Part shown: one piece after another, positions 1 through 64,000 of the stretch | Layout: the number at the start of each line of letters is the position of its first letter | How positions within the stretch are numbered: the first letter of the stretch is position 1 | NCBI GenBank assembly: GCA_963746845.1 | Contig: CAVVCZ010000001.1 | Location: 96,001-160,000, forward strand | Direction of reading: 5' to 3' | Source: an uncultured Chloroflexia bacterium | GTDB taxonomy: Bacteria > Chloroflexota > Limnocylindria > Limnocylindrales > CSP1-4 | Length of the DNA stretch: 64,000 nt | The notes under the pieces: generated by a model | What the model saw: only the letters and a program-made list of their open reading frames with translations | Told to the model about the DNA's origin: nothing | Databases searched by the model: none | Translations under genes and position numbers: made by a program

Positions 1-547
1 CCTGGGGCGGACCCGCGGTCATGCAGTTCTTGCCGAGCCCCACGTCGAGGTTCGGGACCAGGTCCGGGTGGGTCAGGTCGATGCCGGTGTCGAGGATCGC
101 GACGCGCACGCCTTGGCCGGTGAACCCGGCGTCGTAGGCGCTCGGCGGGGTCGAGTGGTTCGCGGCGATGCGCGAGATCCCCGTCGGGATGGTGTCGTCG
201 AGCGCGTGGATCGTGCCGTCGGCCACGACCGAGCGGACGTTGGGGTTGCGCGCCAGCGCTGCGGCGGCCTTCGCCGAACCCTTGAAGACGAACCCGTGGA
301 GCGCGTGACGGAAGACGAACCCGGCCTTGCCGCCCTCACCCTGCGCGAGCGTGCCCGCCAGTCGGTCGGTGTCCGCCCGGGGCTGCATCGAGACGATCCA
401 GCTCGTCGCCGTCGCCACGCCCGGGCCGACGGGGACCGGAGCCGGTCTCGCGGGCGGGGCGGCCGAAACCGTATTCGGGACTGTCAGGAGCAGGACGGAT
501 CCGAACAGGATCGCCGTTCGGAAGCGCCACCCTCGCGCTCCGCTCAT
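1..547 (-). CDS. S8 (subtilisin-like) serine peptidase, N-terminal part (runs off window)
   Basis: Manual minus-strand translation from ATG 547: signal-like MSGARGWRFRTAILFGSVLLLTV, then AYDAGFTGQGVRVAILDTGIDLTHPDL, the subtilase catalytic Asp motif. Not in the ORF track because there is no stop in the window. Confidence 0.85.
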   Translation of the reverse strand, partial: MSGARGWRFRTAILFGSVLLLTVPNTVSAAPPARPAPVPVGPGVATATSWIVSMQPRADTDRLAGTLAQGEGGKAGFVFRHALHGFVFKGSAKAAAALARNPNVRSVVADGTIHALDDTIPTGISRIAANHSTPPSAYDAGFTGQGVRVAILDTGIDLTHPDLVPNLDVGLGKNCMTAGPPQ

Positions 548-705
548 CGCATCCCCACCCCTGGCGATTCGATCCGCCGCGATCGAAGGTCGTGAGTGTC
601 CGTCGCGCTCGAATCGGCGTCAATGAGGGAACTGCCGTATTCCGATCGAACGGTGCGGCGATGCGCCGGCCAGTTGCGGGCCTCGGCCGGTTCGGCCCGC
701 CCGTC

Positions 706-3051
706 CTAGCCCTGCGACAGCTTGAACAGCTCGGTCGGTGACAGCTTCGGCGAGTGATCGCCGAACAGCCGGCGGAGCAGCCAGTACTCGGGGAGGGGAC
801 GGTCGTCCGTGATCAGCGGCCCGTCGCCCACGATCCGCGCGACGTCGTCGCCCTGGATCCAGACCAGCCCCGGGATCTTCGTCGCCCAGCCGTCCACGGT
901 GTGCTCGGGTGAGTCGTACGCCGACGAGATGTCCTCGAGGATGCCGGGCCTGGCGAGGACGTCCCGGATGTTCTCGTCGGTGAACTGAAGCGGTTGGTCG
1001 CTGCCGATCAGGAAGAAGCCATAGCCACCGGGCCCGAACGCGACGATGACGTTCGGGAAGACCGTCCGGAACGTCCGGATGTGGTCGAGGAACTCGTCGA
1101 CCGTCCCGCCGTACGGCGTCCACTGCATCATCACGCCGCCCGGGTTGAGGCGGCTGGCTCCGGCCTGGTAGTACTCGAGCGACGAGATGACGGCCGCACC
1201 GGAGCTCTCGATCGGCGGCGGCGGGTCCGTCACGATGATGTCGTAGTGCTTCGGCGTCAGCTCCAGGTGGTTCCGCCCGTCCGTGACGATGACGTTGGCA
1301 TTCGGCTTCCCGACGATCGCGTCCGCGTCCGGGTAGAACCAGTGGAACATCTTCGGGACGGACGGCACGAGCTCCACGGCGTCCGTCTGGAGGCCTGCGA
1401 TGACGGCCGCCCGGAACGCGGAGCCCATGCCGAACGCGATCGTGGCGGCCGACTGCGAATCCGGCCGGAGCATCAGCGGCAGGATCGGCATCAGCTTCGC
1501 GTCGACCGTCAGCAGGGTCATCGCCGTCCCGGTGACCCACAGCTGCCGGCCCTGGGTGTTGCCGGCCTGGACCGACGCGATCTCGTCCTCCTCGGACTGG
1601 TAGATCGTGCCGTTCATCGCCTGGATCCGCGCTACTGATGGATCGACGAAGCGGGTCGTGCCCGGTGCCACGAGGTTCCAGACGATGGCGACGGCCACCA
1701 CGGCCGAGCCGGCCGCCACGACCCCGCGCGCGACGGGGGTCACCCCGGTTGCGGAGGCGATCAGCAGTCCGGCGAGGCCGAGGTTGACGAGCGCGACCAG
1801 GGCGACCGTCGCGGGCGAGCCGAGGATCGGGATCAGGAAGAACGGGACGACGAAGGTCCCGACGATCGCGCCCACGGTGTTCGCGGCGAGGAGACGGCCG
1901 GCGAGCGTCGCGATCTTCGACGGGTCGTCGTCGAGCAGGCTCGACGACGCGGGGAAGCTCATGCCCATCACGAACGTTGCGGGCAGGACGACGAGGATCG
2001 CCGGTCGGAGGATCGCCCAGAGCGTCTCGAGCGCCTTCGACGGCTCGAGGGCGTAGGGCTGACCGATCACGAGGACCAGGCCGCCGACGGTGATGACGGC
2101 GACGGCGAGCTGGGTGAAGGCGAGGAACAGGACCGGCTGCCGGATCCGGGGCCGGATGTTCGCGTAGACGGTCGCGCCCAGGACCAGCCCGATCAGGAAG
2201 ATCGCGAGGATCGTGCTGAAGATGTACGTGGAGTTTCCGGTGCCGGACGACAGCAGGCGGTTCCACAGCGTCTGGTAGGCAAGCGACGTCAGCCCCGAGA
2301 TGAACGCGACCGTCAGAGCGAGGCTCGGCCGGGCGCGGCCGGTGGGGGTCGCGGGGTGCGCTGTCGGCTCCGGGTCGATCGTCGCGAACGTGGGCGGCTC
2401 GACCGCCGGCCGGGGCCCGATCTCGGCCTCGGCGGCGGCCCGCCCGCGATCGATCAGCAAGGCCGCGATGCCGGCGATCCCCGAGCAGGCAGCGCCGACG
2501 AGCAGGGTGGTGGAGAGGCCGAGCAGCTCGATCAGGAAGAAGCCCGCGGCGATCGTCCCGAGGATCGCCCCGAACGTGTTCGCCGCGTAGAGCCGCGAGA
2601 ACGCCCGCGACAGGTGCTGGTCGTCGGTGAGGTAGCGGGTCAGCGTCGGGAGCGTGGCGCCCATCAGGATCGTCGCCGGCGCCAGCGCGACGATCGCGAG
2701 CCCGAACCGGACGAGCGCGAGCAGCCCGGGCTGGGTCTCGAGGCTGGTGAACGCGGCGCGATAGACCTCGTGGAGGAGGCGGAACGTGATCGGGGTCAGG
2801 ATCACCACCACGACGAGGACGAGCTCCAGGATGCCGTACAGCTTGAGCGGCGATCGGACCCGGTCGGCGAGCCGGCCGCCGAGGAACGAGCCCACGGCCA
2901 TCCCGCCGAAGAAGCCGGTCAGGATCGTCGCGACCGCCTGGGTCGTGTTGCCGAACACGAGCACGAGCTGCCGCGACCAGACGACCTCGTAGACCAGGCC
3001 GGCGGCGCCCGACAGGACGAAGATCGCGAGGATCAGGCCGGATCGGCGCAC
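706..3051 (-). CDS. Fused membrane (MFS-like) / spermidine synthase-like protein
   Basis: Two repeats of the SGxxxLxYE/QxxWxRxL multi-TM unit, then a Rossmann-like domain (AFGMGS, AVELVP, DGRNHL, YDIIVTDPP). Confidence 0.88.
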   Translation of the reverse strand: MRRSGLILAIFVLSGAAGLVYEVVWSRQLVLVFGNTTQAVATILTGFFGGMAVGSFLGGRLADRVRSPLKLYGILELVLVVVVILTPITFRLLHEVYRAAFTSLETQPGLLALVRFGLAIVALAPATILMGATLPTLTRYLTDDQHLSRAFSRLYAANTFGAILGTIAAGFFLIELLGLSTTLLVGAACSGIAGIAALLIDRGRAAAEAEIGPRPAVEPPTFATIDPEPTAHPATPTGRARPSLALTVAFISGLTSLAYQTLWNRLLSSGTGNSTYIFSTILAIFLIGLVLGATVYANIRPRIRQPVLFLAFTQLAVAVITVGGLVLVIGQPYALEPSKALETLWAILRPAILVVLPATFVMGMSFPASSSLLDDDPSKIATLAGRLLAANTVGAIVGTFVVPFFLIPILGSPATVALVALVNLGLAGLLIASATGVTPVARGVVAAGSAVVAVAIVWNLVAPGTTRFVDPSVARIQAMNGTIYQSEEDEIASVQAGNTQGRQLWVTGTAMTLLTVDAKLMPILPLMLRPDSQSAATIAFGMGSAFRAAVIAGLQTDAVELVPSVPKMFHWFYPDADAIVGKPNANVIVTDGRNHLELTPKHYDIIVTDPPPPIESSGAAVISSLEYYQAGASRLNPGGVMMQWTPYGGTVDEFLDHIRTFRTVFPNVIVAFGPGGYGFFLIGSDQPLQFTDENIRDVLARPGILEDISSAYDSPEHTVDGWATKIPGLVWIQGDDVARIVGDGPLITDDRPLPEYWLLRRLFGDHSPKLSPTELFKLSQG

Positions 3052-3145
3052 GAAGCTCCTCCGCGTCGGTTCGGGATGGATCTAGGGAGGCGCGCAGTGT
3101 CGCACGCGCTCGGGCAGCCTGCCACGGCCCCGCGAACGAGGGGCG

Positions 3146-4156
3146 TCAAGGCAACCCGGCGACCGGGGGTTCGGGGGCCGACGACGACGCGGGGCCGCCG
3201 GCCGCGGCGTCGCCGTCACTCGTCGGGCGAGCGCGTCGGGAGCGCTCGACGGCGGCGGCCAGCGGCGGGCCGACCGCCACGACGACCAGGGCGATGACCG
3301 GCGCGCCCTCGATGGGAGAGCCGAGGACCGCGGCGGCGATCGCCAGCGTGATGACCATCGACAGGGGCGACCGGTCCCCCGCCGGGTCGGCAACCCCGGG
3401 GATCGCCATCGACGAGTAATACCACTGGGTCCAGGGCCAGAACACGGGCATCGCCAGCCACGCCGCTCGCTCGCGATCGCGGCGCAGGAGCATCACGAAT
3501 GTCACGACCGCGACGACCACCGCCACCGCGAGGATCGGCATCGACAGCCCCCACACGCTCGATCCGCCGCCGGCGGTCGCGTCGAGGTGATCCTGGATCG
3601 TCTGGCGCTCGGCGAGGTACGTCGCCCACGGCACGAACGGTGCGGTCACGACGACCGCAACGCCGGCGAGGATGAGCGTCCTGAGCTCGAGTCGGATCAG
3701 CGGCACGATCGCGGCGTAGACCTTCACGACGATCGCGAGCGCGCCGAGGACCGCGCCACCCGCAACGAGGAGCGGCAGGACGAGCGCGTGCGGGTTGGCG
3801 TTCCAGACCCCGTCCACGAGTGGCGGAAACGCGAGCCACCAGAGCGGCAGCCCGAGCCGCCGGATCGCCCAGACGCTGCCGACCACGCACAGCACGAGCA
3901 GGAGCCCCACCCCGAGCGTTTCCGGCAGCAGCGCGAACGGGATCATCGGGATGAGCGACGGGGGCGGCGCCCCGAAGTACACGCCGCCCTGGACGACGGC
4001 CCACGGATCCTGACCCGCCAGCCAGGCGACGGTCGCGGAGCGATAGAGACGCCCGTCGAAGCCCGGCCCGCCCGGTGCGATCAGGATGAGTCGCATGACG
4101 GTGATCACGACGAACCACGTCGCGAGGAGGACCGGCACGATGCGCCGGATCTGCAC
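3146..4156 (-). CDS. GT87/DUF2029-like polytopic glycosyltransferase
   Basis: C-terminal part of ORF 3146..5104; GTG start at 4156 (VQIRRIVPV); GFDGRLY...LAGQDPW...FGAPPPSL and VKVY motifs, many TM segments. Confidence 0.7.
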   Translation of the reverse strand: MQIRRIVPVLLATWFVVITVMRLILIAPGGPGFDGRLYRSATVAWLAGQDPWAVVQGGVYFGAPPPSLIPMIPFALLPETLGVGLLLVLCVVGSVWAIRRLGLPLWWLAFPPLVDGVWNANPHALVLPLLVAGGAVLGALAIVVKVYAAIVPLIRLELRTLILAGVAVVVTAPFVPWATYLAERQTIQDHLDATAGGGSSVWGLSMPILAVAVVVAVVTFVMLLRRDRERAAWLAMPVFWPWTQWYYSSMAIPGVADPAGDRSPLSMVITLAIAAAVLGSPIEGAPVIALVVVAVGPPLAAAVERSRRARPTSDGDAAAGGPASSSAPEPPVAGLP

Positions 4157-4161
4157 CTCTC

Positions 4162-5433
4162 TCACAGGTGGTACGCCCAGTAGACGCCCGCCGCGCCGAC
4201 GACGACGCCGAACCCGATGAGCAGGCGCCAGCCCATCCCGATGCCCGCCCCCGTCAACCCCACCGACTCGCGGATCCTCTCGTCGCGGGCCGCCGCGAGC
4301 GCGCACAACGCCCAGACGAACGGGATCGAGTCGAGGGCGTAGCGGTAGCCGTACTGGAGCCAGCCGCCGCCGTAGTACAGGAGCGTCGGGATCAGGACGA
4401 GCAGGGCCGCCCCCGCCAGCCACCACGTCCGCGACTGACGCCACGGCGCGCGGACGGCGTACAGGAGCCCCGGGCTCGTGAAGAAGATCGACATGCCGAG
4501 GCCATCCGGCTGGAAGAACGGGAACGTCGTCGAGAACGTCGGGAGCTTCGTGAACAGGTAGTTGACGTTCATCGCGATGTGGGCCGTCGAGAACAGCCCG
4601 AGCCGGCGCTGCGCCTCCAGCCACTCGGGGAGCACGGCGAGGGCATAGCCGGACTCGAGCGGCGAGCCGAACCGCACGGCGTTGTACCAGAAGAAGAACG
4701 CGATCGACGGCAGGACGCCGAGGGCGAGCGCGAGCCACGTCCGCCACGGCCACTGGCGCGGCTCCCAGATCCGGTCGCCGGCGAGGAGCAGGGCGAAGAA
4801 CGGGATCGCGAAGACGAGCGGGGCGCGGGTCAGGAACGCGAAGCCGGCGAGCAGCCCGATGAGCCACGGCCGGCGGCTGCCCCACAGCTCGAGGAGGATC
4901 GCGAGGGTGAGGATCGTCGCGATCAGCTGGCCCGTGTGCCAGACCCCGCCACGGGTCGTGACCCACCAGATCTGGGTCGAGAACCCGAACAGGACGCTGA
5001 GCAGGAAGCGATCGACCAGCGACCGGACGTTGGCCCGACCGGTGAACCACCAGGCCATCCCGACCGTCGCCGCGGCGAGGGCGGCGTTGATGCCGCTCTC
5101 CCACTGGTCGGCGACCCCCGGCCCGGTGATCGCGACGAGCGGCATCAGGGCGATTGCCGGGAACGGGGCGAACGGAACGTAGATCCGGCCGTCCTGGATG
5201 ATCACGTCCTGCGGCCCGAGCCGGACGTCCAGCCAGGTCCGGCCGTGGAGGAACGCGTCGGCGAGGTAGAAGAAGTCGCCCCGCATCGCGTCGAAGTAGC
5301 GGTTCGACAGCCAGTAGATGACGCCCGCGGCGATCGTCAGGAGGATGCCGATCCGGGCGGCCGTGTCGATCCGCTCGAGGAACCCGACGCGCGGACGGGT
5401 CTCCGCGTTCGCCGTCGGTGCCTGGGCCGTCAT
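4162..5433 (-). CDS. GT-C-fold polytopic membrane protein (putative glycosyltransferase)
   Basis: Starts MTAQAPTA at ATG 5433; YLADAFLHGR, YVPFAPFPA, YNAVRFGSPLESGY, GYRYALD motifs typical of GT-C membrane proteins. Confidence 0.7.
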   Translation of the reverse strand: MTAQAPTANAETRPRVGFLERIDTAARIGILLTIAAGVIYWLSNRYFDAMRGDFFYLADAFLHGRTWLDVRLGPQDVIIQDGRIYVPFAPFPAIALMPLVAITGPGVADQWESGINAALAAATVGMAWWFTGRANVRSLVDRFLLSVLFGFSTQIWWVTTRGGVWHTGQLIATILTLAILLELWGSRRPWLIGLLAGFAFLTRAPLVFAIPFFALLLAGDRIWEPRQWPWRTWLALALGVLPSIAFFFWYNAVRFGSPLESGYALAVLPEWLEAQRRLGLFSTAHIAMNVNYLFTKLPTFSTTFPFFQPDGLGMSIFFTSPGLLYAVRAPWRQSRTWWLAGAALLVLIPTLLYYGGGWLQYGYRYALDSIPFVWALCALAAARDERIRESVGLTGAGIGMGWRLLIGFGVVVGAAGVYWAYHL

Positions 5434-6569
5434 GCAGCCGCGGGCGAGGCCGCCATCGCGACGATGGCCTCGTCCCGGCGCTCGCGCAGGCCGACGACGA
5501 AGACCGCCAGGAGCGCGACCCAGAACACGATCGGGTAGATGGCCGCCGGGAGGTTGACGAACAGCGTCGCCGCCGAGGTGACCAGCGGGATGGCGACGGC
5601 CCACCACCGGCGGCGCTCGAGGAGCCAGGCGACCGGCAGCAGGAGCAGCATCGCGTAATGGTCCCAGAGGACCGGCGAGAGCAGCTGGCTCGCGACGATC
5701 GTGACGAGGAGCGAGGCGTCGGCCGGGGTCCGCAGCGCGGCGACGATGACGACGGCGACGACCAGCACGGAGCTCGCGAGCTGGATTGCGGTCGCGGCGC
5801 CGACCGGGACGCCCGCCTGGTACGCCGCGGCGCCGGGCGTGAAGTTGTGCGGGGTCGTGATCGGGTCGCTGACGTTGCGGATCAGCGCGACGTAGTCCTG
5901 CCACATCCCGATCCCGCCGAGCAGGACCGTGGCCGCGGCCGCCGCGGCGAGGAGGATCGCCGCCCCGACGAGCACCGCCTGCAGACGCCGGGTGAGCAGC
6001 GCCCAGACGAGGATCAGCCCGGGCTGGATCTTCACGATCGCGCCGAGCGCACCCGCGGCACCCACGGCCAGCGGGCGATCGAGCCAACGCCAGCCGATGG
6101 CGAACAGGAGGAGCAGGAGCGGCCCCACCTGGCCGAGCTTCAGGGCGTAGGCGACGGGCCACGACAGGCCGGCGAGGAGCAGCGTGGTCCAGCGGATCGT
6201 GGGACGAACCGGCATGAGCGCGATCCCGCCGACCAGCATCGTGACGGACAGGCCGATCCAGGTCCAGGTGGCGACGGTCGGCGAGAGGAGACCGAACGGC
6301 AGCACGGCGAGGACGAACGGCGGCGGGTAGTAGAAGAGACCGAACCCACCGGTCTGCTGGACCGTCGGGTCGTAGAGCCGCTCCCCGTCGAGGACCCGTC
6401 CGGCCGCCTGGTGATAGGCGAGGAAGTCGAAGCCGAGCGTGCCCGCCGCCTGCGCCGCGAGGATCACGAGCCCCGAGACGGCCACGAGCGAGCCGATCGC
6501 CAGGATGGGCAGCGCGGCGCGCCCGAGGGCATCGATGTCCAGCCCGCGACGGGCGGTCCGGTCAGCCGT
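5430..6569 (-). CDS. GT87 family glycosyltransferase
   Basis: GFDFLAYHQAAGRVLDGERLYD, FYYPPPF, LGQVGP, VKIQP, SPVLWDHY. Start uncertain: the ORF track uses GTG 6485, but an RBS-positioned in-frame ACG lies at 6569. Confidence 0.85.
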   Translation of the reverse strand, partial: TADRTARRGLDIDALGRAALPILAIGSLVAVSGLVILAAQAAGTLGFDFLAYHQAAGRVLDGERLYDPTVQQTGGFGLFYYPPPFVLAVLPFGLLSPTVATWTWIGLSVTMLVGGIALMPVRPTIRWTTLLLAGLSWPVAYALKLGQVGPLLLLLFAIGWRWLDRPLAVGAAGALGAIVKIQPGLILVWALLTRRLQAVLVGAAILLAAAAAATVLLGGIGMWQDYVALIRNVSDPITTPHNFTPGAAAYQAGVPVGAATAIQLASSVLVVAVVIVAALRTPADASLLVTIVASQLLSPVLWDHYAMLLLLPVAWLLERRRWWAVAIPLVTSAATLFVNLPAAIYPIVFWVALLAVFVVGLRERRDEAIVAMAASPAAA

Positions 6570-6715
6570 GGATCGTCTCCTGATGCGACGTCGACGAGGC
6601 GAAGTCTAGCCGCGGGCCTCGCCGGGACGCACCCGCCGGATGGTCCTGCCGGCCGGGACCGACCCGGGACCGTGGAGCCCCTCGACGTCCGCCGCCCATC
6701 GGCTAGGGTGGCGCC

Positions 6716-7642
6716 ATGCTGCGCACCGCGAGCTGGCTCGGACTCGTCGCGTTCTCGATCGTCGTGTGGATCGCGGCGTTCCGTGCGTTCGGGTTCGACC
6801 CGACGACGCCCGGCAGCGACGCGTGGAACTACCTCGGCGCCGGTGAGCGGCTGAACGCCGGGCATCCGCTGTACGCCCTCTCGCCGGGCGACCGGCCGAT
6901 CCCGCTGGCACCGCCGTACTGGTCCGTGCCGCTCCTCGCCCCGCCGCCGATCGCCGTCCTGTGGCGCCCACTGGCCCTGCTCGGCGACCCGTCGATGACG
7001 CTCTGGGCCACGGCCGGGCTCGTGACGACGCTCGTGACGGCCGGCTGGCTGCTGGCGGGCGGCGGCCTCCTCGTCGCCGGGATCATCGCGCTCATGGCCG
7101 CGCCGCTCGCGCTGCAGTCTCTTGCAGGGAACGCGAACGGGTTCCTCTTCGCCGCCCTCGTCCTGGCCTGGGTGTGCCGGACGCGGCCGGCCGTCGTCGG
7201 GTCGCTCGTCGCGGCCGCGATCGTCGTCAAGCTGACGCCGGCGCTGCTCCTGATCTGGCTCGCGACCGCGTCGCGCTGGCGGGCGGTCGGCGCGACGGTC
7301 GTCGCGCTCGCGGTGATCGGGGTCGTGTCGCTCGCGGGTGCCGGGATCCAGAATCACCTCGACTGGATCGCCTCGATCCCGCTGGCCGCGCCCGCGCCGA
7401 CGTCCCTGGCGGGGATCACCGGCCTCCCGTCAACCGTGATCCTCGCGATCGCGGCGGTCGTCGTGCTCGTCGTCGGGCGGCGCGGCGACGAGCGGCTCAC
7501 GTTCAGCGTCGCGGTCGCCGCCGTCGCGCTGGCCTCGCCGGCCCTGTACCTCGGGACCCTCGGCATTGCCGCCGCCGCCGCCGCGCCGTGGATCGGCGAG
7601 CGCCGTTCGGTCGCCGCAAGCCTCCGGACACGAACCACATGA
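6716..7642 (+). CDS. GT87/DUF2029-like glycosyltransferase
   Basis: SDAWNYLGAGERLNAGHPLY, LLAPPP, GNANG, VKLTP; multi-TM. Confidence 0.8.
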   Translation: MLRTASWLGLVAFSIVVWIAAFRAFGFDPTTPGSDAWNYLGAGERLNAGHPLYALSPGDRPIPLAPPYWSVPLLAPPPIAVLWRPLALLGDPSMTLWATAGLVTTLVTAGWLLAGGGLLVAGIIALMAAPLALQSLAGNANGFLFAALVLAWVCRTRPAVVGSLVAAAIVVKLTPALLLIWLATASRWRAVGATVVALAVIGVVSLAGAGIQNHLDWIASIPLAAPAPTSLAGITGLPSTVILAIAAVVVLVVGRRGDERLTFSVAVAAVALASPALYLGTLGIAAAAAAPWIGERRSVAASLRTRTT

Positions 7643-8460
7643 CGGACGACGCCGCGGACCGCGTCGCCGCGCCGGGGATCCCGGCTCCCACGATCCCCGC
7701 GCCCGCCCGGACCTTCGACCGCGACCGGCTGGTCCGGGTCCTCGCGCTCGTCCTCTCGGGCATCCTCGTCGTCGCGATCGCCCTCGAGGTCGTCGAGATC
7801 GTCACGAACCTCGACCGCCTCGCCTTCCCGCTCGACGGGGACCGGGTGCTGTACATGGACGCCGCCCGGAGCTGGCTCAACGGGACCGGCTTCTACCACG
7901 ACTACCAGCTCGCCGGGCCCTATCCGGTCCGCTCGGGCGACATCCTCTATCCGCCGCCGATGCTGCTCGTCTTCGCCCCGCTCGCGGCGATCCCGGAGCC
8001 GCTCTCGGCGGTGCTGTATTACGCGATCCCGCTCGGGATCACGCTCGCCGCGGTCGTCCGGCTGCGGCCGGCGATCGTCGGCTGGCCGGCGATCCTCTTC
8101 TGCCTGTGGTGGCCGACGACGATCGTCGTGATCGCCGGCGGCAACCCGGGGATCTGGCTGATGGCGTTCATGGCCCTCGGCACGCTCTGGCGGCCGCTGT
8201 CGGTGCTCGTGTTCCTCAAGCCCACGCTCGCCCCGTTCGCGTTCTTCGGCGCGAACCGGCGCTCGTGGTGGGTCGCGCTCGGCGCGCTCGGGCTCGTGTC
8301 GCTGCTGTTCCTGCCGATGTGGCCCGATTACTTCCGCGCGGTCCTGAACGCCCAGGGCGGCGGCGGGATCTTCTACTCGATCGGTCAGGCGCCGATGCTG
8401 TTCCTGCCGCTCGCGGCCTGGGCGACATCGACGCGGCGGAGGTCCACGCCACCGCGCTGA
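7639..8460 (+). CDS. GT87/DUF2029-like glycosyltransferase
   Basis: ATG 7639 overlaps the upstream stop (ATGA); GDRVLYMDAARSWL, ILYPPP, GGNPG, LKPT motifs. Confidence 0.72.
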   Translation: MTDDAADRVAAPGIPAPTIPAPARTFDRDRLVRVLALVLSGILVVAIALEVVEIVTNLDRLAFPLDGDRVLYMDAARSWLNGTGFYHDYQLAGPYPVRSGDILYPPPMLLVFAPLAAIPEPLSAVLYYAIPLGITLAAVVRLRPAIVGWPAILFCLWWPTTIVVIAGGNPGIWLMAFMALGTLWRPLSVLVFLKPTLAPFAFFGANRRSWWVALGALGLVSLLFLPMWPDYFRAVLNAQGGGGIFYSIGQAPMLFLPLAAWATSTRRRSTPPR

Positions 8461-9392
8461 TCGCCGGCGCGCTGATCGCCGGCGGCGACGCGGGCCCGGT
8501 CGCGGGCGCGATCCTCGCGCCACAGCGGGATCGCCGCGACGAGCAGCGCCAACCCGTGGAACCAGATGATCGGAAGGCTGATCGTCGCCGCGACCGGCAC
8601 GACCCAGCGGCGATCCGTCCGCGCGCCCCACCAGACGAGCGCGATCGCGACCGCCATCCGGATCGGCAGCGGGATCGGGACCGGGTATGGATGGCCCGGG
8701 TCGTAGTCGAGGTTGTTCACCATCGTCGAGACGTACTGGCGCCACAGCTCGGGCGCGAGCGCGTAGCTGACGGCGACGATCACGATCGTCCCGACGACGG
8801 CGATCCCGAACGCTCGCCACTCGCGACGGAACGCGAACCACAGCGCGCCGACGCCCGGTGACACCTTCGTCAGGACGATGAACGCCCAGGCCATCGGGTA
8901 GCGGAAGCCGACGATGATCGCCACCGCCATGAACAAGTGGATGTTGCCGTGATAGAGCTCGAGCGGGATCGGCGGGAACGCCAGCAGGACGAGCCACGTC
9001 CGGCCCGTCATCCAGATCAGCGCGCCGATCATCGCGGCGAAGTACAGGGCGAAGAACAGCTCCCACGGCAGGACGCCGAAGACGGAGAACGCCTGGCCGG
9101 CGGCGGGCGTGTACCGGAACGCGTCCAGGTCCGACGTGTTGCCGGTGGAGTTCCCGTACAGGTTCGTCAGGTCGACCGCCCAGTACGCGTGGGCGTCGAA
9201 CCCGAACATCGAATGGGCCTGGTTGACGACGATGATGTACGGCAGCGAGACCAGCCCGACGATGATCAGGGCGTGGCGCACCGCCCGGAGCCGGGCCGGG
9301 CCGATCCGGGCCGCGAGCGCCTCGAGTCGGGCCGGGACGTCGACGCGACCGAACACTCTCGACCGGTCCGCGGCCGCCTGTCCGCCGGTCAT
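8385..9392 (-). CDS. GT87/DUF2029-like glycosyltransferase
   Basis: Starts MTGGQAAA at 9392; GFDAHAYW, FRYTPA, GNIHL, LTKVSPG, RREWR motifs. Confidence 0.78.
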   Translation of the reverse strand: MTGGQAAADRSRVFGRVDVPARLEALAARIGPARLRAVRHALIIVGLVSLPYIIVVNQAHSMFGFDAHAYWAVDLTNLYGNSTGNTSDLDAFRYTPAAGQAFSVFGVLPWELFFALYFAAMIGALIWMTGRTWLVLLAFPPIPLELYHGNIHLFMAVAIIVGFRYPMAWAFIVLTKVSPGVGALWFAFRREWRAFGIAVVGTIVIVAVSYALAPELWRQYVSTMVNNLDYDPGHPYPVPIPLPIRMAVAIALVWWGARTDRRWVVPVAATISLPIIWFHGLALLVAAIPLWREDRARDRARVAAGDQRAGDQRGGVDLRRVDVAQAASGRNSIGA

Positions 9393-10195
9393 CCCTCGGC
9401 GGGCCGCGGCGCGCGGCCGAGCCGGCGATGGATCAGCGGGATCCGGAACAGGTCCCACGCGACACGGATGGCGAGGCTCGGCCGCGCACGCATCCGGGAG
9501 CCGCGTCGGTCGGCCCACGTGATCGGCACGACCGCCATCGCGTAGCCGCGCCGGCGAGCGAGGTAGATCAGCTCGACGTCGAACACGATGCTCGTGATCC
9601 GCTGCCGCCCGAACAGGTCGTGGGCGGCGTCGCGCCGGAACCCCTTGAAGCCGCACTGCGTGTCCTGGACCGGGCCCACGACCCACAGCGATGCGAGCAG
9701 GTGGAACGCCTTGCCGAGCAGCCGGCGGTAGCGCGGCTGGCTCTTGCGCATGTCCGATCCGTCCGGCTGGATCCGGCTGCCGAGCGCGACGTCGGCCTCG
9801 CCCAGCGCCGCCACGAGCGGGACCAGCATGTCCGGCGGCGTCGCCATGTCCGCGTCGGCGAAGACGACCAGGTCCGATCCGGCGTGAAGCATCCCGGCCC
9901 GGACCGCGGCGCCCTTGCCGCCATGGGGCACCGTCAGCACCGACAGGATCGCGCCGGACTGGGAATCCTTCGTCTCCGGTCGGGCACGGACGAGGTCGCC
10001 GGTGCCGTCGGTGCTGCCGTCGTCGACGACGAGGACCTCGATCTGGTCGGGCAGGCGTGCCGCGCCCGGCGCCCCGTCGCGGGCCGATTCGCCGCGGCGT
10101 CGGAGATACCCGAACAGCTCGTCCAGGGCAGGCTCGATCCGCCCGGCCTCGTCGAAGGCGGGCAGGACGATCGTCAGCGTCGGGGACGGACCCAT
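9389..10195 (-). CDS. GT2 polyprenyl/dolichyl-phosphate glycosyltransferase
   Basis: IVLPAFDEA, VVDDGSTDGT, GKGAAVRAG, FADAD (DxD), DTQCGFKGF, FDVEL; Dol-P-Glc/Man synthase-like. Confidence 0.9.
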   Translation of the reverse strand: MGPSPTLTIVLPAFDEAGRIEPALDELFGYLRRRGESARDGAPGAARLPDQIEVLVVDDGSTDGTGDLVRARPETKDSQSGAILSVLTVPHGGKGAAVRAGMLHAGSDLVVFADADMATPPDMLVPLVAALGEADVALGSRIQPDGSDMRKSQPRYRRLLGKAFHLLASLWVVGPVQDTQCGFKGFRRDAAHDLFGRQRITSIVFDVELIYLARRRGYAMAVVPITWADRRGSRMRARPSLAIRVAWDLFRIPLIHRRLGRAPRPAEG

Positions 10196-10225
10196 CGCCG
10201 GCAGTCTAGGTCCCGGATGCACGTC

Positions 10226-11779
10226 TCAGGGGGAGACGATCGCACCGTTCGGGTCATCCATCTGGTGCAGTTCGAACTCGTCGGCGGCGTTGAACATGTA
10301 CGACCCGGCGGGGTCGACCCGCGGGAACGTCGTCCCGAGCACGGGGTTCAGGAGGTCCGGGAACACGTTCACGAGCTCCTCGTCGTCCGGGAGCGGATGA
10401 GCCTCACCCGGCACGCGCGCCGCGAGCAGGGGCAGGAAGCGGAGACGCGGGTCGCCGGGCATCGCGCCGACCCACGATCCGTGGTCGCCGAAGACGAGGA
10501 TCACCGGCGGGACGGCCGCCACGTGGTCGATGGCGTCGATCTCGTCGAGGAGCGGCCCCTGGAGGTACTCGACCGATCCCGCGTAGCCGGCCTTCAGCTG
10601 GTCCTCGGTCAGGCCCGTCTGGACCGGGTCGTCGGCGTACAGGGCGCGGATGTCCGGCACGGTCCGCGGGCTGCCGTCGGCGTTGAACACCCAGGGCGGA
10701 TGAGGGCTCGGGATGTGGTCGAAGATGAACCGCGGGTGGCCCGGGTTCTCGGCCGCGAGCTCGCCGAGCGCCGCGAAGTTCGCCGTGATCCGGCTGCGCG
10801 CCGACTGGCTCGCGAAGTCGGGCGCGACCGCGTTGAGCACGTCGCCGAACACGGTTCGCCGGAGCATCCCGACCTCGACCTCGTTCAGGGCCGCCCCGGT
10901 CGTGATGAACCGGTCGGCCTCGCGGAGGTTGACCTCGGCGAAGCCCGACGAGATCCCGACGATCTCGTAGCCGCGCTCGTGGAGGGCGGCGAACAGGGGG
11001 TTGTCGATGACGACCCGGTGGGTGATCGCGGCCTCGGCCTGGACGTCCCCGCCGTCGAGGAGCGGCTGGAGCGCCGGGATGTCCTGGAGCAGGCGCATGT
11101 TGAACATTGACATCAGGACCTCGACGGTCGTCGGGTAGTTCGTCACGGCCCTCGAGGACACGCTGAGCCCGCGATCGGCGAGCCGGCCGAGGAATCCGCT
11201 CTCGTCGACGTCGAAGACCTGCCGGAGCGCATCCGCCCGGGCATAGCCGTCGAGGAGGATCACGTAGATGTCCGGGGTCGCGGGTGACGTGACGCCGGTG
11301 AAGGTCCGTGCGGCCCGCAGCGGCGGCTCGTTCGTCAGCGAGCGGCCGATCACGGCCACCGCACCAAGTTGGACGGCCTGGACCACGATCAGGAGGCAGA
11401 GCAGCAAGGCGAAGACCCGCGAGATCCGTCCGATCTGCGGCCACGACACCCGGACATGACCGTGCAACACGCGACCGTCGACGAACAGGACGACAACCAG
11501 AAGGCCGACCGCGAGGACGAGCCGCGGGTCCCCGCCGATGAGGGCGACCATCGTCATGAACGCGGCCAACGCGGCGCGATCCCGATCGCCCAGCACCACC
11601 CGCATGACGACCGACACGACGATCCCGAGCAGCAGGACGGCGATGAGCGCGCGGAACGACACCCAGAAGCCGACGCCGTTGATCGCGACCAGCTGCAGGA
11701 ACAGCGCCAGGCCGACGACGACCGGGTAGACGGGCACGTCGGAGCGGGGCCGCCATCGTGCGACGGAGCGGTCCGTCAC
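10226..11779 (-). CDS. Membrane-anchored sulfatase/alkaline-phosphatase-superfamily (LtaS-like) protein
   Basis: N-terminal TM helices, then PDIYVILLDGY, NYPTT, HIPSPHPPW, VILVFGDHGS metal-binding motifs; GTG start 11779 overlaps the upstream stop. Confidence 0.8.
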   Translation of the reverse strand: MTDRSVARWRPRSDVPVYPVVVGLALFLQLVAINGVGFWVSFRALIAVLLLGIVVSVVMRVVLGDRDRAALAAFMTMVALIGGDPRLVLAVGLLVVVLFVDGRVLHGHVRVSWPQIGRISRVFALLLCLLIVVQAVQLGAVAVIGRSLTNEPPLRAARTFTGVTSPATPDIYVILLDGYARADALRQVFDVDESGFLGRLADRGLSVSSRAVTNYPTTVEVLMSMFNMRLLQDIPALQPLLDGGDVQAEAAITHRVVIDNPLFAALHERGYEIVGISSGFAEVNLREADRFITTGAALNEVEVGMLRRTVFGDVLNAVAPDFASQSARSRITANFAALGELAAENPGHPRFIFDHIPSPHPPWVFNADGSPRTVPDIRALYADDPVQTGLTEDQLKAGYAGSVEYLQGPLLDEIDAIDHVAAVPPVILVFGDHGSWVGAMPGDPRLRFLPLLAARVPGEAHPLPDDEELVNVFPDLLNPVLGTTFPRVDPAGSYMFNAADEFELHQMDDPNGAIVSP

Positions 11780-13221
11780 GGCCGCCGCGTCATGCGCAGG
11801 AGGATCCGGCCCGTGCCCGGGATCGGGCGCTCGTCGACGATGGCGTAGCGTCGCTCGAAGGCGGCGCGGAACTCGTCGAGGTGATAGTCGCGGAAGACGT
11901 CCTCGCGGGTCGCCAGCAGCCGGCGCACCATCGGGTCGTCGCGGCCGACCCATTCGATGACCAGGTCCGGGGCCAGGGTCGCGAGGAAGTCGGCCAGCCG
12001 GCCGAGCGGGACGTTCCGCCCGATCGCGAGATGGTGCACGAGCGCGAGGGCGAGGAGGACGTCCGCGTCGGCGCGGTCCACGAGCGAACGGCGTTCGGCG
12101 AGCGCCCAGCCCATGGACCCGCTGGGGTTCGCGAGATCCGTGAGGAGCGGCAGGACGGCGGTCGCTCTCCGTTCCCGGATCGTCCGGAAGTGGCGCTCGA
12201 CCGCAGCCGGGTCCGCGTCCCATGCGACGACCCGCCGACGGAGGTCCGCGGCGATCGCGCTGTGCCGTCCGACGTTCGCCCCGAAATCCCACACGACGCT
12301 TCCGCCCGCGTCGGCGAGCATCGTCCGGACGAGGACGTCCTTGCCCGCGGCCGCCGTTCGTGCGGCGTCGTCCGTGGCGTCCCGCGCCTCGTAGTCGGCC
12401 CACTCGGTGCCCGCCGGCGTCCAGTCGAGCGCCTCGACCGTGCGGCGCAGGCTGTCGAGCAGCGCCTCGCCGCCCAGCTTTCCGACCGACGCCCGGCGCA
12501 CCTCCGCCGCGGCCGTCTCACCGCCCGATGCGTGCGTCCGCTGCGCTCGCGCATGCAGGTGGAGGTGGGCGCTCAGGCCCGGGTTGAGGCGGGTCCGCCC
12601 GGGCAGGAGACCGGCCGCGAGGTCCAGTGGGATCCCGTCGAGATGGCTGCGGAGGAGCCCACCCAGTCGCACGTCGCGTCGGGCCATGAGGGCGAGCGGC
12701 GCCAGGAAGTGCTCGCAGAACTGGCGATAGGCGGGCCACGGCGCACCGGGCTCGGCCGGGGCCAGCGACAGCGTGTCGACGAGGATCGGCCGCCCGTTCT
12801 GGTAGAGGACGTTGTAGGCGCTTGCATCCCGCAGCGTGAACCCCGCGGCCACGGCCTCGGCCTGGATGTCGAGGGTCAGGAGCGCCGCGTCCCGGAGCAT
12901 CCCGAACGACCACTCGTACGGATAGGAGACGAACTCGACCTCGAGCGGACGGATGACCGCGTGGGCGCGATCGGCGTCGGCGGCGAGCTCGAGCGCGACG
13001 GGCTCGTGGGGGATCAGCCGGCCGGCGGCCTGGAGGCGATCGAGCAGGCCGTCCGCGACCACTCGATCCCAGCGCTCGCCGAACGATCGATCGACCTGGC
13101 GGAGGAGGATCCCGTCGCGACGGTACATGAAGCCGGCCGGGTCGCGGAACGACGACGGCTCTGGCTGGACGACGGAGTCGACGGCCGGGTCGCGAACGGT
13201 GGGGTCGGCGGCGGCCGTCAA
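11776..13221 (-). CDS. NoeA-like class I SAM-dependent methyltransferase with N-terminal kinase-like region
   Basis: SSFRDPAGF, SYPYEWSFGMLRDAA, LRDASAYNV, WPAYRQFCEHFLAPL, VWDFGANVG, LALVHHLAI. Confidence 0.8.
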   Translation of the reverse strand: MTAAADPTVRDPAVDSVVQPEPSSFRDPAGFMYRRDGILLRQVDRSFGERWDRVVADGLLDRLQAAGRLIPHEPVALELAADADRAHAVIRPLEVEFVSYPYEWSFGMLRDAALLTLDIQAEAVAAGFTLRDASAYNVLYQNGRPILVDTLSLAPAEPGAPWPAYRQFCEHFLAPLALMARRDVRLGGLLRSHLDGIPLDLAAGLLPGRTRLNPGLSAHLHLHARAQRTHASGGETAAAEVRRASVGKLGGEALLDSLRRTVEALDWTPAGTEWADYEARDATDDAARTAAAGKDVLVRTMLADAGGSVVWDFGANVGRHSAIAADLRRRVVAWDADPAAVERHFRTIRERRATAVLPLLTDLANPSGSMGWALAERRSLVDRADADVLLALALVHHLAIGRNVPLGRLADFLATLAPDLVIEWVGRDDPMVRRLLATREDVFRDYHLDEFRAAFERRYAIVDERPIPGTGRILLRMTRRP

Positions 13222-13235
13222 GCCTTCGATCGGGC

Positions 13236-13421
13236 TCAGTTGGCGTGGTCGGCGCGGTGATCGGTCCGAGCCGATCGGCCGCCGAGACGTCCGATCGAGC
13301 GCACCGCGCGGGCGATCTGGCGACGGAGGACGTAGGGGATCGCGAGCAGCGCTGCGAGGGTCGCCTGGATGACCATGCTGCCGGCGCCGGGGTCGATGTA
13401 CGCGACGAACCAGTGATCCAT
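13236..13421 (-). CDS. Small single-TM protein with YIDPGxGS motif
   Basis: AYIDPGAGSMVIQATLAALLAIPYVLRR; AAGGAA upstream; first gene of an apparent operon with the methyltransferase and sulfatase-like genes. Confidence 0.75.
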   Translation of the reverse strand: MDHWFVAYIDPGAGSMVIQATLAALLAIPYVLRRQIARAVRSIGRLGGRSARTDHRADHAN

Positions 13422-13572
13422 CTGTCTGTCGAGTTCCTTGTCGATCGCGCGTCCGCCCCGTCAGCGCAACGAGATGCTACTGCACCGCACGTTCGGGGTC
13501 GTTTCGTTCGCGGCGGAATCTCCCATCCGCCGGCATCGGGGCCGAATGACCCGAAGGTCCCGGCACGCTCGA

Positions 13573-14766
13573 TCAATCGCCGATCGAATCCTCCCGGCTT
13601 GCCCGGATTGCCGCGAGAACCAGCCCGATGGCGACCCAGACGAGCGGCAGGAATGCGATCGCGACGGCGGCGACCAGCAGTGCCCCGGCGATCAGCGCCC
13701 GGACGCGCCCGAACGCCGGGCCGCCATGGCTTCGGAGGAGCGCCGCCAGCCCGAACGGCACCATCGCCGACGGGTAGTGGAACCAGGTGACCGGCAGCGT
13801 TGCCAGCGAGGCCGCGGCGGCCCAGCCGAAGCGCTCGACGGGATCGCCGCCCCGGCGGCCGGCAATGATCGAGAGGGCGAGCACGGCGAGCGTCACCGCG
13901 ATCTGGGCAATCCGAGCGAACCGGTCGTCCGCGCCGATGAGCAGCGCGAGCTGCGCCGCGGGGCCGGCGTTGCGCGGATCGACGAGGTCGGCGTTGCTCC
14001 CGGCGCGGACGACGGCGACGTAGTCCGTCCAGGGGCTCAGCCCCCCGACGGCGAGGCTGACCGCGAGGAGCGCCACGCCGACGAGAACGGCGACGGCCAG
14101 CGCCCGGGCGCTCGCCCGGTCGCCACCGATGGTCCGCGTCCCGAACCAGACGCCGAGCGACGCCGGATGGAGCTTGGCGATCGACGCCGTCGCGAGGGCC
14201 AGCCCGCCGGCACGCTGCGACCCGACGGTCGTGCCCGGGGCCACCGCGAGGAGCATCGCCCCGTACAGGAGCGGGAAGAAGACATCGAGGTTGCCGAACA
14301 GCAGCCCGATCGCGAACGGGAAGCAGAGCGGGGCCAACGCGACCACCGGCACGACGACCGAGCGCGTCGGAAGGTCGGGGGCGAACCGCCGGCCGAGGGC
14401 CGCGGCGACCGCGGCGAGACCGGCGACCGCGGCGACGCTCCAGGCCAGGAACATCACCGGCGAGGGGATCGGCGCGAAGAGGGCCATCGCCTGGGCGATG
14501 ACCGGCGGGTACGAGTAGAACAGGCTCTCGGCAACCGGCGCGCCGCCCGCGACGAGCGCCGGGTCGTACGGCGACCGGCCGGCCGCGACGTCCCGGCCCG
14601 CGCGGAGGAGCAGCTCCAGGTCGAAGCCGGCCTTCGGTGGCGTCGCCGCATACAGCGTCGCCCCGATCCACAGCAGCCCGAGCCAGCCGACGATCCCGAG
14701 GATCAGGAGCGCGCCGCTCGCGAGCGACCGGCTGGCGGCGGGCCGGATCGTCAGCTCGTCGGTCAT
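13573..14766 (-). CDS. GT87 family glycosyltransferase
   Basis: Starts MTDELTIR at 14766; GFDLELL...GRSPYD, YSYPP, GNLD, AKLHP, PVTWFHY. Confidence 0.82.
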   Translation of the reverse strand: MTDELTIRPAASRSLASGALLILGIVGWLGLLWIGATLYAATPPKAGFDLELLLRAGRDVAAGRSPYDPALVAGGAPVAESLFYSYPPVIAQAMALFAPIPSPVMFLAWSVAAVAGLAAVAAALGRRFAPDLPTRSVVVPVVALAPLCFPFAIGLLFGNLDVFFPLLYGAMLLAVAPGTTVGSQRAGGLALATASIAKLHPASLGVWFGTRTIGGDRASARALAVAVLVGVALLAVSLAVGGLSPWTDYVAVVRAGSNADLVDPRNAGPAAQLALLIGADDRFARIAQIAVTLAVLALSIIAGRRGGDPVERFGWAAAASLATLPVTWFHYPSAMVPFGLAALLRSHGGPAFGRVRALIAGALLVAAVAIAFLPLVWVAIGLVLAAIRASREDSIGD

Positions 14767-15635
14767 CGGTCGTCCGGATCGCGGGCGGCGGCGACGAGGC
14801 TCGACAGCTGGTACAGGAGGAGGCGCGGCGACGCCAGGACGGACAGGGTCACCGCCGCCGCCCAGCCGTAGGGACGCGGGGCGGCCCAGATCGCGAACGC
14901 CGTGCCGCCGACGACGAGCACGGCCCACAGCGCCGGCGAGATGGCATACGGCGACAGGGACACGACGCTACCGACCTGGTCGAGCCGGAGGAACGACAGG
15001 TAGGCGATCGTGTCCGCCGGGGCGAGCACCAGCTGGAAGGCGATCAGACCCGCCATGCATGCCGCGAGCCAGCCGAGGGCGCGCCAGTCGCGCCGGCCCA
15101 GCCACCACACGGCGGCGAGGATCGGGAAGACCTTGAGGTTCGCGGCCAGGGCGATGGCCCAGGGCATGCCGAGCGACAGCAGGAGCGTGACCGCGACCTG
15201 CGCCTGGCCGATCACGAGGCTCCAGCCGGTCGGCAGCGCGAGGGCGCAGACGAGGAACAGGCTGCGCGGCCGGCGCAGGTCCAGCCGGATCAGCGTGGCC
15301 ACGAGCATCAGGACCAGGAGTCCCATCCAGATGGTCGCGGCGACCCCGAACGGGAGCAGCGCCAGCGGCCGGAAGAGGATCGCCAGGAGCGGCGGGTACC
15401 GGTAGAACGCGGCCTCATCGACGCCCGCCGGCTGGTCGTAGAGCGGCTGGCCGGCGTTGAGCCGGGCCCCCGCGTCGTAGTAGGCGTGGACGTCCGCCAG
15501 GGGATCGCTCAGGAGATGGAGGACCACGGTCTCGACGCCGAGGGCGATCCCGACGAGCATCGCCAGGCGGAGGACGAGGCGGACCCGAGGCGTCGCCCAG
15601 ACGGTCGGACGACCCGAGCGGATGTCGCTGGTCAC
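14763..15635 (-). CDS. GT87 family glycosyltransferase
   Basis: ADVHAYYDAGARLNAGQPLY, YRYPPLL, IGQAQ, LKVFP, RRDWR. Confidence 0.85.
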   Translation of the reverse strand: MTSDIRSGRPTVWATPRVRLVLRLAMLVGIALGVETVVLHLLSDPLADVHAYYDAGARLNAGQPLYDQPAGVDEAAFYRYPPLLAILFRPLALLPFGVAATIWMGLLVLMLVATLIRLDLRRPRSLFLVCALALPTGWSLVIGQAQVAVTLLLSLGMPWAIALAANLKVFPILAAVWWLGRRDWRALGWLAACMAGLIAFQLVLAPADTIAYLSFLRLDQVGSVVSLSPYAISPALWAVLVVGGTAFAIWAAPRPYGWAAAVTLSVLASPRLLLYQLSSLVAAARDPDDR

Positions 15636-15747
15636 CGGGCCATCCTAGCGGCGACGGACGGCCGGACAGGGGACCGAACGACGCCGTCGGCATAGCCCAT
15701 TCGTACCGGTCGGAGGCCCCGGGGGCCGGTGCTACGCTGCACCGGCC

Positions 15748-17442
15748 GTGCGGATCCCGATCCTCCTCTATCTGCTCGCGCTCGTCGTCCGGATCGGATT
15801 GGTGATCCTCTACCCCGACCCGGCGTACCCCGATTCCTACTACTACGTCGACGTCGCCCGGGCGCTCGCCGCCGGCCACGGACTGAACCTCGACTTCATC
15901 TGGATCTTCGCCGAGGTCGGCAACCACATCCCGGCCAATCCGGTCCTCCCGATCCCCGGCAATGCCCACTGGCTGCCGCTGGCGTCGTTCCTCCAGGCGC
16001 CGTTCATCGCGGTCCTCGGGCCGACAACGCTCGCGTCGGCCATCCCGACGGTCCTCATCGGCTCGCTCACCGCGCCGCTGGCCTGGTTCATCGCCCGCGA
16101 CGCCGGCTCGGTGAAGGCCGTCGGGATCGGGGCCGGCATTCTGTGCGCGATCCCCGCGGCGGGGGCCGTCTTCATGGCCCAGCCGGAGAACTTCGCGATC
16201 CTCCAGCCGCTCGTCGCCGCGACGATCTGGCTGACCGTCCGGGGCCTGAAGGGCAGCACCCGCTCCTACGTGGCGGCGGGGTTCCTCGTCGGGCTCGCGT
16301 CCCTCGCCCGCAACGACGGCTTCATCCTCGGCCTGGCGGTCGGGCTCGTGTTCGTGTGGGACCGGTTCCGCTCCTGGCGATCGCGTGGTGCGGTCGCGCC
16401 GCGGCTCCCGTGGCGCGCGGCGGTTGGCTGCTTCGGGCTCTACCTGGTGGTGATGGTCCCCTGGTTCGTCCGCCAGGAGGTCACCTTCGGGTCGATCTCG
16501 CCGACGACATCCGGCGGCAGTGCGCTCTGGATCCGGACGATCCAGGAGTGGAACAGCATCACCGCGGATCCGTCGCTCTCGAAGTTCCTCGCCCAGGGTC
16601 CCGGCCCGATCATCGCGTCGCGGCTCGGCGGCCTCCTCTCGGCGATCGGCAACTTCGCGGTGATCATCGGCTCGGTCGTCCTCGTCCCGTTCCTGCTTGT
16701 CGGGGCGTGGCTGCGTCGGCGCTCGATCGACTTCGGCCCGTGGTTCCTCTACACGTTCCTCGTCTTCCTCGGGGCGACGTTCCTCTACCCGCTCCACGTC
16801 CCGGGCGGCGCGTTCATCCACTCCGCGGTCGGGCTCGAGGCCTACGCGTACATCCTGTCCCTCGAAGGCGTGGTGGCCCTCGTGATGTGGATCGCGAAGC
16901 GCCGGCCGAAGTGGGACCCGAAGGCCGCCGTGCCGCTGTTCGTCGGTGCGGTCGTCTTCTTCGTGGTCGCAACGGCGCCGCTCTATGCGGTCGCCCTGGG
17001 ATCCGCGTGGAGCGAGAGCCGCGCCCCGCGGGTCGCGCTGGCGAACCAGCTGGACAGCCTCGGGGTGGGCCCGAACGACCGGCTCCTGACGATCGACAGT
17101 GCCGGGTTGAAGTACTTCACCGGCCGGCCGGGGATCGTGACCCCGGACGACCCGATCGACACGATCGAGCAGGTCGCGCGGGCGTACGACACGCGCTGGC
17201 TCGTCCTCGAGCGCGACGACATCGTCCGGGCGCTGGCGCCGATCCTCGCCGGCGGCCCGCGACCGTCGTGGATCGGGGCCCCGGTGTTCATCGTCCCCGC
17301 TACGGACGGCGGGGTGGCACGCCTCGCGCTCTTCCCGGTCTGCCTCGACAACAGCGACGAGCGGTGCGCCGGCGGCCCGACCCTCGCCAGCGGCCCGACC
17401 CTCGCGGACGGGGCGACCTTCGCGGACGCGCGCCGCCCGTGA
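15748..17442 (+). CDS. GT39/ArnT/PMT-like glycosyltransferase
   Basis: YPDSYYYVDVARALAAGHG, WLPL, LARNDG, PWFVR motifs; many TM segments. Confidence 0.8.
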   Translation: MRIPILLYLLALVVRIGLVILYPDPAYPDSYYYVDVARALAAGHGLNLDFIWIFAEVGNHIPANPVLPIPGNAHWLPLASFLQAPFIAVLGPTTLASAIPTVLIGSLTAPLAWFIARDAGSVKAVGIGAGILCAIPAAGAVFMAQPENFAILQPLVAATIWLTVRGLKGSTRSYVAAGFLVGLASLARNDGFILGLAVGLVFVWDRFRSWRSRGAVAPRLPWRAAVGCFGLYLVVMVPWFVRQEVTFGSISPTTSGGSALWIRTIQEWNSITADPSLSKFLAQGPGPIIASRLGGLLSAIGNFAVIIGSVVLVPFLLVGAWLRRRSIDFGPWFLYTFLVFLGATFLYPLHVPGGAFIHSAVGLEAYAYILSLEGVVALVMWIAKRRPKWDPKAAVPLFVGAVVFFVVATAPLYAVALGSAWSESRAPRVALANQLDSLGVGPNDRLLTIDSAGLKYFTGRPGIVTPDDPIDTIEQVARAYDTRWLVLERDDIVRALAPILAGGPRPSWIGAPVFIVPATDGGVARLALFPVCLDNSDERCAGGPTLASGPTLADGATFADARRP

Positions 17443-19064
17443 GCCGCCGCGAGGCGGGCCTGACGGCCGGCGTCATCTTCCTCATCGCGCTGGCGATCCG
17501 CGCGGTCGCCGCGATGCTCGTCGTCTTCCCGAAGCCGGAGGACACGGCCTACTACGTCGACGTCGCCCGGAACCTCCTCGGCGGCCGCGGGCTCGTCAGC
17601 GACGCGCTGTGGAGCTTCGGGACCCAGCCGCTCGTCGTGCCGCGGGCGGCGTTCGAGGTCTGGCTCCCCCTCCCGACCCTTGTCGCGGCGATCCCCATGG
17701 CCCTCGTCGGGGCGACCTTCGCCGCGGCCCAGGTCAGCTCGGTGGTCATCGGGGCGCTCGTGCCGGTCCTCGCGTGGCGGCTCGCCGCCGACGTCGCGGA
17801 CGAGAAGGGCCTGCCCCATGGCCGGGCGCGCACCCTCGCGATCGGCACCGGGATCACCGCGGCGGTGTCCCTGCCGCTGATCCTCCACTCGACCCTGCCC
17901 GACTCGACGATGCCGTTCGCCGTGCTGACCCTCGCCGCGACCCTTCTGATGGCGCGGATCCGGCGGACGATCACCACCGATGGCGCGACGACGGGTTCGA
18001 CCCGGGCGCTCCTCGCCCTGGGCGCGATCCTCGGTCTCGCCGCGCTGACCCGCAACGAGGCGCTCTGGCTCGGGCTGGCCTGGTCGATCATCGCCGCGAC
18101 CCTGCCGATCGCGACCCGCGATCGCCTCCGGGTGATCGTCATCCCGGCCGTCGTGGCGCTGGTCCTCTTCCTCCCGTGGATGATCCGCGACCAGATCGCC
18201 TTCGGCAGCCCGCTCCCGGGTCAGGCCCTGAGCAACGCCCTGTCCCTCGACGGGTCGGACATCTTCGCCTGGCAGGACCCACCGACCCTGTCGCGCTACC
18301 TCGCGGCCGGCCTGCCCCGGCTCGTGGAGCTGCGGGTCCTCGGGATCGGCCACAACTTGTTCGACGTCCTGCTGTTCCCGGGCGCCCCACTGTCGTTCAT
18401 CGGCCTGCTCGGCCTGCCGTGGATCGCCCGGCTGCGGTCCGTCCAGCCGCTCCTGATCGTCTCGATCCTGATCTTCGCGATCACCGGCCTGCTCTTCCCC
18501 GTCTCGACGACGTGGGGCACGTTCCTCCACGCGGCGGGCGCGATCCACGTCCTGATGATCGTCTCGGCGCTCGTCGCGCTCGACGCGTTGATCGCGGAGA
18601 TCGGCCGGCGCCGGGGCTGGCACCGGCCCGTCGCCTGGCTCGCACCGGCGCTGACGGTGTCCGGCGCGGTGCTGTTCTCGGTCGTCTTCCTTCCGGCGTT
18701 CGGGAGCGGATCGGCGGCGACGGAGCGGACGTTCAGCGCCCTCGACGACCGCATGGCCGCGGCCGGCATCCCGCTCGGCGGCGACCAGCCGGTCATCACG
18801 GACGCCCCGATCTGGGTGCCGTACGTCGGCGGCGGGACCGCGCTGGCGCTCCCGTTCGAGCCACCGAGCAGCGTGCTCGATCTCGCCCGGCACTTCGGGG
18901 CGACGACCGTGGTGGTCGTCGGTGGCGATCATCCGTTCCCCTCGAATCTCGCGGCCGGCGGCGAGGGGGCCGACTGCTTCCACCAGGTGGCGCTGCCGGG
19001 CAGTCCGCTCCTGTCGTCCGAGGACTCCGACACCACCCGGGTGTACCGGGTCTCGTGCCCATGA
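17439..19064 (+). CDS. GT39/ArnT/PMT-like glycosyltransferase (paralog of upstream gene)
   Basis: GTG 17439 overlaps the upstream stop; PEDTAYYVDVARNLLGGRG, WLPL, LTRNEA, PWMIR, GTFLHA align with the upstream paralog. Confidence 0.8.
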   Translation: MSRREAGLTAGVIFLIALAIRAVAAMLVVFPKPEDTAYYVDVARNLLGGRGLVSDALWSFGTQPLVVPRAAFEVWLPLPTLVAAIPMALVGATFAAAQVSSVVIGALVPVLAWRLAADVADEKGLPHGRARTLAIGTGITAAVSLPLILHSTLPDSTMPFAVLTLAATLLMARIRRTITTDGATTGSTRALLALGAILGLAALTRNEALWLGLAWSIIAATLPIATRDRLRVIVIPAVVALVLFLPWMIRDQIAFGSPLPGQALSNALSLDGSDIFAWQDPPTLSRYLAAGLPRLVELRVLGIGHNLFDVLLFPGAPLSFIGLLGLPWIARLRSVQPLLIVSILIFAITGLLFPVSTTWGTFLHAAGAIHVLMIVSALVALDALIAEIGRRRGWHRPVAWLAPALTVSGAVLFSVVFLPAFGSGSAATERTFSALDDRMAAAGIPLGGDQPVITDAPIWVPYVGGGTALALPFEPPSSVLDLARHFGATTVVVVGGDHPFPSNLAAGGEGADCFHQVALPGSPLLSSEDSDTTRVYRVSCP

Positions 19065-20233
19065 CCGGCCCGTATACTCCGAAGCCAATGGACGCCGCAC
19101 GATCCAGCGACGAGACGCGGGCCGTACGGGACGTGCGGATCGACGGGCTGCGCGCGGAGGCCTCGGAGGCCGTCGGCTACAGCGCGAACACGCTCCGCGC
19201 GGTCAGCCAGCGCTACCGCACCGCCTACACGGACGAGCTCACCCGCTGGCAGGTGCTCCGCGACGAGCTCGACATCGCCGAGCGCGCCGGCGCCGGGGGA
19301 GCCGACCGCCGACACGCCGAAGCCGACGCTCTGGCCGATGGCGACGACGGCGCGGCGGCGACCGCCGACGCCGCGGCCCTGGCCGCCGAGGTCGGCGCCG
19401 AGGACGCCCGCGTCCGCGCGTTGCGCTCGGAGGTCGAGTCGCTCGGGCGCGAGCTCGGCCTGCAGCAGACGGAGCTCGCGAAGCTGGAGATCGCCCTTCG
19501 CAACCTGGAATCCACGTGGCTCTTCCTCGAACGCGGGGACTCGAGCCTCGTCAGCGACACCCAGGGCCTGCCGACCGACGTCCAGATGCGGATCGTCGAG
19601 GCCCAGGAGTCGGAACGATCGCGTCTCGCCCAGGAGGTCCACGACGGACCGGCCCAGGTGCTGTCGAACGCGATCTTCCAGGTGGAATACATCGAGCGCG
19701 TGATCGACACGGACCAGCGCACGGCGAGGACAGAGCTGCGCTTCCTGCGCGACCTGCTTCGCCGCGAGCTCGGCTCCGTTCGAACCTTCATCAGTCAGCT
19801 CCGACCGCCCGTCCTCGACGAGCTCGGGCTGGATGGGGCGATCTCCGATGCCATCGGCCGGGCAACCGCGCTGACGGGCCTCGCGATCAGCTCCGATCTC
19901 GCCGCGCCGGCCGAACGACTGAGCCCTGCCCAGCAGACGGTCGTCCTGCGCGTGCTGCAGGAAGCACTGCAGAATGTACGGAAGCACGGCGCGGCCTCGG
20001 CCGTCACGGTCGCCAGCGCGATCGACGGTGATGACTGGGTCCTGACCGTCCGCGATGACGGTCGTGGCTTCGATGTCGGCGCGGTGGCTGCCCGCGGTCG
20101 GCGGAACTTCGGTCTGCAGTTCATGCGTGAGCGAGCCGAACTGATCGGCGCCCGGTTCGAGGTGCATTCGCGACCGGACGGTGGCACGCTGGTCCGGCTC
20201 GCGATCCCGGTGGGAGCAGAGGAGACCAGCTGA
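19061..20233 (+). CDS. DegS-like cytoplasmic sensor histidine kinase (HisKA_3)
   Basis: Coiled-coil N-terminus with no TM; AQESERSRLAQEVHDGPAQ, LRPPVLDELGL, EALQNVRKH, DDGRGF, FGLQFMRERAE. Start 19061 or 19088. Confidence 0.9.
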   Translation: MTGPYTPKPMDAARSSDETRAVRDVRIDGLRAEASEAVGYSANTLRAVSQRYRTAYTDELTRWQVLRDELDIAERAGAGGADRRHAEADALADGDDGAAATADAAALAAEVGAEDARVRALRSEVESLGRELGLQQTELAKLEIALRNLESTWLFLERGDSSLVSDTQGLPTDVQMRIVEAQESERSRLAQEVHDGPAQVLSNAIFQVEYIERVIDTDQRTARTELRFLRDLLRRELGSVRTFISQLRPPVLDELGLDGAISDAIGRATALTGLAISSDLAAPAERLSPAQQTVVLRVLQEALQNVRKHGAASAVTVASAIDGDDWVLTVRDDGRGFDVGAVAARGRRNFGLQFMRERAELIGARFEVHSRPDGGTLVRLAIPVGAEETS

Positions 20234-20970
20234 TGGCTTATTCGGGACCTGAACGTCGCCGCGGCGGGCCAGACCGGCGCGGGGATGGAGAGCGGACGAA
20301 GATCCTGATCGTCGACGACCATGCCCTGTTCCGTGTCGGGATCAGCAACATCCTCGAGCGCGAGCCGGACTTCGAGGTCGTCGGCGAGGCCGACGACAGC
20401 CGCTCGGCGATCGACCGATCGCTCGAGACGTCGCCGGACATCATCCTCATGGACCTGTCGCTCCCGTCACCCGGTGGGATCGAGACGACCTCGAGGATCA
20501 AGCGCGAGCTGCCCTCGACCGGGATCATCGTCCTGGCCGTCTCCGAGGACGAGGACGCGCTGTTCGACGCGATCAAGGCCGGCGCGGCCGCGTTCATCCT
20601 CAAGGACGTCGGTCCGGATGACCTCGTCACGATCATCCGCCGGGTCGTCTCCGGCGAGTACCTGATCAACGACAAGGTCTTCTCGAAGCCGGCGGTCGCG
20701 TCGCGGGTCCTCAAGGAGTTCCGCGAGCTCGCGGTCTACGGCCAGGAGGCCGCCCCGATCTTCGCGCCGCTCTCGCCGCGCGAGGTCGAGATCCTCGACA
20801 ACATCGCCCAGGGCATGACGAACAAGCAGGTCGCCTACGCCCTGTCGATCAGCGAGCAGACGGTCAAGAACCACATGAGCTCGATCCTCCGGAAGCTCTC
20901 GGTGAACGACCGGACCCAGGCCGTCGTGTACGCGATGCGCCAGGGTTGGATCCGGATGCCGGAAGACTGA
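20233..20970 (+). CDS. NarL/DegU-family response regulator (REC + LuxR HTH)
   Basis: ILIVDDH, ILMDLSLP, FILKD, LSPREVEIL...GMTNKQVA...TVKNHMSSILRKL; N-terminal extension MAYSGPERRRGGPDRR. Confidence 0.93.
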   Translation: MAYSGPERRRGGPDRRGDGERTKILIVDDHALFRVGISNILEREPDFEVVGEADDSRSAIDRSLETSPDIILMDLSLPSPGGIETTSRIKRELPSTGIIVLAVSEDEDALFDAIKAGAAAFILKDVGPDDLVTIIRRVVSGEYLINDKVFSKPAVASRVLKEFRELAVYGQEAAPIFAPLSPREVEILDNIAQGMTNKQVAYALSISEQTVKNHMSSILRKLSVNDRTQAVVYAMRQGWIRMPED

Positions 20971-20979
20971 TCGGAACCC

Positions 20980-22219
20980 GTGTCCCCATCCAGGCGCGAC
21001 CCGTCCGACGACGCCGGAGCCGCCGCCGCTGATCTCGGCACGCGGCTCGGGCTGGAGATCCATGGGCTCGACGGCGAGCTGACCGAGATCGAGATGCTCG
21101 TCAACCAGGCGCGCACCGAGGCGACCCGACACGAGCAGAAACGCGCCCAGATCGCGGACAAGCTGGCCGGCGCGGTGAGCCTGCCACCGGAGGATCTCGC
21201 CGCGCTCAACGCCCAGCTGGTCACGCTGACGCGCCGGGCATCGGTCATGGAGGCCCAGGTCGAGGTGCTCGAGGGGAAGCGGAAGACGCTCGCCCGCTCG
21301 CGCGACGTCCTGACCGCGATCGCGACCGAGTACGGGGCGGTCGTCGCGTCGGAAGCGTCCGGGGCACCGCGCCTCACGGCGGGGCCGGGTGGGACCGATG
21401 CGGGCGCGCCCATGAGCCGGATCGTCCTCAACGCCCAGGAGGACCTCCGGCGCGAGATCGCGCGGGCGATGCACGACGGGCCCGCCCAGAGCCTGACGAA
21501 CATCGTCCTCCAGGCCCAGATCGTCGAGCGGCTGCTCGGACGGGATCCCGACGGCGCCCGGGGCGAGCTGCGGCTCCTCGTCCAGATGGTCCAGCAGACG
21601 CTCGATGCGACGAAGACATTCATCTTCGACGTCCGGCCGATGGTCCTCGACGACCTCGGGCTCGTGCCGACGCTGCGCCGGGCGGCGCGCGAACGCGGGC
21701 GGCGGGCCGGCGTGGCGGTCGAGTTCGACACGATCGGCGCGGATCACCGGATCGAGGTCGACCTGGAGAGCAGCCTCTTCCGGATCGTCGACGAGGCGCT
21801 CGCCGCCTATCTGGCGGCCAACCCGGACCGGGTCGCCGTGCGGCTGGACTGGTCGGACGGGATCGTCGAGGTCGTCGTGGCCGCCCAGCGCGACCCGACC
21901 GAGACGATGGCCGCCGCGGACCGGCAGCTTGTCGAGACGCTCGAGGCCGAGGAGGCCGCCGGCAAGGACCTGCCGCCGGCCCTCGAATCGATGCTCGTGG
22001 ACCGGCGCGAGCAGGCCGAAATCGGCGGTGACCGCGGCACGCGAGGCCGCGGTGGTCGGGCTGCCCGCCAGCACCTGGCGGGAGATCGAGGGGCGGGCGG
22101 TCACCACCGGGATCGCCGCCGAGCTGAGCGACGGCGGCGCGACCCTCCGGCTGCGCGTCGAGGTCGGTCCTCCGACCGGCACGGGAGCGACGGCCGATGC
22201 GGTGGCCCAGGTCGAGTAG
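20980..22219 (+). CDS. Second DegS-like protein with intact H-box and degenerate ATPase domain; apparent +1 frameshift near 22020
   Basis: AQEDLRREIARAMHDGPAQSL and VRPMVLDDLGL present. After GCCGAAATCG (22015-22024) the protein-like sequence continues in another frame (SAVTAAREAAVVGLP...LRLRVEV) to TAG 22219. Confidence 0.75.
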
Positions 22220-22388
22220 GGCTCGACTGCGCCGGGCGCTGCGAGCCGTGCACGGCCAGGGCATCGTCGAGTACGGGCTGATCCTGTCGCTGTCGGCCCT
22301 CCTGGCGGTCGTCCTCCTCGTCTTCTTCGGCGGGACCCTGAGCGCGCTCCTGCAGGTCGTCGGCGACGCGATCGACGCGGCCACCTGA
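22197..22388 (+). CDS. flp: Flp family type IVb pilin, divergent copy 1
   Basis: G|QGIVEYGLILSL Flp motif (E+5, Y+6) followed by a hydrophobic helix. Confidence 0.75.
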   Translation: MRWPRSSRARLRRALRAVHGQGIVEYGLILSLSALLAVVLLVFFGGTLSALLQVVGDAIDAAT

Positions 22389-22527
22389 GCTGCCCTGGTG
22401 CCGGTGCGCGCTCCCACCACCGGCATACCCGACCGGTACCAAATGGCTAGTGGAGTTCGAGGAATCCCTTTGCCATGATGGCCGCGCCCTCAACCGGGGG
22501 TGAGTACTCATCCAGGAGGCTGCCTCA

Positions 22528-22698
22528 ATGGCGCTCGTTCACCAGTTCCTCGCCTCGCTTCGCCGGGACGAGGAAGGCCAGGGTCTCGCGGAGTACGCGC
22601 TGATCCTCGCCCTCATCGCGATCGTGGCGATCATCGCCCTGATCTTCCTGGGCACCCAGGTCAGCACGATCCTGTCGAAGGTCGGCGCGTCGGTCTAG
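22528..22698 (+). CDS. flp: Flp family type IVb pilin, copy 2
   Basis: Manual translation MALVHQFLASLRRDEEG|QGLAEYALILALIAIVAIIALIFLGTQVSTILSKVGASV; AGGAGG RBS. Missing from the ORF track (56 aa). Confidence 0.93.
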   Translation: MALVHQFLASLRRDEEGQGLAEYALILALIAIVAIIALIFLGTQVSTILSKVGASV

Positions 22699-22720
22699 CC
22701 GACTCTCCACCGAGACACCG

Positions 22721-22752
22721 GAACCGCCGGGGCCTTCGGGCTCCGGCGGTTC
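22721..22752 (+). terminator. Hairpin terminator after flp copy 2
   Basis: GAACCGCCGGGGCC-TTCG-GGCTCCGGCGGTTC followed by GTTGTGT. Confidence 0.7.
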
Positions 22753-22804
22753 GTTGTGTGTCCGGGATCCGTCGTCGCGTTCTCCCGGCCTTCGCTCGTC
22801 GCGC

Positions 22805-22936
22805 GCGTGTCGGTGGCACACGCGAGGACGGGGGTCGATCGCCGCGCGAGCGTGGCCCAGTTCGCGGGCATGTGCGTGGCACACCGGTGACACGACTTGG
22901 GGCACCCGAGCGTCCACGCGTGTGCATGACACACGC
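22805..22936. repeat. Three 19-bp palindromic repeats, consensus GCGTG-N4-TG-N3-CACGC
   Basis: Copies at 22805-22823, 22868-22886 (degenerate) and 22918-22936. Confidence 0.6.
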
Positions 22937-23039
22937 CCGCGACGCGGAACCCGGGCGACCGGCGCGGAGCCCCATCACCGACGCGGACTGGTGCGGCGCG
23001 GCTCCGCAAAGTCGGCGGACGGACTGGCCAATCGTCTCA

Positions 23040-23069
23040 TTGACACCCATCGCGTTCCGCCCGTACTTT
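23040..23069 (+). promoter_or_regulatory. Sigma70-type promoter of flp copy 3
   Basis: TTGACA-18 nt-TACTTT. Confidence 0.6.
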
Positions 23070-23125
23070 GGCGCCCGCCTTCGGCTTCGACCGGGGAGCT
23101 CTCGAGGAAAGGAGGTAATGCCCAG

Positions 23126-23296
23126 ATGACGTTCTTCACCGCACTCATGTCTTCTCTTCGTCGGGATGAGGAAGGCCAGGGTCTCGCCGAGTACGCGCTG
23201 ATCCTCGCCCTCATCGCGATCGTCGCGATCATCGCCCTCATCTTCCTCGGCACGCAGGTCAGCACGATCCTGTCGAAGGTCGGCGCCTCCGTCTAG
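23126..23296 (+). CDS. flp: Flp family type IVb pilin, copy 3
   Basis: MTFFTALMSSLRRDEEG|QGLAEY...SKVGASV; AAAGGAGGT RBS. Confidence 0.93.
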   Translation: MTFFTALMSSLRRDEEGQGLAEYALILALIAIVAIIALIFLGTQVSTILSKVGASV

Positions 23297-23312
23297 CCTC
23301 GGATCAACGAAC

Positions 23313-23346
23313 AGACCGCCGGCCCCCTCCGGGGCGCCGGCGGTCT
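23313..23346 (+). terminator. Hairpin terminator after flp copy 3
   Basis: AGACCGCCGG...CCGGCGGTCT followed by TCGTTTCT. Confidence 0.7.
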
Positions 23347-23403
23347 TCGTTTCTCCCGGACTGCGCGCGGGTCGCACGGTCAACGGTTTCGGCGCCAACC
23401 CGC

Positions 23404-23433
23404 TTGACGCCCGCCGAGGGCCACCCGTAAGGT
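23404..23433 (+). promoter_or_regulatory. Sigma70-type promoter of flp copy 4
   Basis: TTGACG-18 nt-TAAGGT, same geometry as the copy 3 promoter. Confidence 0.55.
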
Positions 23434-23491
23434 TCGCCGGCCTCCGGACGTCGTCCGGGGAGCTCTCTGAGGAAAGGAGGTCTCACCCCAG

Positions 23492-23662
23492 ATGTCCGTT
23501 CTGCATGCACTCATTGCATCCATCCGCCGGGACGAGGACGGCCAGGGTCTCGCGGAGTACGCGCTGATCCTCGCCCTCATCGCGATCGTGGCGATCATCG
23601 CCCTGATCTTCCTGGGCACCCAGGTCAGCACGATCCTGTCGAAGATCGGCACGTCCGTCTGA
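23492..23662 (+). CDS. flp: Flp family type IVb pilin, copy 4
   Basis: Manual translation MSVLHALIASIRRDEDG|QGLAEY...SKIGTSV; AAAGGAGGT RBS. Missing from the ORF track. Confidence 0.93.
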   Translation: MSVLHALIASIRRDEDGQGLAEYALILALIAIVAIIALIFLGTQVSTILSKIGTSV

Positions 23663-23670
23663 CGTCCAGC

Positions 23671-23710
23671 GATGAGCCGCCGGCGCGCTAGGCGGCGCCG
23701 GCGGCTCATC
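23671..23710 (+). terminator. Hairpin after flp copy 4
   Basis: GATGAGCCGCCGGCGC...GCGCCGGCGGCTCATC perfect 16-bp stem; no U-tract. Confidence 0.55.
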
Positions 23711-23769
23711 GCATCCGGGCGATGGAAACCACTGGTGCGCGACCGCGCCATTGGGTACCAAGGGACCTA

Positions 23770-23797
23770 TTGACAGTCCTACCAGACGACCTACCGT
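23770..23797 (+). promoter_or_regulatory. Sigma70-type promoter of flp copy 5
   Basis: TTGACA-16 nt-TACCGT. Confidence 0.45.
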
Positions 23798-23875
23798 GCG
23801 TCGTGCCGGGGGCGTCTCATCCCGACCTCCGGGATCGCCCGTTCGGGACGTTTCGTCGGAAAGGAGGTGAATCAG

Positions 23876-24067
23876 GTGTCCCAAGTCCGGCGGATCGCCG
23901 CCCGGTTGCGTCAGTCCTGGACTGACACTGACGGCCAGGGACTGGCCGAGTACGCACTCATCCTTGCGCTCATCGCGATCGTCGCCATCGTTGCCCTCAT
24001 CTTCATGGGACAGCAGGTGAGCGATAAGCTCAGCGTCATCGGCAGCACGATCAAGTCCGTGCAATAG
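23876..24067 (+). CDS. flp: Flp family type IVb pilin, copy 5
   Basis: DTDG|QGLAEYALILALIAIVAIVALIFMGQQVSDKLSVIGSTIKSVQ; AAAGGAGGTGA RBS. Start 23867 or 23876. Confidence 0.92.
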   Translation: MSQVRRIAARLRQSWTDTDGQGLAEYALILALIAIVAIVALIFMGQQVSDKLSVIGSTIKSVQ

Positions 24068-24088
24068 GCTGCGAACCGCGCTCATTCG

Positions 24089-24120
24089 AACGGCCCGTCC
24101 GGTCCTCCGGACGGGCCGTT
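24089..24120 (+). terminator. Hairpin terminator after flp copy 5
   Basis: AACGGCCCGTCCGG-TCCT-CCGGACGGGCCGTT(T). Confidence 0.7.
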
Positions 24121-24305
24121 TCGCGTCCCCGGAATGGCCCCGCGCACCGGCGAGCGGTCGCACCGACAAACATTGCGAGTTGCCTTGCTTCGTGCGTGAT
24201 TTCCTCCCGTTTCTTCCCAATGGTCCTAGCCCATTGGTATAGTCGCGCGCCCCGAACCCGGTGCTAGAGTGGTGCCACCTGTCACACGGCTCGGGGAGAC
24301 CTAAC

Positions 24306-25211
24306 TTGAAGCGCTCGAATCGGCTTGTCCTGCTCGTCGGGGTGTTCCTGGCGGTCGTTGCGTTCGTGGGAATCGCTCTGTTGCTGAGCAACGGAAACAG
24401 CACCTCGAACCCCAACACTGCGGCCCCGACACAGCTTCCGACTGTCATCGCGAAGCAGGACATCAACCTCGGGGTGACTGTGACCGCAGACATGGTCGAG
24501 ACGCAGACGCTCGACGTGACCAACCGCAAGGCGACCGCGTTCGGTGATCCGAGCCAGGTCGTCGGGCAGGTCGCGCGCCGGCCGATCAAGGCCACCGCGC
24601 AGCTCGAGAGCGCCGACTTCGACACGAGCGGCACGGGCGTCTCCACGGTGACCGTCCCGCCCGGCATGCGCGCGATCTCCGTCCAGGTCGACCAGGTCTC
24701 CGGCGTCGGCACCGTGATCAACACGGGCGACTACGTCGACCTCCTCGTCGGCTTCACCGGTGACAAGTTCCCCGTCGTGACCGTCAACCCGCAGGACGAC
24801 TCGATCAGCGTCGTGAGCGGCCTGAACGGGACGAGCGTCAAGCTCCTCCTCGAGGGCATGCAGGTCCTCGGCCGGCAGCTCCCGCCGCCGACCACGACCC
24901 AGGCCCAGCAGCCGGCCGACAACGGTCAGACCGGCAGCGGTCAGCCGACGACGTCGCTCAACGGCCAGCAGGAGATCGTCATCCTCGCCGTGACCCCGTC
25001 CCAGGCAGAGGTGATCAAGTTCGCCCAGCTGGACGGCTCGGTCAGCCTGATCCTCCGCTCCTCGAAGGACTTCGTGGACGACTCCGGCAACGCGGTTGTC
25101 ACGCCACCGAGCGGCACCGAGGGCGTCACGCTCAAGAAGCTCACCACGGACTTCGCGGTTCCGATCCCGGAGCTCGTCGAGGCCATCCTCCCCGCCCAGG
25201 CCCGCCGCTAG
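24306..25211 (+). CDS. cpaB: Flp pilus assembly protein CpaB/RcpC
   Basis: TTG start MKRSNRLVLL, one TM, SAF domain (VIAKQDI...), VPPGMRAISVQVD..GV...GDYVD. Confidence 0.9.
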   Translation: MKRSNRLVLLVGVFLAVVAFVGIALLLSNGNSTSNPNTAAPTQLPTVIAKQDINLGVTVTADMVETQTLDVTNRKATAFGDPSQVVGQVARRPIKATAQLESADFDTSGTGVSTVTVPPGMRAISVQVDQVSGVGTVINTGDYVDLLVGFTGDKFPVVTVNPQDDSISVVSGLNGTSVKLLLEGMQVLGRQLPPPTTTQAQQPADNGQTGSGQPTTSLNGQQEIVILAVTPSQAEVIKFAQLDGSVSLILRSSKDFVDDSGNAVVTPPSGTEGVTLKKLTTDFAVPIPELVEAILPAQARR

Positions 25212-25369
25212 CCGGCCCAGGCCCCACCGCCGGTCGCGAGAGCTACCGGTCGACTCGAGCCAAAGCGCGACGGGCGCGTCGGACTCCGGTCCCCGCGCCC
25301 GTCCAACGCTCCGGGGACCCGATCCCCGGCCATCCCCCCAGCAGCGAGATCCATCGGAACCCCTGACGA

Positions 25370-26629
25370 ATGGCCGACCAGATCCGCGTCCTGATCGTGG
25401 ACGACATCCCGGAGACCCGCGACCACCTCACGAAGCTTCTCGGGTTCGAGAGCGACATCGAGGTGGTCGGGTCCGCCGCTTCCGGCAGCGAGTCGCTGTC
25501 GATGGCGGGCGAGCTGCTCCCGGACGTCGTCCTCATGGACATCAACATGCCCGACATGGACGGCATCGCCGCGACGGAGAAGCTCTCCTCCGAGGTGCCG
25601 ACCGCGTCTGTCGTGATGATGTCCGTCCAGGGCGAAGCCGACTACCTTCGTCGGTCGATGCTCGCGGGGGCCCGCGAGTTCCTCGTCAAGCCGTTCAGCA
25701 GCGACGAGCTGACGGCGTCGATCCGGCAGGTCTACACGCGTGAACAGGAGAAGATCAGCCGGATGGCCGTCGCGCCGATCGCGACCGGGACCCCGGCCGG
25801 CGGTGGCGGTGGCGGCGGCGACGACGGCAAGGACGGCCAGGTCGTCGCGATCTTCAGCCCGAAGGGCGGCGTCGGCCGGACCACGGTCGCGGTCAACCTC
25901 GCGGTCGCGGCCGCGACAGAGCTCGGCAAGTCGGTCGTGCTCGTCGACGGCTCGTTCCAGTTCGGGGACGTCGGCGTCCTGCTCAACCTGAACCCGAAGA
26001 ACAAGTCGATCGCGGACCTCGTGCCGGAGCTCGAAGCCGGCGAGCCGGAGTCGCTCGACACATTCATCATCAACCACTCCGCCGGGATCCGGGTGCTGCT
26101 CGCCCCGCCGTCCCCGGAGATGGCCGAGCTGATCACCCCGTCCGGCGTCCGCCGCGTCCTCGACGCGCTCCGGCGCGGCCACGACCTCGTGATCGTCGAC
26201 TGCACCTCGTGGTTCAACGAGACCACGCTCGCGATCCTCGATGCGGCAGACGTCGTCCTGACGATGCTCAGCCTCGAGATCACGAGCATCAAGAACATGC
26301 GGCTGTTCCTGGAAGTCGCCGAGCAGCTCGGCTACGACCAGCAGAAGGTCAAGCTCGTCCTCAACCGGGCGGACTCCAGCCTCGGCATCCGCGTCTCCGA
26401 CGTGGAGAGCTCGATCGGCCGCAAGGTCGATCACACGATCGTCAGCGACGGACGGTCCGTCGTGTACGCCCTGAATCGGGGCGTACCGTTCTTCCTCTCG
26501 AACCGGGAGGCGCAGGTCTCCCAGGACATCCTCCGTCTCGCCCAGTCCATCTCCGGGGAACGGGTCGCTGCCCCGCGAGAGGACGACCGCAAGGCGGCGC
26601 AGAAGAAGTCTCTGTTCTCATTCCGATGA
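25370..26629 (+). CDS. cpaE: REC-domain + MinD/ParA-like ATPase, CpaE/TadZ
   Basis: N-terminal receiver (IVDD, VLMDINMPDMDG, FLVKPF), then deviant Walker A SPKGGVGRTT and QFGDV. Confidence 0.88.
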   Translation: MADQIRVLIVDDIPETRDHLTKLLGFESDIEVVGSAASGSESLSMAGELLPDVVLMDINMPDMDGIAATEKLSSEVPTASVVMMSVQGEADYLRRSMLAGAREFLVKPFSSDELTASIRQVYTREQEKISRMAVAPIATGTPAGGGGGGGDDGKDGQVVAIFSPKGGVGRTTVAVNLAVAAATELGKSVVLVDGSFQFGDVGVLLNLNPKNKSIADLVPELEAGEPESLDTFIINHSAGIRVLLAPPSPEMAELITPSGVRRVLDALRRGHDLVIVDCTSWFNETTLAILDAADVVLTMLSLEITSIKNMRLFLEVAEQLGYDQQKVKLVLNRADSSLGIRVSDVESSIGRKVDHTIVSDGRSVVYALNRGVPFFLSNREAQVSQDILRLAQSISGERVAAPREDDRKAAQKKSLFSFR

Positions 26630-26676
26630 TGTCGTCGGTCACAGCAGCCCAAGCGGCGCGATAAGGGGTTGATGCA

Positions 26677-28092
26677 ATGTCACTGCTGAAGCGGATCGAG
26701 AGCGCTCGACCGGGCACGGGGCCGGCTCCGGCCACGCCCGGAGTGCCGGCTGCCCCGGGCGGCCCGGCCGTCCCGACCGGACCGAGCGGGTCCGCGCCTC
26801 CGGCCCAGCGCCTGATGACCCAGGCACCGGTCCGTGAGTCGTTCCGCGACGTCAAGTTCCGGATCCAGAGCCGGGTCATCCAGGACCTGGACCCGAAGCT
26901 CGACCTGAGCAACCAGGTCGAGGTCCGGCGCCAGATCGAGGAGATCTTCGGCAAGGTCATCGACGAGGAAGGCCTCGCGCTGACCCGCGCCGAGCGCGTC
27001 CGGATGCTCGAGCAGATCACCGACGAGATCATCGGCCTCGGCCCGTTGGAGCCCCTCCTCCGTGACGAGTCGATCTCGGAGGTCATGGTCAACGGCCCGC
27101 GCCAGGTCTACATCGAACGCTCGGGCAAGCTCGAGCTGACGAACGTCGTCTTCCAGAACGACGACCACGTCATGCGGATCATCGACCGGATCATCGCGCC
27201 GATCGGTCGCCGCGTCGACGAGTCCTCGCCGATGGTCGACGCCCGCCTGACCGACGGCTCGCGCGTCAACGCGATCATCCCGCCCCTGTCGCTCGTCGGC
27301 CCGGTCATCACGATCCGGAAGTTCTCGGCGTCGCCGTTCACCGTCGACGACCTGGTCCGGTTCGGCACCGCGACCCCGGACATGTTCGACTTCCTCCGCG
27401 CCTGCGTGGAGGCCCGCCTGAACATCTTCGTGTCCGGCGGCACGGGCTCCGGCAAGACGACGACCCTGAACGTCCTCTCCTCGTTCATCCCGAACGACGA
27501 GCGGATCGTCACGATCGAGGACGCCGCCGAGCTTCAGCTCCGCCAGGAGCACGTGGTGACCCTCGAGTCGCGCCCGCCGAACATCGAAGGCAAGGGCGCC
27601 ATCCCGATCCGCGAGCTCGTCCGGAACTCCCTCCGGATGCGGCCCGACCGGATCATCGTCGGAGAGTGCCGCGCCGGCGAGGCGCTGGACATGCTCCAGG
27701 CGATGAACACCGGCCACGACGGATCGATGTCGACCGGCCACGCCAACAGCCCCCGCGACATGCTCGCCCGGCTCGAGACGATGGTCCTCATGGCCGGCGT
27801 CGACCTCCCGGTCCGCGCCATCCGCGAGCAGATCGCCTCGGCGGTCGACCTCATCGTCCAGCAGAGCCGCCTCAAGGACGGGACCCGGAAGATCGTCAAC
27901 ATCACCGAGGTCCAGGGCATGGAAGGCGACGTCATCGTCATGCAGGACGTCTTCGTCTTCGAGCAGACCGGTGTCGTCGAGGGGAAGATCCAGGGCCGCC
28001 TGAAGGCGACCGGGATCCGGCCCAAGTTCGTCGAGAAGTTCGAGGTGATGGGCATCCATCTGCCTCCGGGCCTCTTCGGCTTCAGCTACTGA
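26677..28092 (+). CDS. cpaF: Tad pilus assembly ATPase CpaF/TadA
   Basis: GLGPLEPLL, SGGTGSGKTT, TIEDAAEL, LRMRPDRIIVGECR, AMNTGHDGS. Confidence 0.96.
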   Translation: MSLLKRIESARPGTGPAPATPGVPAAPGGPAVPTGPSGSAPPAQRLMTQAPVRESFRDVKFRIQSRVIQDLDPKLDLSNQVEVRRQIEEIFGKVIDEEGLALTRAERVRMLEQITDEIIGLGPLEPLLRDESISEVMVNGPRQVYIERSGKLELTNVVFQNDDHVMRIIDRIIAPIGRRVDESSPMVDARLTDGSRVNAIIPPLSLVGPVITIRKFSASPFTVDDLVRFGTATPDMFDFLRACVEARLNIFVSGGTGSGKTTTLNVLSSFIPNDERIVTIEDAAELQLRQEHVVTLESRPPNIEGKGAIPIRELVRNSLRMRPDRIIVGECRAGEALDMLQAMNTGHDGSMSTGHANSPRDMLARLETMVLMAGVDLPVRAIREQIASAVDLIVQQSRLKDGTRKIVNITEVQGMEGDVIVMQDVFVFEQTGVVEGKIQGRLKATGIRPKFVEKFEVMGIHLPPGLFGFSY

Positions 28093-28111
28093 GCACGGAG
28101 GAGGCCTCGGA

Positions 28112-29125
28112 ATGCCAGTCATGACGCTCGTCGTCGCGGGCGTCGCAGCGGCCGCGATCTTCCTGATCGCGATCGGCATCGCGACGTCCGGCAGCGGCTC
28201 CGGGGTGAGCGCACGCCTCGAGCGGTATGCGTCGGCTCGCCAGAGCGGCAAGCCCGAGGCGTCCGGCCAGGGCGGTCTCGCCGACCTGCTCGCGCAGTCC
28301 GTCGCTCTCGCCCAGCTGAACCGGGTCGTCGAACAGCGCGACTTCGGGGCGAACCTCGCCCGCGACATCGCCCGGGCCGACCTGAAGCTCAAGCCGTCCG
28401 AGTTCCTGGCGATCTGGGGTGCCGCGATCGTCGGCATCCCGATCCTGTTCGTCCTCGTGTCGGTCGCCCTGCCGGCGCTCCGCAGCCCGATCGCGCTGCT
28501 CGTCGGGGCGTTCCTCGGGTTCTGGCTGCCGCGCTTCTGGCTCGGTCGCCGCAAGGCCGGCCGGCTGAACGCGTTCAACAAGCAGCTGCCCGACACGATC
28601 ACCCTCCTCGCGAACGGCCTCCGCGCCGGCTCGTCGTTCCTCCAGGCCGTCGAGCTCGTCGTCCGCGAGTCGCGGCCGCCGATGTCGACCGAGTTCAGCC
28701 GCGTCATCCGCGAGGTCAACCTCGGCCTGCCGTTCGAGCAGGCGATGGAGAACATGGTCCGCCGCGTCCGGTCCGACGACCTGGAGCTGATGGCGACCGC
28801 GATCAACATCCAGCACACCGTCGGCGGCAACCTCGCCGAGATCCTCGACTCGATCGCGTTCACGATCCGCGAGCGGATCCGGATCAAGGGCGAGATCCGC
28901 ACCCTCACCGCCCAGCAGCGACTGTCGGGCTACGTCGTCGGCTTCCTGCCGATCGGCCTCGCCGGGTTCCTGTTCATCGCGGCACCGCACTTCATGGACC
29001 CGATGTTCCAGAAGCCGCCGGAGGCCCTCGGGCTGCCGCTCGGCATGGTCATCCTGTTCTTCGGCGGTTTCATGATGTTCATCGGCTTCATGCTGATCCG
29101 CCGCATCGTCGACATCGAGGTCTAG
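28112..29125 (+). CDS. tadB: Tad pilus platform protein TadB (T2SSF family)
   Basis: QLPD..LLANGLRAG, GGNLAEILD..IRER. Confidence 0.92.
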   Translation: MPVMTLVVAGVAAAAIFLIAIGIATSGSGSGVSARLERYASARQSGKPEASGQGGLADLLAQSVALAQLNRVVEQRDFGANLARDIARADLKLKPSEFLAIWGAAIVGIPILFVLVSVALPALRSPIALLVGAFLGFWLPRFWLGRRKAGRLNAFNKQLPDTITLLANGLRAGSSFLQAVELVVRESRPPMSTEFSRVIREVNLGLPFEQAMENMVRRVRSDDLELMATAINIQHTVGGNLAEILDSIAFTIRERIRIKGEIRTLTAQQRLSGYVVGFLPIGLAGFLFIAAPHFMDPMFQKPPEALGLPLGMVILFFGGFMMFIGFMLIRRIVDIEV

Positions 29126-29128
29126 CCG

Positions 29129-30076
29129 ATGCCAGCCTTCATCCCGATCCTCATCGCCGCCGCTGCCGCGGGGGCCATCCTGCTGATCGCCCTCGGGCTT
29201 GCCGGCGGCTCGCCCGTCGATCCGGTCCAGGCCCGCCTGACCCAGCTCGGCACGATGCAGGCGAAGAACCTCGAGGAGCTGGAGCTGCAGGCTCCGTTCC
29301 TCGAGCGCACCCTGCGTCCGATCGCGGCCCAGCTGTCGGGCCGGCTGTCGCGGGTCGCGAGCAGCTCGTTCCAGGAGCGGACCGAGAAGCGGCTCGCCCT
29401 GGCCGGCAACCCGGGCAACCTCCGGGTCGCCGACTGGCTCGGCATCAAGGCCGTCTCGGCGGTCGTCGGTGCGGTCCTGTTCCTGCTCCTGTTCGGCGTC
29501 GTCGGTCTCCTCGGGCTGCCGCCCGTCCTGCGCCTCCTCATGGGCGCGATCGGGCTGATGTTCGGGTACACGATCCCGGAGTTCTGGCTTGGCGGGCGCG
29601 TCAAGAAGCGCCAGCACCTGATCCTGCTCCAGATCCCGGACACGCTCGACCTGCTGACGATCTCGGTCCGCGCCGGTCTCGGCTTCGACGCCGCGCTCGG
29701 CAAGGTCGTCGAGAAGATGGAAGGCCCGCTCGTCGACGAGTTCCGTCGGGCGCTGGCCGAGGTCCGGGTCGGCAAGGCGCGCCGCGAGGCGCTCCGCGAC
29801 ATCGTCCCCCGGACCGAGGTCCCGCCGCTGACGAACTTCATCGGCGCGATCATCCAGGCCGAGCAGCTGGGTGTCTCGATCAGCAAGGTGCTCCAGGTCC
29901 AGTCGGAGCAGCTCCGGATCGAGCGCCGCCAGCGCGCAGAGGAGCAGGCGGCGAAGGCGCCGATCAAGATGCTGTTCCCGCTCGTCGGGTGCATCTTCCC
30001 GTCGCTGTTCATCGTCATCCTCGGCCCGGCGATCATCCTGATCATGCAGAACCTGACGGCGACCCCGGGCACGTGA
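29129..30076 (+). CDS. tadC: Tad pilus platform protein TadC
   Basis: PDTLDLLTISVRAGLGFDAAL, QAEQLG, AEEQAAKAPIKMLFPL. Confidence 0.92.
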   Translation: MPAFIPILIAAAAAGAILLIALGLAGGSPVDPVQARLTQLGTMQAKNLEELELQAPFLERTLRPIAAQLSGRLSRVASSSFQERTEKRLALAGNPGNLRVADWLGIKAVSAVVGAVLFLLLFGVVGLLGLPPVLRLLMGAIGLMFGYTIPEFWLGGRVKKRQHLILLQIPDTLDLLTISVRAGLGFDAALGKVVEKMEGPLVDEFRRALAEVRVGKARREALRDIVPRTEVPPLTNFIGAIIQAEQLGVSISKVLQVQSEQLRIERRQRAEEQAAKAPIKMLFPLVGCIFPSLFIVILGPAIILIMQNLTATPGT

Positions 30077-30519
30077 TCGAGCCCGGCACCGCGCCGGAAC
30101 CCACGCACGCCGCCGAACCGGACCCGGACGCACCGCGCGTCGACGGGTCCGGCGGCCTGGCCGTCCGGAACGTCAGCCGCGGGACCGTTCTCGCGGCCGA
30201 CGTCGAGACGGCCGCGGGGCTCTGGGGCAAGTTCATGGGCCTGATGGGCCGGCCGTCGCTGCCGGCCGGGGCCGCCCTGTGGCTGCCGGACAGCAACGGC
30301 ATCCACATGATGTTCATGCGGTTCGCGATCGACGCGATCTTCGTCGGCCGGCCGGACGGCGTCGATGGCTCGCGCACGGTGGTGTCCGTCCACGAGCACT
30401 TGCCCGCGTGGCGCGGGTTGGTCCCGCTCGTCCGAGCGGCCCACGGCGTGCTGGAGCTGCCCGCCGGCACGATCGCCGCGACGGGCACGACGGTCGGAGA
30501 CCGCCTGCTCCTGAGCTGA
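30073..30519 (+). CDS. DUF192 domain protein
   Basis: GLMGR, IHMMFMRFAIDAIF, VLELPAG; GTG start overlaps the tadC stop. Confidence 0.85.
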   Translation: MIEPGTAPEPTHAAEPDPDAPRVDGSGGLAVRNVSRGTVLAADVETAAGLWGKFMGLMGRPSLPAGAALWLPDSNGIHMMFMRFAIDAIFVGRPDGVDGSRTVVSVHEHLPAWRGLVPLVRAAHGVLELPAGTIAATGTTVGDRLLLS

Positions 30520-30607
30520 GGCGGCCCTCGCCCGCGCCGCGCCGGGCCCCGCCCCGGTCGCGCCGCGCGCTCCGCCCGCGCGCCCCGGTCGCCCGCCAAC
30601 TTCTCAG

Positions 30608-30750
30608 GCGTGGCTCACGCCCACGCGAGCACAGGAAACCCTGCGATGCGTGGTCGTGGCCCTCGCATGACAAGGCCCGGAAGGCAGCTCACGCTCGATC
30701 GGCGCGCCGAGGGCGCCTGACCTGCGTTCTCGCGTGGGACACAGCCACAG
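30608..30750. repeat. Three further 19-bp GCGTG-N4-TG-N3-CACGC-like repeats in alternating orientation
   Basis: 30608-30626 (-), 30648-30666 (+), 30732-30750 (-, inside the 3' end of the HTH-nuclease gene). Confidence 0.5.
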
Positions 30751-31408
30751 GCGTGACGAACCACAGCCCGGCGAAGTCACTCGTCGGCGACCGGAGCCAG
30801 CCACGGGTCGCCACGGAGTCCACGGGAAAGGTCGCGTCGAAGACGGCGCGATGGCGCCGGACGACCGACCGATTGGCAGCCGTCCCGGTCACCACGAGGA
30901 TCCGGCCGAGTCGCGCTCGGTCCCAACCCCGCTCTCGCGCGACGCTCGACGGCACCACGCGGACCTTCCGCGACATCGACATCAGCATCGACTGGAGGTC
31001 CGTCAGCGCGGTCTTCGCCTCGACAATGAGCAGGGCACGAAACTCGGGCTGCCACGCAAGCACGTCCACCGAACCGCGATCTCCGTACTCATTGAACGTG
31101 AACTCGGGCTCGACGAACCAGCCTGCATTCTTGAGCTCGCGGGTCACCCGCTCGACGATCGAGGCGTGTCCGCGATCGAGCAACCGGTCGACCGCGCCGC
31201 CGCGCCAACGCGCCTCCACGACAAGCTCGACCCCGAGTCTCGCACTGAGCCGGCGCGCGGTTCGTAGCGATACCGCCTCCAGCCGGCCGGCTTCGAGATC
31301 CGTCATGACGGATCGATCGACGTCGATCGGACCGGCCACGTCCTGCTGGCGGAGTCCGCGATCGATGCGCACGGCGCGAACGATCCGGCCGACACGGGCG
31401 TCGTTCAT
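30689..31408 (-). CDS. XRE-type HTH fused to PD-(D/E)XK nuclease-like domain
   Basis: VRIDRGLRQQDVA..IDVDRS...LEAG HTH; EFTF...GSVDVLAW...LIVEAKT as D...ExK core. Confidence 0.75.
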   Translation of the reverse strand: MNDARVGRIVRAVRIDRGLRQQDVAGPIDVDRSVMTDLEAGRLEAVSLRTARRLSARLGVELVVEARWRGGAVDRLLDRGHASIVERVTRELKNAGWFVEPEFTFNEYGDRGSVDVLAWQPEFRALLIVEAKTALTDLQSMLMSMSRKVRVVPSSVARERGWDRARLGRILVVTGTAANRSVVRRHRAVFDATFPVDSVATRGWLRSPTSDFAGLWFVTPVAVSHARTQVRRPRRADRA

Positions 31409-31468
31409 CCGGGCATCGTCGCCGGTGGCGCTTCACCACCGCTTCGCCGCCGGTGCACGGCGAATTGC

Positions 31469-32209
31469 GTGAGCGCGGGTGAAGCCGTAGCGAACCGGGC
31501 GATACGACGGACGCGCGATGCTCGGGCGATGGCGACCCGGATGGTGACGCGCGCACTCGATGTCGCCTTCCCCGCCCGGTGTCCCGGGTGCGGCCGCGAG
31601 GGCGCGCCGATCTGCCGCGACTGTCTTCCCGCGCTCGACGCGCGGCTCGATCGGCCGGCCGGCGTCTCGATCGGGTTGCCGTCCGATGTCCCGGCGCCGC
31701 TCCTCCAGCTGGAGTGGTGCGCGCCGTTCGGTGGCCTGGTGCGGCGCGCCCTCCACGAGCTGAAATACGGCGGCGAGACCCGCCTGGCGGAGCCGCTCGG
31801 CGAGGCCGTCGCCCGGCGCTGGGCGCGTGCGGGCGCCGGCGGCGACCTGCTCGTGCCGGTGCCGGTCCACGCGGAGCGGCGGCGTCACCGGGGATACGAC
31901 CAGGCGGAGCTGATCGGGGCCGCCGCGGCTCGCGCCCTTCGCCTCCCGATGGCGCCCATCCTCCGGCGCGCGCGCGCCACGACCGCCCAGTTCGACCTCG
32001 ACCGACGATCTCGGGCCACCAACGTCGCCGGCGCGTTCGAGCTGGCGCCGGGCGGCGGCGTCCGCGGATCGCGCCCGCTCGACGGTCGCTGGATCGTGCT
32101 CGTCGACGACGTGGTCACGACCGGCGCGACCCTGTCGGCGTGCGCGACACCCCTCCTCGACGCGGGCGCCGTCGGGGTGTCGGCGGTGACGGTCGCGCGG
32201 GAACGCTGA
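31469..32209 (+). CDS. comF: ComF family protein (zinc ribbon + PRTase)
   Basis: CPGC...CRDC, LKYGG, VPVP..RGYDQA, LVDDVVTTGAT. Start may be 31529 or 31541. Confidence 0.9.
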   Translation: MSAGEAVANRAIRRTRDARAMATRMVTRALDVAFPARCPGCGREGAPICRDCLPALDARLDRPAGVSIGLPSDVPAPLLQLEWCAPFGGLVRRALHELKYGGETRLAEPLGEAVARRWARAGAGGDLLVPVPVHAERRRHRGYDQAELIGAAAARALRLPMAPILRRARATTAQFDLDRRSRATNVAGAFELAPGGGVRGSRPLDGRWIVLVDDVVTTGATLSACATPLLDAGAVGVSAVTVARER

Positions 32210-32389
32210 CGACGAGAGGACGACGAGAGGACGACGACGACCACACCGAACCAAAGACGGGTGCCCGCCCCGGCGCTCCGGCGGGGACCCGGGTGTAGAC
32301 TCAAATCTCGACGGGGCCGCCCGTCGATTGCCCCTCGGGCTGCCCGATGTCCGCGCGAACGAGGCCGTCAGGCCTCTCGGGAGGAGACC

Positions 32390-32995
32390 GTGAGGACGAT
32401 CGTCAAGGGCAAGAACATCGACGTCCCCGACAACGTCCGGGCGTACGCCGAGCGGAAGCTGTCTCGTCTCGAACGGATCCTCGACGATCGCAGCGACGCG
32501 CTCGTGGAGCTCTCCGTCGAGCAGCATCGGAGCCTCGCCGACTCCCACATCGTCGAGGTGACGCTCGTCATCGACGGCCGGACCCTGCGCACTCACGCCG
32601 CCGCCGCGACCCATCGCGCGGGCGTGGACGAGGTCGTCGACAAGCTGGAGCGACGCGCGGTCGATCATCGCGAGAAGCCGCGGATCCGCGCTCGTCCCTC
32701 CCAGGAGAAGGAGATCCTCCGGCGGATCGCCGACGGCACGGCCGAGCCCGCCCGCGAGCGTCGCATCGTCAAGACGAAGCGCTTCGCCATCGAGCCGATG
32801 TTCGAGGAGGACGCGCTCGCGCGAATGGACGAGCTCGGCCACCGATTCTTCGTCTACGTCGACGCCGAGAGCGAGCGGGTGGCGATCCTGTACCTGCGCG
32901 ACGACGGCGACGTCGGCCTGATCGAGCCGCTCGTCGCCGGCGAGTACACGAAGGGCCGGAGCCGCCAGCCGAGCCGCACGAACGGCCGGCACTGA
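32390..32995 (+). CDS. hpf: Ribosome hibernation promoting factor, long HPF/RaiA
   Basis: GTG after GGAGGAG; VRTIVKGKNIDV..YAERKL, C-terminal KTKRFAIEPM..ELGHRFFVY..YLRDDG. Confidence 0.92.
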   Translation: MRTIVKGKNIDVPDNVRAYAERKLSRLERILDDRSDALVELSVEQHRSLADSHIVEVTLVIDGRTLRTHAAAATHRAGVDEVVDKLERRAVDHREKPRIRARPSQEKEILRRIADGTAEPARERRIVKTKRFAIEPMFEEDALARMDELGHRFFVYVDAESERVAILYLRDDGDVGLIEPLVAGEYTKGRSRQPSRTNGRH

Positions 32996-32998
32996 CCC

Positions 32999-33313
32999 TC
33001 AGGCGTCGGCAACCGACTCCGTCATCGGGCGGGCCCGCCGGTAGATGCCGGCCTCACGCGTCATCAGCTTCCCGTCGACGAGGTAGCGCCGCAGCGCGGC
33101 CACGTCCGGGTGGAGCAGCGCCAGCCGCATGTTGACCTCCTTCTCCTCGTACGGCCGATCCTCGGGGAAGCACTGGTCGAGGATCACCGGCAGGAGGAGG
33201 TCGCGCTTGCTCGGTTTGGCAGGGATCGACACGAGTCGCCCGTCCCGCAGGAAGGCCCGGACGACCTTCTCCTGGTCCGTGAGGCGGCGCGTCGGGGCAT
33301 CGGAACCGGACAT
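32999..33313 (-). CDS. DUF2087 domain protein
   Basis: GRLVSIPAKPSKR, YEEKEVN, DVAALRRYLVD..REAGIY. Confidence 0.85.
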   Translation of the reverse strand: MSGSDAPTRRLTDQEKVVRAFLRDGRLVSIPAKPSKRDLLLPVILDQCFPEDRPYEEKEVNMRLALLHPDVAALRRYLVDGKLMTREAGIYRRARPMTESVADA

Positions 33314-33345
33314 GGGGCGACCGTAGCAGAAGCTCGCCCGGTACG

Positions 33346-34374
33346 ATGGCGACCATGCTTCCCGACGGCCGGCGCATCGGCGCCCACCTCGCGCTCGGCG
33401 ACGGGATGGTCAAGGCGGCCGAGCGGGCGTCCGCGATCGGGGCGGATGCGCTCCAGGTGTTCAGCGACAACCCGACGGCGTGGGGACGTCGGGAGGAGCC
33501 TTCGCCCGAGATCGATGCCTTCCGGCTGGCCCTTTCCACGAACGACATCGCGCCACTCGCGATCCATGCCTCGTATCTGATCAACCTCGCGGGGACCGAC
33601 GACGAGCTTCGTGGGCGCTCGATCGAGCTGCTGGCCGCCGAGCTCGAAGCCGCGGGTCGGTTCGCCGCGAGGTTCGTGAACGTCCACACCGGGTCTCACC
33701 GAGGCGGTGGTCCCGACGCCGGCATCGAGCGACTGACGGACGGGATCGCGGCCGCGCTCGCCGGCGAACCCGCCACGGCGACGCATCCGAGACCCGTGAT
33801 CACGCTCGAGAATTCGTCCGGGGGTGGCTGGGGGCTCGGCGTCGACCTCGATCAGTGGGTCGCGATCGCGGCCGGGATCGAGCGCGCGGGGATCGATCGT
33901 TCCCGCGTCGCCTTCTGCCTCGACACCGCCCACCTGTGGGGCGCCGGCATCGACGTGTCCGATCCCGCGGCGATCGACGCGCTCCTCGGCGCGTTCGACG
34001 AGGCGATCGGCCTGGAGCGATTGCCGCTGATCCATCTGAACGACGCGAAGACCGAGCTCGGATCGCGGATGGACCGTCACGAGCACCTGGGCGCTGGTCG
34101 GATCGGACCGGTCGGGCTGGCCCATCTCCTGCGGCACCCGGCGCTCGCGGGCGTCACGTATGTGCTCGAGACACCCGGGATGGAAGAAGGCTACGACGCG
34201 ATCAACATCGCCCGAGCCGTCGCCCTCGCCCGGGGCGAGCCGCTCGCGCCGCTGCCGCCGGGCGCGCTGTCGCTCGGTGGGAGCCGGTCGCGGGCCGCCG
34301 GACCACCCGACGCGCGAGCGCCGGTCAGCGCGGCAGCCGCGGCGGCCGCCTCGTCGGCCACCCGGCGACCGTGA
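33346..34374 (+). CDS. nfo: Endonuclease IV (AP endonuclease family 2)
   Basis: IGAH, QVFS.NP, HASYLINLA, HTGS, LEN, CLDTAH, HLND, DRHEHLG, LETP. Confidence 0.92.
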   Translation: MATMLPDGRRIGAHLALGDGMVKAAERASAIGADALQVFSDNPTAWGRREEPSPEIDAFRLALSTNDIAPLAIHASYLINLAGTDDELRGRSIELLAAELEAAGRFAARFVNVHTGSHRGGGPDAGIERLTDGIAAALAGEPATATHPRPVITLENSSGGGWGLGVDLDQWVAIAAGIERAGIDRSRVAFCLDTAHLWGAGIDVSDPAAIDALLGAFDEAIGLERLPLIHLNDAKTELGSRMDRHEHLGAGRIGPVGLAHLLRHPALAGVTYVLETPGMEEGYDAINIARAVALARGEPLAPLPPGALSLGGSRSRAAGPPDARAPVSAAAAAAASSATRRP

Positions 34375-36038
34375 CCGGCGCCCTCGCGGCCGCCCGATCG
34401 CGCGTCTCGACGACGACCCTCGAGTGGGTCGGCTTCGTCGCCATCCTCGCGATCGCCGCGGTCCTCCGGCTCGTGAACCTCACCACGCGCGGGACCTGGG
34501 ACGCCGACCAGGGGCACGACATGCTCGTCCTGCGCGATCTCGTCCAGCACGGGCAGATCCCGCTCCTGGGCCCACCGACCTCGATCGGCGACTTCCATCA
34601 CGGCGTCCTGTACTACTTCCTGCTCGCCCCGGCCGCGGCCCTGTCCGGCGTCGACCCGATCGGCGTGACGGCATGGATCGCCATCGCCGGGATCGTCGCG
34701 GTCGCGGTGACGTTCTGGCTCGGCCGCGCGATCGGCGGACCGGTCGCCGGGTTCGTCGCGGGCCTGCTGATGGCCGTCTCGGCGAGCGCGGTCGACGAGT
34801 CGACGTTCATCTGGAACCCGAACCTGATCGCGCTCTCGAGCGCGATCGCCCTCGCGGCGAGCTGGCACGCCTGGTCGGCGTGGCGGCCGAAGTGGTGGAT
34901 CGCCGCCGGCGCCGCCGCGGTCGTGACGATGCATCTCCACGTCCTGGGGATCCTGCTGACACCGGTCGTCGGAGGGCTCCTCGTCGCCGACATCGTCCGG
35001 CGCCAGCGCGATCGGGACACCGCGGGCGTGGGCGCGGTCGTCGCGTCCGTCGGCTGGTGGATCGTCCTCGCGCTCCTCAGCTACGTCCCGCTCGCGATCC
35101 ACGAGGCCGCCAACAACGCGTCGGAGCTGCGCGCCGCGATCGCGTTCCTCTCCGGCGGCGGCGAGCCGGCGTCGGTCTCGCTCCCGGCCCGGCTGCCGAT
35201 CGTGGCGCTCCGTGTGCTCGGCTGGCCGCTGACAGGGCTGATCACGGACGCCCCGCTCGCCTCGATCCTCAGCGCGACGGTCGTCGTCGTCCTGACGGTC
35301 TGGCGGGGCTGGTTCTCGCACCCGGGCTCGGTCGCCTCGGCCGAGGCCGAGCAGGTCGCGCTGGCGGAGCGGACCGGCGTCCGCTGGCTGGGACTCGGGC
35401 TGCTGTGGACCGTGATCGGACTGACCGTCGGGGCATCGAGCCTCGCGACCGTCGTGGTCGGTCTCCCGAACGACCACTACCACGCCTTCGCCGACCCGAT
35501 GGTGTTCGTCCTCGTCGGTGTCGGGGTCGCGGCGCTCATCCGGATCGGAACGAGAGCTCGTGGTCGCTGGGCCGGACTGGTCCGGGCCGTCGGTTCGCTG
35601 CTCGCAGCCGGGATGGTCGTGACGCTGGTCGGCTGGAACGTGATCGATCAGCCACCCGCGGTCGCGCCCGACGGTGGCTGGCCGGCGGCCGACGCGGCGG
35701 CGGCCCGGATCCTGGTCGCCACCGGCGGCGGACCCGTGACGCTGGACAGCCTGCCCGCGGTGAAGTCGGCCGACGCGGTCCGCTTCCCGCTCGAACGGCT
35801 GGTCCCCGGGATCGTCGTCGACCCGGGGGCCGGGGCCGGGGCCGGAGTCGGCGGACCGGCCCGGGTCGTCCTGTGCGATCAGCTGTTCCACGAGTCGATC
35901 GGGGCCGACTGCGGCGGCCCCGCAGAGGACGCCTGGATCGCGGCCAGGCTCGGGTCGGGCGGCCCGGAGCCCACGGTCGTCGATCGGTTCGAGGCCGCCC
36001 CGGGCCGCTGGGTGACGGTCTACCGCGCCGGCACCTGA
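34371..36038 (+). CDS. GT39/ArnT-like glycosyltransferase
   Basis: GTG 34371 overlaps the nfo stop; LRLVNL..WDADQGHD, LLGPPTS, GVLYYFLLAP, FIWNPN. Confidence 0.78.
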   Translation: MTGALAAARSRVSTTTLEWVGFVAILAIAAVLRLVNLTTRGTWDADQGHDMLVLRDLVQHGQIPLLGPPTSIGDFHHGVLYYFLLAPAAALSGVDPIGVTAWIAIAGIVAVAVTFWLGRAIGGPVAGFVAGLLMAVSASAVDESTFIWNPNLIALSSAIALAASWHAWSAWRPKWWIAAGAAAVVTMHLHVLGILLTPVVGGLLVADIVRRQRDRDTAGVGAVVASVGWWIVLALLSYVPLAIHEAANNASELRAAIAFLSGGGEPASVSLPARLPIVALRVLGWPLTGLITDAPLASILSATVVVVLTVWRGWFSHPGSVASAEAEQVALAERTGVRWLGLGLLWTVIGLTVGASSLATVVVGLPNDHYHAFADPMVFVLVGVGVAALIRIGTRARGRWAGLVRAVGSLLAAGMVVTLVGWNVIDQPPAVAPDGGWPAADAAAARILVATGGGPVTLDSLPAVKSADAVRFPLERLVPGIVVDPGAGAGAGVGGPARVVLCDQLFHESIGADCGGPAEDAWIAARLGSGGPEPTVVDRFEAAPGRWVTVYRAGT

Positions 36039-36230
36039 GCGTCGTCCAGCCGCGACAGCCGTTCACCACAGGCACGTGAACGTGACTGCGTTCGTCGCGG
36101 ATGGGCGAGGCTGGCAAGGCGCCGGGGAGCAGCGGAGCGAGCGCACTTCAGGGTGCGTGAGCGAGCAGCGCAGCCGGCAACGCAGTCCAGCGTCGTCCAG
36201 CCGCGGCAGCCGTTCACCGCAGGCAAGTGA
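36039..36230. repeat. Imperfect ~41-bp direct repeat bracketing a hairpin-forming element
   Basis: GCGTCGTCCAGCCGCGACAGCCGTTCACCACAGGCACGTGA (36039-36079) vs GCGTCGTCCAGCCGCGGCAGCCGTTCACCGCAGGCAAGTGA (36190-36230). Confidence 0.7.
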
Positions 36231-36232
36231 CA

Positions 36233-36266
36233 AGCGAATGCCGGCGCCCCAGACGCCGGCATTCGC
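36233..36266. terminator. Hairpin between convergent genes
   Basis: AGCGAATGCCGGCG-CCCCAGA-CGCCGGCATTCGCT. Confidence 0.6.
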
Positions 36267-36360
36267 TGTCCCCGAGACCCGGACGTGGAGGGCATCCGGG
36301 TCGTGCCCTGGAAAAAGCGGTGGTGACCCGACGGTTGCCGGGCGGGAGCCTCCCGGGCGG

Positions 36361-36888
36361 CTAGGGTCGACCGGGTCGACCGAGGGGTCGACCGACCGGG
36401 CGACTGGAGCCCATCCGGCTCGTCGGCACCGGCCCGACACCTGCAACCACCGGGCCGGAGCCCATCGTCGCGGAGCGCGCGATCGGGCGCTCCGGCGGAC
36501 GGTTGGACGACGGCTCGGATGGCTGGAAGGTGCGGCCGAACCGGCGCATCCGGACGGCGAGGTAGTACTCCATGATCTGGCGGACCTGCGGCTCGCTCAG
36601 GAGCTCGTCCGCGCGGAGGGCGTACTCGACCCGGGCCGTCGGGTTCGTCGCCCCGGAGGCAACCAGGCCGAGGTACTGCGGGGTGTCGGCATCGTCACGA
36701 AGCTCACGGAGGCCACGGGCGAGCTTGGTCGCCGTGCCGAGGGACGGCATCCGGTCGCCCCGGATCAGCCGGGAGATCGTCGAGTGATCGACGCCGGACT
36801 GCTGGGCAAGCTGGCGCTGCGACATCTTCTTGGCCTTGAGCTGGGCTCGCAGCCACTCGTTGAACGCGCGACCGTTCTGGGTGGTCAT
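36361..36888 (-). CDS. XRE-family HTH transcriptional regulator
   Basis: MSQRQLAQQSGVDHSTISRLIRGDRMPSLGT. Confidence 0.88.
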   Translation of the reverse strand: MTTQNGRAFNEWLRAQLKAKKMSQRQLAQQSGVDHSTISRLIRGDRMPSLGTATKLARGLRELRDDADTPQYLGLVASGATNPTARVEYALRADELLSEPQVRQIMEYYLAVRMRRFGRTFQPSEPSSNRPPERPIARSATMGSGPVVAGVGPVPTSRMGSSRPVGRPLGRPGRP

Positions 36889-37187
36889 GACGTCGTTGGG
36901 CGCTCCGTCTTTCGAGCATGCGGCTGGTGACGCGATGTCGACATGATCACGAACGGCCCCGGATACCCTGTATCACCCGTTCGTACCGCCGCGGGCCACG
37001 CGGCGTCGGCGACGGCCGCCCCGGTGTGGTGGAGTTGGCACGGGTCCGGGCCGGAGCAGGCATGGGACCCCCGTCCCACGTCGGGATTTGCCCGAGAGGC
37101 CCTGGTCGGTTCCCGGCCCCCGATCGTCCTCTCCATCATGCAGCGCGGTGGGAAGCCCTTCGAGCGCCGGCGGGCGCCCGGAACGGA

Positions 37188-38486
37188 TCAAGCGGCGGCG
37201 GGCGTGGCCTCCGGCAGCGGCGCCTCGGTGATGCCGCGGCCCTTGCGCAGCGGCGAGCGCCAGTAGGCGATCGAACCGAACACGATCACCGACAGGACGC
37301 TGATCGCACGGTCGACGAGGACGATCGCGAGCGCCTCGGTCTGGGGCACCCCGTAGACCAGGGTCAGGACCGCGATCACGCCGGTCTCGACGACGCCGAT
37401 GCCTGCGGGGGTGAGTGGCACGGCCGTCAGGAGCGAGCCCGTGAGGGCGACGAAGAACGCGCCGCTGATTCCCAGGTGGACATCCGGGAAGCCGAGCGCC
37501 TCGACGACGAGGAAGAGGCGCATGGCCTCGGTGGTCCAGATCAACCCGGTGAGGACGACGAGCCGTGGCAGCGCCGACATCCCGACCGCGGAGAAGACCC
37601 CCTCCTCGAACCGGTCATACAGCTCGAGAATGCTGTGCGGCAGGGGTAGCCGCACGATCAGGCGCCGGCCGAAGTTCCGCATCGTGAGCAGGCCGAACGC
37701 CAGGATCACCACGACGGCAACGCCGATCGCGAACACGAGCTGGACCTGGTCGGGAAGGCGGCCGCGGAACGACCAGTAGCCGGCCGCCAGCCCGAGGACG
37801 ACGATCGCGAAGAGGTCGAGGATCCGCTCGATGAAGACGGTCCCGAAGGTCCGCGACAATGACACCGGGCTGTTGATCTTCAGCAGGTAGGCCCGGTAGA
37901 GGTCTCCCAGCTTGGCCGGGACGAGGCAATTCACGAGCCAGCTGATGTAGATGATCTCGGTCGCGTCGCGGACCTTGAGGCGGAACCCGGTGCCGCGGAT
38001 GAGGATCGCCCAGCGCAGCCCGCGGAGCGGGAACCCGAGGTAGAACACGAGGGTCGCGGCCAGCAGCAGCCAGACGTTCGCGCCGGCGATCAGCGCCGGC
38101 AGCTCCTCGAGATGGAAGCCCGGCAACGCCCGCGCGAAGAGGACGAACAGGACGATCGGGAGGATCAGGGACAGGATCGTCCGCGGCTGGCGCAGCCGCC
38201 GGCCGAGCGACAGCTGGTCCGGGGTGATGCTCTCCTCGGCCCGGCGGTCCGCGCCCGTACGGCGATCGGTCCCGGAGCGGCGTTCCGCCTCGGATCGGCG
38301 GTCGGCGTCGGCGACGGCCCCGGTGTCCGCGGCCAGGGCGGCCTCGGCATCGGCGGCCGCGGCCGCCTCGAACGCGGCGACCTCCTCCTGGCGCCGCTCC
38401 TCGCCGGTGCGCCGGTCGTCGCCGCTCCGGCGGTCCTCGCCGTCGGGCCCCGTCGGGCCGTGGGCGGTGCCGAAGAGCCCGCTCAC
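37188..38486 (-). CDS. UPF0104 / lysylphosphatidylglycerol-synthase TM (flippase-like) protein with N-terminal DRR/ERR repeats
   Basis: LRGLRW, VPAKLGDLYRAY, ERILDL, PLTPAGIGVVE, DRAIS. Confidence 0.85.
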   Translation of the reverse strand: MSGLFGTAHGPTGPDGEDRRSGDDRRTGEERRQEEVAAFEAAAAADAEAALAADTGAVADADRRSEAERRSGTDRRTGADRRAEESITPDQLSLGRRLRQPRTILSLILPIVLFVLFARALPGFHLEELPALIAGANVWLLLAATLVFYLGFPLRGLRWAILIRGTGFRLKVRDATEIIYISWLVNCLVPAKLGDLYRAYLLKINSPVSLSRTFGTVFIERILDLFAIVVLGLAAGYWSFRGRLPDQVQLVFAIGVAVVVILAFGLLTMRNFGRRLIVRLPLPHSILELYDRFEEGVFSAVGMSALPRLVVLTGLIWTTEAMRLFLVVEALGFPDVHLGISGAFFVALTGSLLTAVPLTPAGIGVVETGVIAVLTLVYGVPQTEALAIVLVDRAISVLSVIVFGSIAYWRSPLRKGRGITEAPLPEATPAAA

Positions 38487-39217
38487 GGGCCGATCGGCAG
38501 CGATCGATCCGTCGGCGGGCTCACCCGGCCGTTGCCGCGGACCCGCTGGACCACCTTGGCGACGGGCGTCCAGAGCCGGACGTAGAACGACGCCCGACCG
38601 ACGATCAGCTCGGCGGTCGCCAGGGCGGCAAGGAGCCCGGCCGCCGTCGAGGGGTCGCCGTCGAGGGCCGTATACGCCACCCCGACCTCGAACGCGCTGT
38701 GGGCGTCCGACACGGCGATCCCCGGCCGTCCGTGGCGATGGGCGAGCTCGGCGGCCTGCCGGTTGCCGTCACCGAACGCGACCCGGGCGTTGTGCGCCTC
38801 GACCCAGTCCACCTGCGGCACGAGGCGCTCCATCTGCTCGTCGCGCAGGAGCGAGCCGCGGAACCGATCGAACGGATGGGGGATCCCGACGAGGCCGCCC
38901 TGGGCCCGGACGGCGGTGATCGCCTCCTCGGCCGACAGGCCGGGCGGGATCGCCTCAGTCAGGAACAGCGCGACGAGGTCGCCGTCGGCCGTCTTGATCT
39001 CCTCGCCGACGATCAGCGTCAGGTCCGGCGCGATCTCGGCGGCGACGTCCCGGCCCTCGACCGCGCCGTCGATCCGGTCGTGGTCGGTGATCGCGAGGTG
39101 GGTCACCCCGCGCTTGACCGCCGTCCGGATCAGGGACGCGGGCGAGGCCAGCGAATTGAACGACGCCCGCGAGTGGGTGTGGAGATCCGCGAACGACCTC
39201 GCGGGCGTCGCGGCCAC
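38483..39217 (-). CDS. PHP domain phosphoesterase
   Basis: DLHTHS, AITDHD, GEEI, IPHPF, SDAH. Confidence 0.88.
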   Translation of the reverse strand: MAATPARSFADLHTHSRASFNSLASPASLIRTAVKRGVTHLAITDHDRIDGAVEGRDVAAEIAPDLTLIVGEEIKTADGDLVALFLTEAIPPGLSAEEAITAVRAQGGLVGIPHPFDRFRGSLLRDEQMERLVPQVDWVEAHNARVAFGDGNRQAAELAHRHGRPGIAVSDAHSAFEVGVAYTALDGDPSTAAGLLAALATAELIVGRASFYVRLWTPVAKVVQRVRGNGRVSPPTDRSLPIGP

Positions 39218-39223
39218 CGGTCC

Positions 39224-40222
39224 CTAGACCTGGGAGACGAGCGACTTCTTGAAGAAGTCGAAGTGCTCGAGCGCGAGGCCGGTTCCGAGGGCGACGCAGT
39301 TCAGGGAGTTCTCGGCGACGTGGCACGGGACGCCCGTCACCTGGGTCAGGAGCTTGTCGATGTTGCGCAGGAGCGAGCCGCCGCCGGACATCACCATCCC
39401 CTTGTCGATGATGTCCGAGCTGAGCTCGGGCGGCGTCTGCTCGAGGACCATCCGGACCGCGGCCACGAGCTGCTGGAGCGGTGCCTCGATCGCCTCCATG
39501 ACCTCGGAGCTCGTGATCGGGATCGTCCGCGGCAGGCCCGCGATCAGGTCCCGGCCGCGGACCTCCATCTGGAGCTCGCGCTCGAGCGGCAGGGCGGTCC
39601 CGATCTGGATCTTGACCTCCTCGGCCGTCCGCTCGCCGATCATCAGGTTGTACTTCTTGCGGATGTACGTCGCGATGTGCTCGTCGAACTTGTTGCCGCC
39701 AACCCGGAGCGAGGTCGAGACGACGATCCCGCCGAGGGCGATGACCGCGATCTCCGATGTCCCGCCGCCGATGTCGATGACCATGTTCCCGGACGGCCCG
39801 CTGATCGGGACGTTCGCGCCGATCGCGGCGGCGAGCGGCTCCTCGATGAGGTACGCCTCCTTCGCGCCGGCCTTGAGGGCCGCGTCGCGGACGGCCCGCT
39901 TCTCGACCGACGTGACGCCGGCCGGGACCGAGATCATCACCTCCGGCCGGGAGAAGCCGATCCTGCCCTTCGTCGCCTTGGCGATGAAGAAGCGGAGCAT
40001 CGCCTCGGTGATCACGTAGTCGGCGATGACGCCGTCCTTCATCGGGCGGATGGCGGTGATGTTGCCGGGCGTGCGCCCGATCATCTCGCGGGCCTCCTCG
40101 CCCACGGCCACGATGCGGTTGTCGTCGGAGACCGCGACCACGGACGGTTCCGTGATCACGACCCCCTTGCCCTTGACGTAGACGAGGACGTTGGCCGTGC
40201 CGAGGTCGATGCCGATCTTCAT
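39224..40222 (-). CDS. mreB: Rod shape-determining protein (MreB/Mbl family)
   Basis: [35 protein letters not shown]. Position after murA without mreC/mreD suggests an Mbl-like copy. Confidence 0.93.
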
Positions 40223-41565
40223 GAGGGTGTGGAAACAGTCCCTTCCTCGATGCGCGCGATCCGGGCTCCCAGATCGGCGAACTTGCGTTCGATGTTCTCA
40301 TAGCCGCGCTGGACGTGGTGAGCGCCGTGAATTGTCGACTCGCCGTCCGCGGCGAGCGCGGCGAGGATCAGCGACGCGCCGGCCCGCAGGTCGCCGATCT
40401 CGGCGTCGGCCCCGGTGAGGGGCGTCCGCCCGTGGATCGTCGCGTGGTGACTGTCGCCGATCTCGATCCGGGCGCCCATCCGGTTCAGGTCCGCGAGCCA
40501 CTCCAGGCGGTCCTCGAAGATCGCCTCGTGGACGCGCGACGTCCCGTTCGCCTGGGTCAGCAGGACGCAGGCCGGCGGCTGGAGGTCGGTGGCGAGGCCC
40601 GGATAGGGCGCGGTCTCGATGTCGCACGCCCGGTAACCGCCTTCGGCCAGGCCGCCACCGTCGACCGTGATCCGGTCCCCGTCGCAGCGAGCCTCGACCC
40701 CGGCCCGGGCGAGGACGTCGAGGAACGCCGACAGGTGCTCGCAGGGCGCACCGGTGAGGGTCACCCGTCCGCCCGTCACGGCGCCCGCGACGGCGAACGT
40801 CCCCGCCTCGATCCGGTCGGGGATGACGTGGTGGTCCGCGCCACGCAGGCGCCGCTTGCCGTGGACCTCGATCGTGTCCGGCGTCGTCCGTTCGACTTCG
40901 GCGCCCATCTTGCGCAGGAACGCGATGAGGTCGTCGACCTCCGGCTCCTGGGCGGCCGGCCGGATCACGGTCTGGCCGTCCGCGAGGGTGGCCGCCAGCA
41001 TCGCGTTCTCCGTGCCCATCACGGACACGAACGGGAACTCGATCTCGGTCCCGCGGAGGCGGCCGGGCGCGGTCGCGAAGTAGTAGCCGTTGCGGTAGTC
41101 GATCGTCGCGCCGAGCCGGCGCATCGCCTCGACGTGGAGGTCGACCGGCCGCCGGCCGATCCGGTCGCCGCCCGGGTTGCTGATGATCACCCGGCCGAAG
41201 CGGGTGAGAAGCGGTCCGAGGAGCATGAAGCTCGCCCGCATCTTCGCCGCCGCCTCGAGCGGCACGAACAGCCACTCGACGTCGCCCGAGGCGACCTCGT
41301 AGACGTTCGGCTCCGGGTGGTCGACGACGACGCCGAGATCGCGCAGGGTCTCGGCCATGACCCGCACGTCCTCGATCTCGGGGACGTTCGTGAACCGGCA
41401 CCGCTCGCCGGTCAGCGTGGCCGCGGCGAGCATCTTCAGCGCCGCGTTCTTCGATCCGCTGATCGGGACCTCGCCGCGCAGCGGCGTGCCGCCGGCGATC
41501 CGGAAGACCTCGCGGGTCACCGGCTCAGGGGTGTACTCCCAATGGAACGGCCTCGCGTCAGCCAA
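40219..41565 (-). CDS. murA: UDP-N-acetylglucosamine 1-carboxyvinyltransferase
   Basis: [59 protein letters not shown]. Confidence 0.95.
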
Positions 41566-41610
41566 GGGACACCACCATGGACTTCGTCGCGATTCGTCGT
41601 GCCACGGGCA

Positions 41611-42039
41611 CTAGACGCGTCGCCGGGCCCCTTCGTGCTGGCGTCGCTCCGCGACCCGGATCCGCAGGAGCGCGGTCTGGAGCGACGCCCGGGCAGCGGC
41701 CAGGTCGGCGCCCTCGACGAACCCGCTCTCGAGCGCCTGCTCGGCCTGGCGGCGGGCCTCCTGGGCCTTCTCGAGATCGATCTCGGACGCGATGTCGGCG
41801 GTCTCGGCCATGACGACGACCTTGTCCGGGAGCACCTGGAGGAAGCCGCCGACGATCGCGAACGACTCCTCCTGCCCGCCCTTGCGCAGACGCAGCTCGC
41901 CCGCCCCGAGCGTGGACACGAGCGGCGCGTGATGCGGCAGCACGCCGAGCTCGCCCTCGGACCCGGGCAGGACGACGGCGTCGACCTGGTCCGAGTAGGC
42001 CAGCTTCTCGGGCGTGACGATGTCGAGCTGGAGGGGCAT
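41611..42039 (-). CDS. atpC: F-type ATP synthase subunit epsilon
   Basis: MPLQLDIVTPE, GELGVLPHHAPL, GGFLQV. Confidence 0.95.
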   Translation of the reverse strand: MPLQLDIVTPEKLAYSDQVDAVVLPGSEGELGVLPHHAPLVSTLGAGELRLRKGGQEESFAIVGGFLQVLPDKVVVMAETADIASEIDLEKAQEARRQAEQALESGFVEGADLAAARASLQTALLRIRVAERRQHEGARRRV

Positions 42040-42112
42040 CGCGCCTAGACCTCGGGCCGATGGGGTCGCGGAGCTCCCCCTCGGGCCTCGGTGAGCAGCG
42101 CGCGGGACATCG

Positions 42113-43561
<1,449 letters not shown>

Positions 43562-44413
43562 TTACCGGGCCTGGGCGCCCGACGCGATCTCGATCATCTC
43601 GCGGGTGATGTTGGACTGGCGGACCTTGTTGTAGGCGAGGGTCAGATCGTCGATCAGCTCCTCGGCGTTCTCGGTCGCGTTCTTCATCGCCACCATCTGG
43701 CTCGAGAAGAAGCTGGCCGTCGTCTCGAGGGCCGCCTGGTAGAGGCGGGTCGCGACGTAGCGCGGGAGGAGCCGCTCGAGGACCGCCCCCGGGTTGGGCT
43801 CGAAGATGAACTGGTTGCCGGGGATGCCGGCGGTGTCGGCCGAGGGTTCGATCGGGAGCAGCGTCGACAGGGCCGGGCGCTGGACGAGCGTCGAGATGAA
43901 CTGGCTGTAGACGAGGTCGACCCGCCCGAACGAGCCGTCGAGGAAGCCGTCGGTGACGAGCCGGGCCAGCGGCAGGACGTCCGCGAACGTCGGCCGCTCG
44001 CGGAACCCGTCGAAGTGGGCCTCCATCGGGACCCGGGCACGGCGCATCGCGTCGCGGCCCTTCCGGCCGACCGTGACGACCGTCAGGTCACCCTTCGTCC
44101 CGGTGATGTGCCCGGCCGCGAACCGGATCGTGTTCGTGTTCAGGGCGCCGGCCAGACCGCGGTCCGTCGTGACGAGGATGAGGAGCCGCTTGCCGCCCTC
44201 GCGCTTCTGGAGGAGCGGGTGGTCCTCGCCGCTGAGCACGGTCGAGAGATCCGCGAGGACCTCGTCGATCTTCTCGGCGTATGGCCGGGCCGCCAGCGTC
44301 GATTCCTGGGCGCGCTTGAGCTTCGACGCTGCCACGAACTGCATCGCCCGGGTGATCTGCTTGATATTCCGGCTGGACTGGATCCGCCGCCGGATATCGC
44401 GCTGGCTGGCCAT
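43562..44413 (-). CDS. atpG: F-type ATP synthase subunit gamma
   Basis: ITRAM..VAASK, DRGLAG, MKNATENA, RQSNITRE. Confidence 0.97.
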   Translation of the reverse strand: MASQRDIRRRIQSSRNIKQITRAMQFVAASKLKRAQESTLAARPYAEKIDEVLADLSTVLSGEDHPLLQKREGGKRLLILVTTDRGLAGALNTNTIRFAAGHITGTKGDLTVVTVGRKGRDAMRRARVPMEAHFDGFRERPTFADVLPLARLVTDGFLDGSFGRVDLVYSQFISTLVQRPALSTLLPIEPSADTAGIPGNQFIFEPNPGAVLERLLPRYVATRLYQAALETTASFFSSQMVAMKNATENAEELIDDLTLAYNKVRQSNITREMIEIASGAQAR

Positions 44414-45949
<1,536 letters not shown>

Positions 45950-45962
45950 GGGGCAGGGTCTC

Positions 45963-46505
45963 CTACAGGGCGCCCGAAGCGAGCTGGTTCCGCAGCCGCT
46001 CGAGGCGGCCCCGGACGCTCCCGTCGATCAGTCGGTCGCCGACACGGACGACGAGCCCGCCGAGCAGGCTCTCGTCGACATCGGTCTGGAGGGCGATCCG
46101 GCCGCCCGTCATCTGCTCGAGGCGGGCCGTCAGCGCCCGCGTCTCGGTGTCGGTCAGGGGGAGTGCGCTCGTCGCGGTGGCGTGGATGATCCCCTGGCGG
46201 ATGTCGTCCAGCCGCCGGAACTCCTCCGCGACCCGCGGCATCTGCTCGATCCGGCCCCGCCGGACGAGGAGCTCGACGAGGTTGCGGGCAGGCGTCAACA
46301 GACCGGCGAAGACCCGCCGCGCCACGTCCTGGCGCCCCTCGAGGGGCAGGGCCGGGTTGGCGAGGACCGTCATCAGGTCCGGGCGTTCGAGCTCGGCCGC
46401 GGCCGAGTCGAGGTCCCGCCGCCACGTCTCGATCGAGCCGTCGCGGGTGGCGATCTCGAAGGCGGCCTCGGCGTACCGTCGCGGCGCGCTGTCGCGTTTC
46501 GCCAT
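45963..46505 (-). CDS. atpH: F-type ATP synthase subunit delta
   Basis: [27 protein letters not shown]. Confidence 0.95.
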
Positions 46506-47086
46506 CAGCCGCCGCGATCCGACGTCGGGGCCGTGCCGGCCTCGCGGAGGAACTCATCGACGAGCCGTCGCTGACGGTCGTCGTTCATCGTCTCGCCCAC
46601 GACCCGGCCGGCCGCCCGGAGCGCCAGGTCGGCGACCTCCGCCCGCAGCTCGCCGATCGCGCGCAGCTTCTCGGCCTCCAGATCGGCGCTCGCGCGGACG
46701 CGGATCCGCTCCAGCTCCTCGCGGGTCGCGGCCAGGTCGCGCTCGCGCGACTCGTCGGCGACCTTCTGGGCCCGGGCCAGGATGTCGTTGGCCTCGCGAC
46801 GGGCTTCCTGGAGCGCGGTGAGCCGGTCGGCCTCGGCGGACTCGCGCGCCTGCCGGGCCTGCTCCGCGTCGCGGAGACCCTCCTCGACCCGCGCCCTGCG
46901 CTCGGCCAGCATCCGCTGGAGCGGCTTGAACGCGAACGTCCAGATGATCGCCAGGAACACGACGAAGTTCGTCGCGGCGATGAGCACCTGGAACAGGTTG
47001 ATCTGGAACAGCGGCTCGGCCTCGGCGTCCGCGGCGAGGCGGACGGCCTCACCCGAGATGCCGGACGCGATGGCCAGAAGGTCCAC
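46505..47086 (-). CDS. atpF: F-type ATP synthase subunit b
   Basis: TM (NFVVFL..FAFKP) followed by a long coiled coil; operon position. Confidence 0.93.
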   Translation of the reverse strand: MDLLAIASGISGEAVRLAADAEAEPLFQINLFQVLIAATNFVVFLAIIWTFAFKPLQRMLAERRARVEEGLRDAEQARQARESAEADRLTALQEARREANDILARAQKVADESRERDLAATREELERIRVRASADLEAEKLRAIGELRAEVADLALRAAGRVVGETMNDDRQRRLVDEFLREAGTAPTSDRGG

Positions 47087-47110
47087 GATGGAAACTCCGA
47101 TCCGGACCGG

Positions 47111-47335
47111 CTACGCGCTCGGGCCGGTGATGAAGATCGCGAGCAGGCCCACGACGATCGCGAGGACGCCGAGGCCTTCGGCGAACGCCGCGAGGATGAT
47201 CGCGATGCCGCGGATCTGGCCGGCAGCGTCAGGGTTGCGACCGATCGCCTGGGCCGACAGGCCGGCGAGGATGCCGATGCCGATGCCCGGGCCGATGACC
47301 CCGAGGGCGGCGAGACCGGCGCCGATGTGCTCCAT
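47111..47335 (-). CDS. atpE: F-type ATP synthase subunit c
   Basis: GPGIGIG, GRNP loop, AFAEGL carboxylate. Confidence 0.96.
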   Translation of the reverse strand: MEHIGAGLAALGVIGPGIGIGILAGLSAQAIGRNPDAAGQIRGIAIILAAFAEGLGVLAIVVGLLAIFITGPSA

Positions 47336-47415
47336 GCGAGATGTCCTCCTGTTCCCCGGGCAGGACGGCCCGGGTTCGATCGATGTGGGCTCCCGCGCTC
47401 ACGCTCGGGACGGGA

Positions 47416-48468
47416 TCAGTGGGCGGGCTGGAGCGTCTGCGGCTCCGTCCCCTTGAGCTCTGCGAGCGCCTCTTCGGCGAGGTGCCCCTCCTCCTCGTGA
47501 TGGCTCTCGATGGCCAGGGTGATGAAGAGCAACGTCAGGATGCTGAAGATGAGGGCCTGGATGGCATTGAGCATCAGCTCGAGCGCGATCAGCGCCACCG
47601 GCACGAAGAACACGGTCAGGGTCGTCATCACCCCGAGCGCGACCTCGCCACCGTAGATGTTGCCGAACAACCGCATCGACAGCGTCACGGGCTTGACGAA
47701 CTCGAGCATCAGCTCGATCAGGCCGACGAAGAGGGCGATGATGCCGGCCCCGATGCCGTTCTTGAACTCGTACAACGGGAAGAACTTGCCGAGGTAGCCG
47801 CCGACGCCGAGCTTCCGGAAGCCCTCGATCTCGAAGATCAGGAAGCTCACGAGGGCCATCCCGAGCGTGATGTTCACATCGCTCGACGGTGCCCGCAGGA
47901 ACTCGACCTTGCCGACCGGCGGGATGAGCCCGATCCAGTTGTCGAACAGGACGAGCAGGAACGCACCGACGAAGATCGGGATGTAGGGCGTGGCGGCCGC
48001 TCCGGCGATCCCGAGACCGAAGTCCCGGAGCTGCTCGTAGACCGTCTCGATGATGTTCTGGCCGCGGCCCGGGATGAGCTTCGAGCCGCGGACCATGAGG
48101 ATCACCGTGATCAGGACGACGGCCATGACGATCCACATCGTGAGGAGCGTGTTGCTGATGCTCGGGTGGAACGTCACCAGGTCGCCCGCGGCCGGGGCGT
48201 TGGCCGGGTCGAAGTCGTAGACGGTGTGCGGGGCGGGGAACTCGAGCGCGTTCTCGATGAAGCAGGCCGGGAAGGGGCAGGCCGTGCCGGCCGTCGGGTC
48301 CTTCGGCGTCTGCGGGAAGAGGATGAACGCGAAGATGTCGAGCACGATCACGGCGCCGATGAGCGTGAACCAGCGGGCCGACAGCCCACGGCGCTTGCGC
48401 TCGGCCGGCGGCGGCGGGGCGGTCGGGGCCTGGGCAGCGGCGTCGGCCGGGCCCTGCTCGATCGTCAC
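47416..48468 (-). CDS. atpB: F-type ATP synthase subunit a
   Basis: PGRGQNIIE, RAPSSDVN, KPVTLSMRLFGNI, IQALIFSIL. Start 48468 or 48483. Confidence 0.95.
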   Translation of the reverse strand: MTIEQGPADAAAQAPTAPPPPAERKRRGLSARWFTLIGAVIVLDIFAFILFPQTPKDPTAGTACPFPACFIENALEFPAPHTVYDFDPANAPAAGDLVTFHPSISNTLLTMWIVMAVVLITVILMVRGSKLIPGRGQNIIETVYEQLRDFGLGIAGAAATPYIPIFVGAFLLVLFDNWIGLIPPVGKVEFLRAPSSDVNITLGMALVSFLIFEIEGFRKLGVGGYLGKFFPLYEFKNGIGAGIIALFVGLIELMLEFVKPVTLSMRLFGNIYGGEVALGVMTTLTVFFVPVALIALELMLNAIQALIFSILTLLFITLAIESHHEEEGHLAEEALAELKGTEPQTLQPAH

Positions 48469-48537
48469 GATCCCTCCACACACAGGAGCGCGGCCGTGCG
48501 CCGCGCTCTCGTCTTCGTCATCCGGTCCGTCGGCGTT

Positions 48538-48762
48538 TCAGTCGATCGTCTCGAGGAACCTGCTGACCAGCCGGTAGATCATCACCGTGCCCGACCCTGC
48601 TCCGAGGAGGAAGCCGACGATCACGAAGACCGGAACGGTCATCCCGAGCTGCCCGTCGATCCAGTGGCCGACGAGCACGCCCACGAGGGTGGTGACCAGG
48701 AGCGAGAGGCCGATTTCCGAGAAGAGGGCCGCATAGGCCCAGCCCCGGCCGGGCTCGATCAT
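48538..48762 (-). CDS. AtpZ/AtpI family protein
   Basis: Two TM helices with GHWID motif, first gene of the atp operon. Confidence 0.85.
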   Translation of the reverse strand: MIEPGRGWAYAALFSEIGLSLLVTTLVGVLVGHWIDGQLGMTVPVFVIVGFLLGAGSGTVMIYRLVSRFLETID

Positions 48763-48834
48763 GGGTGACCTACCAAGGCGCGCGGAGTATAGCAGAGGGC
48801 GCGGCCGCCTCCCGGTGTGGCGACCCCCGCGGCG

Positions 48835-51093
48835 TCAGGTCCGGATGGTGCGGCTCAGGACGAACGACGAGGTGTTGCCGGCCCTGTCCGAGGCCCGGAC
48901 GCGGAACCGGACCGACCGCTGGATGTGGACGGTCACGCCCGCGATCCGGTCGGCCGACGACTTCAGCTGGAGCGATGTCCAGGCGCCACCGTTGATCGAG
49001 ACCTGGACCTGCTCCCAGGCGAGGCCCGTCTGTGCTTCGGTGACGGTCCAGCGGACGCTGAGCCAGGTCGTCGTCCTGCCCTTGACGTGTGTCGGGGTCA
49101 CGACCGGGACGGAGACCGTCGGCTTGATCGTGTCCTTGACGACGTTGACCTGGACGCTCGCGGTGTCGGTCAGGCCGTGCCCGTCGGAGATCGTGTACGT
49201 GAAGACGTCGATCCCACCGGTCGTGCCGGTGGGACGGTAGGTCAGGCCGGTCCCGCCACCGGTGATCGCGACCGTCCCGTGGCCGCCGTTCGTCACCGAC
49301 ACGATCGAGAGCGTCTCGACGGCGTCCGGGAGCCAGGTGTCGTTCGCCAGGACGGGGACGGCCTGCGCCCCGACGCCGAGATACACGTTGACGGGAGTCG
49401 GAACGCCGTCGTTGACCGCGTTGGGCTTGTCGTTCACGGGCGTGATCGTGACGGCGATCGTGCCGGTCGAGCTGCCGCCGTGGCCATCGGACACGGTGTA
49501 CGTGATCGTGTCTCCGCCAAATGCGTGGGCGTTCTGTTTGTAGCGGACGCTCGTGGGCGTGAAGGTGACCACGCCCTTCGTCGCACCGCCCGCGCCGGTC
49601 ACGGTCAATGTATCCCCCTCGACATCGCTGTCATTGACGAGGACCGAGACGCTTGACGGCACGGCCGTGCCCGGAACCTCCGTCACAGTCAGCGTGTCCG
49701 GGACCGTGGTCGGCGGGTCGTTGACCGGGGTGATCGTGACGTTGACCGTCGCGCTCGCCGTGCCGCCGTGTCCGTCGTCGATCGTGTAGGTGAACGAGTC
49801 GCTGCCATTCGCGTTGGCGTTCGGCTTGTAGTGGAGCGTCGTGGCGGTGAACGTGAGCGTGCCCAGGGCCGCCCCGCCCGCGTTGGTGATCGCGAGCACG
49901 TCGCTTTCGGGATCGGAGTCGTTCCCGAGGACATCGATCGTGGTCGCGGGCGCGTCCTCGGCGATCGTCGCGCTGTCGTCGGTCGCAAGTGGCGGGTCGT
50001 TGTCGCTGTCGACGACGATCTGGAACGTGACCGGGGCGCTCGTGTCGGCCGGGTGGAGGTTCGGCAGCAGGTAGCTCTCGAGCCCGCCGTCGTCCTTGGC
50101 CACGACGGTGACGCTCGTCGAGCCGGAGGCGTTTGCGACGGGCGTGAAGGTGAGCGTCCCGTCCGACGCGATGGCCGGTGTGGCGCTGAACAACCCGGGG
50201 TTCGTGTCGCCCGTGACCTCGAAGTGGACCGCCTGCGACGACTCGTTCGGCGGGCCGGGCGAGATCGCGGTCGCCCACGCCGCGCTGTACGCCACGTCCT
50301 CCGTCCCGTGGACGGTGAGCGCGCCGGGCGTGAACGTCGGCGCGTCGTTGACCGGCGCGACCCAGATCCGGAGCGTCGCCGAGCCCGACCGCGCGCCATC
50401 CTCGTCGATGACCTGGTAGGTCAGGCTGTCGGACTGCCACGTGCCGCCCGGCTGGTCGCCGGCCGTCGTGTTGTAGTTCGGGTCGGGCGTGTAGCCGATG
50501 ATCCCCGGCTGATTGGGCAGCCAGACCGCCGTCCCGTGACCCTGCCCGCCGGTCACGTCCCACGCGACGATCGTGCCGTCCGCGTCCGTGTCGTTCCCCG
50601 TCAGGTCGCAGTCCGCTGCGAAGGTGATCGTCGCGGAGTCCTCGAGGATCGGGAACGATCCGCCGAACGGATCGGGCGGAAAGCAGCCGGCGGCCGGGTC
50701 ATCGACGGCGACCGGCGGGGCGTTGACCTTGATCGTGACGGTCGCGGTGTCGTCGCCGTCCGGGTCGTTCGTCACCGTGTAGTCGAAGGTGTCCGGACCG
50801 GTGTAGCCGGCATCCGGCTCGTAGGTCACCGACAGGCCGTCGTCGGCGAGCGTGACCGTGCCGTGAGTCGGGTCGGTCGTTGCCGAGATCGCGTCGCCGG
50901 GTGCGACCGTGTCGTTGTCGAGGACGTCCAGGGTCTCCGCCGAGGCGTTCTTCTGGACGACGAACGAATCGTCGACCGCGGCGGGGGCGGCGGCGAGGAC
51001 AGCGGCCGGCCACGAGCCCGCGGCCAGCATGGCCGTCAAGACCGCGAGGGTGATCGCCGGCAGGCGGCGACCGGCGCGGTCCGAGTTCGTCAC
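48835..51093 (-). CDS. Secreted tandem Ig-like/cadherin-like repeat protein (adhesin-like)
   Basis: Signal peptide, about six repeats of NxPPxAxDD...VLxNDxD...YxP...DxFTYTxxDG, C-terminal FN3-like RVRASDRAGN. Confidence 0.82.
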   Translation of the reverse strand: MTNSDRAGRRLPAITLAVLTAMLAAGSWPAAVLAAAPAAVDDSFVVQKNASAETLDVLDNDTVAPGDAISATTDPTHGTVTLADDGLSVTYEPDAGYTGPDTFDYTVTNDPDGDDTATVTIKVNAPPVAVDDPAAGCFPPDPFGGSFPILEDSATITFAADCDLTGNDTDADGTIVAWDVTGGQGHGTAVWLPNQPGIIGYTPDPNYNTTAGDQPGGTWQSDSLTYQVIDEDGARSGSATLRIWVAPVNDAPTFTPGALTVHGTEDVAYSAAWATAISPGPPNESSQAVHFEVTGDTNPGLFSATPAIASDGTLTFTPVANASGSTSVTVVAKDDGGLESYLLPNLHPADTSAPVTFQIVVDSDNDPPLATDDSATIAEDAPATTIDVLGNDSDPESDVLAITNAGGAALGTLTFTATTLHYKPNANANGSDSFTYTIDDGHGGTASATVNVTITPVNDPPTTVPDTLTVTEVPGTAVPSSVSVLVNDSDVEGDTLTVTGAGGATKGVVTFTPTSVRYKQNAHAFGGDTITYTVSDGHGGSSTGTIAVTITPVNDKPNAVNDGVPTPVNVYLGVGAQAVPVLANDTWLPDAVETLSIVSVTNGGHGTVAITGGGTGLTYRPTGTTGGIDVFTYTISDGHGLTDTASVQVNVVKDTIKPTVSVPVVTPTHVKGRTTTWLSVRWTVTEAQTGLAWEQVQVSINGGAWTSLQLKSSADRIAGVTVHIQRSVRFRVRASDRAGNTSSFVLSRTIRT

Positions 51094-52124
51094 TCGATGG
51101 TCACCGGCTGCGTGTCGGTGTTCGTCTTTCCATCGCCATTCGAGACGGTGAGGGACACCGTGTACGTGCCCGGATCCGCGTACGTGTGCAGTCGGATCGG
51201 CGAGACGCCGGTTTCCGGAGGAGTCCCGTCGTCCCAGTCGAAGGAGTACGTGACCGCCCGTGCCGATCCCGTCCCATTGCACGTTGCGACGTGCGCCAGG
51301 ACCGTGCACTCGAGGTGCGCGACCGGCGGCAGCGGCTTCGGGGTCGGCTTGGGGGTCGGCTTCGGCGTCGGGGGCGGTGTGGGCTCGGGAGTCGGCGGCG
51401 GGGTCGGGACCACGTTCCGGGTCGGCGCGGGCGTCGGCCGTGGGGTTGGGGCGGGCGTCACGACCGGCGTCGGGGCGCCTGCCGAGGGCGATGTGGCGGG
51501 CTCGCTCGGCGCGGGTTCGATCGATGCAGGTTCGCTCGACGGAGCGGCGTCGCTCGGATCAGCGGAGCCGCTCGGTGCGACGGCAAGATCGGACGACGCA
51601 GGTCGGTCCGCCGACGACGTCGGTCCGGCGGCAACCGGAATGTGACGCGGCTGGAAGATCGTCGTGAAGACGGCGAAGACGAAGACGATCGTGGTCACCG
51701 GGGCGAGGGCGGCCGCCAGGATGATCGGCAATCGGCGGGAGCCCGCTCGCCGGGTCGTTGCTGGGGCCTTCGCAGCCCGGGTGGGTGCCGCGACCGCCAG
51801 GGGCTGGACCTCGGGCTGCGGGGTGCCTGACGTCACGGCGACCGTCGGCGTGATCACCACGCGATGGGTGACGATCGTCGAGCCGGCCGGGAAGATGGTC
51901 GACGCCGGGACGGGCGCCGAAGGGGCCTCGGTTGGCGGGACCGCGTCGCTCCCGTCCGATCGTGCCCAGAGGCGACGGCGGGTGGTCTTGCGGAGCGCCC
52001 AGATCCCGACCGAGTCGTCGACGACACGCGGAAGCACAACGTGACCGGATTCGGTCCGCAGCAGGAAGCGGCCCGCGATGAGGAGCAAGGCGACGACGAC
52101 GAGCGCCCCGACGAAGAATTCCAA
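51090..52124 (-). CDS. Membrane protein with Pro/Thr-rich linker and C-terminal PKD domain
   Basis: Two TM segments, PTP repeats, YSFDWDDG..HTYADPGTYTVSLTV. Confidence 0.8.
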   Translation of the reverse strand: MEFFVGALVVVALLLIAGRFLLRTESGHVVLPRVVDDSVGIWALRKTTRRRLWARSDGSDAVPPTEAPSAPVPASTIFPAGSTIVTHRVVITPTVAVTSGTPQPEVQPLAVAAPTRAAKAPATTRRAGSRRLPIILAAALAPVTTIVFVFAVFTTIFQPRHIPVAAGPTSSADRPASSDLAVAPSGSADPSDAAPSSEPASIEPAPSEPATSPSAGAPTPVVTPAPTPRPTPAPTRNVVPTPPPTPEPTPPPTPKPTPKPTPKPLPPVAHLECTVLAHVATCNGTGSARAVTYSFDWDDGTPPETGVSPIRLHTYADPGTYTVSLTVSNGDGKTNTDTQPVTIE

Positions 52125-52333
52125 CGAGCGGTAGCCCCGAGCACCCGGCCGGCTGACCGCCGGCGCCGAGCGATCCTAGCATCGGTCGCGGGACCGGCCC
52201 ACTGCGCCGGAATCCCTAGAACCGCACTCGACCCCACGAGGGTCCTGCCCCAGACGTCTCATGTCGCGCGGACGCACCGGAATGGCGCGCTCCCGGCCGG
52301 TCCGTCGCCCGTCGGACTCGGTCCGGGCGTCCC

Positions 52334-53428
52334 CTAGAAGTCCAATTCGTCGGGGTCGAACCCGCCCCGCGCGAGGATGAACAGGACGAACCCGCTGGCG
52401 ATGAGGACGCCCATGAACGCGTACAGCTGGGTCGATCCCGACAGGAACATGCCGAGCAGCGCCAGCAGGATGCAGATCGAGTAGATCAGCAGGACCGTCT
52501 GCCGATGCGAGAGCCCGATGTCGAGGAGGCGGTGATGGAGATGGCCACGGTCCGGCGAGAACGGTGACCGGCCCTCGGCGAGGCGACGGACGATGATCCA
52601 GAAGGCGTCGATGATCGGGACGCCGAGGATCAGCAAGGCGACGGCGACCTTGGCGGTGCCGAGGATCGACAGCACCGCCAGGGTGTAGCCGAGGAACATC
52701 ACCCCGCTGGTCCCGGTGAAGATCGACGCCGGGTGGAAGTTCCAGCGAAGGAACCCGAGCAGGGATCCGGCCAGGATGAAGCACAGGACCGTGATGAACG
52801 GCTGGCCGAACGGGCCGACCTGTGTCGTCAGGCTGATGATCCCCAGCGTCAGCGCCGCGATGAGCCCGATCCCGGACGACAGGCCGTCGAGGCCGTCGAT
52901 GAAGTTGATGCTGTTCATCATCCCGGCGATCCACAGGACCGTGAACGCGATCCCGAGGATGCCCTCCAGCTGGATCACCCTCGTGCCGAACGGGTTGGCG
53001 ATGAAGTCGACCGTGATCCCGCAGACGATCGCGAACAGGGCCAGGCCGATCTGGCCGAGGAACTGCCAGCGCGCGCGCAGGTCGTAGTAGTCGTCGACGA
53101 CACCGAACGCGGCCGCGACGACTCCGCCCACGAGCAGCCCGAGCATCTCGTAGGGCCCGACGGTCGCCGGAATGGTCACGATGCCGAACGTTGCGTTCAG
53201 GATCAGGGCGACGAGGGTCACCGACACGAACGCAACCGCGACTGCGACGCCGCCGCCGCGCGGGACCGGCGAGGTATTCACCCGCCGGTGACCCGGCCGG
53301 TCCACCGCGTCCATCCGGATCGCCACCCGCCGGATCGGCGGGGTCAGGAAGTAGGAGATCGCGGCCGCCGCGACGAAGGCGAGCAGCAGGAACGGGATGA
53401 CGCCGGCGGCGATCGGGATGAATGTCAC
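52334..53428 (-). CDS. MraY/WecA/TagO family polyprenyl-phosphate HexNAc-1-phosphate transferase
   Basis: [53 protein letters not shown]. Confidence 0.9.
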
Positions 53429-54774
53429 GCCGGGCGGCGCAGACCCGGAACCGGGAACGCGGCGGCGATCGCCGCCACGCGTGGCGCGAGCTCGGCCAGA
53501 CCGGAGGCATCGTCGTGGCGGTCGATCGCGTCGGCGATGATCGCCGCGATCTCGCGCATCTCGCGCTCGCCCATCCCGCGTGACGTGACGGCCGGCGTGC
53601 CGACGCGGATCCCGGACGACGTGTTCGGCGGCTGCCGGTCGAACGGGATCTGGTTCTTGTTCACGGTGATCCCGATCTCGTCGAGGAGGTGCTCGGCGTC
53701 CCTGCCCGTCACGCCTCGGGACATCACGTCGACGAGCATCAGGTGGTTGTCGGTGCCGCCCGAGACGACCCGCAGCCCGCGCTCGGCGAGGACGCCCGCG
53801 ATCGTCGCGGCGTTGTCGATCGTGCGCTGCTGGTCGCGCCGGAACTCCTCGCCCAGGGCGAGCTGGAACGCGACGGCCTTGCCGGCGATCACCTGCATCA
53901 GCGGTCCACCCTGGACGCCCGGGAACACCGTGCGGTCGATCGTCGCCGCGAGCGCGGCGGTCCCGGACGGGCCGGCCTTGACGTTCGGGAAGGCCGCGGG
54001 GTCGACCGATGACGGCAGCTCGAACCGGCTGAAGATCATCCCGCCGCGCGGTCCGCGAAGCGTCTTGTGGGTCGTCGTCGTCACGATGTCCGCGTGGGGG
54101 AACGGCGAAGGGTGGACGCCCGCCGCGACGAGGCCGGCGATGTGGGCCATGTCGACGAACAGGAGCGCCCCGACGCCATGGGCGATCGCCGCCATCCGCT
54201 CGAAGTCCCAGATCCGCGGATACGCCGACGCGCCGGCCACGATCACCTTCGGGCGGACCGCGGCGGCCTGGGCCTCGAGCGCGTCGTGGTCGATCCGCTC
54301 GGTGTCCTCGCGGACGCCGTAGGCGTGGACCTCGAAGAACCGGCCGGAGAAGTTCAGCTTCATCCCGTGGGTCAGGTGCCCGCCCTGGTCGAGCTTCATT
54401 CCGAGGATCCGGTCGCCCGGGTCGATGACGCTGAAGTAGGCGGCCATGTTGGCCTGGGCACCTGAGTGGGGCTGGACGTTGACATGCTCGGCGCCGGGGA
54501 AGAGCCGGAGCGCCCGCTCGCGGGCGAGGTTCTCGGCCACGTCGACGAACTCGCAGCCGCCGTAGTAGCGCTTGCCCGGCAGGCCCTCGGCGTACTTGTT
54601 CGTGAGCCAGCTGCCCTGCGCCTCCATCACCGCGGCCGAGGTGTAGTTCTCCGAGGCGATCAGCTCGATCTTGTCGTGCTGGCGACGACGCTCGCCCTCC
54701 ATCGCCGCCCACAGCTCGGGGTCGAGGTCCGCGATCGAGGCGTCAGCGGTCCGCATCCCGTCCGTGATCGCCAT
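53425..54774 (-). CDS. glyA: Serine hydroxymethyltransferase
   Basis: [42 protein letters not shown]. Confidence 0.97.
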
Positions 54775-54910
54775 CGCGTCATCCCTCCATCTGGGCGTCG
54801 GGGCCCGGGTCGCCGGACGTCGGACCGGGGCGCGCGCAAGGGCGGCGCAGGTGCCCGCGGTGTCGAGCACATCTTCCCATGCCGCGCTACGAGGCTGCGG
54901 CGGGCGAGCC

Positions 54911-55570
54911 TCAGGACGAGGCGGGGTCCGGCGCGAGCGCGCCGGCCGGCAGACCGAGGACCGCGGCCACCGCCTCGGCCGGGATCGCGCCGGCCCGCAG
55001 GATCCGCGGCGGATCGGCGGTGCAGTCGACGACGGTCGACGGCGGGCCGCCGTGGGCCGGGCCGCCGTCGAGGACGACCGCGACGGCGTGACCCAGCTGC
55101 TCGACGATCGCGGATGCGTCGCCGGCCTCCGGTGCGCCGGAGCGGTTCGCCGAGGTCGTCGGCAGCGGGCCGACCGCGGCGGCCAGGGCGCGCGGCGCTT
55201 CGTGGTCGGGGACACGGAGGCCGATCGTCGCGGCCCCGCCGGTCAGGACCGCGGGAAGCATGACGTCGGTCCGTTGCGGCACGACGAGCGTGAGCCCGCC
55301 GGGCCAGAACGCCTCCGCGAGCGCGGCCGCGGTCGGCGGCCACTCCCCGATCGTGGGCGCCTGGGCCGCGTCGGCGAGGAGCAGCATGATCGCCCGGTCC
55401 GGCGGCCGGTCCTTGGCGGCGAACAACGCCTCGATGCCCCCGGGCGTGTCGAGGGCCACGCCGATGCCGTACACCGTGTCCGTCGGCAGTGCGACGATCC
55501 CGCCGGCCTGCAGCGCCTCGATCGCGACGGCCCGCCCGGCGGCGTCGTCCGCGACGACTCGGGCGGTCAT
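54911..55570 (-). CDS. tsaC: L-threonylcarbamoyladenylate synthase (TsaC/YrdC)
   Basis: PTDTVYG, KDRP, FWPGGLT, RVPDH, TSANRSG, STVVD. Confidence 0.92.
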
Positions 55571-56502
55571 GCCGCGGACCCGCGGAGGAGCGCCTCCCGC
55601 CGTTCGGCCGACAGCCGCTCCGCGTTCCGCGCCGCCTCCACCGGATCGGCGAGGACGAGCCGTTCGATCAGGTCCGCGACGCCCGCTCGCTCGACGGGCT
55701 GCGCGAGGTACCGGCCCGCCGCGCGGACCTGGGCGGGGGCACCCGCCATGGCCGCGCCGTGCCCGACAGCGGCGATCATCTCGAGGTCGTTGAACTGGTC
55801 GCCGATCGCGAGGACGTTGGCCAGCGGCACGCGGGCACGTCGCGCCAGATGACGGACTCCGACGGCCTTCGAGACCCCCGGGGCCAGGAACTCGAGGAAG
55901 CGCGGATGGCTGATGGTGACGGCGGCACGGCCGGCGAACCGCCGACGCGCGTCGTCCATGATCGCCTCGGGGATCGGCCCGGCCGAGACGGCCAGGACCT
56001 TCGACACCGGGTGGCGGATCCAGGCGATCAGGTCCGGAACGACATGGTCCCGCTCCCCGAGGAACGACGAGTAGTCCTCCGCTCGCGGGTCGTCGGCCTG
56101 GATCACGAACTGCTCCAGGTCGTTCACGTGGGGCTCGAGCCCGGCATCGCGAGCCCACGCGATGACGTCGCGGGCCGCGTCGACCGCCAGCGGCCGGTGG
56201 CGCAGGATCCGCCCGAGAGCCGGATCGCAATCGGCCGGTGGCAGCTCCCGGATCAGGGCGCCCTGGTACGCGACGATCGGGTCGACGAGCCCGAGCCGGC
56301 GGGCGAACCGGCGGGCGCTGGTCGACATGCGGCCGGTGACCAGCGAGACGTGGACCCCGCGGTCGAGTGCGCCACACACGGCGGCGGCGGTCCGCGCCGG
56401 GATCAGCTGGTCGTCGCCGACGAGGGTCCCGTCGATGTCGAGCGCGACGAGCCGGATCGGGAAGGCGGCCCCGGGCCGGCCGGGACTGGGGATGTCAGCC
56501 AC
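55567..56502 (-). CDS. Cof-type HAD-IIB hydrolase
   Basis: ALDIDGTL, VTGR, GVSK, IGDQFNDLEM. Confidence 0.9.
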   Translation of the reverse strand: MADIPSPGRPGAAFPIRLVALDIDGTLVGDDQLIPARTAAAVCGALDRGVHVSLVTGRMSTSARRFARRLGLVDPIVAYQGALIRELPPADCDPALGRILRHRPLAVDAARDVIAWARDAGLEPHVNDLEQFVIQADDPRAEDYSSFLGERDHVVPDLIAWIRHPVSKVLAVSAGPIPEAIMDDARRRFAGRAAVTISHPRFLEFLAPGVSKAVGVRHLARRARVPLANVLAIGDQFNDLEMIAAVGHGAAMAGAPAQVRAAGRYLAQPVERAGVADLIERLVLADPVEAARNAERLSAERREALLRGSAA

Positions 56503-57424
56503 GGATCACCCGCAGGACGCGGGGCAGGCCCGCGAGGTCCGGCTCGACCGTCGCGTGCCACCCCGGGAGCACCTCGGCCACCGCCGCGGGCGCCGTCTCT
56601 CCCTGGTCCGCCCCGATCTCGAGCAGGGCCACGCCGTCGTCGGCGAGCGCGCTCGCCAACCGGCCGAGCAACGCCCGGATCACGTCGAGCCCGTCGGGGC
56701 CGCCGTCCAGCGCGTCCCGTGGCTCGTACGAGGCGGCGATCGGCAGCCCGGCGATCGCGTCCGTCCGGACGTACGGCAGGTTCGCGACGACGACATCGAA
56801 CGGCGCGCCGTCGTCCGGCAGGACCACCGGCAGCAGGTCCGCTCCGGCGAACCGCATCCCATCGGCCGCGGCATGGCCGACGGCGTTCTCGCGGGCAAGA
56901 TCGAGCGCCTCCGCCGACCGATCGGTCGCGAGGATCGTCACGTTGCGGCCCATCGTCACGCGCCGGCCCCGCAGGCCGACCGCGAGCGCCACGGCGATCG
57001 CGCCGCCCCCAGTCCCCACGTCGGCGACCCGGACCGGATCGCCGCCCCGTCCCGGACCCGCCCCTGCCTCGCCCGGCCGCTCTGCCAGGCGGCGCATCAC
57101 CTCGGCGATCGCCAGGTCGACGAGCGTCTCCGTCTCCGGCCGCGGGATGAGCGCCCGGGAATCGACCGAGAACGCCAGCCCGTGGAACTCCTTCAGGCCG
57201 CGGATGTACGCGACCGGCTCGCCCGCGGCCCGCCGGTCCACGGCGGTCTCGAATCGGGCGGCCGCATCGATCCCGATCGGTGCCTCCGGGTAGGCCAGGA
57301 TCGTGGTCCGGTCGACGCCGACCGCCCAGCCGAGGAGCACCTCGGCGTCGAGCCGGGCGCTCTCCGAGCCGGCGGCACGCAGCCGCTCGGTCGCGCCGGT
57401 GAGGCTCTCCCCGATCGTGGCCAT
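56495..57424 (-). CDS. prmC: Release factor glutamine methyltransferase PrmC/HemK
   Basis: GEPVAYI, LIPRPETE, DVGTGGGAIA, NLPY, DGGPDGL. Confidence 0.94.
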   Translation of the reverse strand: MATIGESLTGATERLRAAGSESARLDAEVLLGWAVGVDRTTILAYPEAPIGIDAAARFETAVDRRAAGEPVAYIRGLKEFHGLAFSVDSRALIPRPETETLVDLAIAEVMRRLAERPGEAGAGPGRGGDPVRVADVGTGGGAIAVALAVGLRGRRVTMGRNVTILATDRSAEALDLARENAVGHAAADGMRFAGADLLPVVLPDDGAPFDVVVANLPYVRTDAIAGLPIAASYEPRDALDGGPDGLDVIRALLGRLASALADDGVALLEIGADQGETAPAAVAEVLPGWHATVEPDLAGLPRVLRVIRG

Positions 57425-57474
57425 CCCTCTCCTCTCGCGCGTCGCCGCCGGCGCGGGCGCTGCCGGCGCCCTCC

Positions 57475-59835
57475 CTACAGGCGGATCGTCACCGACAGGT
57501 CGCCCACCTTGCGGAGGACCTCCGCGCTCGTCGTGCCCCGCCAGCGATGGAACAGCAGGTCGACCGACGCGTCGCCGACCCGCAGGTTCGTCAGGGTCAC
57601 CTTGCCGAGCCAGTCCGGGAGGTTCGGGTGGTGCAGCTCCAGCTCGTGCTGACCCGCGTTCGCACGGAGGCCCAGCATCGTCTCGACGAACAGGAACGAC
57701 GCGCCGGCGGCCCACGCCTGGGGCGAGCACGCGACCGGGTACGGCACGGGCAGCGCCGAGTGATCGCGGTCGAACCCGCAGAAGAGCTCCGGCAGCCGGA
57801 AGTCCGGGAAATGCTGGGCCGCCTGGAACACGTGCCCGACGAGCCGATTCGACTCCTCGTCGAAGCCGTAGCGCTTCAGCCCGGCCGCGATCAGCGACGT
57901 GTCGTGCGGCCAGACCGAGCCCGTGTGGTAGCCGATCGGGTTGTAGCCGGGCTGGTCGCCGGCGTAGGTCCGGATCCCCCAGCCGGAGAACATCGTCGGG
58001 CTCATCAGCCGGTCGGCGACCTCGCGGGCGCGGGCGGGCGTCGCGATCCCGGACCACAGACACTGCCCGGCATTCGAGCCGATCGCGTCGAGGTGGCGCT
58101 TGGCGCCGTCGAGGGCCATCGCGTAGTAGCGCTGGTCGTCGACCCAGAACGCGTCCTCGAACCGGCCGCGAAGCTGCTCCGCCTCGGTCCGCAGACGGCT
58201 CGCCAGCTCCTGGTCACCGCGGAGCGCCGCGAGGTCCGCGATCCGCCGCTTCGCGTCGAACACGTAGCCCTGGACCTCGGCGAGCGCGATCGGCGTCGTC
58301 GGGAAGCCGCCGGCGCGGTCGCGGATCGCGTCGCCCGAGTCCTTCCAGCCCTGGTTGACGAGACCCCGGGGCGACCGCCGCTCGTACTCCACGAACCCGT
58401 CGCCGTCGCGGTCGCCGTACTTGTCGATCCACTCGAGCGCCCGGAGCGCGTTCGGCCAGAGCTTGTCGACGAAGTCCCGGTCGCCGGTCCAGTCGAACGT
58501 CGCCGCGAGCAGGATCAGCCAGAGCGGCGTCGAATCGATCGAGCCGTAGTAGGGCGTGTGGGGCAGCTCGCCGGCGCCTGCCATCTCGCCGGTCCGCAGC
58601 TCGTGGAGGATCTTGCCGGGCTCGGCGTCGCGCCAGTCGTCGACCGCAGTCGCCTGGTACGCGGCGAGCACCTCGAGCGTCTCCATCGCGATCTGCGGCC
58701 GGAATGCGAGCGACTGGAACGACGCGATGATGGCGTCCCGGCCGAACAGCGTCGCGAACCACGGCACGCCGGCCGCGACATAGCGCTGGCCCTCGCCGGG
58801 GCCGTCGTTGATCAGCAGGCGGAGATCGGCGAGCGAGCGGTTCAAGGTCAGGTTGAACAGCTCGTGGTCGGTCTGGATGGCCGTCGTCCCGCGGCCCCAG
58901 GCATGGTACGCACCGGCACCGTCGTCGCCGCTGACGCGGGGCGTCTCGGGGAAGAGGGTCGCGGTGTCGTCGCCGGAGGCCCCGATCCCGGCCGCGCCGC
59001 CGCGGGTCGGCGGCGTCGGCGCGATCGACGGCCAGATCGTCCACTGGAGCTCGTGCCGCTCGCCCGGCGCGAGGCGGAGGTCCCACCGGAACCGGACGGA
59101 CCCGCCGCTCTGGACCTGGTCGTCGGACTTCGCGTCGATCGGGCCGAACCACGAGGCCGCCTCGGAGAAGGCGATGTGGGTCGATCGCCGGCGATCGTCG
59201 AGGCCGTCGTACCGGAAGGTGGCCCGGGTCGAGGTCAGCGCCACCGGCAGGAGCGTGCCACGCTTCGGCCGGGGATAGCCGCGGACCTCGAAGATGTCGG
59301 CGTCGTCCGCACCGAGCTCCAGCTCCACCGGGACCAGGAGCTCCGTGCCCGCGTGGTTGACGATCCGGAGCCGCTCCTCCATCGCCCCGACACCGATCAG
59401 CCGGTCGCGGGCGATGCCCATCGTCCGCCCGACGACCGTCTGGTCGTTCTCGTGCATCTTCGTGTCCGGGTTGCGGTCGGCGCTCGGGTTCGTCAGCTGG
59501 ATCGACCCGCGGTAGTTGGCGCCCATCGAGCCCTGGAGCAGGACGGGCCGGGTGCCACCGACCCTGAGCGCGCAGCACGACAGCAGCCGGGTGTCCGAGA
59601 GGTACAGCCCGAGCCCGCGCGAATCCGGGTGGATGTCGCCGAACGGGTCCGTCAGCAGGTACAGGTTGCCGTGCTTCAGGACCTGGACGCTGCCGAGGTC
59701 GGTCGCCTTCTCGATCGGGACGGCCCGGGCCTCGATGAAGGTCGTCCCGCCGTCGGCAGGCGGCCCGGCCGGCGGCGCCTTCGTGACCGCCGGGGCCGCA
59801 GCCGCGGCGGCGTCAGCTCGGCGTGCCATCGCCAT
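57475..59835 (-). CDS. Glycogen debranching / amylo-alpha-1,6-glucosidase-like protein
   Basis: GLYLSDTRLLS N-domain, AAGVPWFATLFGRD, EPGKILHELR, NQGWKDSGD, YHTGSVWPHD, ACSPQAW. Confidence 0.88.
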   Translation of the reverse strand: MAMARRADAAAAAAPAVTKAPPAGPPADGGTTFIEARAVPIEKATDLGSVQVLKHGNLYLLTDPFGDIHPDSRGLGLYLSDTRLLSCCALRVGGTRPVLLQGSMGANYRGSIQLTNPSADRNPDTKMHENDQTVVGRTMGIARDRLIGVGAMEERLRIVNHAGTELLVPVELELGADDADIFEVRGYPRPKRGTLLPVALTSTRATFRYDGLDDRRRSTHIAFSEAASWFGPIDAKSDDQVQSGGSVRFRWDLRLAPGERHELQWTIWPSIAPTPPTRGGAAGIGASGDDTATLFPETPRVSGDDGAGAYHAWGRGTTAIQTDHELFNLTLNRSLADLRLLINDGPGEGQRYVAAGVPWFATLFGRDAIIASFQSLAFRPQIAMETLEVLAAYQATAVDDWRDAEPGKILHELRTGEMAGAGELPHTPYYGSIDSTPLWLILLAATFDWTGDRDFVDKLWPNALRALEWIDKYGDRDGDGFVEYERRSPRGLVNQGWKDSGDAIRDRAGGFPTTPIALAEVQGYVFDAKRRIADLAALRGDQELASRLRTEAEQLRGRFEDAFWVDDQRYYAMALDGAKRHLDAIGSNAGQCLWSGIATPARAREVADRLMSPTMFSGWGIRTYAGDQPGYNPIGYHTGSVWPHDTSLIAAGLKRYGFDEESNRLVGHVFQAAQHFPDFRLPELFCGFDRDHSALPVPYPVACSPQAWAAGASFLFVETMLGLRANAGQHELELHHPNLPDWLGKVTLTNLRVGDASVDLLFHRWRGTTSAEVLRKVGDLSVTIRL

Positions 59836-60949
59836 CCCCCGCGCCGCTGCCGTTCAGGCTCGCGAGCCGGTCGGCCTGATCGGCCATCACCAGGGCGTCG
59901 ATCAGCCGGTCGATGTCGCCGTCCAGGACGCGTGGCAACGCCGAGAGGTCGAGGTGGATCCGGTGATCCGTGACCCGGTCCTGCGGGAAGTTGTACGTCC
60001 GGATCTTGTCGGACCGATCGCCCGCGCCGACCATGAGCCGCCGGGCCGCCGAGCCCTCCTCGCGCTGCTTCTGGAGCTCACGCTCGTACAGGCGCGAACG
60101 AAGGACCGACAGAGCCTTCGCCTTGTTCTTGTGCTGGCTCTTCTCGTCCTGGATCTCGACGACGAGGCCGGTCGGCAGGTGGGTAATCCGGACGGCCGAG
60201 TCCGTCGTGTTCACGGACTGGCCGCCGGGTCCCGACGACCGCTTGACCTCGATCCGGAGGTCCTTGTCCTCGTCGATGTCGATCGCGACGTCGTCCGCCT
60301 CGGGCATCACGACGACCGTCGCGGTGGAGGTGTGGATTCGCCCGGACGATTCCGTGGCCGGGATCCGCTGGACGCGGTGGACGCCGCTCTCGAACTTCAA
60401 TCGGCTGTACGCCCCGTCGCCGTGCACCTGGACGATGGCCTCCTTGACCCCGCCGATCCCGGTCTCGTTCATGCTGAGGAGCTCCGGGGTGAACCGGTGC
60501 CGCTCGGCGTAGCGGACGTACATCCGGTACAGCTCGGACGCGAACAGCGCCGCCTCCTCCCCGCCGGTCCCGGCCCGGATCTCGAGGATCACGTCCCGGT
60601 CGTCGTTCGGGTCGCGCGGGAGCAGCAGGACCTTGAGCTCCTCGAGGAGTCGCTCCTCCTCGGCGGTCAGCCGGTCGAACTCCTCCGACGCCATCGCATG
60701 GAGGTCCGCGTCACTGTCCCCCGCATCGCGCATCTCGCGAACGCCGGCGAGCTCCGACCTCGTGGCCTCCAGGGAGCGGAACGCCTCCACGACCGGCTCG
60801 AGCCGGGCCATCTCCTGACCGAGCCGCCGGATCGCATCCGGATCGCTCGTGACTTCCGGGGTGGCGAGCTGCGCCTGCACCGCGTCGTACTGCGCGGCCA
60901 CCTCCTTCAGGCGGGCGTCCAGACCGGTCCGGTCGCCGTCCCCGCTCAT
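59813..60949 (-). CDS. prfA: Peptide chain release factor 1
   Basis: Starts MSGDGDRT at 60949; EIRAGTGGEEA, RIPAT (PxT, RF1-specific), GGQ. Confidence 0.96.
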   Translation of the reverse strand: MSGDGDRTGLDARLKEVAAQYDAVQAQLATPEVTSDPDAIRRLGQEMARLEPVVEAFRSLEATRSELAGVREMRDAGDSDADLHAMASEEFDRLTAEEERLLEELKVLLLPRDPNDDRDVILEIRAGTGGEEAALFASELYRMYVRYAERHRFTPELLSMNETGIGGVKEAIVQVHGDGAYSRLKFESGVHRVQRIPATESSGRIHTSTATVVVMPEADDVAIDIDEDKDLRIEVKRSSGPGGQSVNTTDSAVRITHLPTGLVVEIQDEKSQHKNKAKALSVLRSRLYERELQKQREEGSAARRLMVGAGDRSDKIRTYNFPQDRVTDHRIHLDLSALPRVLDGDIDRLIDALVMADQADRLASLNGSGAGDGDGTPS

Positions 60950-61983
60950 GCTCCCGGGACGGGCGGGTCGATCGTCACCGCGGCGGCCGCGGTCGCCTCG
61001 GTGGCTCCTCCGTCCGACGCCCCGACCGGGATCGCCTCGCGATGACCCGGCAGGACCATCCGGTCCCGCTCGAGGGTCCCGCTCCCCGTCGGCAGGGGTT
61101 CGCCGTCCGCCTCGAGGGCCTGCTCCATCGAGACGATCGCGACCTCGATCATGTCCGCCGTCGGCTGCTTCGTCGTGATCTTCTGGACGAGGATCCCGGG
61201 GTACATGATCGCCCGCACGATCGCGTTGCCGCGGTGCTTCGCGCCCCATTTCAGGATCTCGTAGCCGACCGCCGCGATGACCGGGATCAGGAGGATCCGG
61301 CTCGCGATCATCACGAGCGGCTCCTGCCGCCCGACGAGGCTGAACGCGATGATCGACAGGGCGATGACGACGACGAGGAACTCCGTGCCGCAGCGCGGAT
61401 GGGCGGTCGGGTACTTCCGGACGTTGTCGACGACGAGCGGGTCGCCGTGCTCGAGCGCGTGGATCGTCATGTGCTCGGCGCCGTGGTACTGGAACACGCG
61501 CTTGACGTCGTCGGCCCGGGAGATCAGCAGCAGGTAGCCGATGAAGATCGCCACCCGGATGAAGCCCTCGACCAGGTGCTGGACGACCCCGTTCTGGATG
61601 TTCGACGTCGTGGCGCTCGCGATGAACAGCGGCAGCAGGAAGAAGATGCCGACCCCGAAGAGGAGCGTGATCCCGAGCATGAGCGCGATCGCGCTCTTGC
61701 CGAGCTCGACGCCCTCGTCGCCGTCCTCGCCGGTGCCGGCCGCCTGGATCGAGGCGCTCCGGACGAGCCAGCGCGTCCCGACGAAGAGCGTCTCGTACAG
61801 GACGACGAGGCCGCGCAGGAACGGCATCCTGGACCAGCGGCTGCCGTGGAAGCCGCTGTCGAGCGGCTCGGTGGCGTAGACGATCCGGCCGTCGGGGTGA
61901 CGGACGGCGACGGCGATCGCGTCGCGGCCGCGCATCAGGACGCCTTCGATCAGCGCCTGGCCGCCGTACGAGTAGCGAGGCAT
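60946..61983 (-). CDS. DUF1385 domain membrane protein
   Basis: YGGQALIEGVLM, FQYHGAEH, HPRCGT; usual position upstream of prfA/prmC. Confidence 0.9.
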   Translation of the reverse strand: MPRYSYGGQALIEGVLMRGRDAIAVAVRHPDGRIVYATEPLDSGFHGSRWSRMPFLRGLVVLYETLFVGTRWLVRSASIQAAGTGEDGDEGVELGKSAIALMLGITLLFGVGIFFLLPLFIASATTSNIQNGVVQHLVEGFIRVAIFIGYLLLISRADDVKRVFQYHGAEHMTIHALEHGDPLVVDNVRKYPTAHPRCGTEFLVVVIALSIIAFSLVGRQEPLVMIASRILLIPVIAAVGYEILKWGAKHRGNAIVRAIMYPGILVQKITTKQPTADMIEVAIVSMEQALEADGEPLPTGSGTLERDRMVLPGHREAIPVGASDGGATEATAAAAVTIDPPVPGA

Positions 61984-61992
61984 GGGGGAAGT

Positions 61993-62776
61993 CTAGCCGC
62001 CCGGGGCGATCCGTCCGCCTCGCTCGATCGTCCCATCGGCCGCGGCGATCCGTCGCCGGGCCGCCTCGACGTAGGCCGGCTCGAGCTCGATCCCGATGAA
62101 CTGCCGGCCGAGCTCCAAGGGCAGCGACGCCGGTCGAGCCGACGCCCATGAACGGGTCCAGCACCACGTCGCCGGGGTTGGAGCCCCATTCGACGAGCTG
62201 GCGCAGCACCCGGAGCGGCTTCTGGGTCGGGTGGACCGGGTCCTTCACCCGCTCGCGACCCGCGCAGATCGGGGCCTCGATGAAGTTGTGCATGTCCCGC
62301 TGTCGCCCGAAGTTCCAGGTGTGGCCCTTGTCCCAGCACGCGACGATCAGCTCGCACGAGTTCAGGAACCCGGCCCGACGGAGCTTGGGCGGCGGGTTCG
62401 TCTTGTGCCAGACGACGAACTGGAACGTGTCGAAGGCCGGGTCGAAGACCTCGTGCCAGCGGCCCAGCAGGTTGTAGCTCGTGAAGGCGAACAGCGTGCC
62501 TGTGGGCTTGAGGACGCGTCGGAACTCCGCGAGCCAGTCGGCGGGCTCGAACGGGAGCTGGTCCCACGCTGCGACGTCGTTGTTGAAGTCCTTGCGCCAC
62601 GACATCGCGATGTTGCCCGTGGAGTAGGCGCCGAGGTTGTACGGCGGGTCAGTGCAGATCAGGTCGACACTGTTGTCCGGGATGCGCGCGAGGAGCTCGC
62701 GGCTGTCGCCCCGCCACAGGGCTGCGACGTCGTCGACCGACTGGTCAGTCGCCGCCGGATCCGCCGCCTCGAGCAC
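61993..62776 (-). CDS. Beta-class N6/N4 DNA methyltransferase with apparent +1 frameshift near 62117
   Basis: DPPYN (motif IV) precedes HPTQKP and DPFMGVGST (motif I). Removing one base from CCTTGG restores ALELGRQFIGIELEPAYVEAARRRI to TAG 61993. Confidence 0.82.
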
Positions 62777-62885
62777 CCGCGAATCGTAGCGGTCGCGGAC
62801 GGCGGGGGCGCGCGCTCGGCGCCTCGAATCGAGAACGGCGGGTCGTGGACCCGCCGTTCGGCGTCTGATCCGGGATTGGGACGGG

Positions 62886-63098
62886 TCAGGCCCGGGCCTG
62901 GCGCTCGAGTCGCTTCTGGAACCGCTCGACCTGGCCGGCGGTGTCGATGATCGTCTGTTTGCCCGTGAAGAACGGGTGGCAGTTCGAGCAGACGTCGACG
63001 CGCAGCTCGGGACGGGTGGATCCAACGACCCACTCGGTGCCGCACGAGCCGCAGTGGACCTTGGCCTCGTAGTACTTGGGATGGATGTCGGGCTTCAC
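62886..63098 (-). CDS. rpmE: 50S ribosomal protein L31 (zinc-binding type)
   Basis: MKPDIHPKY, CGSC, CSNCHPFFTG. Confidence 0.97.
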   Translation of the reverse strand: MKPDIHPKYYEAKVHCGSCGTEWVVGSTRPELRVDVCSNCHPFFTGKQTIIDTAGQVERFQKRLERQARA

Positions 63099-63175
63099 GG
63101 TTCCGTTCTCTCCTCCGACGCCTTCCGTTCCGGGACGAACGCCCGGCCGGTGGTCGACGGCTTGCGCTGCTGGCT

Positions 63176-63595
63176 TCAGGCCTCGGCAGCCGCGGGGGTG
63201 CTGGTGGCGGCCTTCGCGGCGGTCTTCGTCGCGGCAGCCTTGCTTGCGGTCTGTGCGGTCTTCGGGGCCGGCGCGGCCTTGGTGGCCCTGGCGGTCGGCG
63301 CGGCCTTCGCGCGGGCCGCGGGCGCCGCCTTCGGCGCGGTCTCGAGGGCCTCGACGCGGATCCGCTTCTTGTTCTTCGTCGCGTGCTCGAACCGGACCTT
63401 GCCGGTCGTCGTCGCGAACACCGTGTAGTCGCGGCCGAGCCCGGTGCCGGTGCCGGCCAGGAACGTCATCCCGCGCTGGCGGACGATGATCGAGCCGGCC
63501 GGGACGATCTGGCCGTCACCGACCTTGACGCCAAGGCGCTGGCCGACCGAGTCCCGGCCGTTCTTCGAGCTGGAGCCAGCCTTCTTGTGGGCCAT
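63176..63595 (-). CDS. rpmA: 50S ribosomal protein L27 with Ala/Lys-rich tail
   Basis: [25 protein letters not shown]. Confidence 0.97.
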
Positions 63596-63600
63596 CGGGT

Positions 63601-64000
63601 CTACTCGTCCTTCTTCGTCGCGGGCGGCTTGGGCTTGGGGGTCGACTTCGTCGCCGGCTTCGTGTCGGCCGCGCCGCTCTGGGTCTTGGCTCGGGGCGTC
63701 TTCGGCTCCGCCTTCGCGGGAGCGGCCTTGGCGGCCGGCTTCGCGGCGGTGCCCTTGGCCGCGGGCTTGTCCGTTGCCTTGCCGGTCGCCTTGGCCGGCG
63801 TCTTCGCCGGAGCCTTGGCGGCCGACGCCTTGGCGAGCTTCTCCGCGAGGGCGGCGTCCTCGGCGGCCTGCTTCGCTGCAGCTTCCTGGAGACGATCGCG
63901 CTCGGTCTTCGCGGCGGCATCCGCCTTCCGCTTGTCCTCGGCCGCGCTGCGCTCGCCGAGCTTGACGTCGGTGATCCGGAGGATCGTCAGCTCCTGGCGG
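63601..64000 (-). CDS. rplU: 50S ribosomal protein L21, C-terminal part with long Lys/Ala/Pro-rich extension
   Basis: Manual translation [13 protein letters not shown] (L21 C-terminus), then ...[14 protein letters not shown]...TKKDE-stop, directly upstream of rpmA. Confidence 0.85.

What the first reader, a model, noticed from the sequence alone, without database searches (positions are those of the whole stretch)
20233..20300. Tandem YxGPERR/GPDRR arginine-rich motif on a NarL/DegU-type regulator
Seen: the regulator begins MAYSGPERRRGGPDRRGDGER before the receiver domain. Known: Caulobacter Cle proteins bind c-di-GMP through a repeated [YF]xGP[DE]RR arginine-rich motif attached to a receiver domain. 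Inference: this may be a transcription factor integrating phosphorylation and c-di-GMP, fitting control of adhesive pili. I do not know of this motif being described N-terminal to a NarL-family regulator.
Basis: partly seen in the sequence, partly recalled or inferred. Interest (0 to 1): 0.75.

Follow-up and report, generated by a model that had tools for sequence, protein, structure and literature searches.

The report
Conserved arginine-rich tail on pilus regulator
A gene regulator next to the adhesive-pilus genes of an uncultured Chloroflexota bacterium carries a short, strongly conserved arginine-rich tail that resembles a known binding site for the bacterial signal c-di-GMP, but differs from it in spacing, and no binding has been tested.

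Summary
ORF 20233-20970 (+) encodes a 245-aa NarL/LuxR-type response regulator with a REC and a GerE domain. Its only possible start puts a 23-residue tail, MAYSGPERRRGGPDRRGDGERTK, ahead of the receiver domain.

The tail is selected as a peptide. 105 species-level genomes carry GP[DE]RRRGGPDRR in 101 different nucleotide versions, always at the N-terminus of this same regulator. The gene order around it is conserved: kinase, regulator, pseudokinase, Flp pilins, Tad pilus genes.

In an unbiased sample of the class:
- One family keeps Y-x-G-x-[DE]RRR (30 of 30 loci).
- A second family keeps only [DE]RR-x-G-x-DRR (20 of 20 loci).
- A third family has no such tail (0 of 20 loci), and its regulator is not next to Tad genes.

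But the two halves here abut, with 5 residues between the Arg pairs against 11 in CleD. The second aromatic residue is missing, and the tail is N-terminal. So it is not a Cle ARR in the strict sense.

The genome has GGDEF and EAL genes but no PilZ hit. My best reading, at about 40%, is a compact c-di-GMP or guanine-nucleotide sensing tail. Binding is untested. A second protein in the window carries related [DE]RR repeats.

The parts
20233..20301 (+). N-terminal tail, codons 1-23 (MAYSGPERRRGGPDRRGDGERTK), ahead of strand beta-1 of the receiver domain
   Evidence: Translation. Pfam REC starts at residue 24. AF2 gives pLDDT below 50 for residues 1-18 with no secondary structure. Solved NarL-family relatives align only from query residue 17-24 onward.
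20239..20280 (+). Conserved core, Y3 to R16: two abutting 7-residue units, Y-S-G-P-E-R-R and R-G-G-P-D-R-R
   Evidence: Pattern found once in the window, 0 of 100 shuffles matched. 105 in-frame copies in other genomes with 101 distinct 36-nt versions. The aromatic residue, which was not part of the pattern, is Y in 100, F in 4 and H in 1 of 105.
20220..20224 (+). Shine-Dalgarno-like AGGAG, 8 nt before the ATG. The ATG overlaps the kinase stop (TGATG at 20231-20235).
   Evidence: Read directly from the sequence.
20233..20970 (+). NarL/FixJ (LuxR-type HTH) response regulator, 245 aa: tail, REC (aa 24-136, nt 20302-20640), GerE HTH (aa 179-234, nt 20767-20934)
   Evidence: Pfam PF00072 E=3.3e-25 and PF00196 E=1.3e-22. 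Best NCBIfam matches are NarL and NarP, below their cut-offs. Closest solved structures are VraR, NarL, DevR and DesR.
19049..20233 (+). Upstream histidine kinase (HisKA_3 + HATPase_c), translationally coupled to the regulator. Its 5' limit is approximate.
   Evidence: Pfam. The GC3 frame plot shows this frame is coding only from about 19000. Kept upstream of the regulator in 43 of 49 long loci.
20980..22281 (+). Second kinase-like gene with HisKA_3 only; no HATPase_c domain was detected
   Evidence: Pfam. NCBIfam matches end at about residue 300. Present in 45 of 49 f1-type loci and in 0 of 10 f4 loci at 50% or more coverage.
23160..24067 (+). Two Flp-type pilin genes (ends of ORFs 22754-23296 and 23867-24067)
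   Evidence: PF04964 at E=1.6e-5 and 4.5e-5, below the gathering score. One to four Flp hits at this position in 44 of 49 loci.
24261..30076 (+). Tad pilus machinery: CpaB (24261-25211), CpaE/TadZ-like REC+ParA (25370-26629), CpaF ATPase (26677-28092), TadB (28112-29125), TadC (29129-30076)
   Evidence: Pfam RcpC, Response_reg+AAA_31, T2SSE, T2SSF x2. Gene order kept in 39-47 of 49 loci and, for CpaE, CpaF, TadB and TadC, in 10 of 10 f4 loci.

Best explanation
The gene is the response regulator of a two-component cassette that controls the adjacent Flp/Tad pilus genes, in the manner of PprB or DegU. Its 23-residue disordered N-terminal tail is a short linear ligand-binding motif made of two [DE]-R-R units. 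The most likely ligand is c-di-GMP or a closely related guanine nucleotide.

By analogy with the CleD peptide, the Arg pairs would read the Hoogsteen edges of the guanines, the preceding Asp or Glu would read N1/N2, and Tyr3 would cap the stack. The tail would fold on binding.

The N-terminus of a CheY-like domain lies beside the end of helix alpha-5, where Cle proteins carry their motif. Ligand binding could therefore change receiver-domain dimerisation, or its hold on the HTH domain. That would let pilus transcription integrate phosphorylation with the second messenger.

Shown here: the tail exists, is translated, is selected as a peptide, and occurs only in the Tad-linked orthologues. Inferred: the ligand, the binding mode, the effect on the regulator, and control of the pilus genes.
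For: 1. Peptide-level selection. 105 of the 119 pattern hits in the 185,579-species collection are in frame at the N-terminus of this regulator. All four synonymous codons are used at the Gly, Pro and Arg positions, and there are 101 distinct 36-nt versions.

2. Samples chosen without reference to the motif.
- 120 close homologues all keep Y.G[PQ]ERRRGGPDRR while the flanks vary.
- Family f1: 30 of 30 loci keep Y-x-G-x-[DE]RRR, and 21 of 30 keep the whole 12-mer.
- Family f4: 20 of 20 loci fit [DE]RR-x-G-x-DRR.

3. Match to the Cle motif. Residues 2-10 (AYSGPERRR) match CleD's AYVGPDRRR at 7 of 9 positions, with two conservative changes. The tail has the same kinds of groups that Hee 2020 found necessary: an acid followed by RRR, a second RR, a nearby acid, and one aromatic.

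4. The acid before each Arg pair is always kept. It is D or E in the first unit and D in 105 of 105 in the second, although the pattern allowed E. This fits base recognition better than plain charge.

5. The signalling system is present but short of known receptors. The genome has 18 GGDEF and 6 EAL hits and 0 PilZ hits. Across the class, GGDEF is found in f1 60/60, f3 66/66 and f4 66/66 genomes, and PilZ in only 7 of 61.

6. Link to pili.
- Tail-bearing orthologues sit in the Tad locus: CpaF is present in 45 of 49 f1-type loci and 10 of 10 f4 loci.
- The 20 tail-less f3 orthologues have no Tad gene within the stretches fetched.
- In all 5 f3 genomes searched, the CpaF orthologue lies on another contig. 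The four f3 Tad loci fetched show no tailed NarL-type regulator.

7. AF2 predicts the tail to be disordered, as the apo CleD peptide is.

8. In family f1 a second, unrelated protein carries the same unit. The flippase-like protein at 37188-38486 (-) carries 2 x ([DE]RR-[ST]G.-[DE]RR-[ST]G.-[DE]RR), conserved in most of its 63 homologues. It includes RRSGD, which matches Hee's [R/K]RxxD.
Against: 1. No binding data exist, and none can be produced with these tools.

2. Only 5 residues separate the Arg pairs, against 11 in CleD. Single-residue deletions in that loop weakened the peptide 2- to 11-fold, and Y163A weakened it about 25-fold. There is no second aromatic here.

3. Family f4 lacks Y-x-G-P altogether, so the resemblance to the Cle unit may be lineage-specific decoration. 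One f1 genus has lost the second unit while keeping the gene (5 of 30 loci).

4. There is no Arg in the predicted helix alpha-4 (residues 107-116), where Cle proteins keep a contributing Arg.

5. GGDEF genes are equally present in f3, which lacks the tail. Co-occurrence therefore does not discriminate.

6. The flippase-like orthologues of f3 and f4 lack the repeat tail (0 of 10 loci). The two tails do not co-vary across families.

7. The tail/Tad-linkage correlation rests on at most two or three independent evolutionary events.

8. phmmer with the tail alone found nothing in the PDB. That is uninformative at this length.
Confidence: 0.4

Rival explanations
1. The tail is a docking peptide for a protein partner or for the regulator itself. 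The partner could be a kinase, the CpaE/TadZ-like receiver-ATPase, another Tad-locus product, or the regulator's own acidic receiver pocket acting as an autoinhibitory or dimerisation element. No small molecule would be involved.
For: - Short conserved disordered motifs are typical protein-binding elements, and the tail is predicted disordered.
- It occurs only where the regulator is embedded in the Tad locus.
- The receiver active-site residues differ between families (DD in f1, DG in f4, AD in f3). This hints at co-evolution of the tail with receiver function.
Against: - The pseudokinase cannot be the partner. It was not found in 10 of 10 f4 loci that keep the tail.
- The same [DE]RR-xGx-[DE]RR unit on a membrane flippase-like protein would need the same partner.
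- No candidate partner was identified or tested.
Confidence: 0.25
2. The tail is an extra DNA-contacting arm. A flexible Arg-rich N-terminal arm would add affinity or specificity at the flp/tad promoters, in the way AT-hook-like or N-terminal arms do in other DNA-binding proteins.
For: - The tail has net charge +3 on a transcription factor.
- Arg also reads guanine in the DNA major groove, and the genome is 71% G+C.
- The Tad-linked orthologues may share a promoter architecture that the f3 orthologues lack.
Against: - The strictly kept acidic residue before each Arg pair is unusual for DNA-binding arms (recalled, not tested).
- The tail is attached to the receiver domain, not to the HTH domain.
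- The related repeat in the membrane protein is nearly charge-neutral and cannot be a DNA arm.
- None of the solved NarL-family relatives has such an arm.
Confidence: 0.2
3. The conservation reflects something other than a functional peptide: a DNA or RNA element for translational coupling, a mis-called start, or a neutral leader.
For: The region lies directly after a stop/start overlap, where RNA-level constraints are common.
Against: - Third codon positions vary freely while the amino acids are invariant.
- No alternative start leaves the receiver domain intact.
- The residues flanking the core vary while the core does not.
Confidence: 0.05

Closest known systems
[quoted passage not shown]
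   Same: - A short, disordered, Arg-rich peptide attached to a receiver domain.
- The first unit Y-x-G-P-[DE]-R-R-R matches the published half-motif.
- The arrangement is tandem.
- An acid precedes each Arg pair.
- The attachment point is next to where Cle proteins carry theirs. That the N-terminus and the end of alpha-5 are neighbours in the CheY fold is recalled, not computed here.
   Different: - N-terminal, not C-terminal.
- Sits on a REC-HTH transcription factor, not a single-domain CheY.
- The units abut (GP to GP is 7 residues against 13), with 5 instead of 11 residues between the Arg pairs.
- Arg replaces the second aromatic.
- The C-terminal RxxD is not kept at a fixed position.
- The sister family has no Y-x-G-P.
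- Found in Chloroflexota. 294 of the 302 ARR proteins found in the 2017 paper were alphaproteobacterial.
- Binding is untested.
VpsT of Vibrio cholerae, a LuxR/CsgD-type regulator that binds c-di-GMP. It is listed among c-di-GMP-binding DNA-binding proteins in PMC12564702 (passage); the details are recalled.
   Same: It would work alike: a receiver-like domain plus a LuxR-type HTH, whose activity on surface-structure genes responds to c-di-GMP.
   Different: VpsT binds the ligand through a motif within its receiver-domain fold (recalled), not through a terminal peptide. No sequence relationship between the binding elements is apparent. Not tested here.
PprA-PprB of Pseudomonas aeruginosa (PMC3510237, abstract read), and DegS-DegU of Bacillus subtilis (recalled; also named in earlier scan notes)
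   Same: A two-component system whose regulator controls Flp type IVb pili. PprB's and DegU's membership of the NarL family is recalled. The kinase here is of the HisKA_3 type, as in DegS.
   Different: No Arg-rich N-terminal tail is known for them (recalled, not checked here). The cassette here adds a kinase-like gene without an ATP-binding domain. Regulation of the pilus genes here is inferred from gene order only.
GGDEF I-site RxxD, and the BldD RGD / RQDD motifs (recalled; the RxxD comparison to PleD is made in Hee 2020)
   Same: Arg followed by an acid three residues later, contacting stacked guanines. The f4 tail contains RRGGD and the flippase-like tail contains RRSGD, both fitting [R/K]RxxD.
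   Different: Those motifs sit in folded domains and need further residues from elsewhere in the protein. Here the whole putative site would be about 10-14 contiguous residues.

Membership tests
Cle-type arginine-rich region (ARR) | Tandem repeat of [Y/F]xGP[D/E][R/K]R | tested here: inconclusive
   Unit 1 fits. The aromatic is Y or F in 104 of 105 loci. Unit 2 fits xGP[DE]RR but has Arg in place of the aromatic. In family f4 neither unit has Y-x-G-P, 20 of 20 loci.
Cle-type arginine-rich region (ARR) | DRR and [R/K]RxxD motifs about 11 residues apart, with a stacking Tyr in the loop between them | tested here: not met
   There are 5 residues between E7-R8-R9 and R15-R16, with no aromatic between them. 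The acid after R16 is at +2 and +4 here, and at +3 to +5 in orthologues. The requirement is from Hee 2020.
Cle-type arginine-rich region (ARR) | Placed C-terminal to a stand-alone CheY-like receiver domain | tested here: not met
   The tail is N-terminal to a REC domain that is followed by a GerE HTH.
Cle-type arginine-rich region (ARR) | Conserved Arg in receiver helix alpha-4 contributing to binding (R113 of CleD) | tested here: not met
   The predicted alpha-4 is residues 107-116. It holds no Arg and one Lys. The two helices were not aligned residue by residue.
Cle-type arginine-rich region (ARR) | Binds c-di-GMP at 2 ligands per peptide with sub-micromolar Kd | not testable with these tools
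   Needs ITC, MST or DRaCALA.
NarL/FixJ family response regulator | Receiver domain with an intact phospho-acceptor site | tested here: met
   PF00072 E=3.3e-25. D28-D29 follow beta-1, D73 ends beta-3, S103 follows beta-4 and K123 ends beta-5, read from the sequence against the AF2 strands.
NarL/FixJ family response regulator | C-terminal LuxR/GerE-type helix-turn-helix | tested here: met
   PF00196 E=1.3e-22, residues 179-234. Full-length alignment to VraR, NarL and DevR structures.
NarL/FixJ family response regulator | Partner HisKA_3-type histidine kinase | tested here: met
   The upstream gene has HisKA_3 + HATPase_c and overlaps the regulator's start. Kept in 43 of 49 and 10 of 10 loci.
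Tad/Flp-locus two-component regulator (PprB-like) | Encoded within or beside a flp-tad locus | tested here: met
   Flp, CpaB, CpaE, CpaF, TadB and TadC lie downstream on the same strand. The order is conserved.
Tad/Flp-locus two-component regulator (PprB-like) | Directly activates flp/tad transcription | not testable with these tools
   Needs EMSA or a reporter assay. No binding site was sought here.

The most novel reading that the evidence does not exclude
Limnocylindria, which have many GGDEF proteins but mostly no PilZ domain, may use portable mini-receptors. These would be tandem [DE]RR units, only 9-15 residues long, grafted onto the disordered N-termini of unrelated output proteins. Examples are the Tad-pilus transcription factor (f1 and f4) and, in f1, a flippase-like membrane protein carrying two triple units. 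If so, they would be the shortest natural c-di-GMP (or other guanine-nucleotide) binding sites known, and a compact relative or convergent version of the Cle ARR. The regulator would integrate phosphorylation and the second messenger at a single receiver domain.
Probability: 0.25. Interest if true: 0.8.

Novelty: new variant of a known kind. Interest (0 to 1): 0.6.

Why it matters
Linear peptide receptors for c-di-GMP are known from one protein family, found almost entirely in alphaproteobacteria. They have already been turned into sequestering tools.

A natural, even shorter version in another phylum, at the other end of the receiver domain and on a DNA-binding regulator, would matter in three ways:
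- It would show that the principle is portable.
- It would give a direct route from the second messenger to pilus transcription in an abundant uncultured soil and freshwater lineage.
- It would help explain how genomes with 7-17 GGDEF hits (a lower bound, since at most 17 candidates were scored per genome) and mostly no PilZ domain read the signal.

If the ligand is something else, the tail is still a sharply defined, testable 14-residue motif under strong selection.

Tried and rejected
- **phmmer of the 24-residue tail against PDB sequences.** No hit at E up to 10. The query is too short for this to mean anything.
- **Literature string searches.** GPDRR/GPERR/GPERRR/GGPDRR and DRRSG/ERRSG/DRRTG/ERRTG returned only the Hee 2020 paper and irrelevant hits. 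A term search for CleD, receiver domain, LuxR and novel c-di-GMP, and a look through a 2025 effector review (passages), found no N-terminal ARR on a NarL-type regulator. I found no description in the held library. Subscription journals are not covered.
- **Earlier scan notes by place and by words.** Nothing found.
- **Other tandem [DE]RR tails in the genome.**
  - A candidate at C5 proved to lie upstream of the likely start of an acetolactate-synthase-type TPP enzyme.
  - Another lies before ribosomal protein L14.
  - Two are MarR wing motifs.
- **A ligand shared by the regulator tail and the flippase-like tail.** This idea is weakened, because the flippase-like orthologues of f3 and f4 lack the repeats.
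- **The closeness of the two genes as evidence.** It carries no weight. They are syntenic neighbours, 7-21 kb apart, in all ten f3 and f4 genomes checked, whether or not the tails are present.
- **Complex prediction.** Not run. A ligand cannot be the scored partner, and a receiver-domain homodimer would pass by likeness to solved structures. The job could not have changed my odds.
- **A second AF2 job, fold searches, read mapping and the last protein search.** Not used, because none of them bears on ligand binding.
Full report
**What is there**

The window comes from a 3.56-Mb, 71% G+C genome. Source names on homologues of its proteins, and record titles of matching contigs, say Candidatus Limnocylindrales/Limnocylindria, Chloroflexota.

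ORF 20233-20970 (+) encodes 245 residues. Pfam finds a receiver domain at residues 24-136 and a GerE/LuxR helix-turn-helix at 179-234. The best NCBIfam models are NarL and NarP, both below their cut-offs. The nearest solved structures are VraR, NarL, DevR and DesR. All of them align only from query residue 17-24 onward, so none has an equivalent of the first 16 or more residues.

The first 23 residues are MAYSGPERRRGGPDRRGDGERTK.

**The start codon**

- No ATG, GTG or TTG lies in frame between the upstream stop and 20233.
- The next in-frame Met is residue 73, inside the receiver domain.
- The ATG overlaps the stop of the upstream kinase (TGATG).
- AGGAG lies 8 nt upstream.

The tail is therefore part of the protein unless the receiver domain is truncated.

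**More than chance**

- The degenerate pattern for GP[DE]RRRGGP[DE]RR occurs once in the window and in 0 of 100 shuffles.
- A six-frame scan of the whole genome finds the strict half-motif 3 times and a tandem 2 times. Only this copy lies in a coding frame.

**Conservation**

- 105 loci are in frame at the N-terminus of this same regulator. Three of these (L005, L045, L049) show an apparent frameshift further downstream.
- 14 loci are off-frame Arg/Gly/Pro-rich noise in other phyla.
- This sample was selected by the motif, so it shows only two things that are not built in. First, the codons vary freely: all four synonymous codons are used at Gly, Pro and Arg positions, with 101 distinct 36-nt versions. 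Second, the aromatic residue two positions before the pattern is Y in 100, F in 4 and H in 1 of 105.
- Selection therefore acts on the peptide and not on the DNA or RNA.

*Samples chosen without the motif.*
- The 120 closest database homologues (91-97% identity, apart from one 300-aa protein at 67%) all keep Y.G[PQ]ERRRGGPDRR, while the residues on both sides vary.
- I also searched 201 genomes of the class with the whole protein.

| Family | Genomes with an orthologue | Identity | What the tail looks like |
|---|---|---|---|
| f1 | 60 of 60 | 79-100% | 30 loci read: all 30 keep Y-x-G-x-[DE]RRR; 21 keep the full 12-mer; 2 change the first Pro; 2 have Gln for the second Pro; 5 (one genus) have lost the second unit |
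| f4 | 61 of 66 | 76-79% | 20 loci read: all fit [DE]RR-x-G-x-DRR (16 are [DE]RRRGGDRR); none has Y-x-G-P |
| f3 | 64 of 66 | 57-61% | 20 loci read: none has any Arg-rich tandem |
| f2 (1.0-1.4 Mb genomes) | 0 of 7 | - | no orthologue found |

- The tallies include nine genomes flagged as unpublished. No sequence from them was read.
- At lower identity, NarL-family representatives mostly begin 3-10 residues before beta-1.

The class-wide core is thus [DE]RR-R-G-G-(P)-DRR. The Cle-like Y-x-G-P belongs to f1.

**Genomic context**

GC3 frame analysis and Pfam give this gene order:
1. two GT-C/PMT_2-like membrane glycosyltransferases (15748-17442 and about 17443-19064)
2. a HisKA_3 kinase (about 19049-20233)
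3. the regulator
4. a second kinase-like gene with HisKA_3 but no detectable ATPase domain (20980-22281)
5. Flp pilin genes
6. CpaB, a CpaE/TadZ-like REC-ParA protein, CpaF, TadB and TadC

How well this order is kept:
- In 49 pattern-selected loci of 12 kb or more, it recurs as follows: regulator 49, TadB 47, CpaE 46, CpaF 45, TadC 45, second kinase 45, PMT_2 45, Flp 44, first kinase 43, CpaB 39.
- In 10 f4 loci, the kinase, the regulator and CpaE-CpaF-TadB-TadC are present in 10 of 10. The second kinase-like gene was not found.
- In the 20 f3 loci, the kinase-regulator cassette is kept (the second kinase-like gene was seen in 18, and two loci end too early to show it). No Tad gene lies within the flanks fetched. 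These reach up to 7 kb, and several are cut by contig ends.
- All five f3 genomes searched do have CpaF orthologues, each on a different contig from the regulator. The four f3 Tad loci fetched show no NarL-type regulator with such a tail.

So tail and Tad linkage go together. This reflects at most two or three evolutionary events, and relatives are not independent.

Earlier scan notes on other genomes describe the same glycosyltransferase, two-component, pseudokinase, Flp and Tad arrangement. None mentions the tail.

**Comparison with the Cle motif**

Nesper 2017 (passages) describes a 28-residue C-terminal extension of CheY-like proteins. It holds a tandem [Y/F]xGP[D/E][R/K]R, binds two c-di-GMP, and keeps binding when grafted onto other proteins. 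Of the 302 proteins found in that paper, 294 were alphaproteobacterial.

Hee 2020 (Results, parts 1-2) solved the CleD peptide complex:
- D154, R155 and R156, together with R168/R169 and D172, hold an intercalated c-di-GMP dimer.
- Y163 stacks on it.
- Single deletions in the loop raise the Kd 2- to 11-fold.
- Y163A raises it about 25-fold.
- The apo peptide is unfolded.

Against this:
- Window residues 2-10 match CleD 149-157 at 7 of 9 positions.
- The tail offers the same kinds of groups: an acid followed by three Arg, a second Arg pair preceded by an acid, further acids just after, and one Tyr.
- But the two 7-residue units abut. Only 5 residues separate the Arg pairs, and Arg stands where the second aromatic would be.
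- The acid that follows is not at a fixed distance in orthologues.
- The predicted alpha-4 has no Arg.
- The tail is at the other end of the domain.

I therefore do not file it as a Cle ARR. It could still work like one. The N-terminus of a CheY-like domain lies next to the end of alpha-5 (established fold knowledge, recalled, not computed here). An N-terminal tail would therefore emerge where the Cle ARR does, at a spot that in a NarL-type protein is taken by the linker to the HTH.

**Is the signal available?**

- The genome has 18 GGDEF and 6 EAL hits and no PilZ hit, at 92% completeness.
- Across the class, GGDEF is found in f1 60/60, f3 66/66, f4 66/66 and f2 0/7 genomes.
- PilZ is found in only 7 of 61 genomes searched.
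- c-di-GMP signalling is therefore present, and most of its receptors are unidentified.
- f3 has GGDEF genes without the tail, so this does not discriminate.

**Structure**

AF2, run on a 104-sequence alignment, gives mean pLDDT 82.6. The receiver and HTH domains are confident. Residues 1-18 fall below 50, with no secondary structure. This fits a motif that folds on binding, or any other disordered tail.

**A second protein with the same unit**

A coding-frame scan of the genome for tandem [DE]RR found real N-terminal tails only in the regulator and in ORF 37188-38486 (-).

- This second protein is a 432-aa LPG_synthase_TM / TIGR00374 flippase-like membrane protein. It lies downstream of MurA-like, MreB and PHP-domain genes.
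- Its roughly 100-residue tail holds seven [DE]RR units in two clusters: a triple and a quadruple.
- A search scored on the tail alone found 63 homologues, 62 of them carrying PF03706. Most of them have two clusters of [DE]RR-[ST]G.-[DE]RR-[ST]G.-[DE]RR, joined by a variable Ala/Pro-rich linker.
- The unit spacing matches the f4 regulator tail (ERR-RGG-DRR), and RRSGD fits Hee's [R/K]RxxD.
- The clusters are almost charge-neutral. This argues against simple binding to DNA or anionic lipid.
- The flippase-like orthologues of five f3 and five f4 genomes lack the repeats. This tail is therefore an f1 feature and does not co-vary with the regulator tail.
- The two genes are neighbours, 7-21 kb apart, in all ten of those genomes. 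Their closeness in the window carries no weight.

**Verdict**

| Reading | My estimate |
|---|---|
| Compact sensor for c-di-GMP or another guanine nucleotide | about 0.4 |
| Docking motif for a protein partner | about 0.25 |
| DNA-contacting arm | about 0.2 |
| Non-peptide explanation (largely excluded) | about 0.05 |
| Something not considered here | about 0.1 |

I found no description of such a tail in the held literature.

Noticed in passing
window 37188-38486 (-): A flippase-like membrane protein (PF03706/TIGR00374) has a roughly 100-residue N-terminal tail holding seven [DE]RR units spaced x-G-x, in two clusters (a triple and a quadruple). Most of the 63 homologues found by a tail-only search have two triple clusters. 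The f3 and f4 orthologues lack the repeats.
   Followed up: partly
window 20980-22281 (+): The second kinase-like gene after the regulator has a HisKA_3 domain but no detectable HATPase_c. It is kept in 45 of 49 f1-type loci and was not found in 10 f4 loci. Earlier scan notes on other genomes call it a pseudokinase.
   Followed up: partly
window 17400-20233 (+): The mechanical 874-aa ORF 17609-20233 is not one gene. GC3 shows coding in another frame up to about 19064 (a second PMT_2-like gene, 26-32% identical to the first in relatives). The kinase frame is coding only from about 19000, so the two genes overlap slightly.
   Followed up: partly
L150-L169 (f3) and L170-L189 (f4), start of the receiver domain: The acidic pair after beta-1 is D-D in f1 (ILIVDDH), D-G in f4 (VIVDGH) and A-D in f3 (VLLADSS). 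The sister families may therefore handle phosphorylation differently.
   Followed up: no
class-wide genome searches: GGDEF domains are found in every genome searched of families f1, f3 and f4. Between 3 and at least 17 hits are reported per genome, and at most 17 candidates were scored. PilZ was found in only 7 of 61 genomes. Family f2, with 1.0-1.4 Mb genomes, shows neither GGDEF nor this regulator.
   Followed up: partly
L001-L080 and window 22754-24067: The number of Flp pilin gene hits between the regulatory cassette and cpaB varies from 1 to 4 among related genomes.
   Followed up: no
L138, L142, L144, L146, L147 (one f1 genus): The second unit of the tail is replaced by PG..(G)R (for example YAGPERRRPGPGGRSGEK), while the first unit is intact. 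This is a natural half-motif variant that would be useful as a comparison in binding tests.
   Followed up: no
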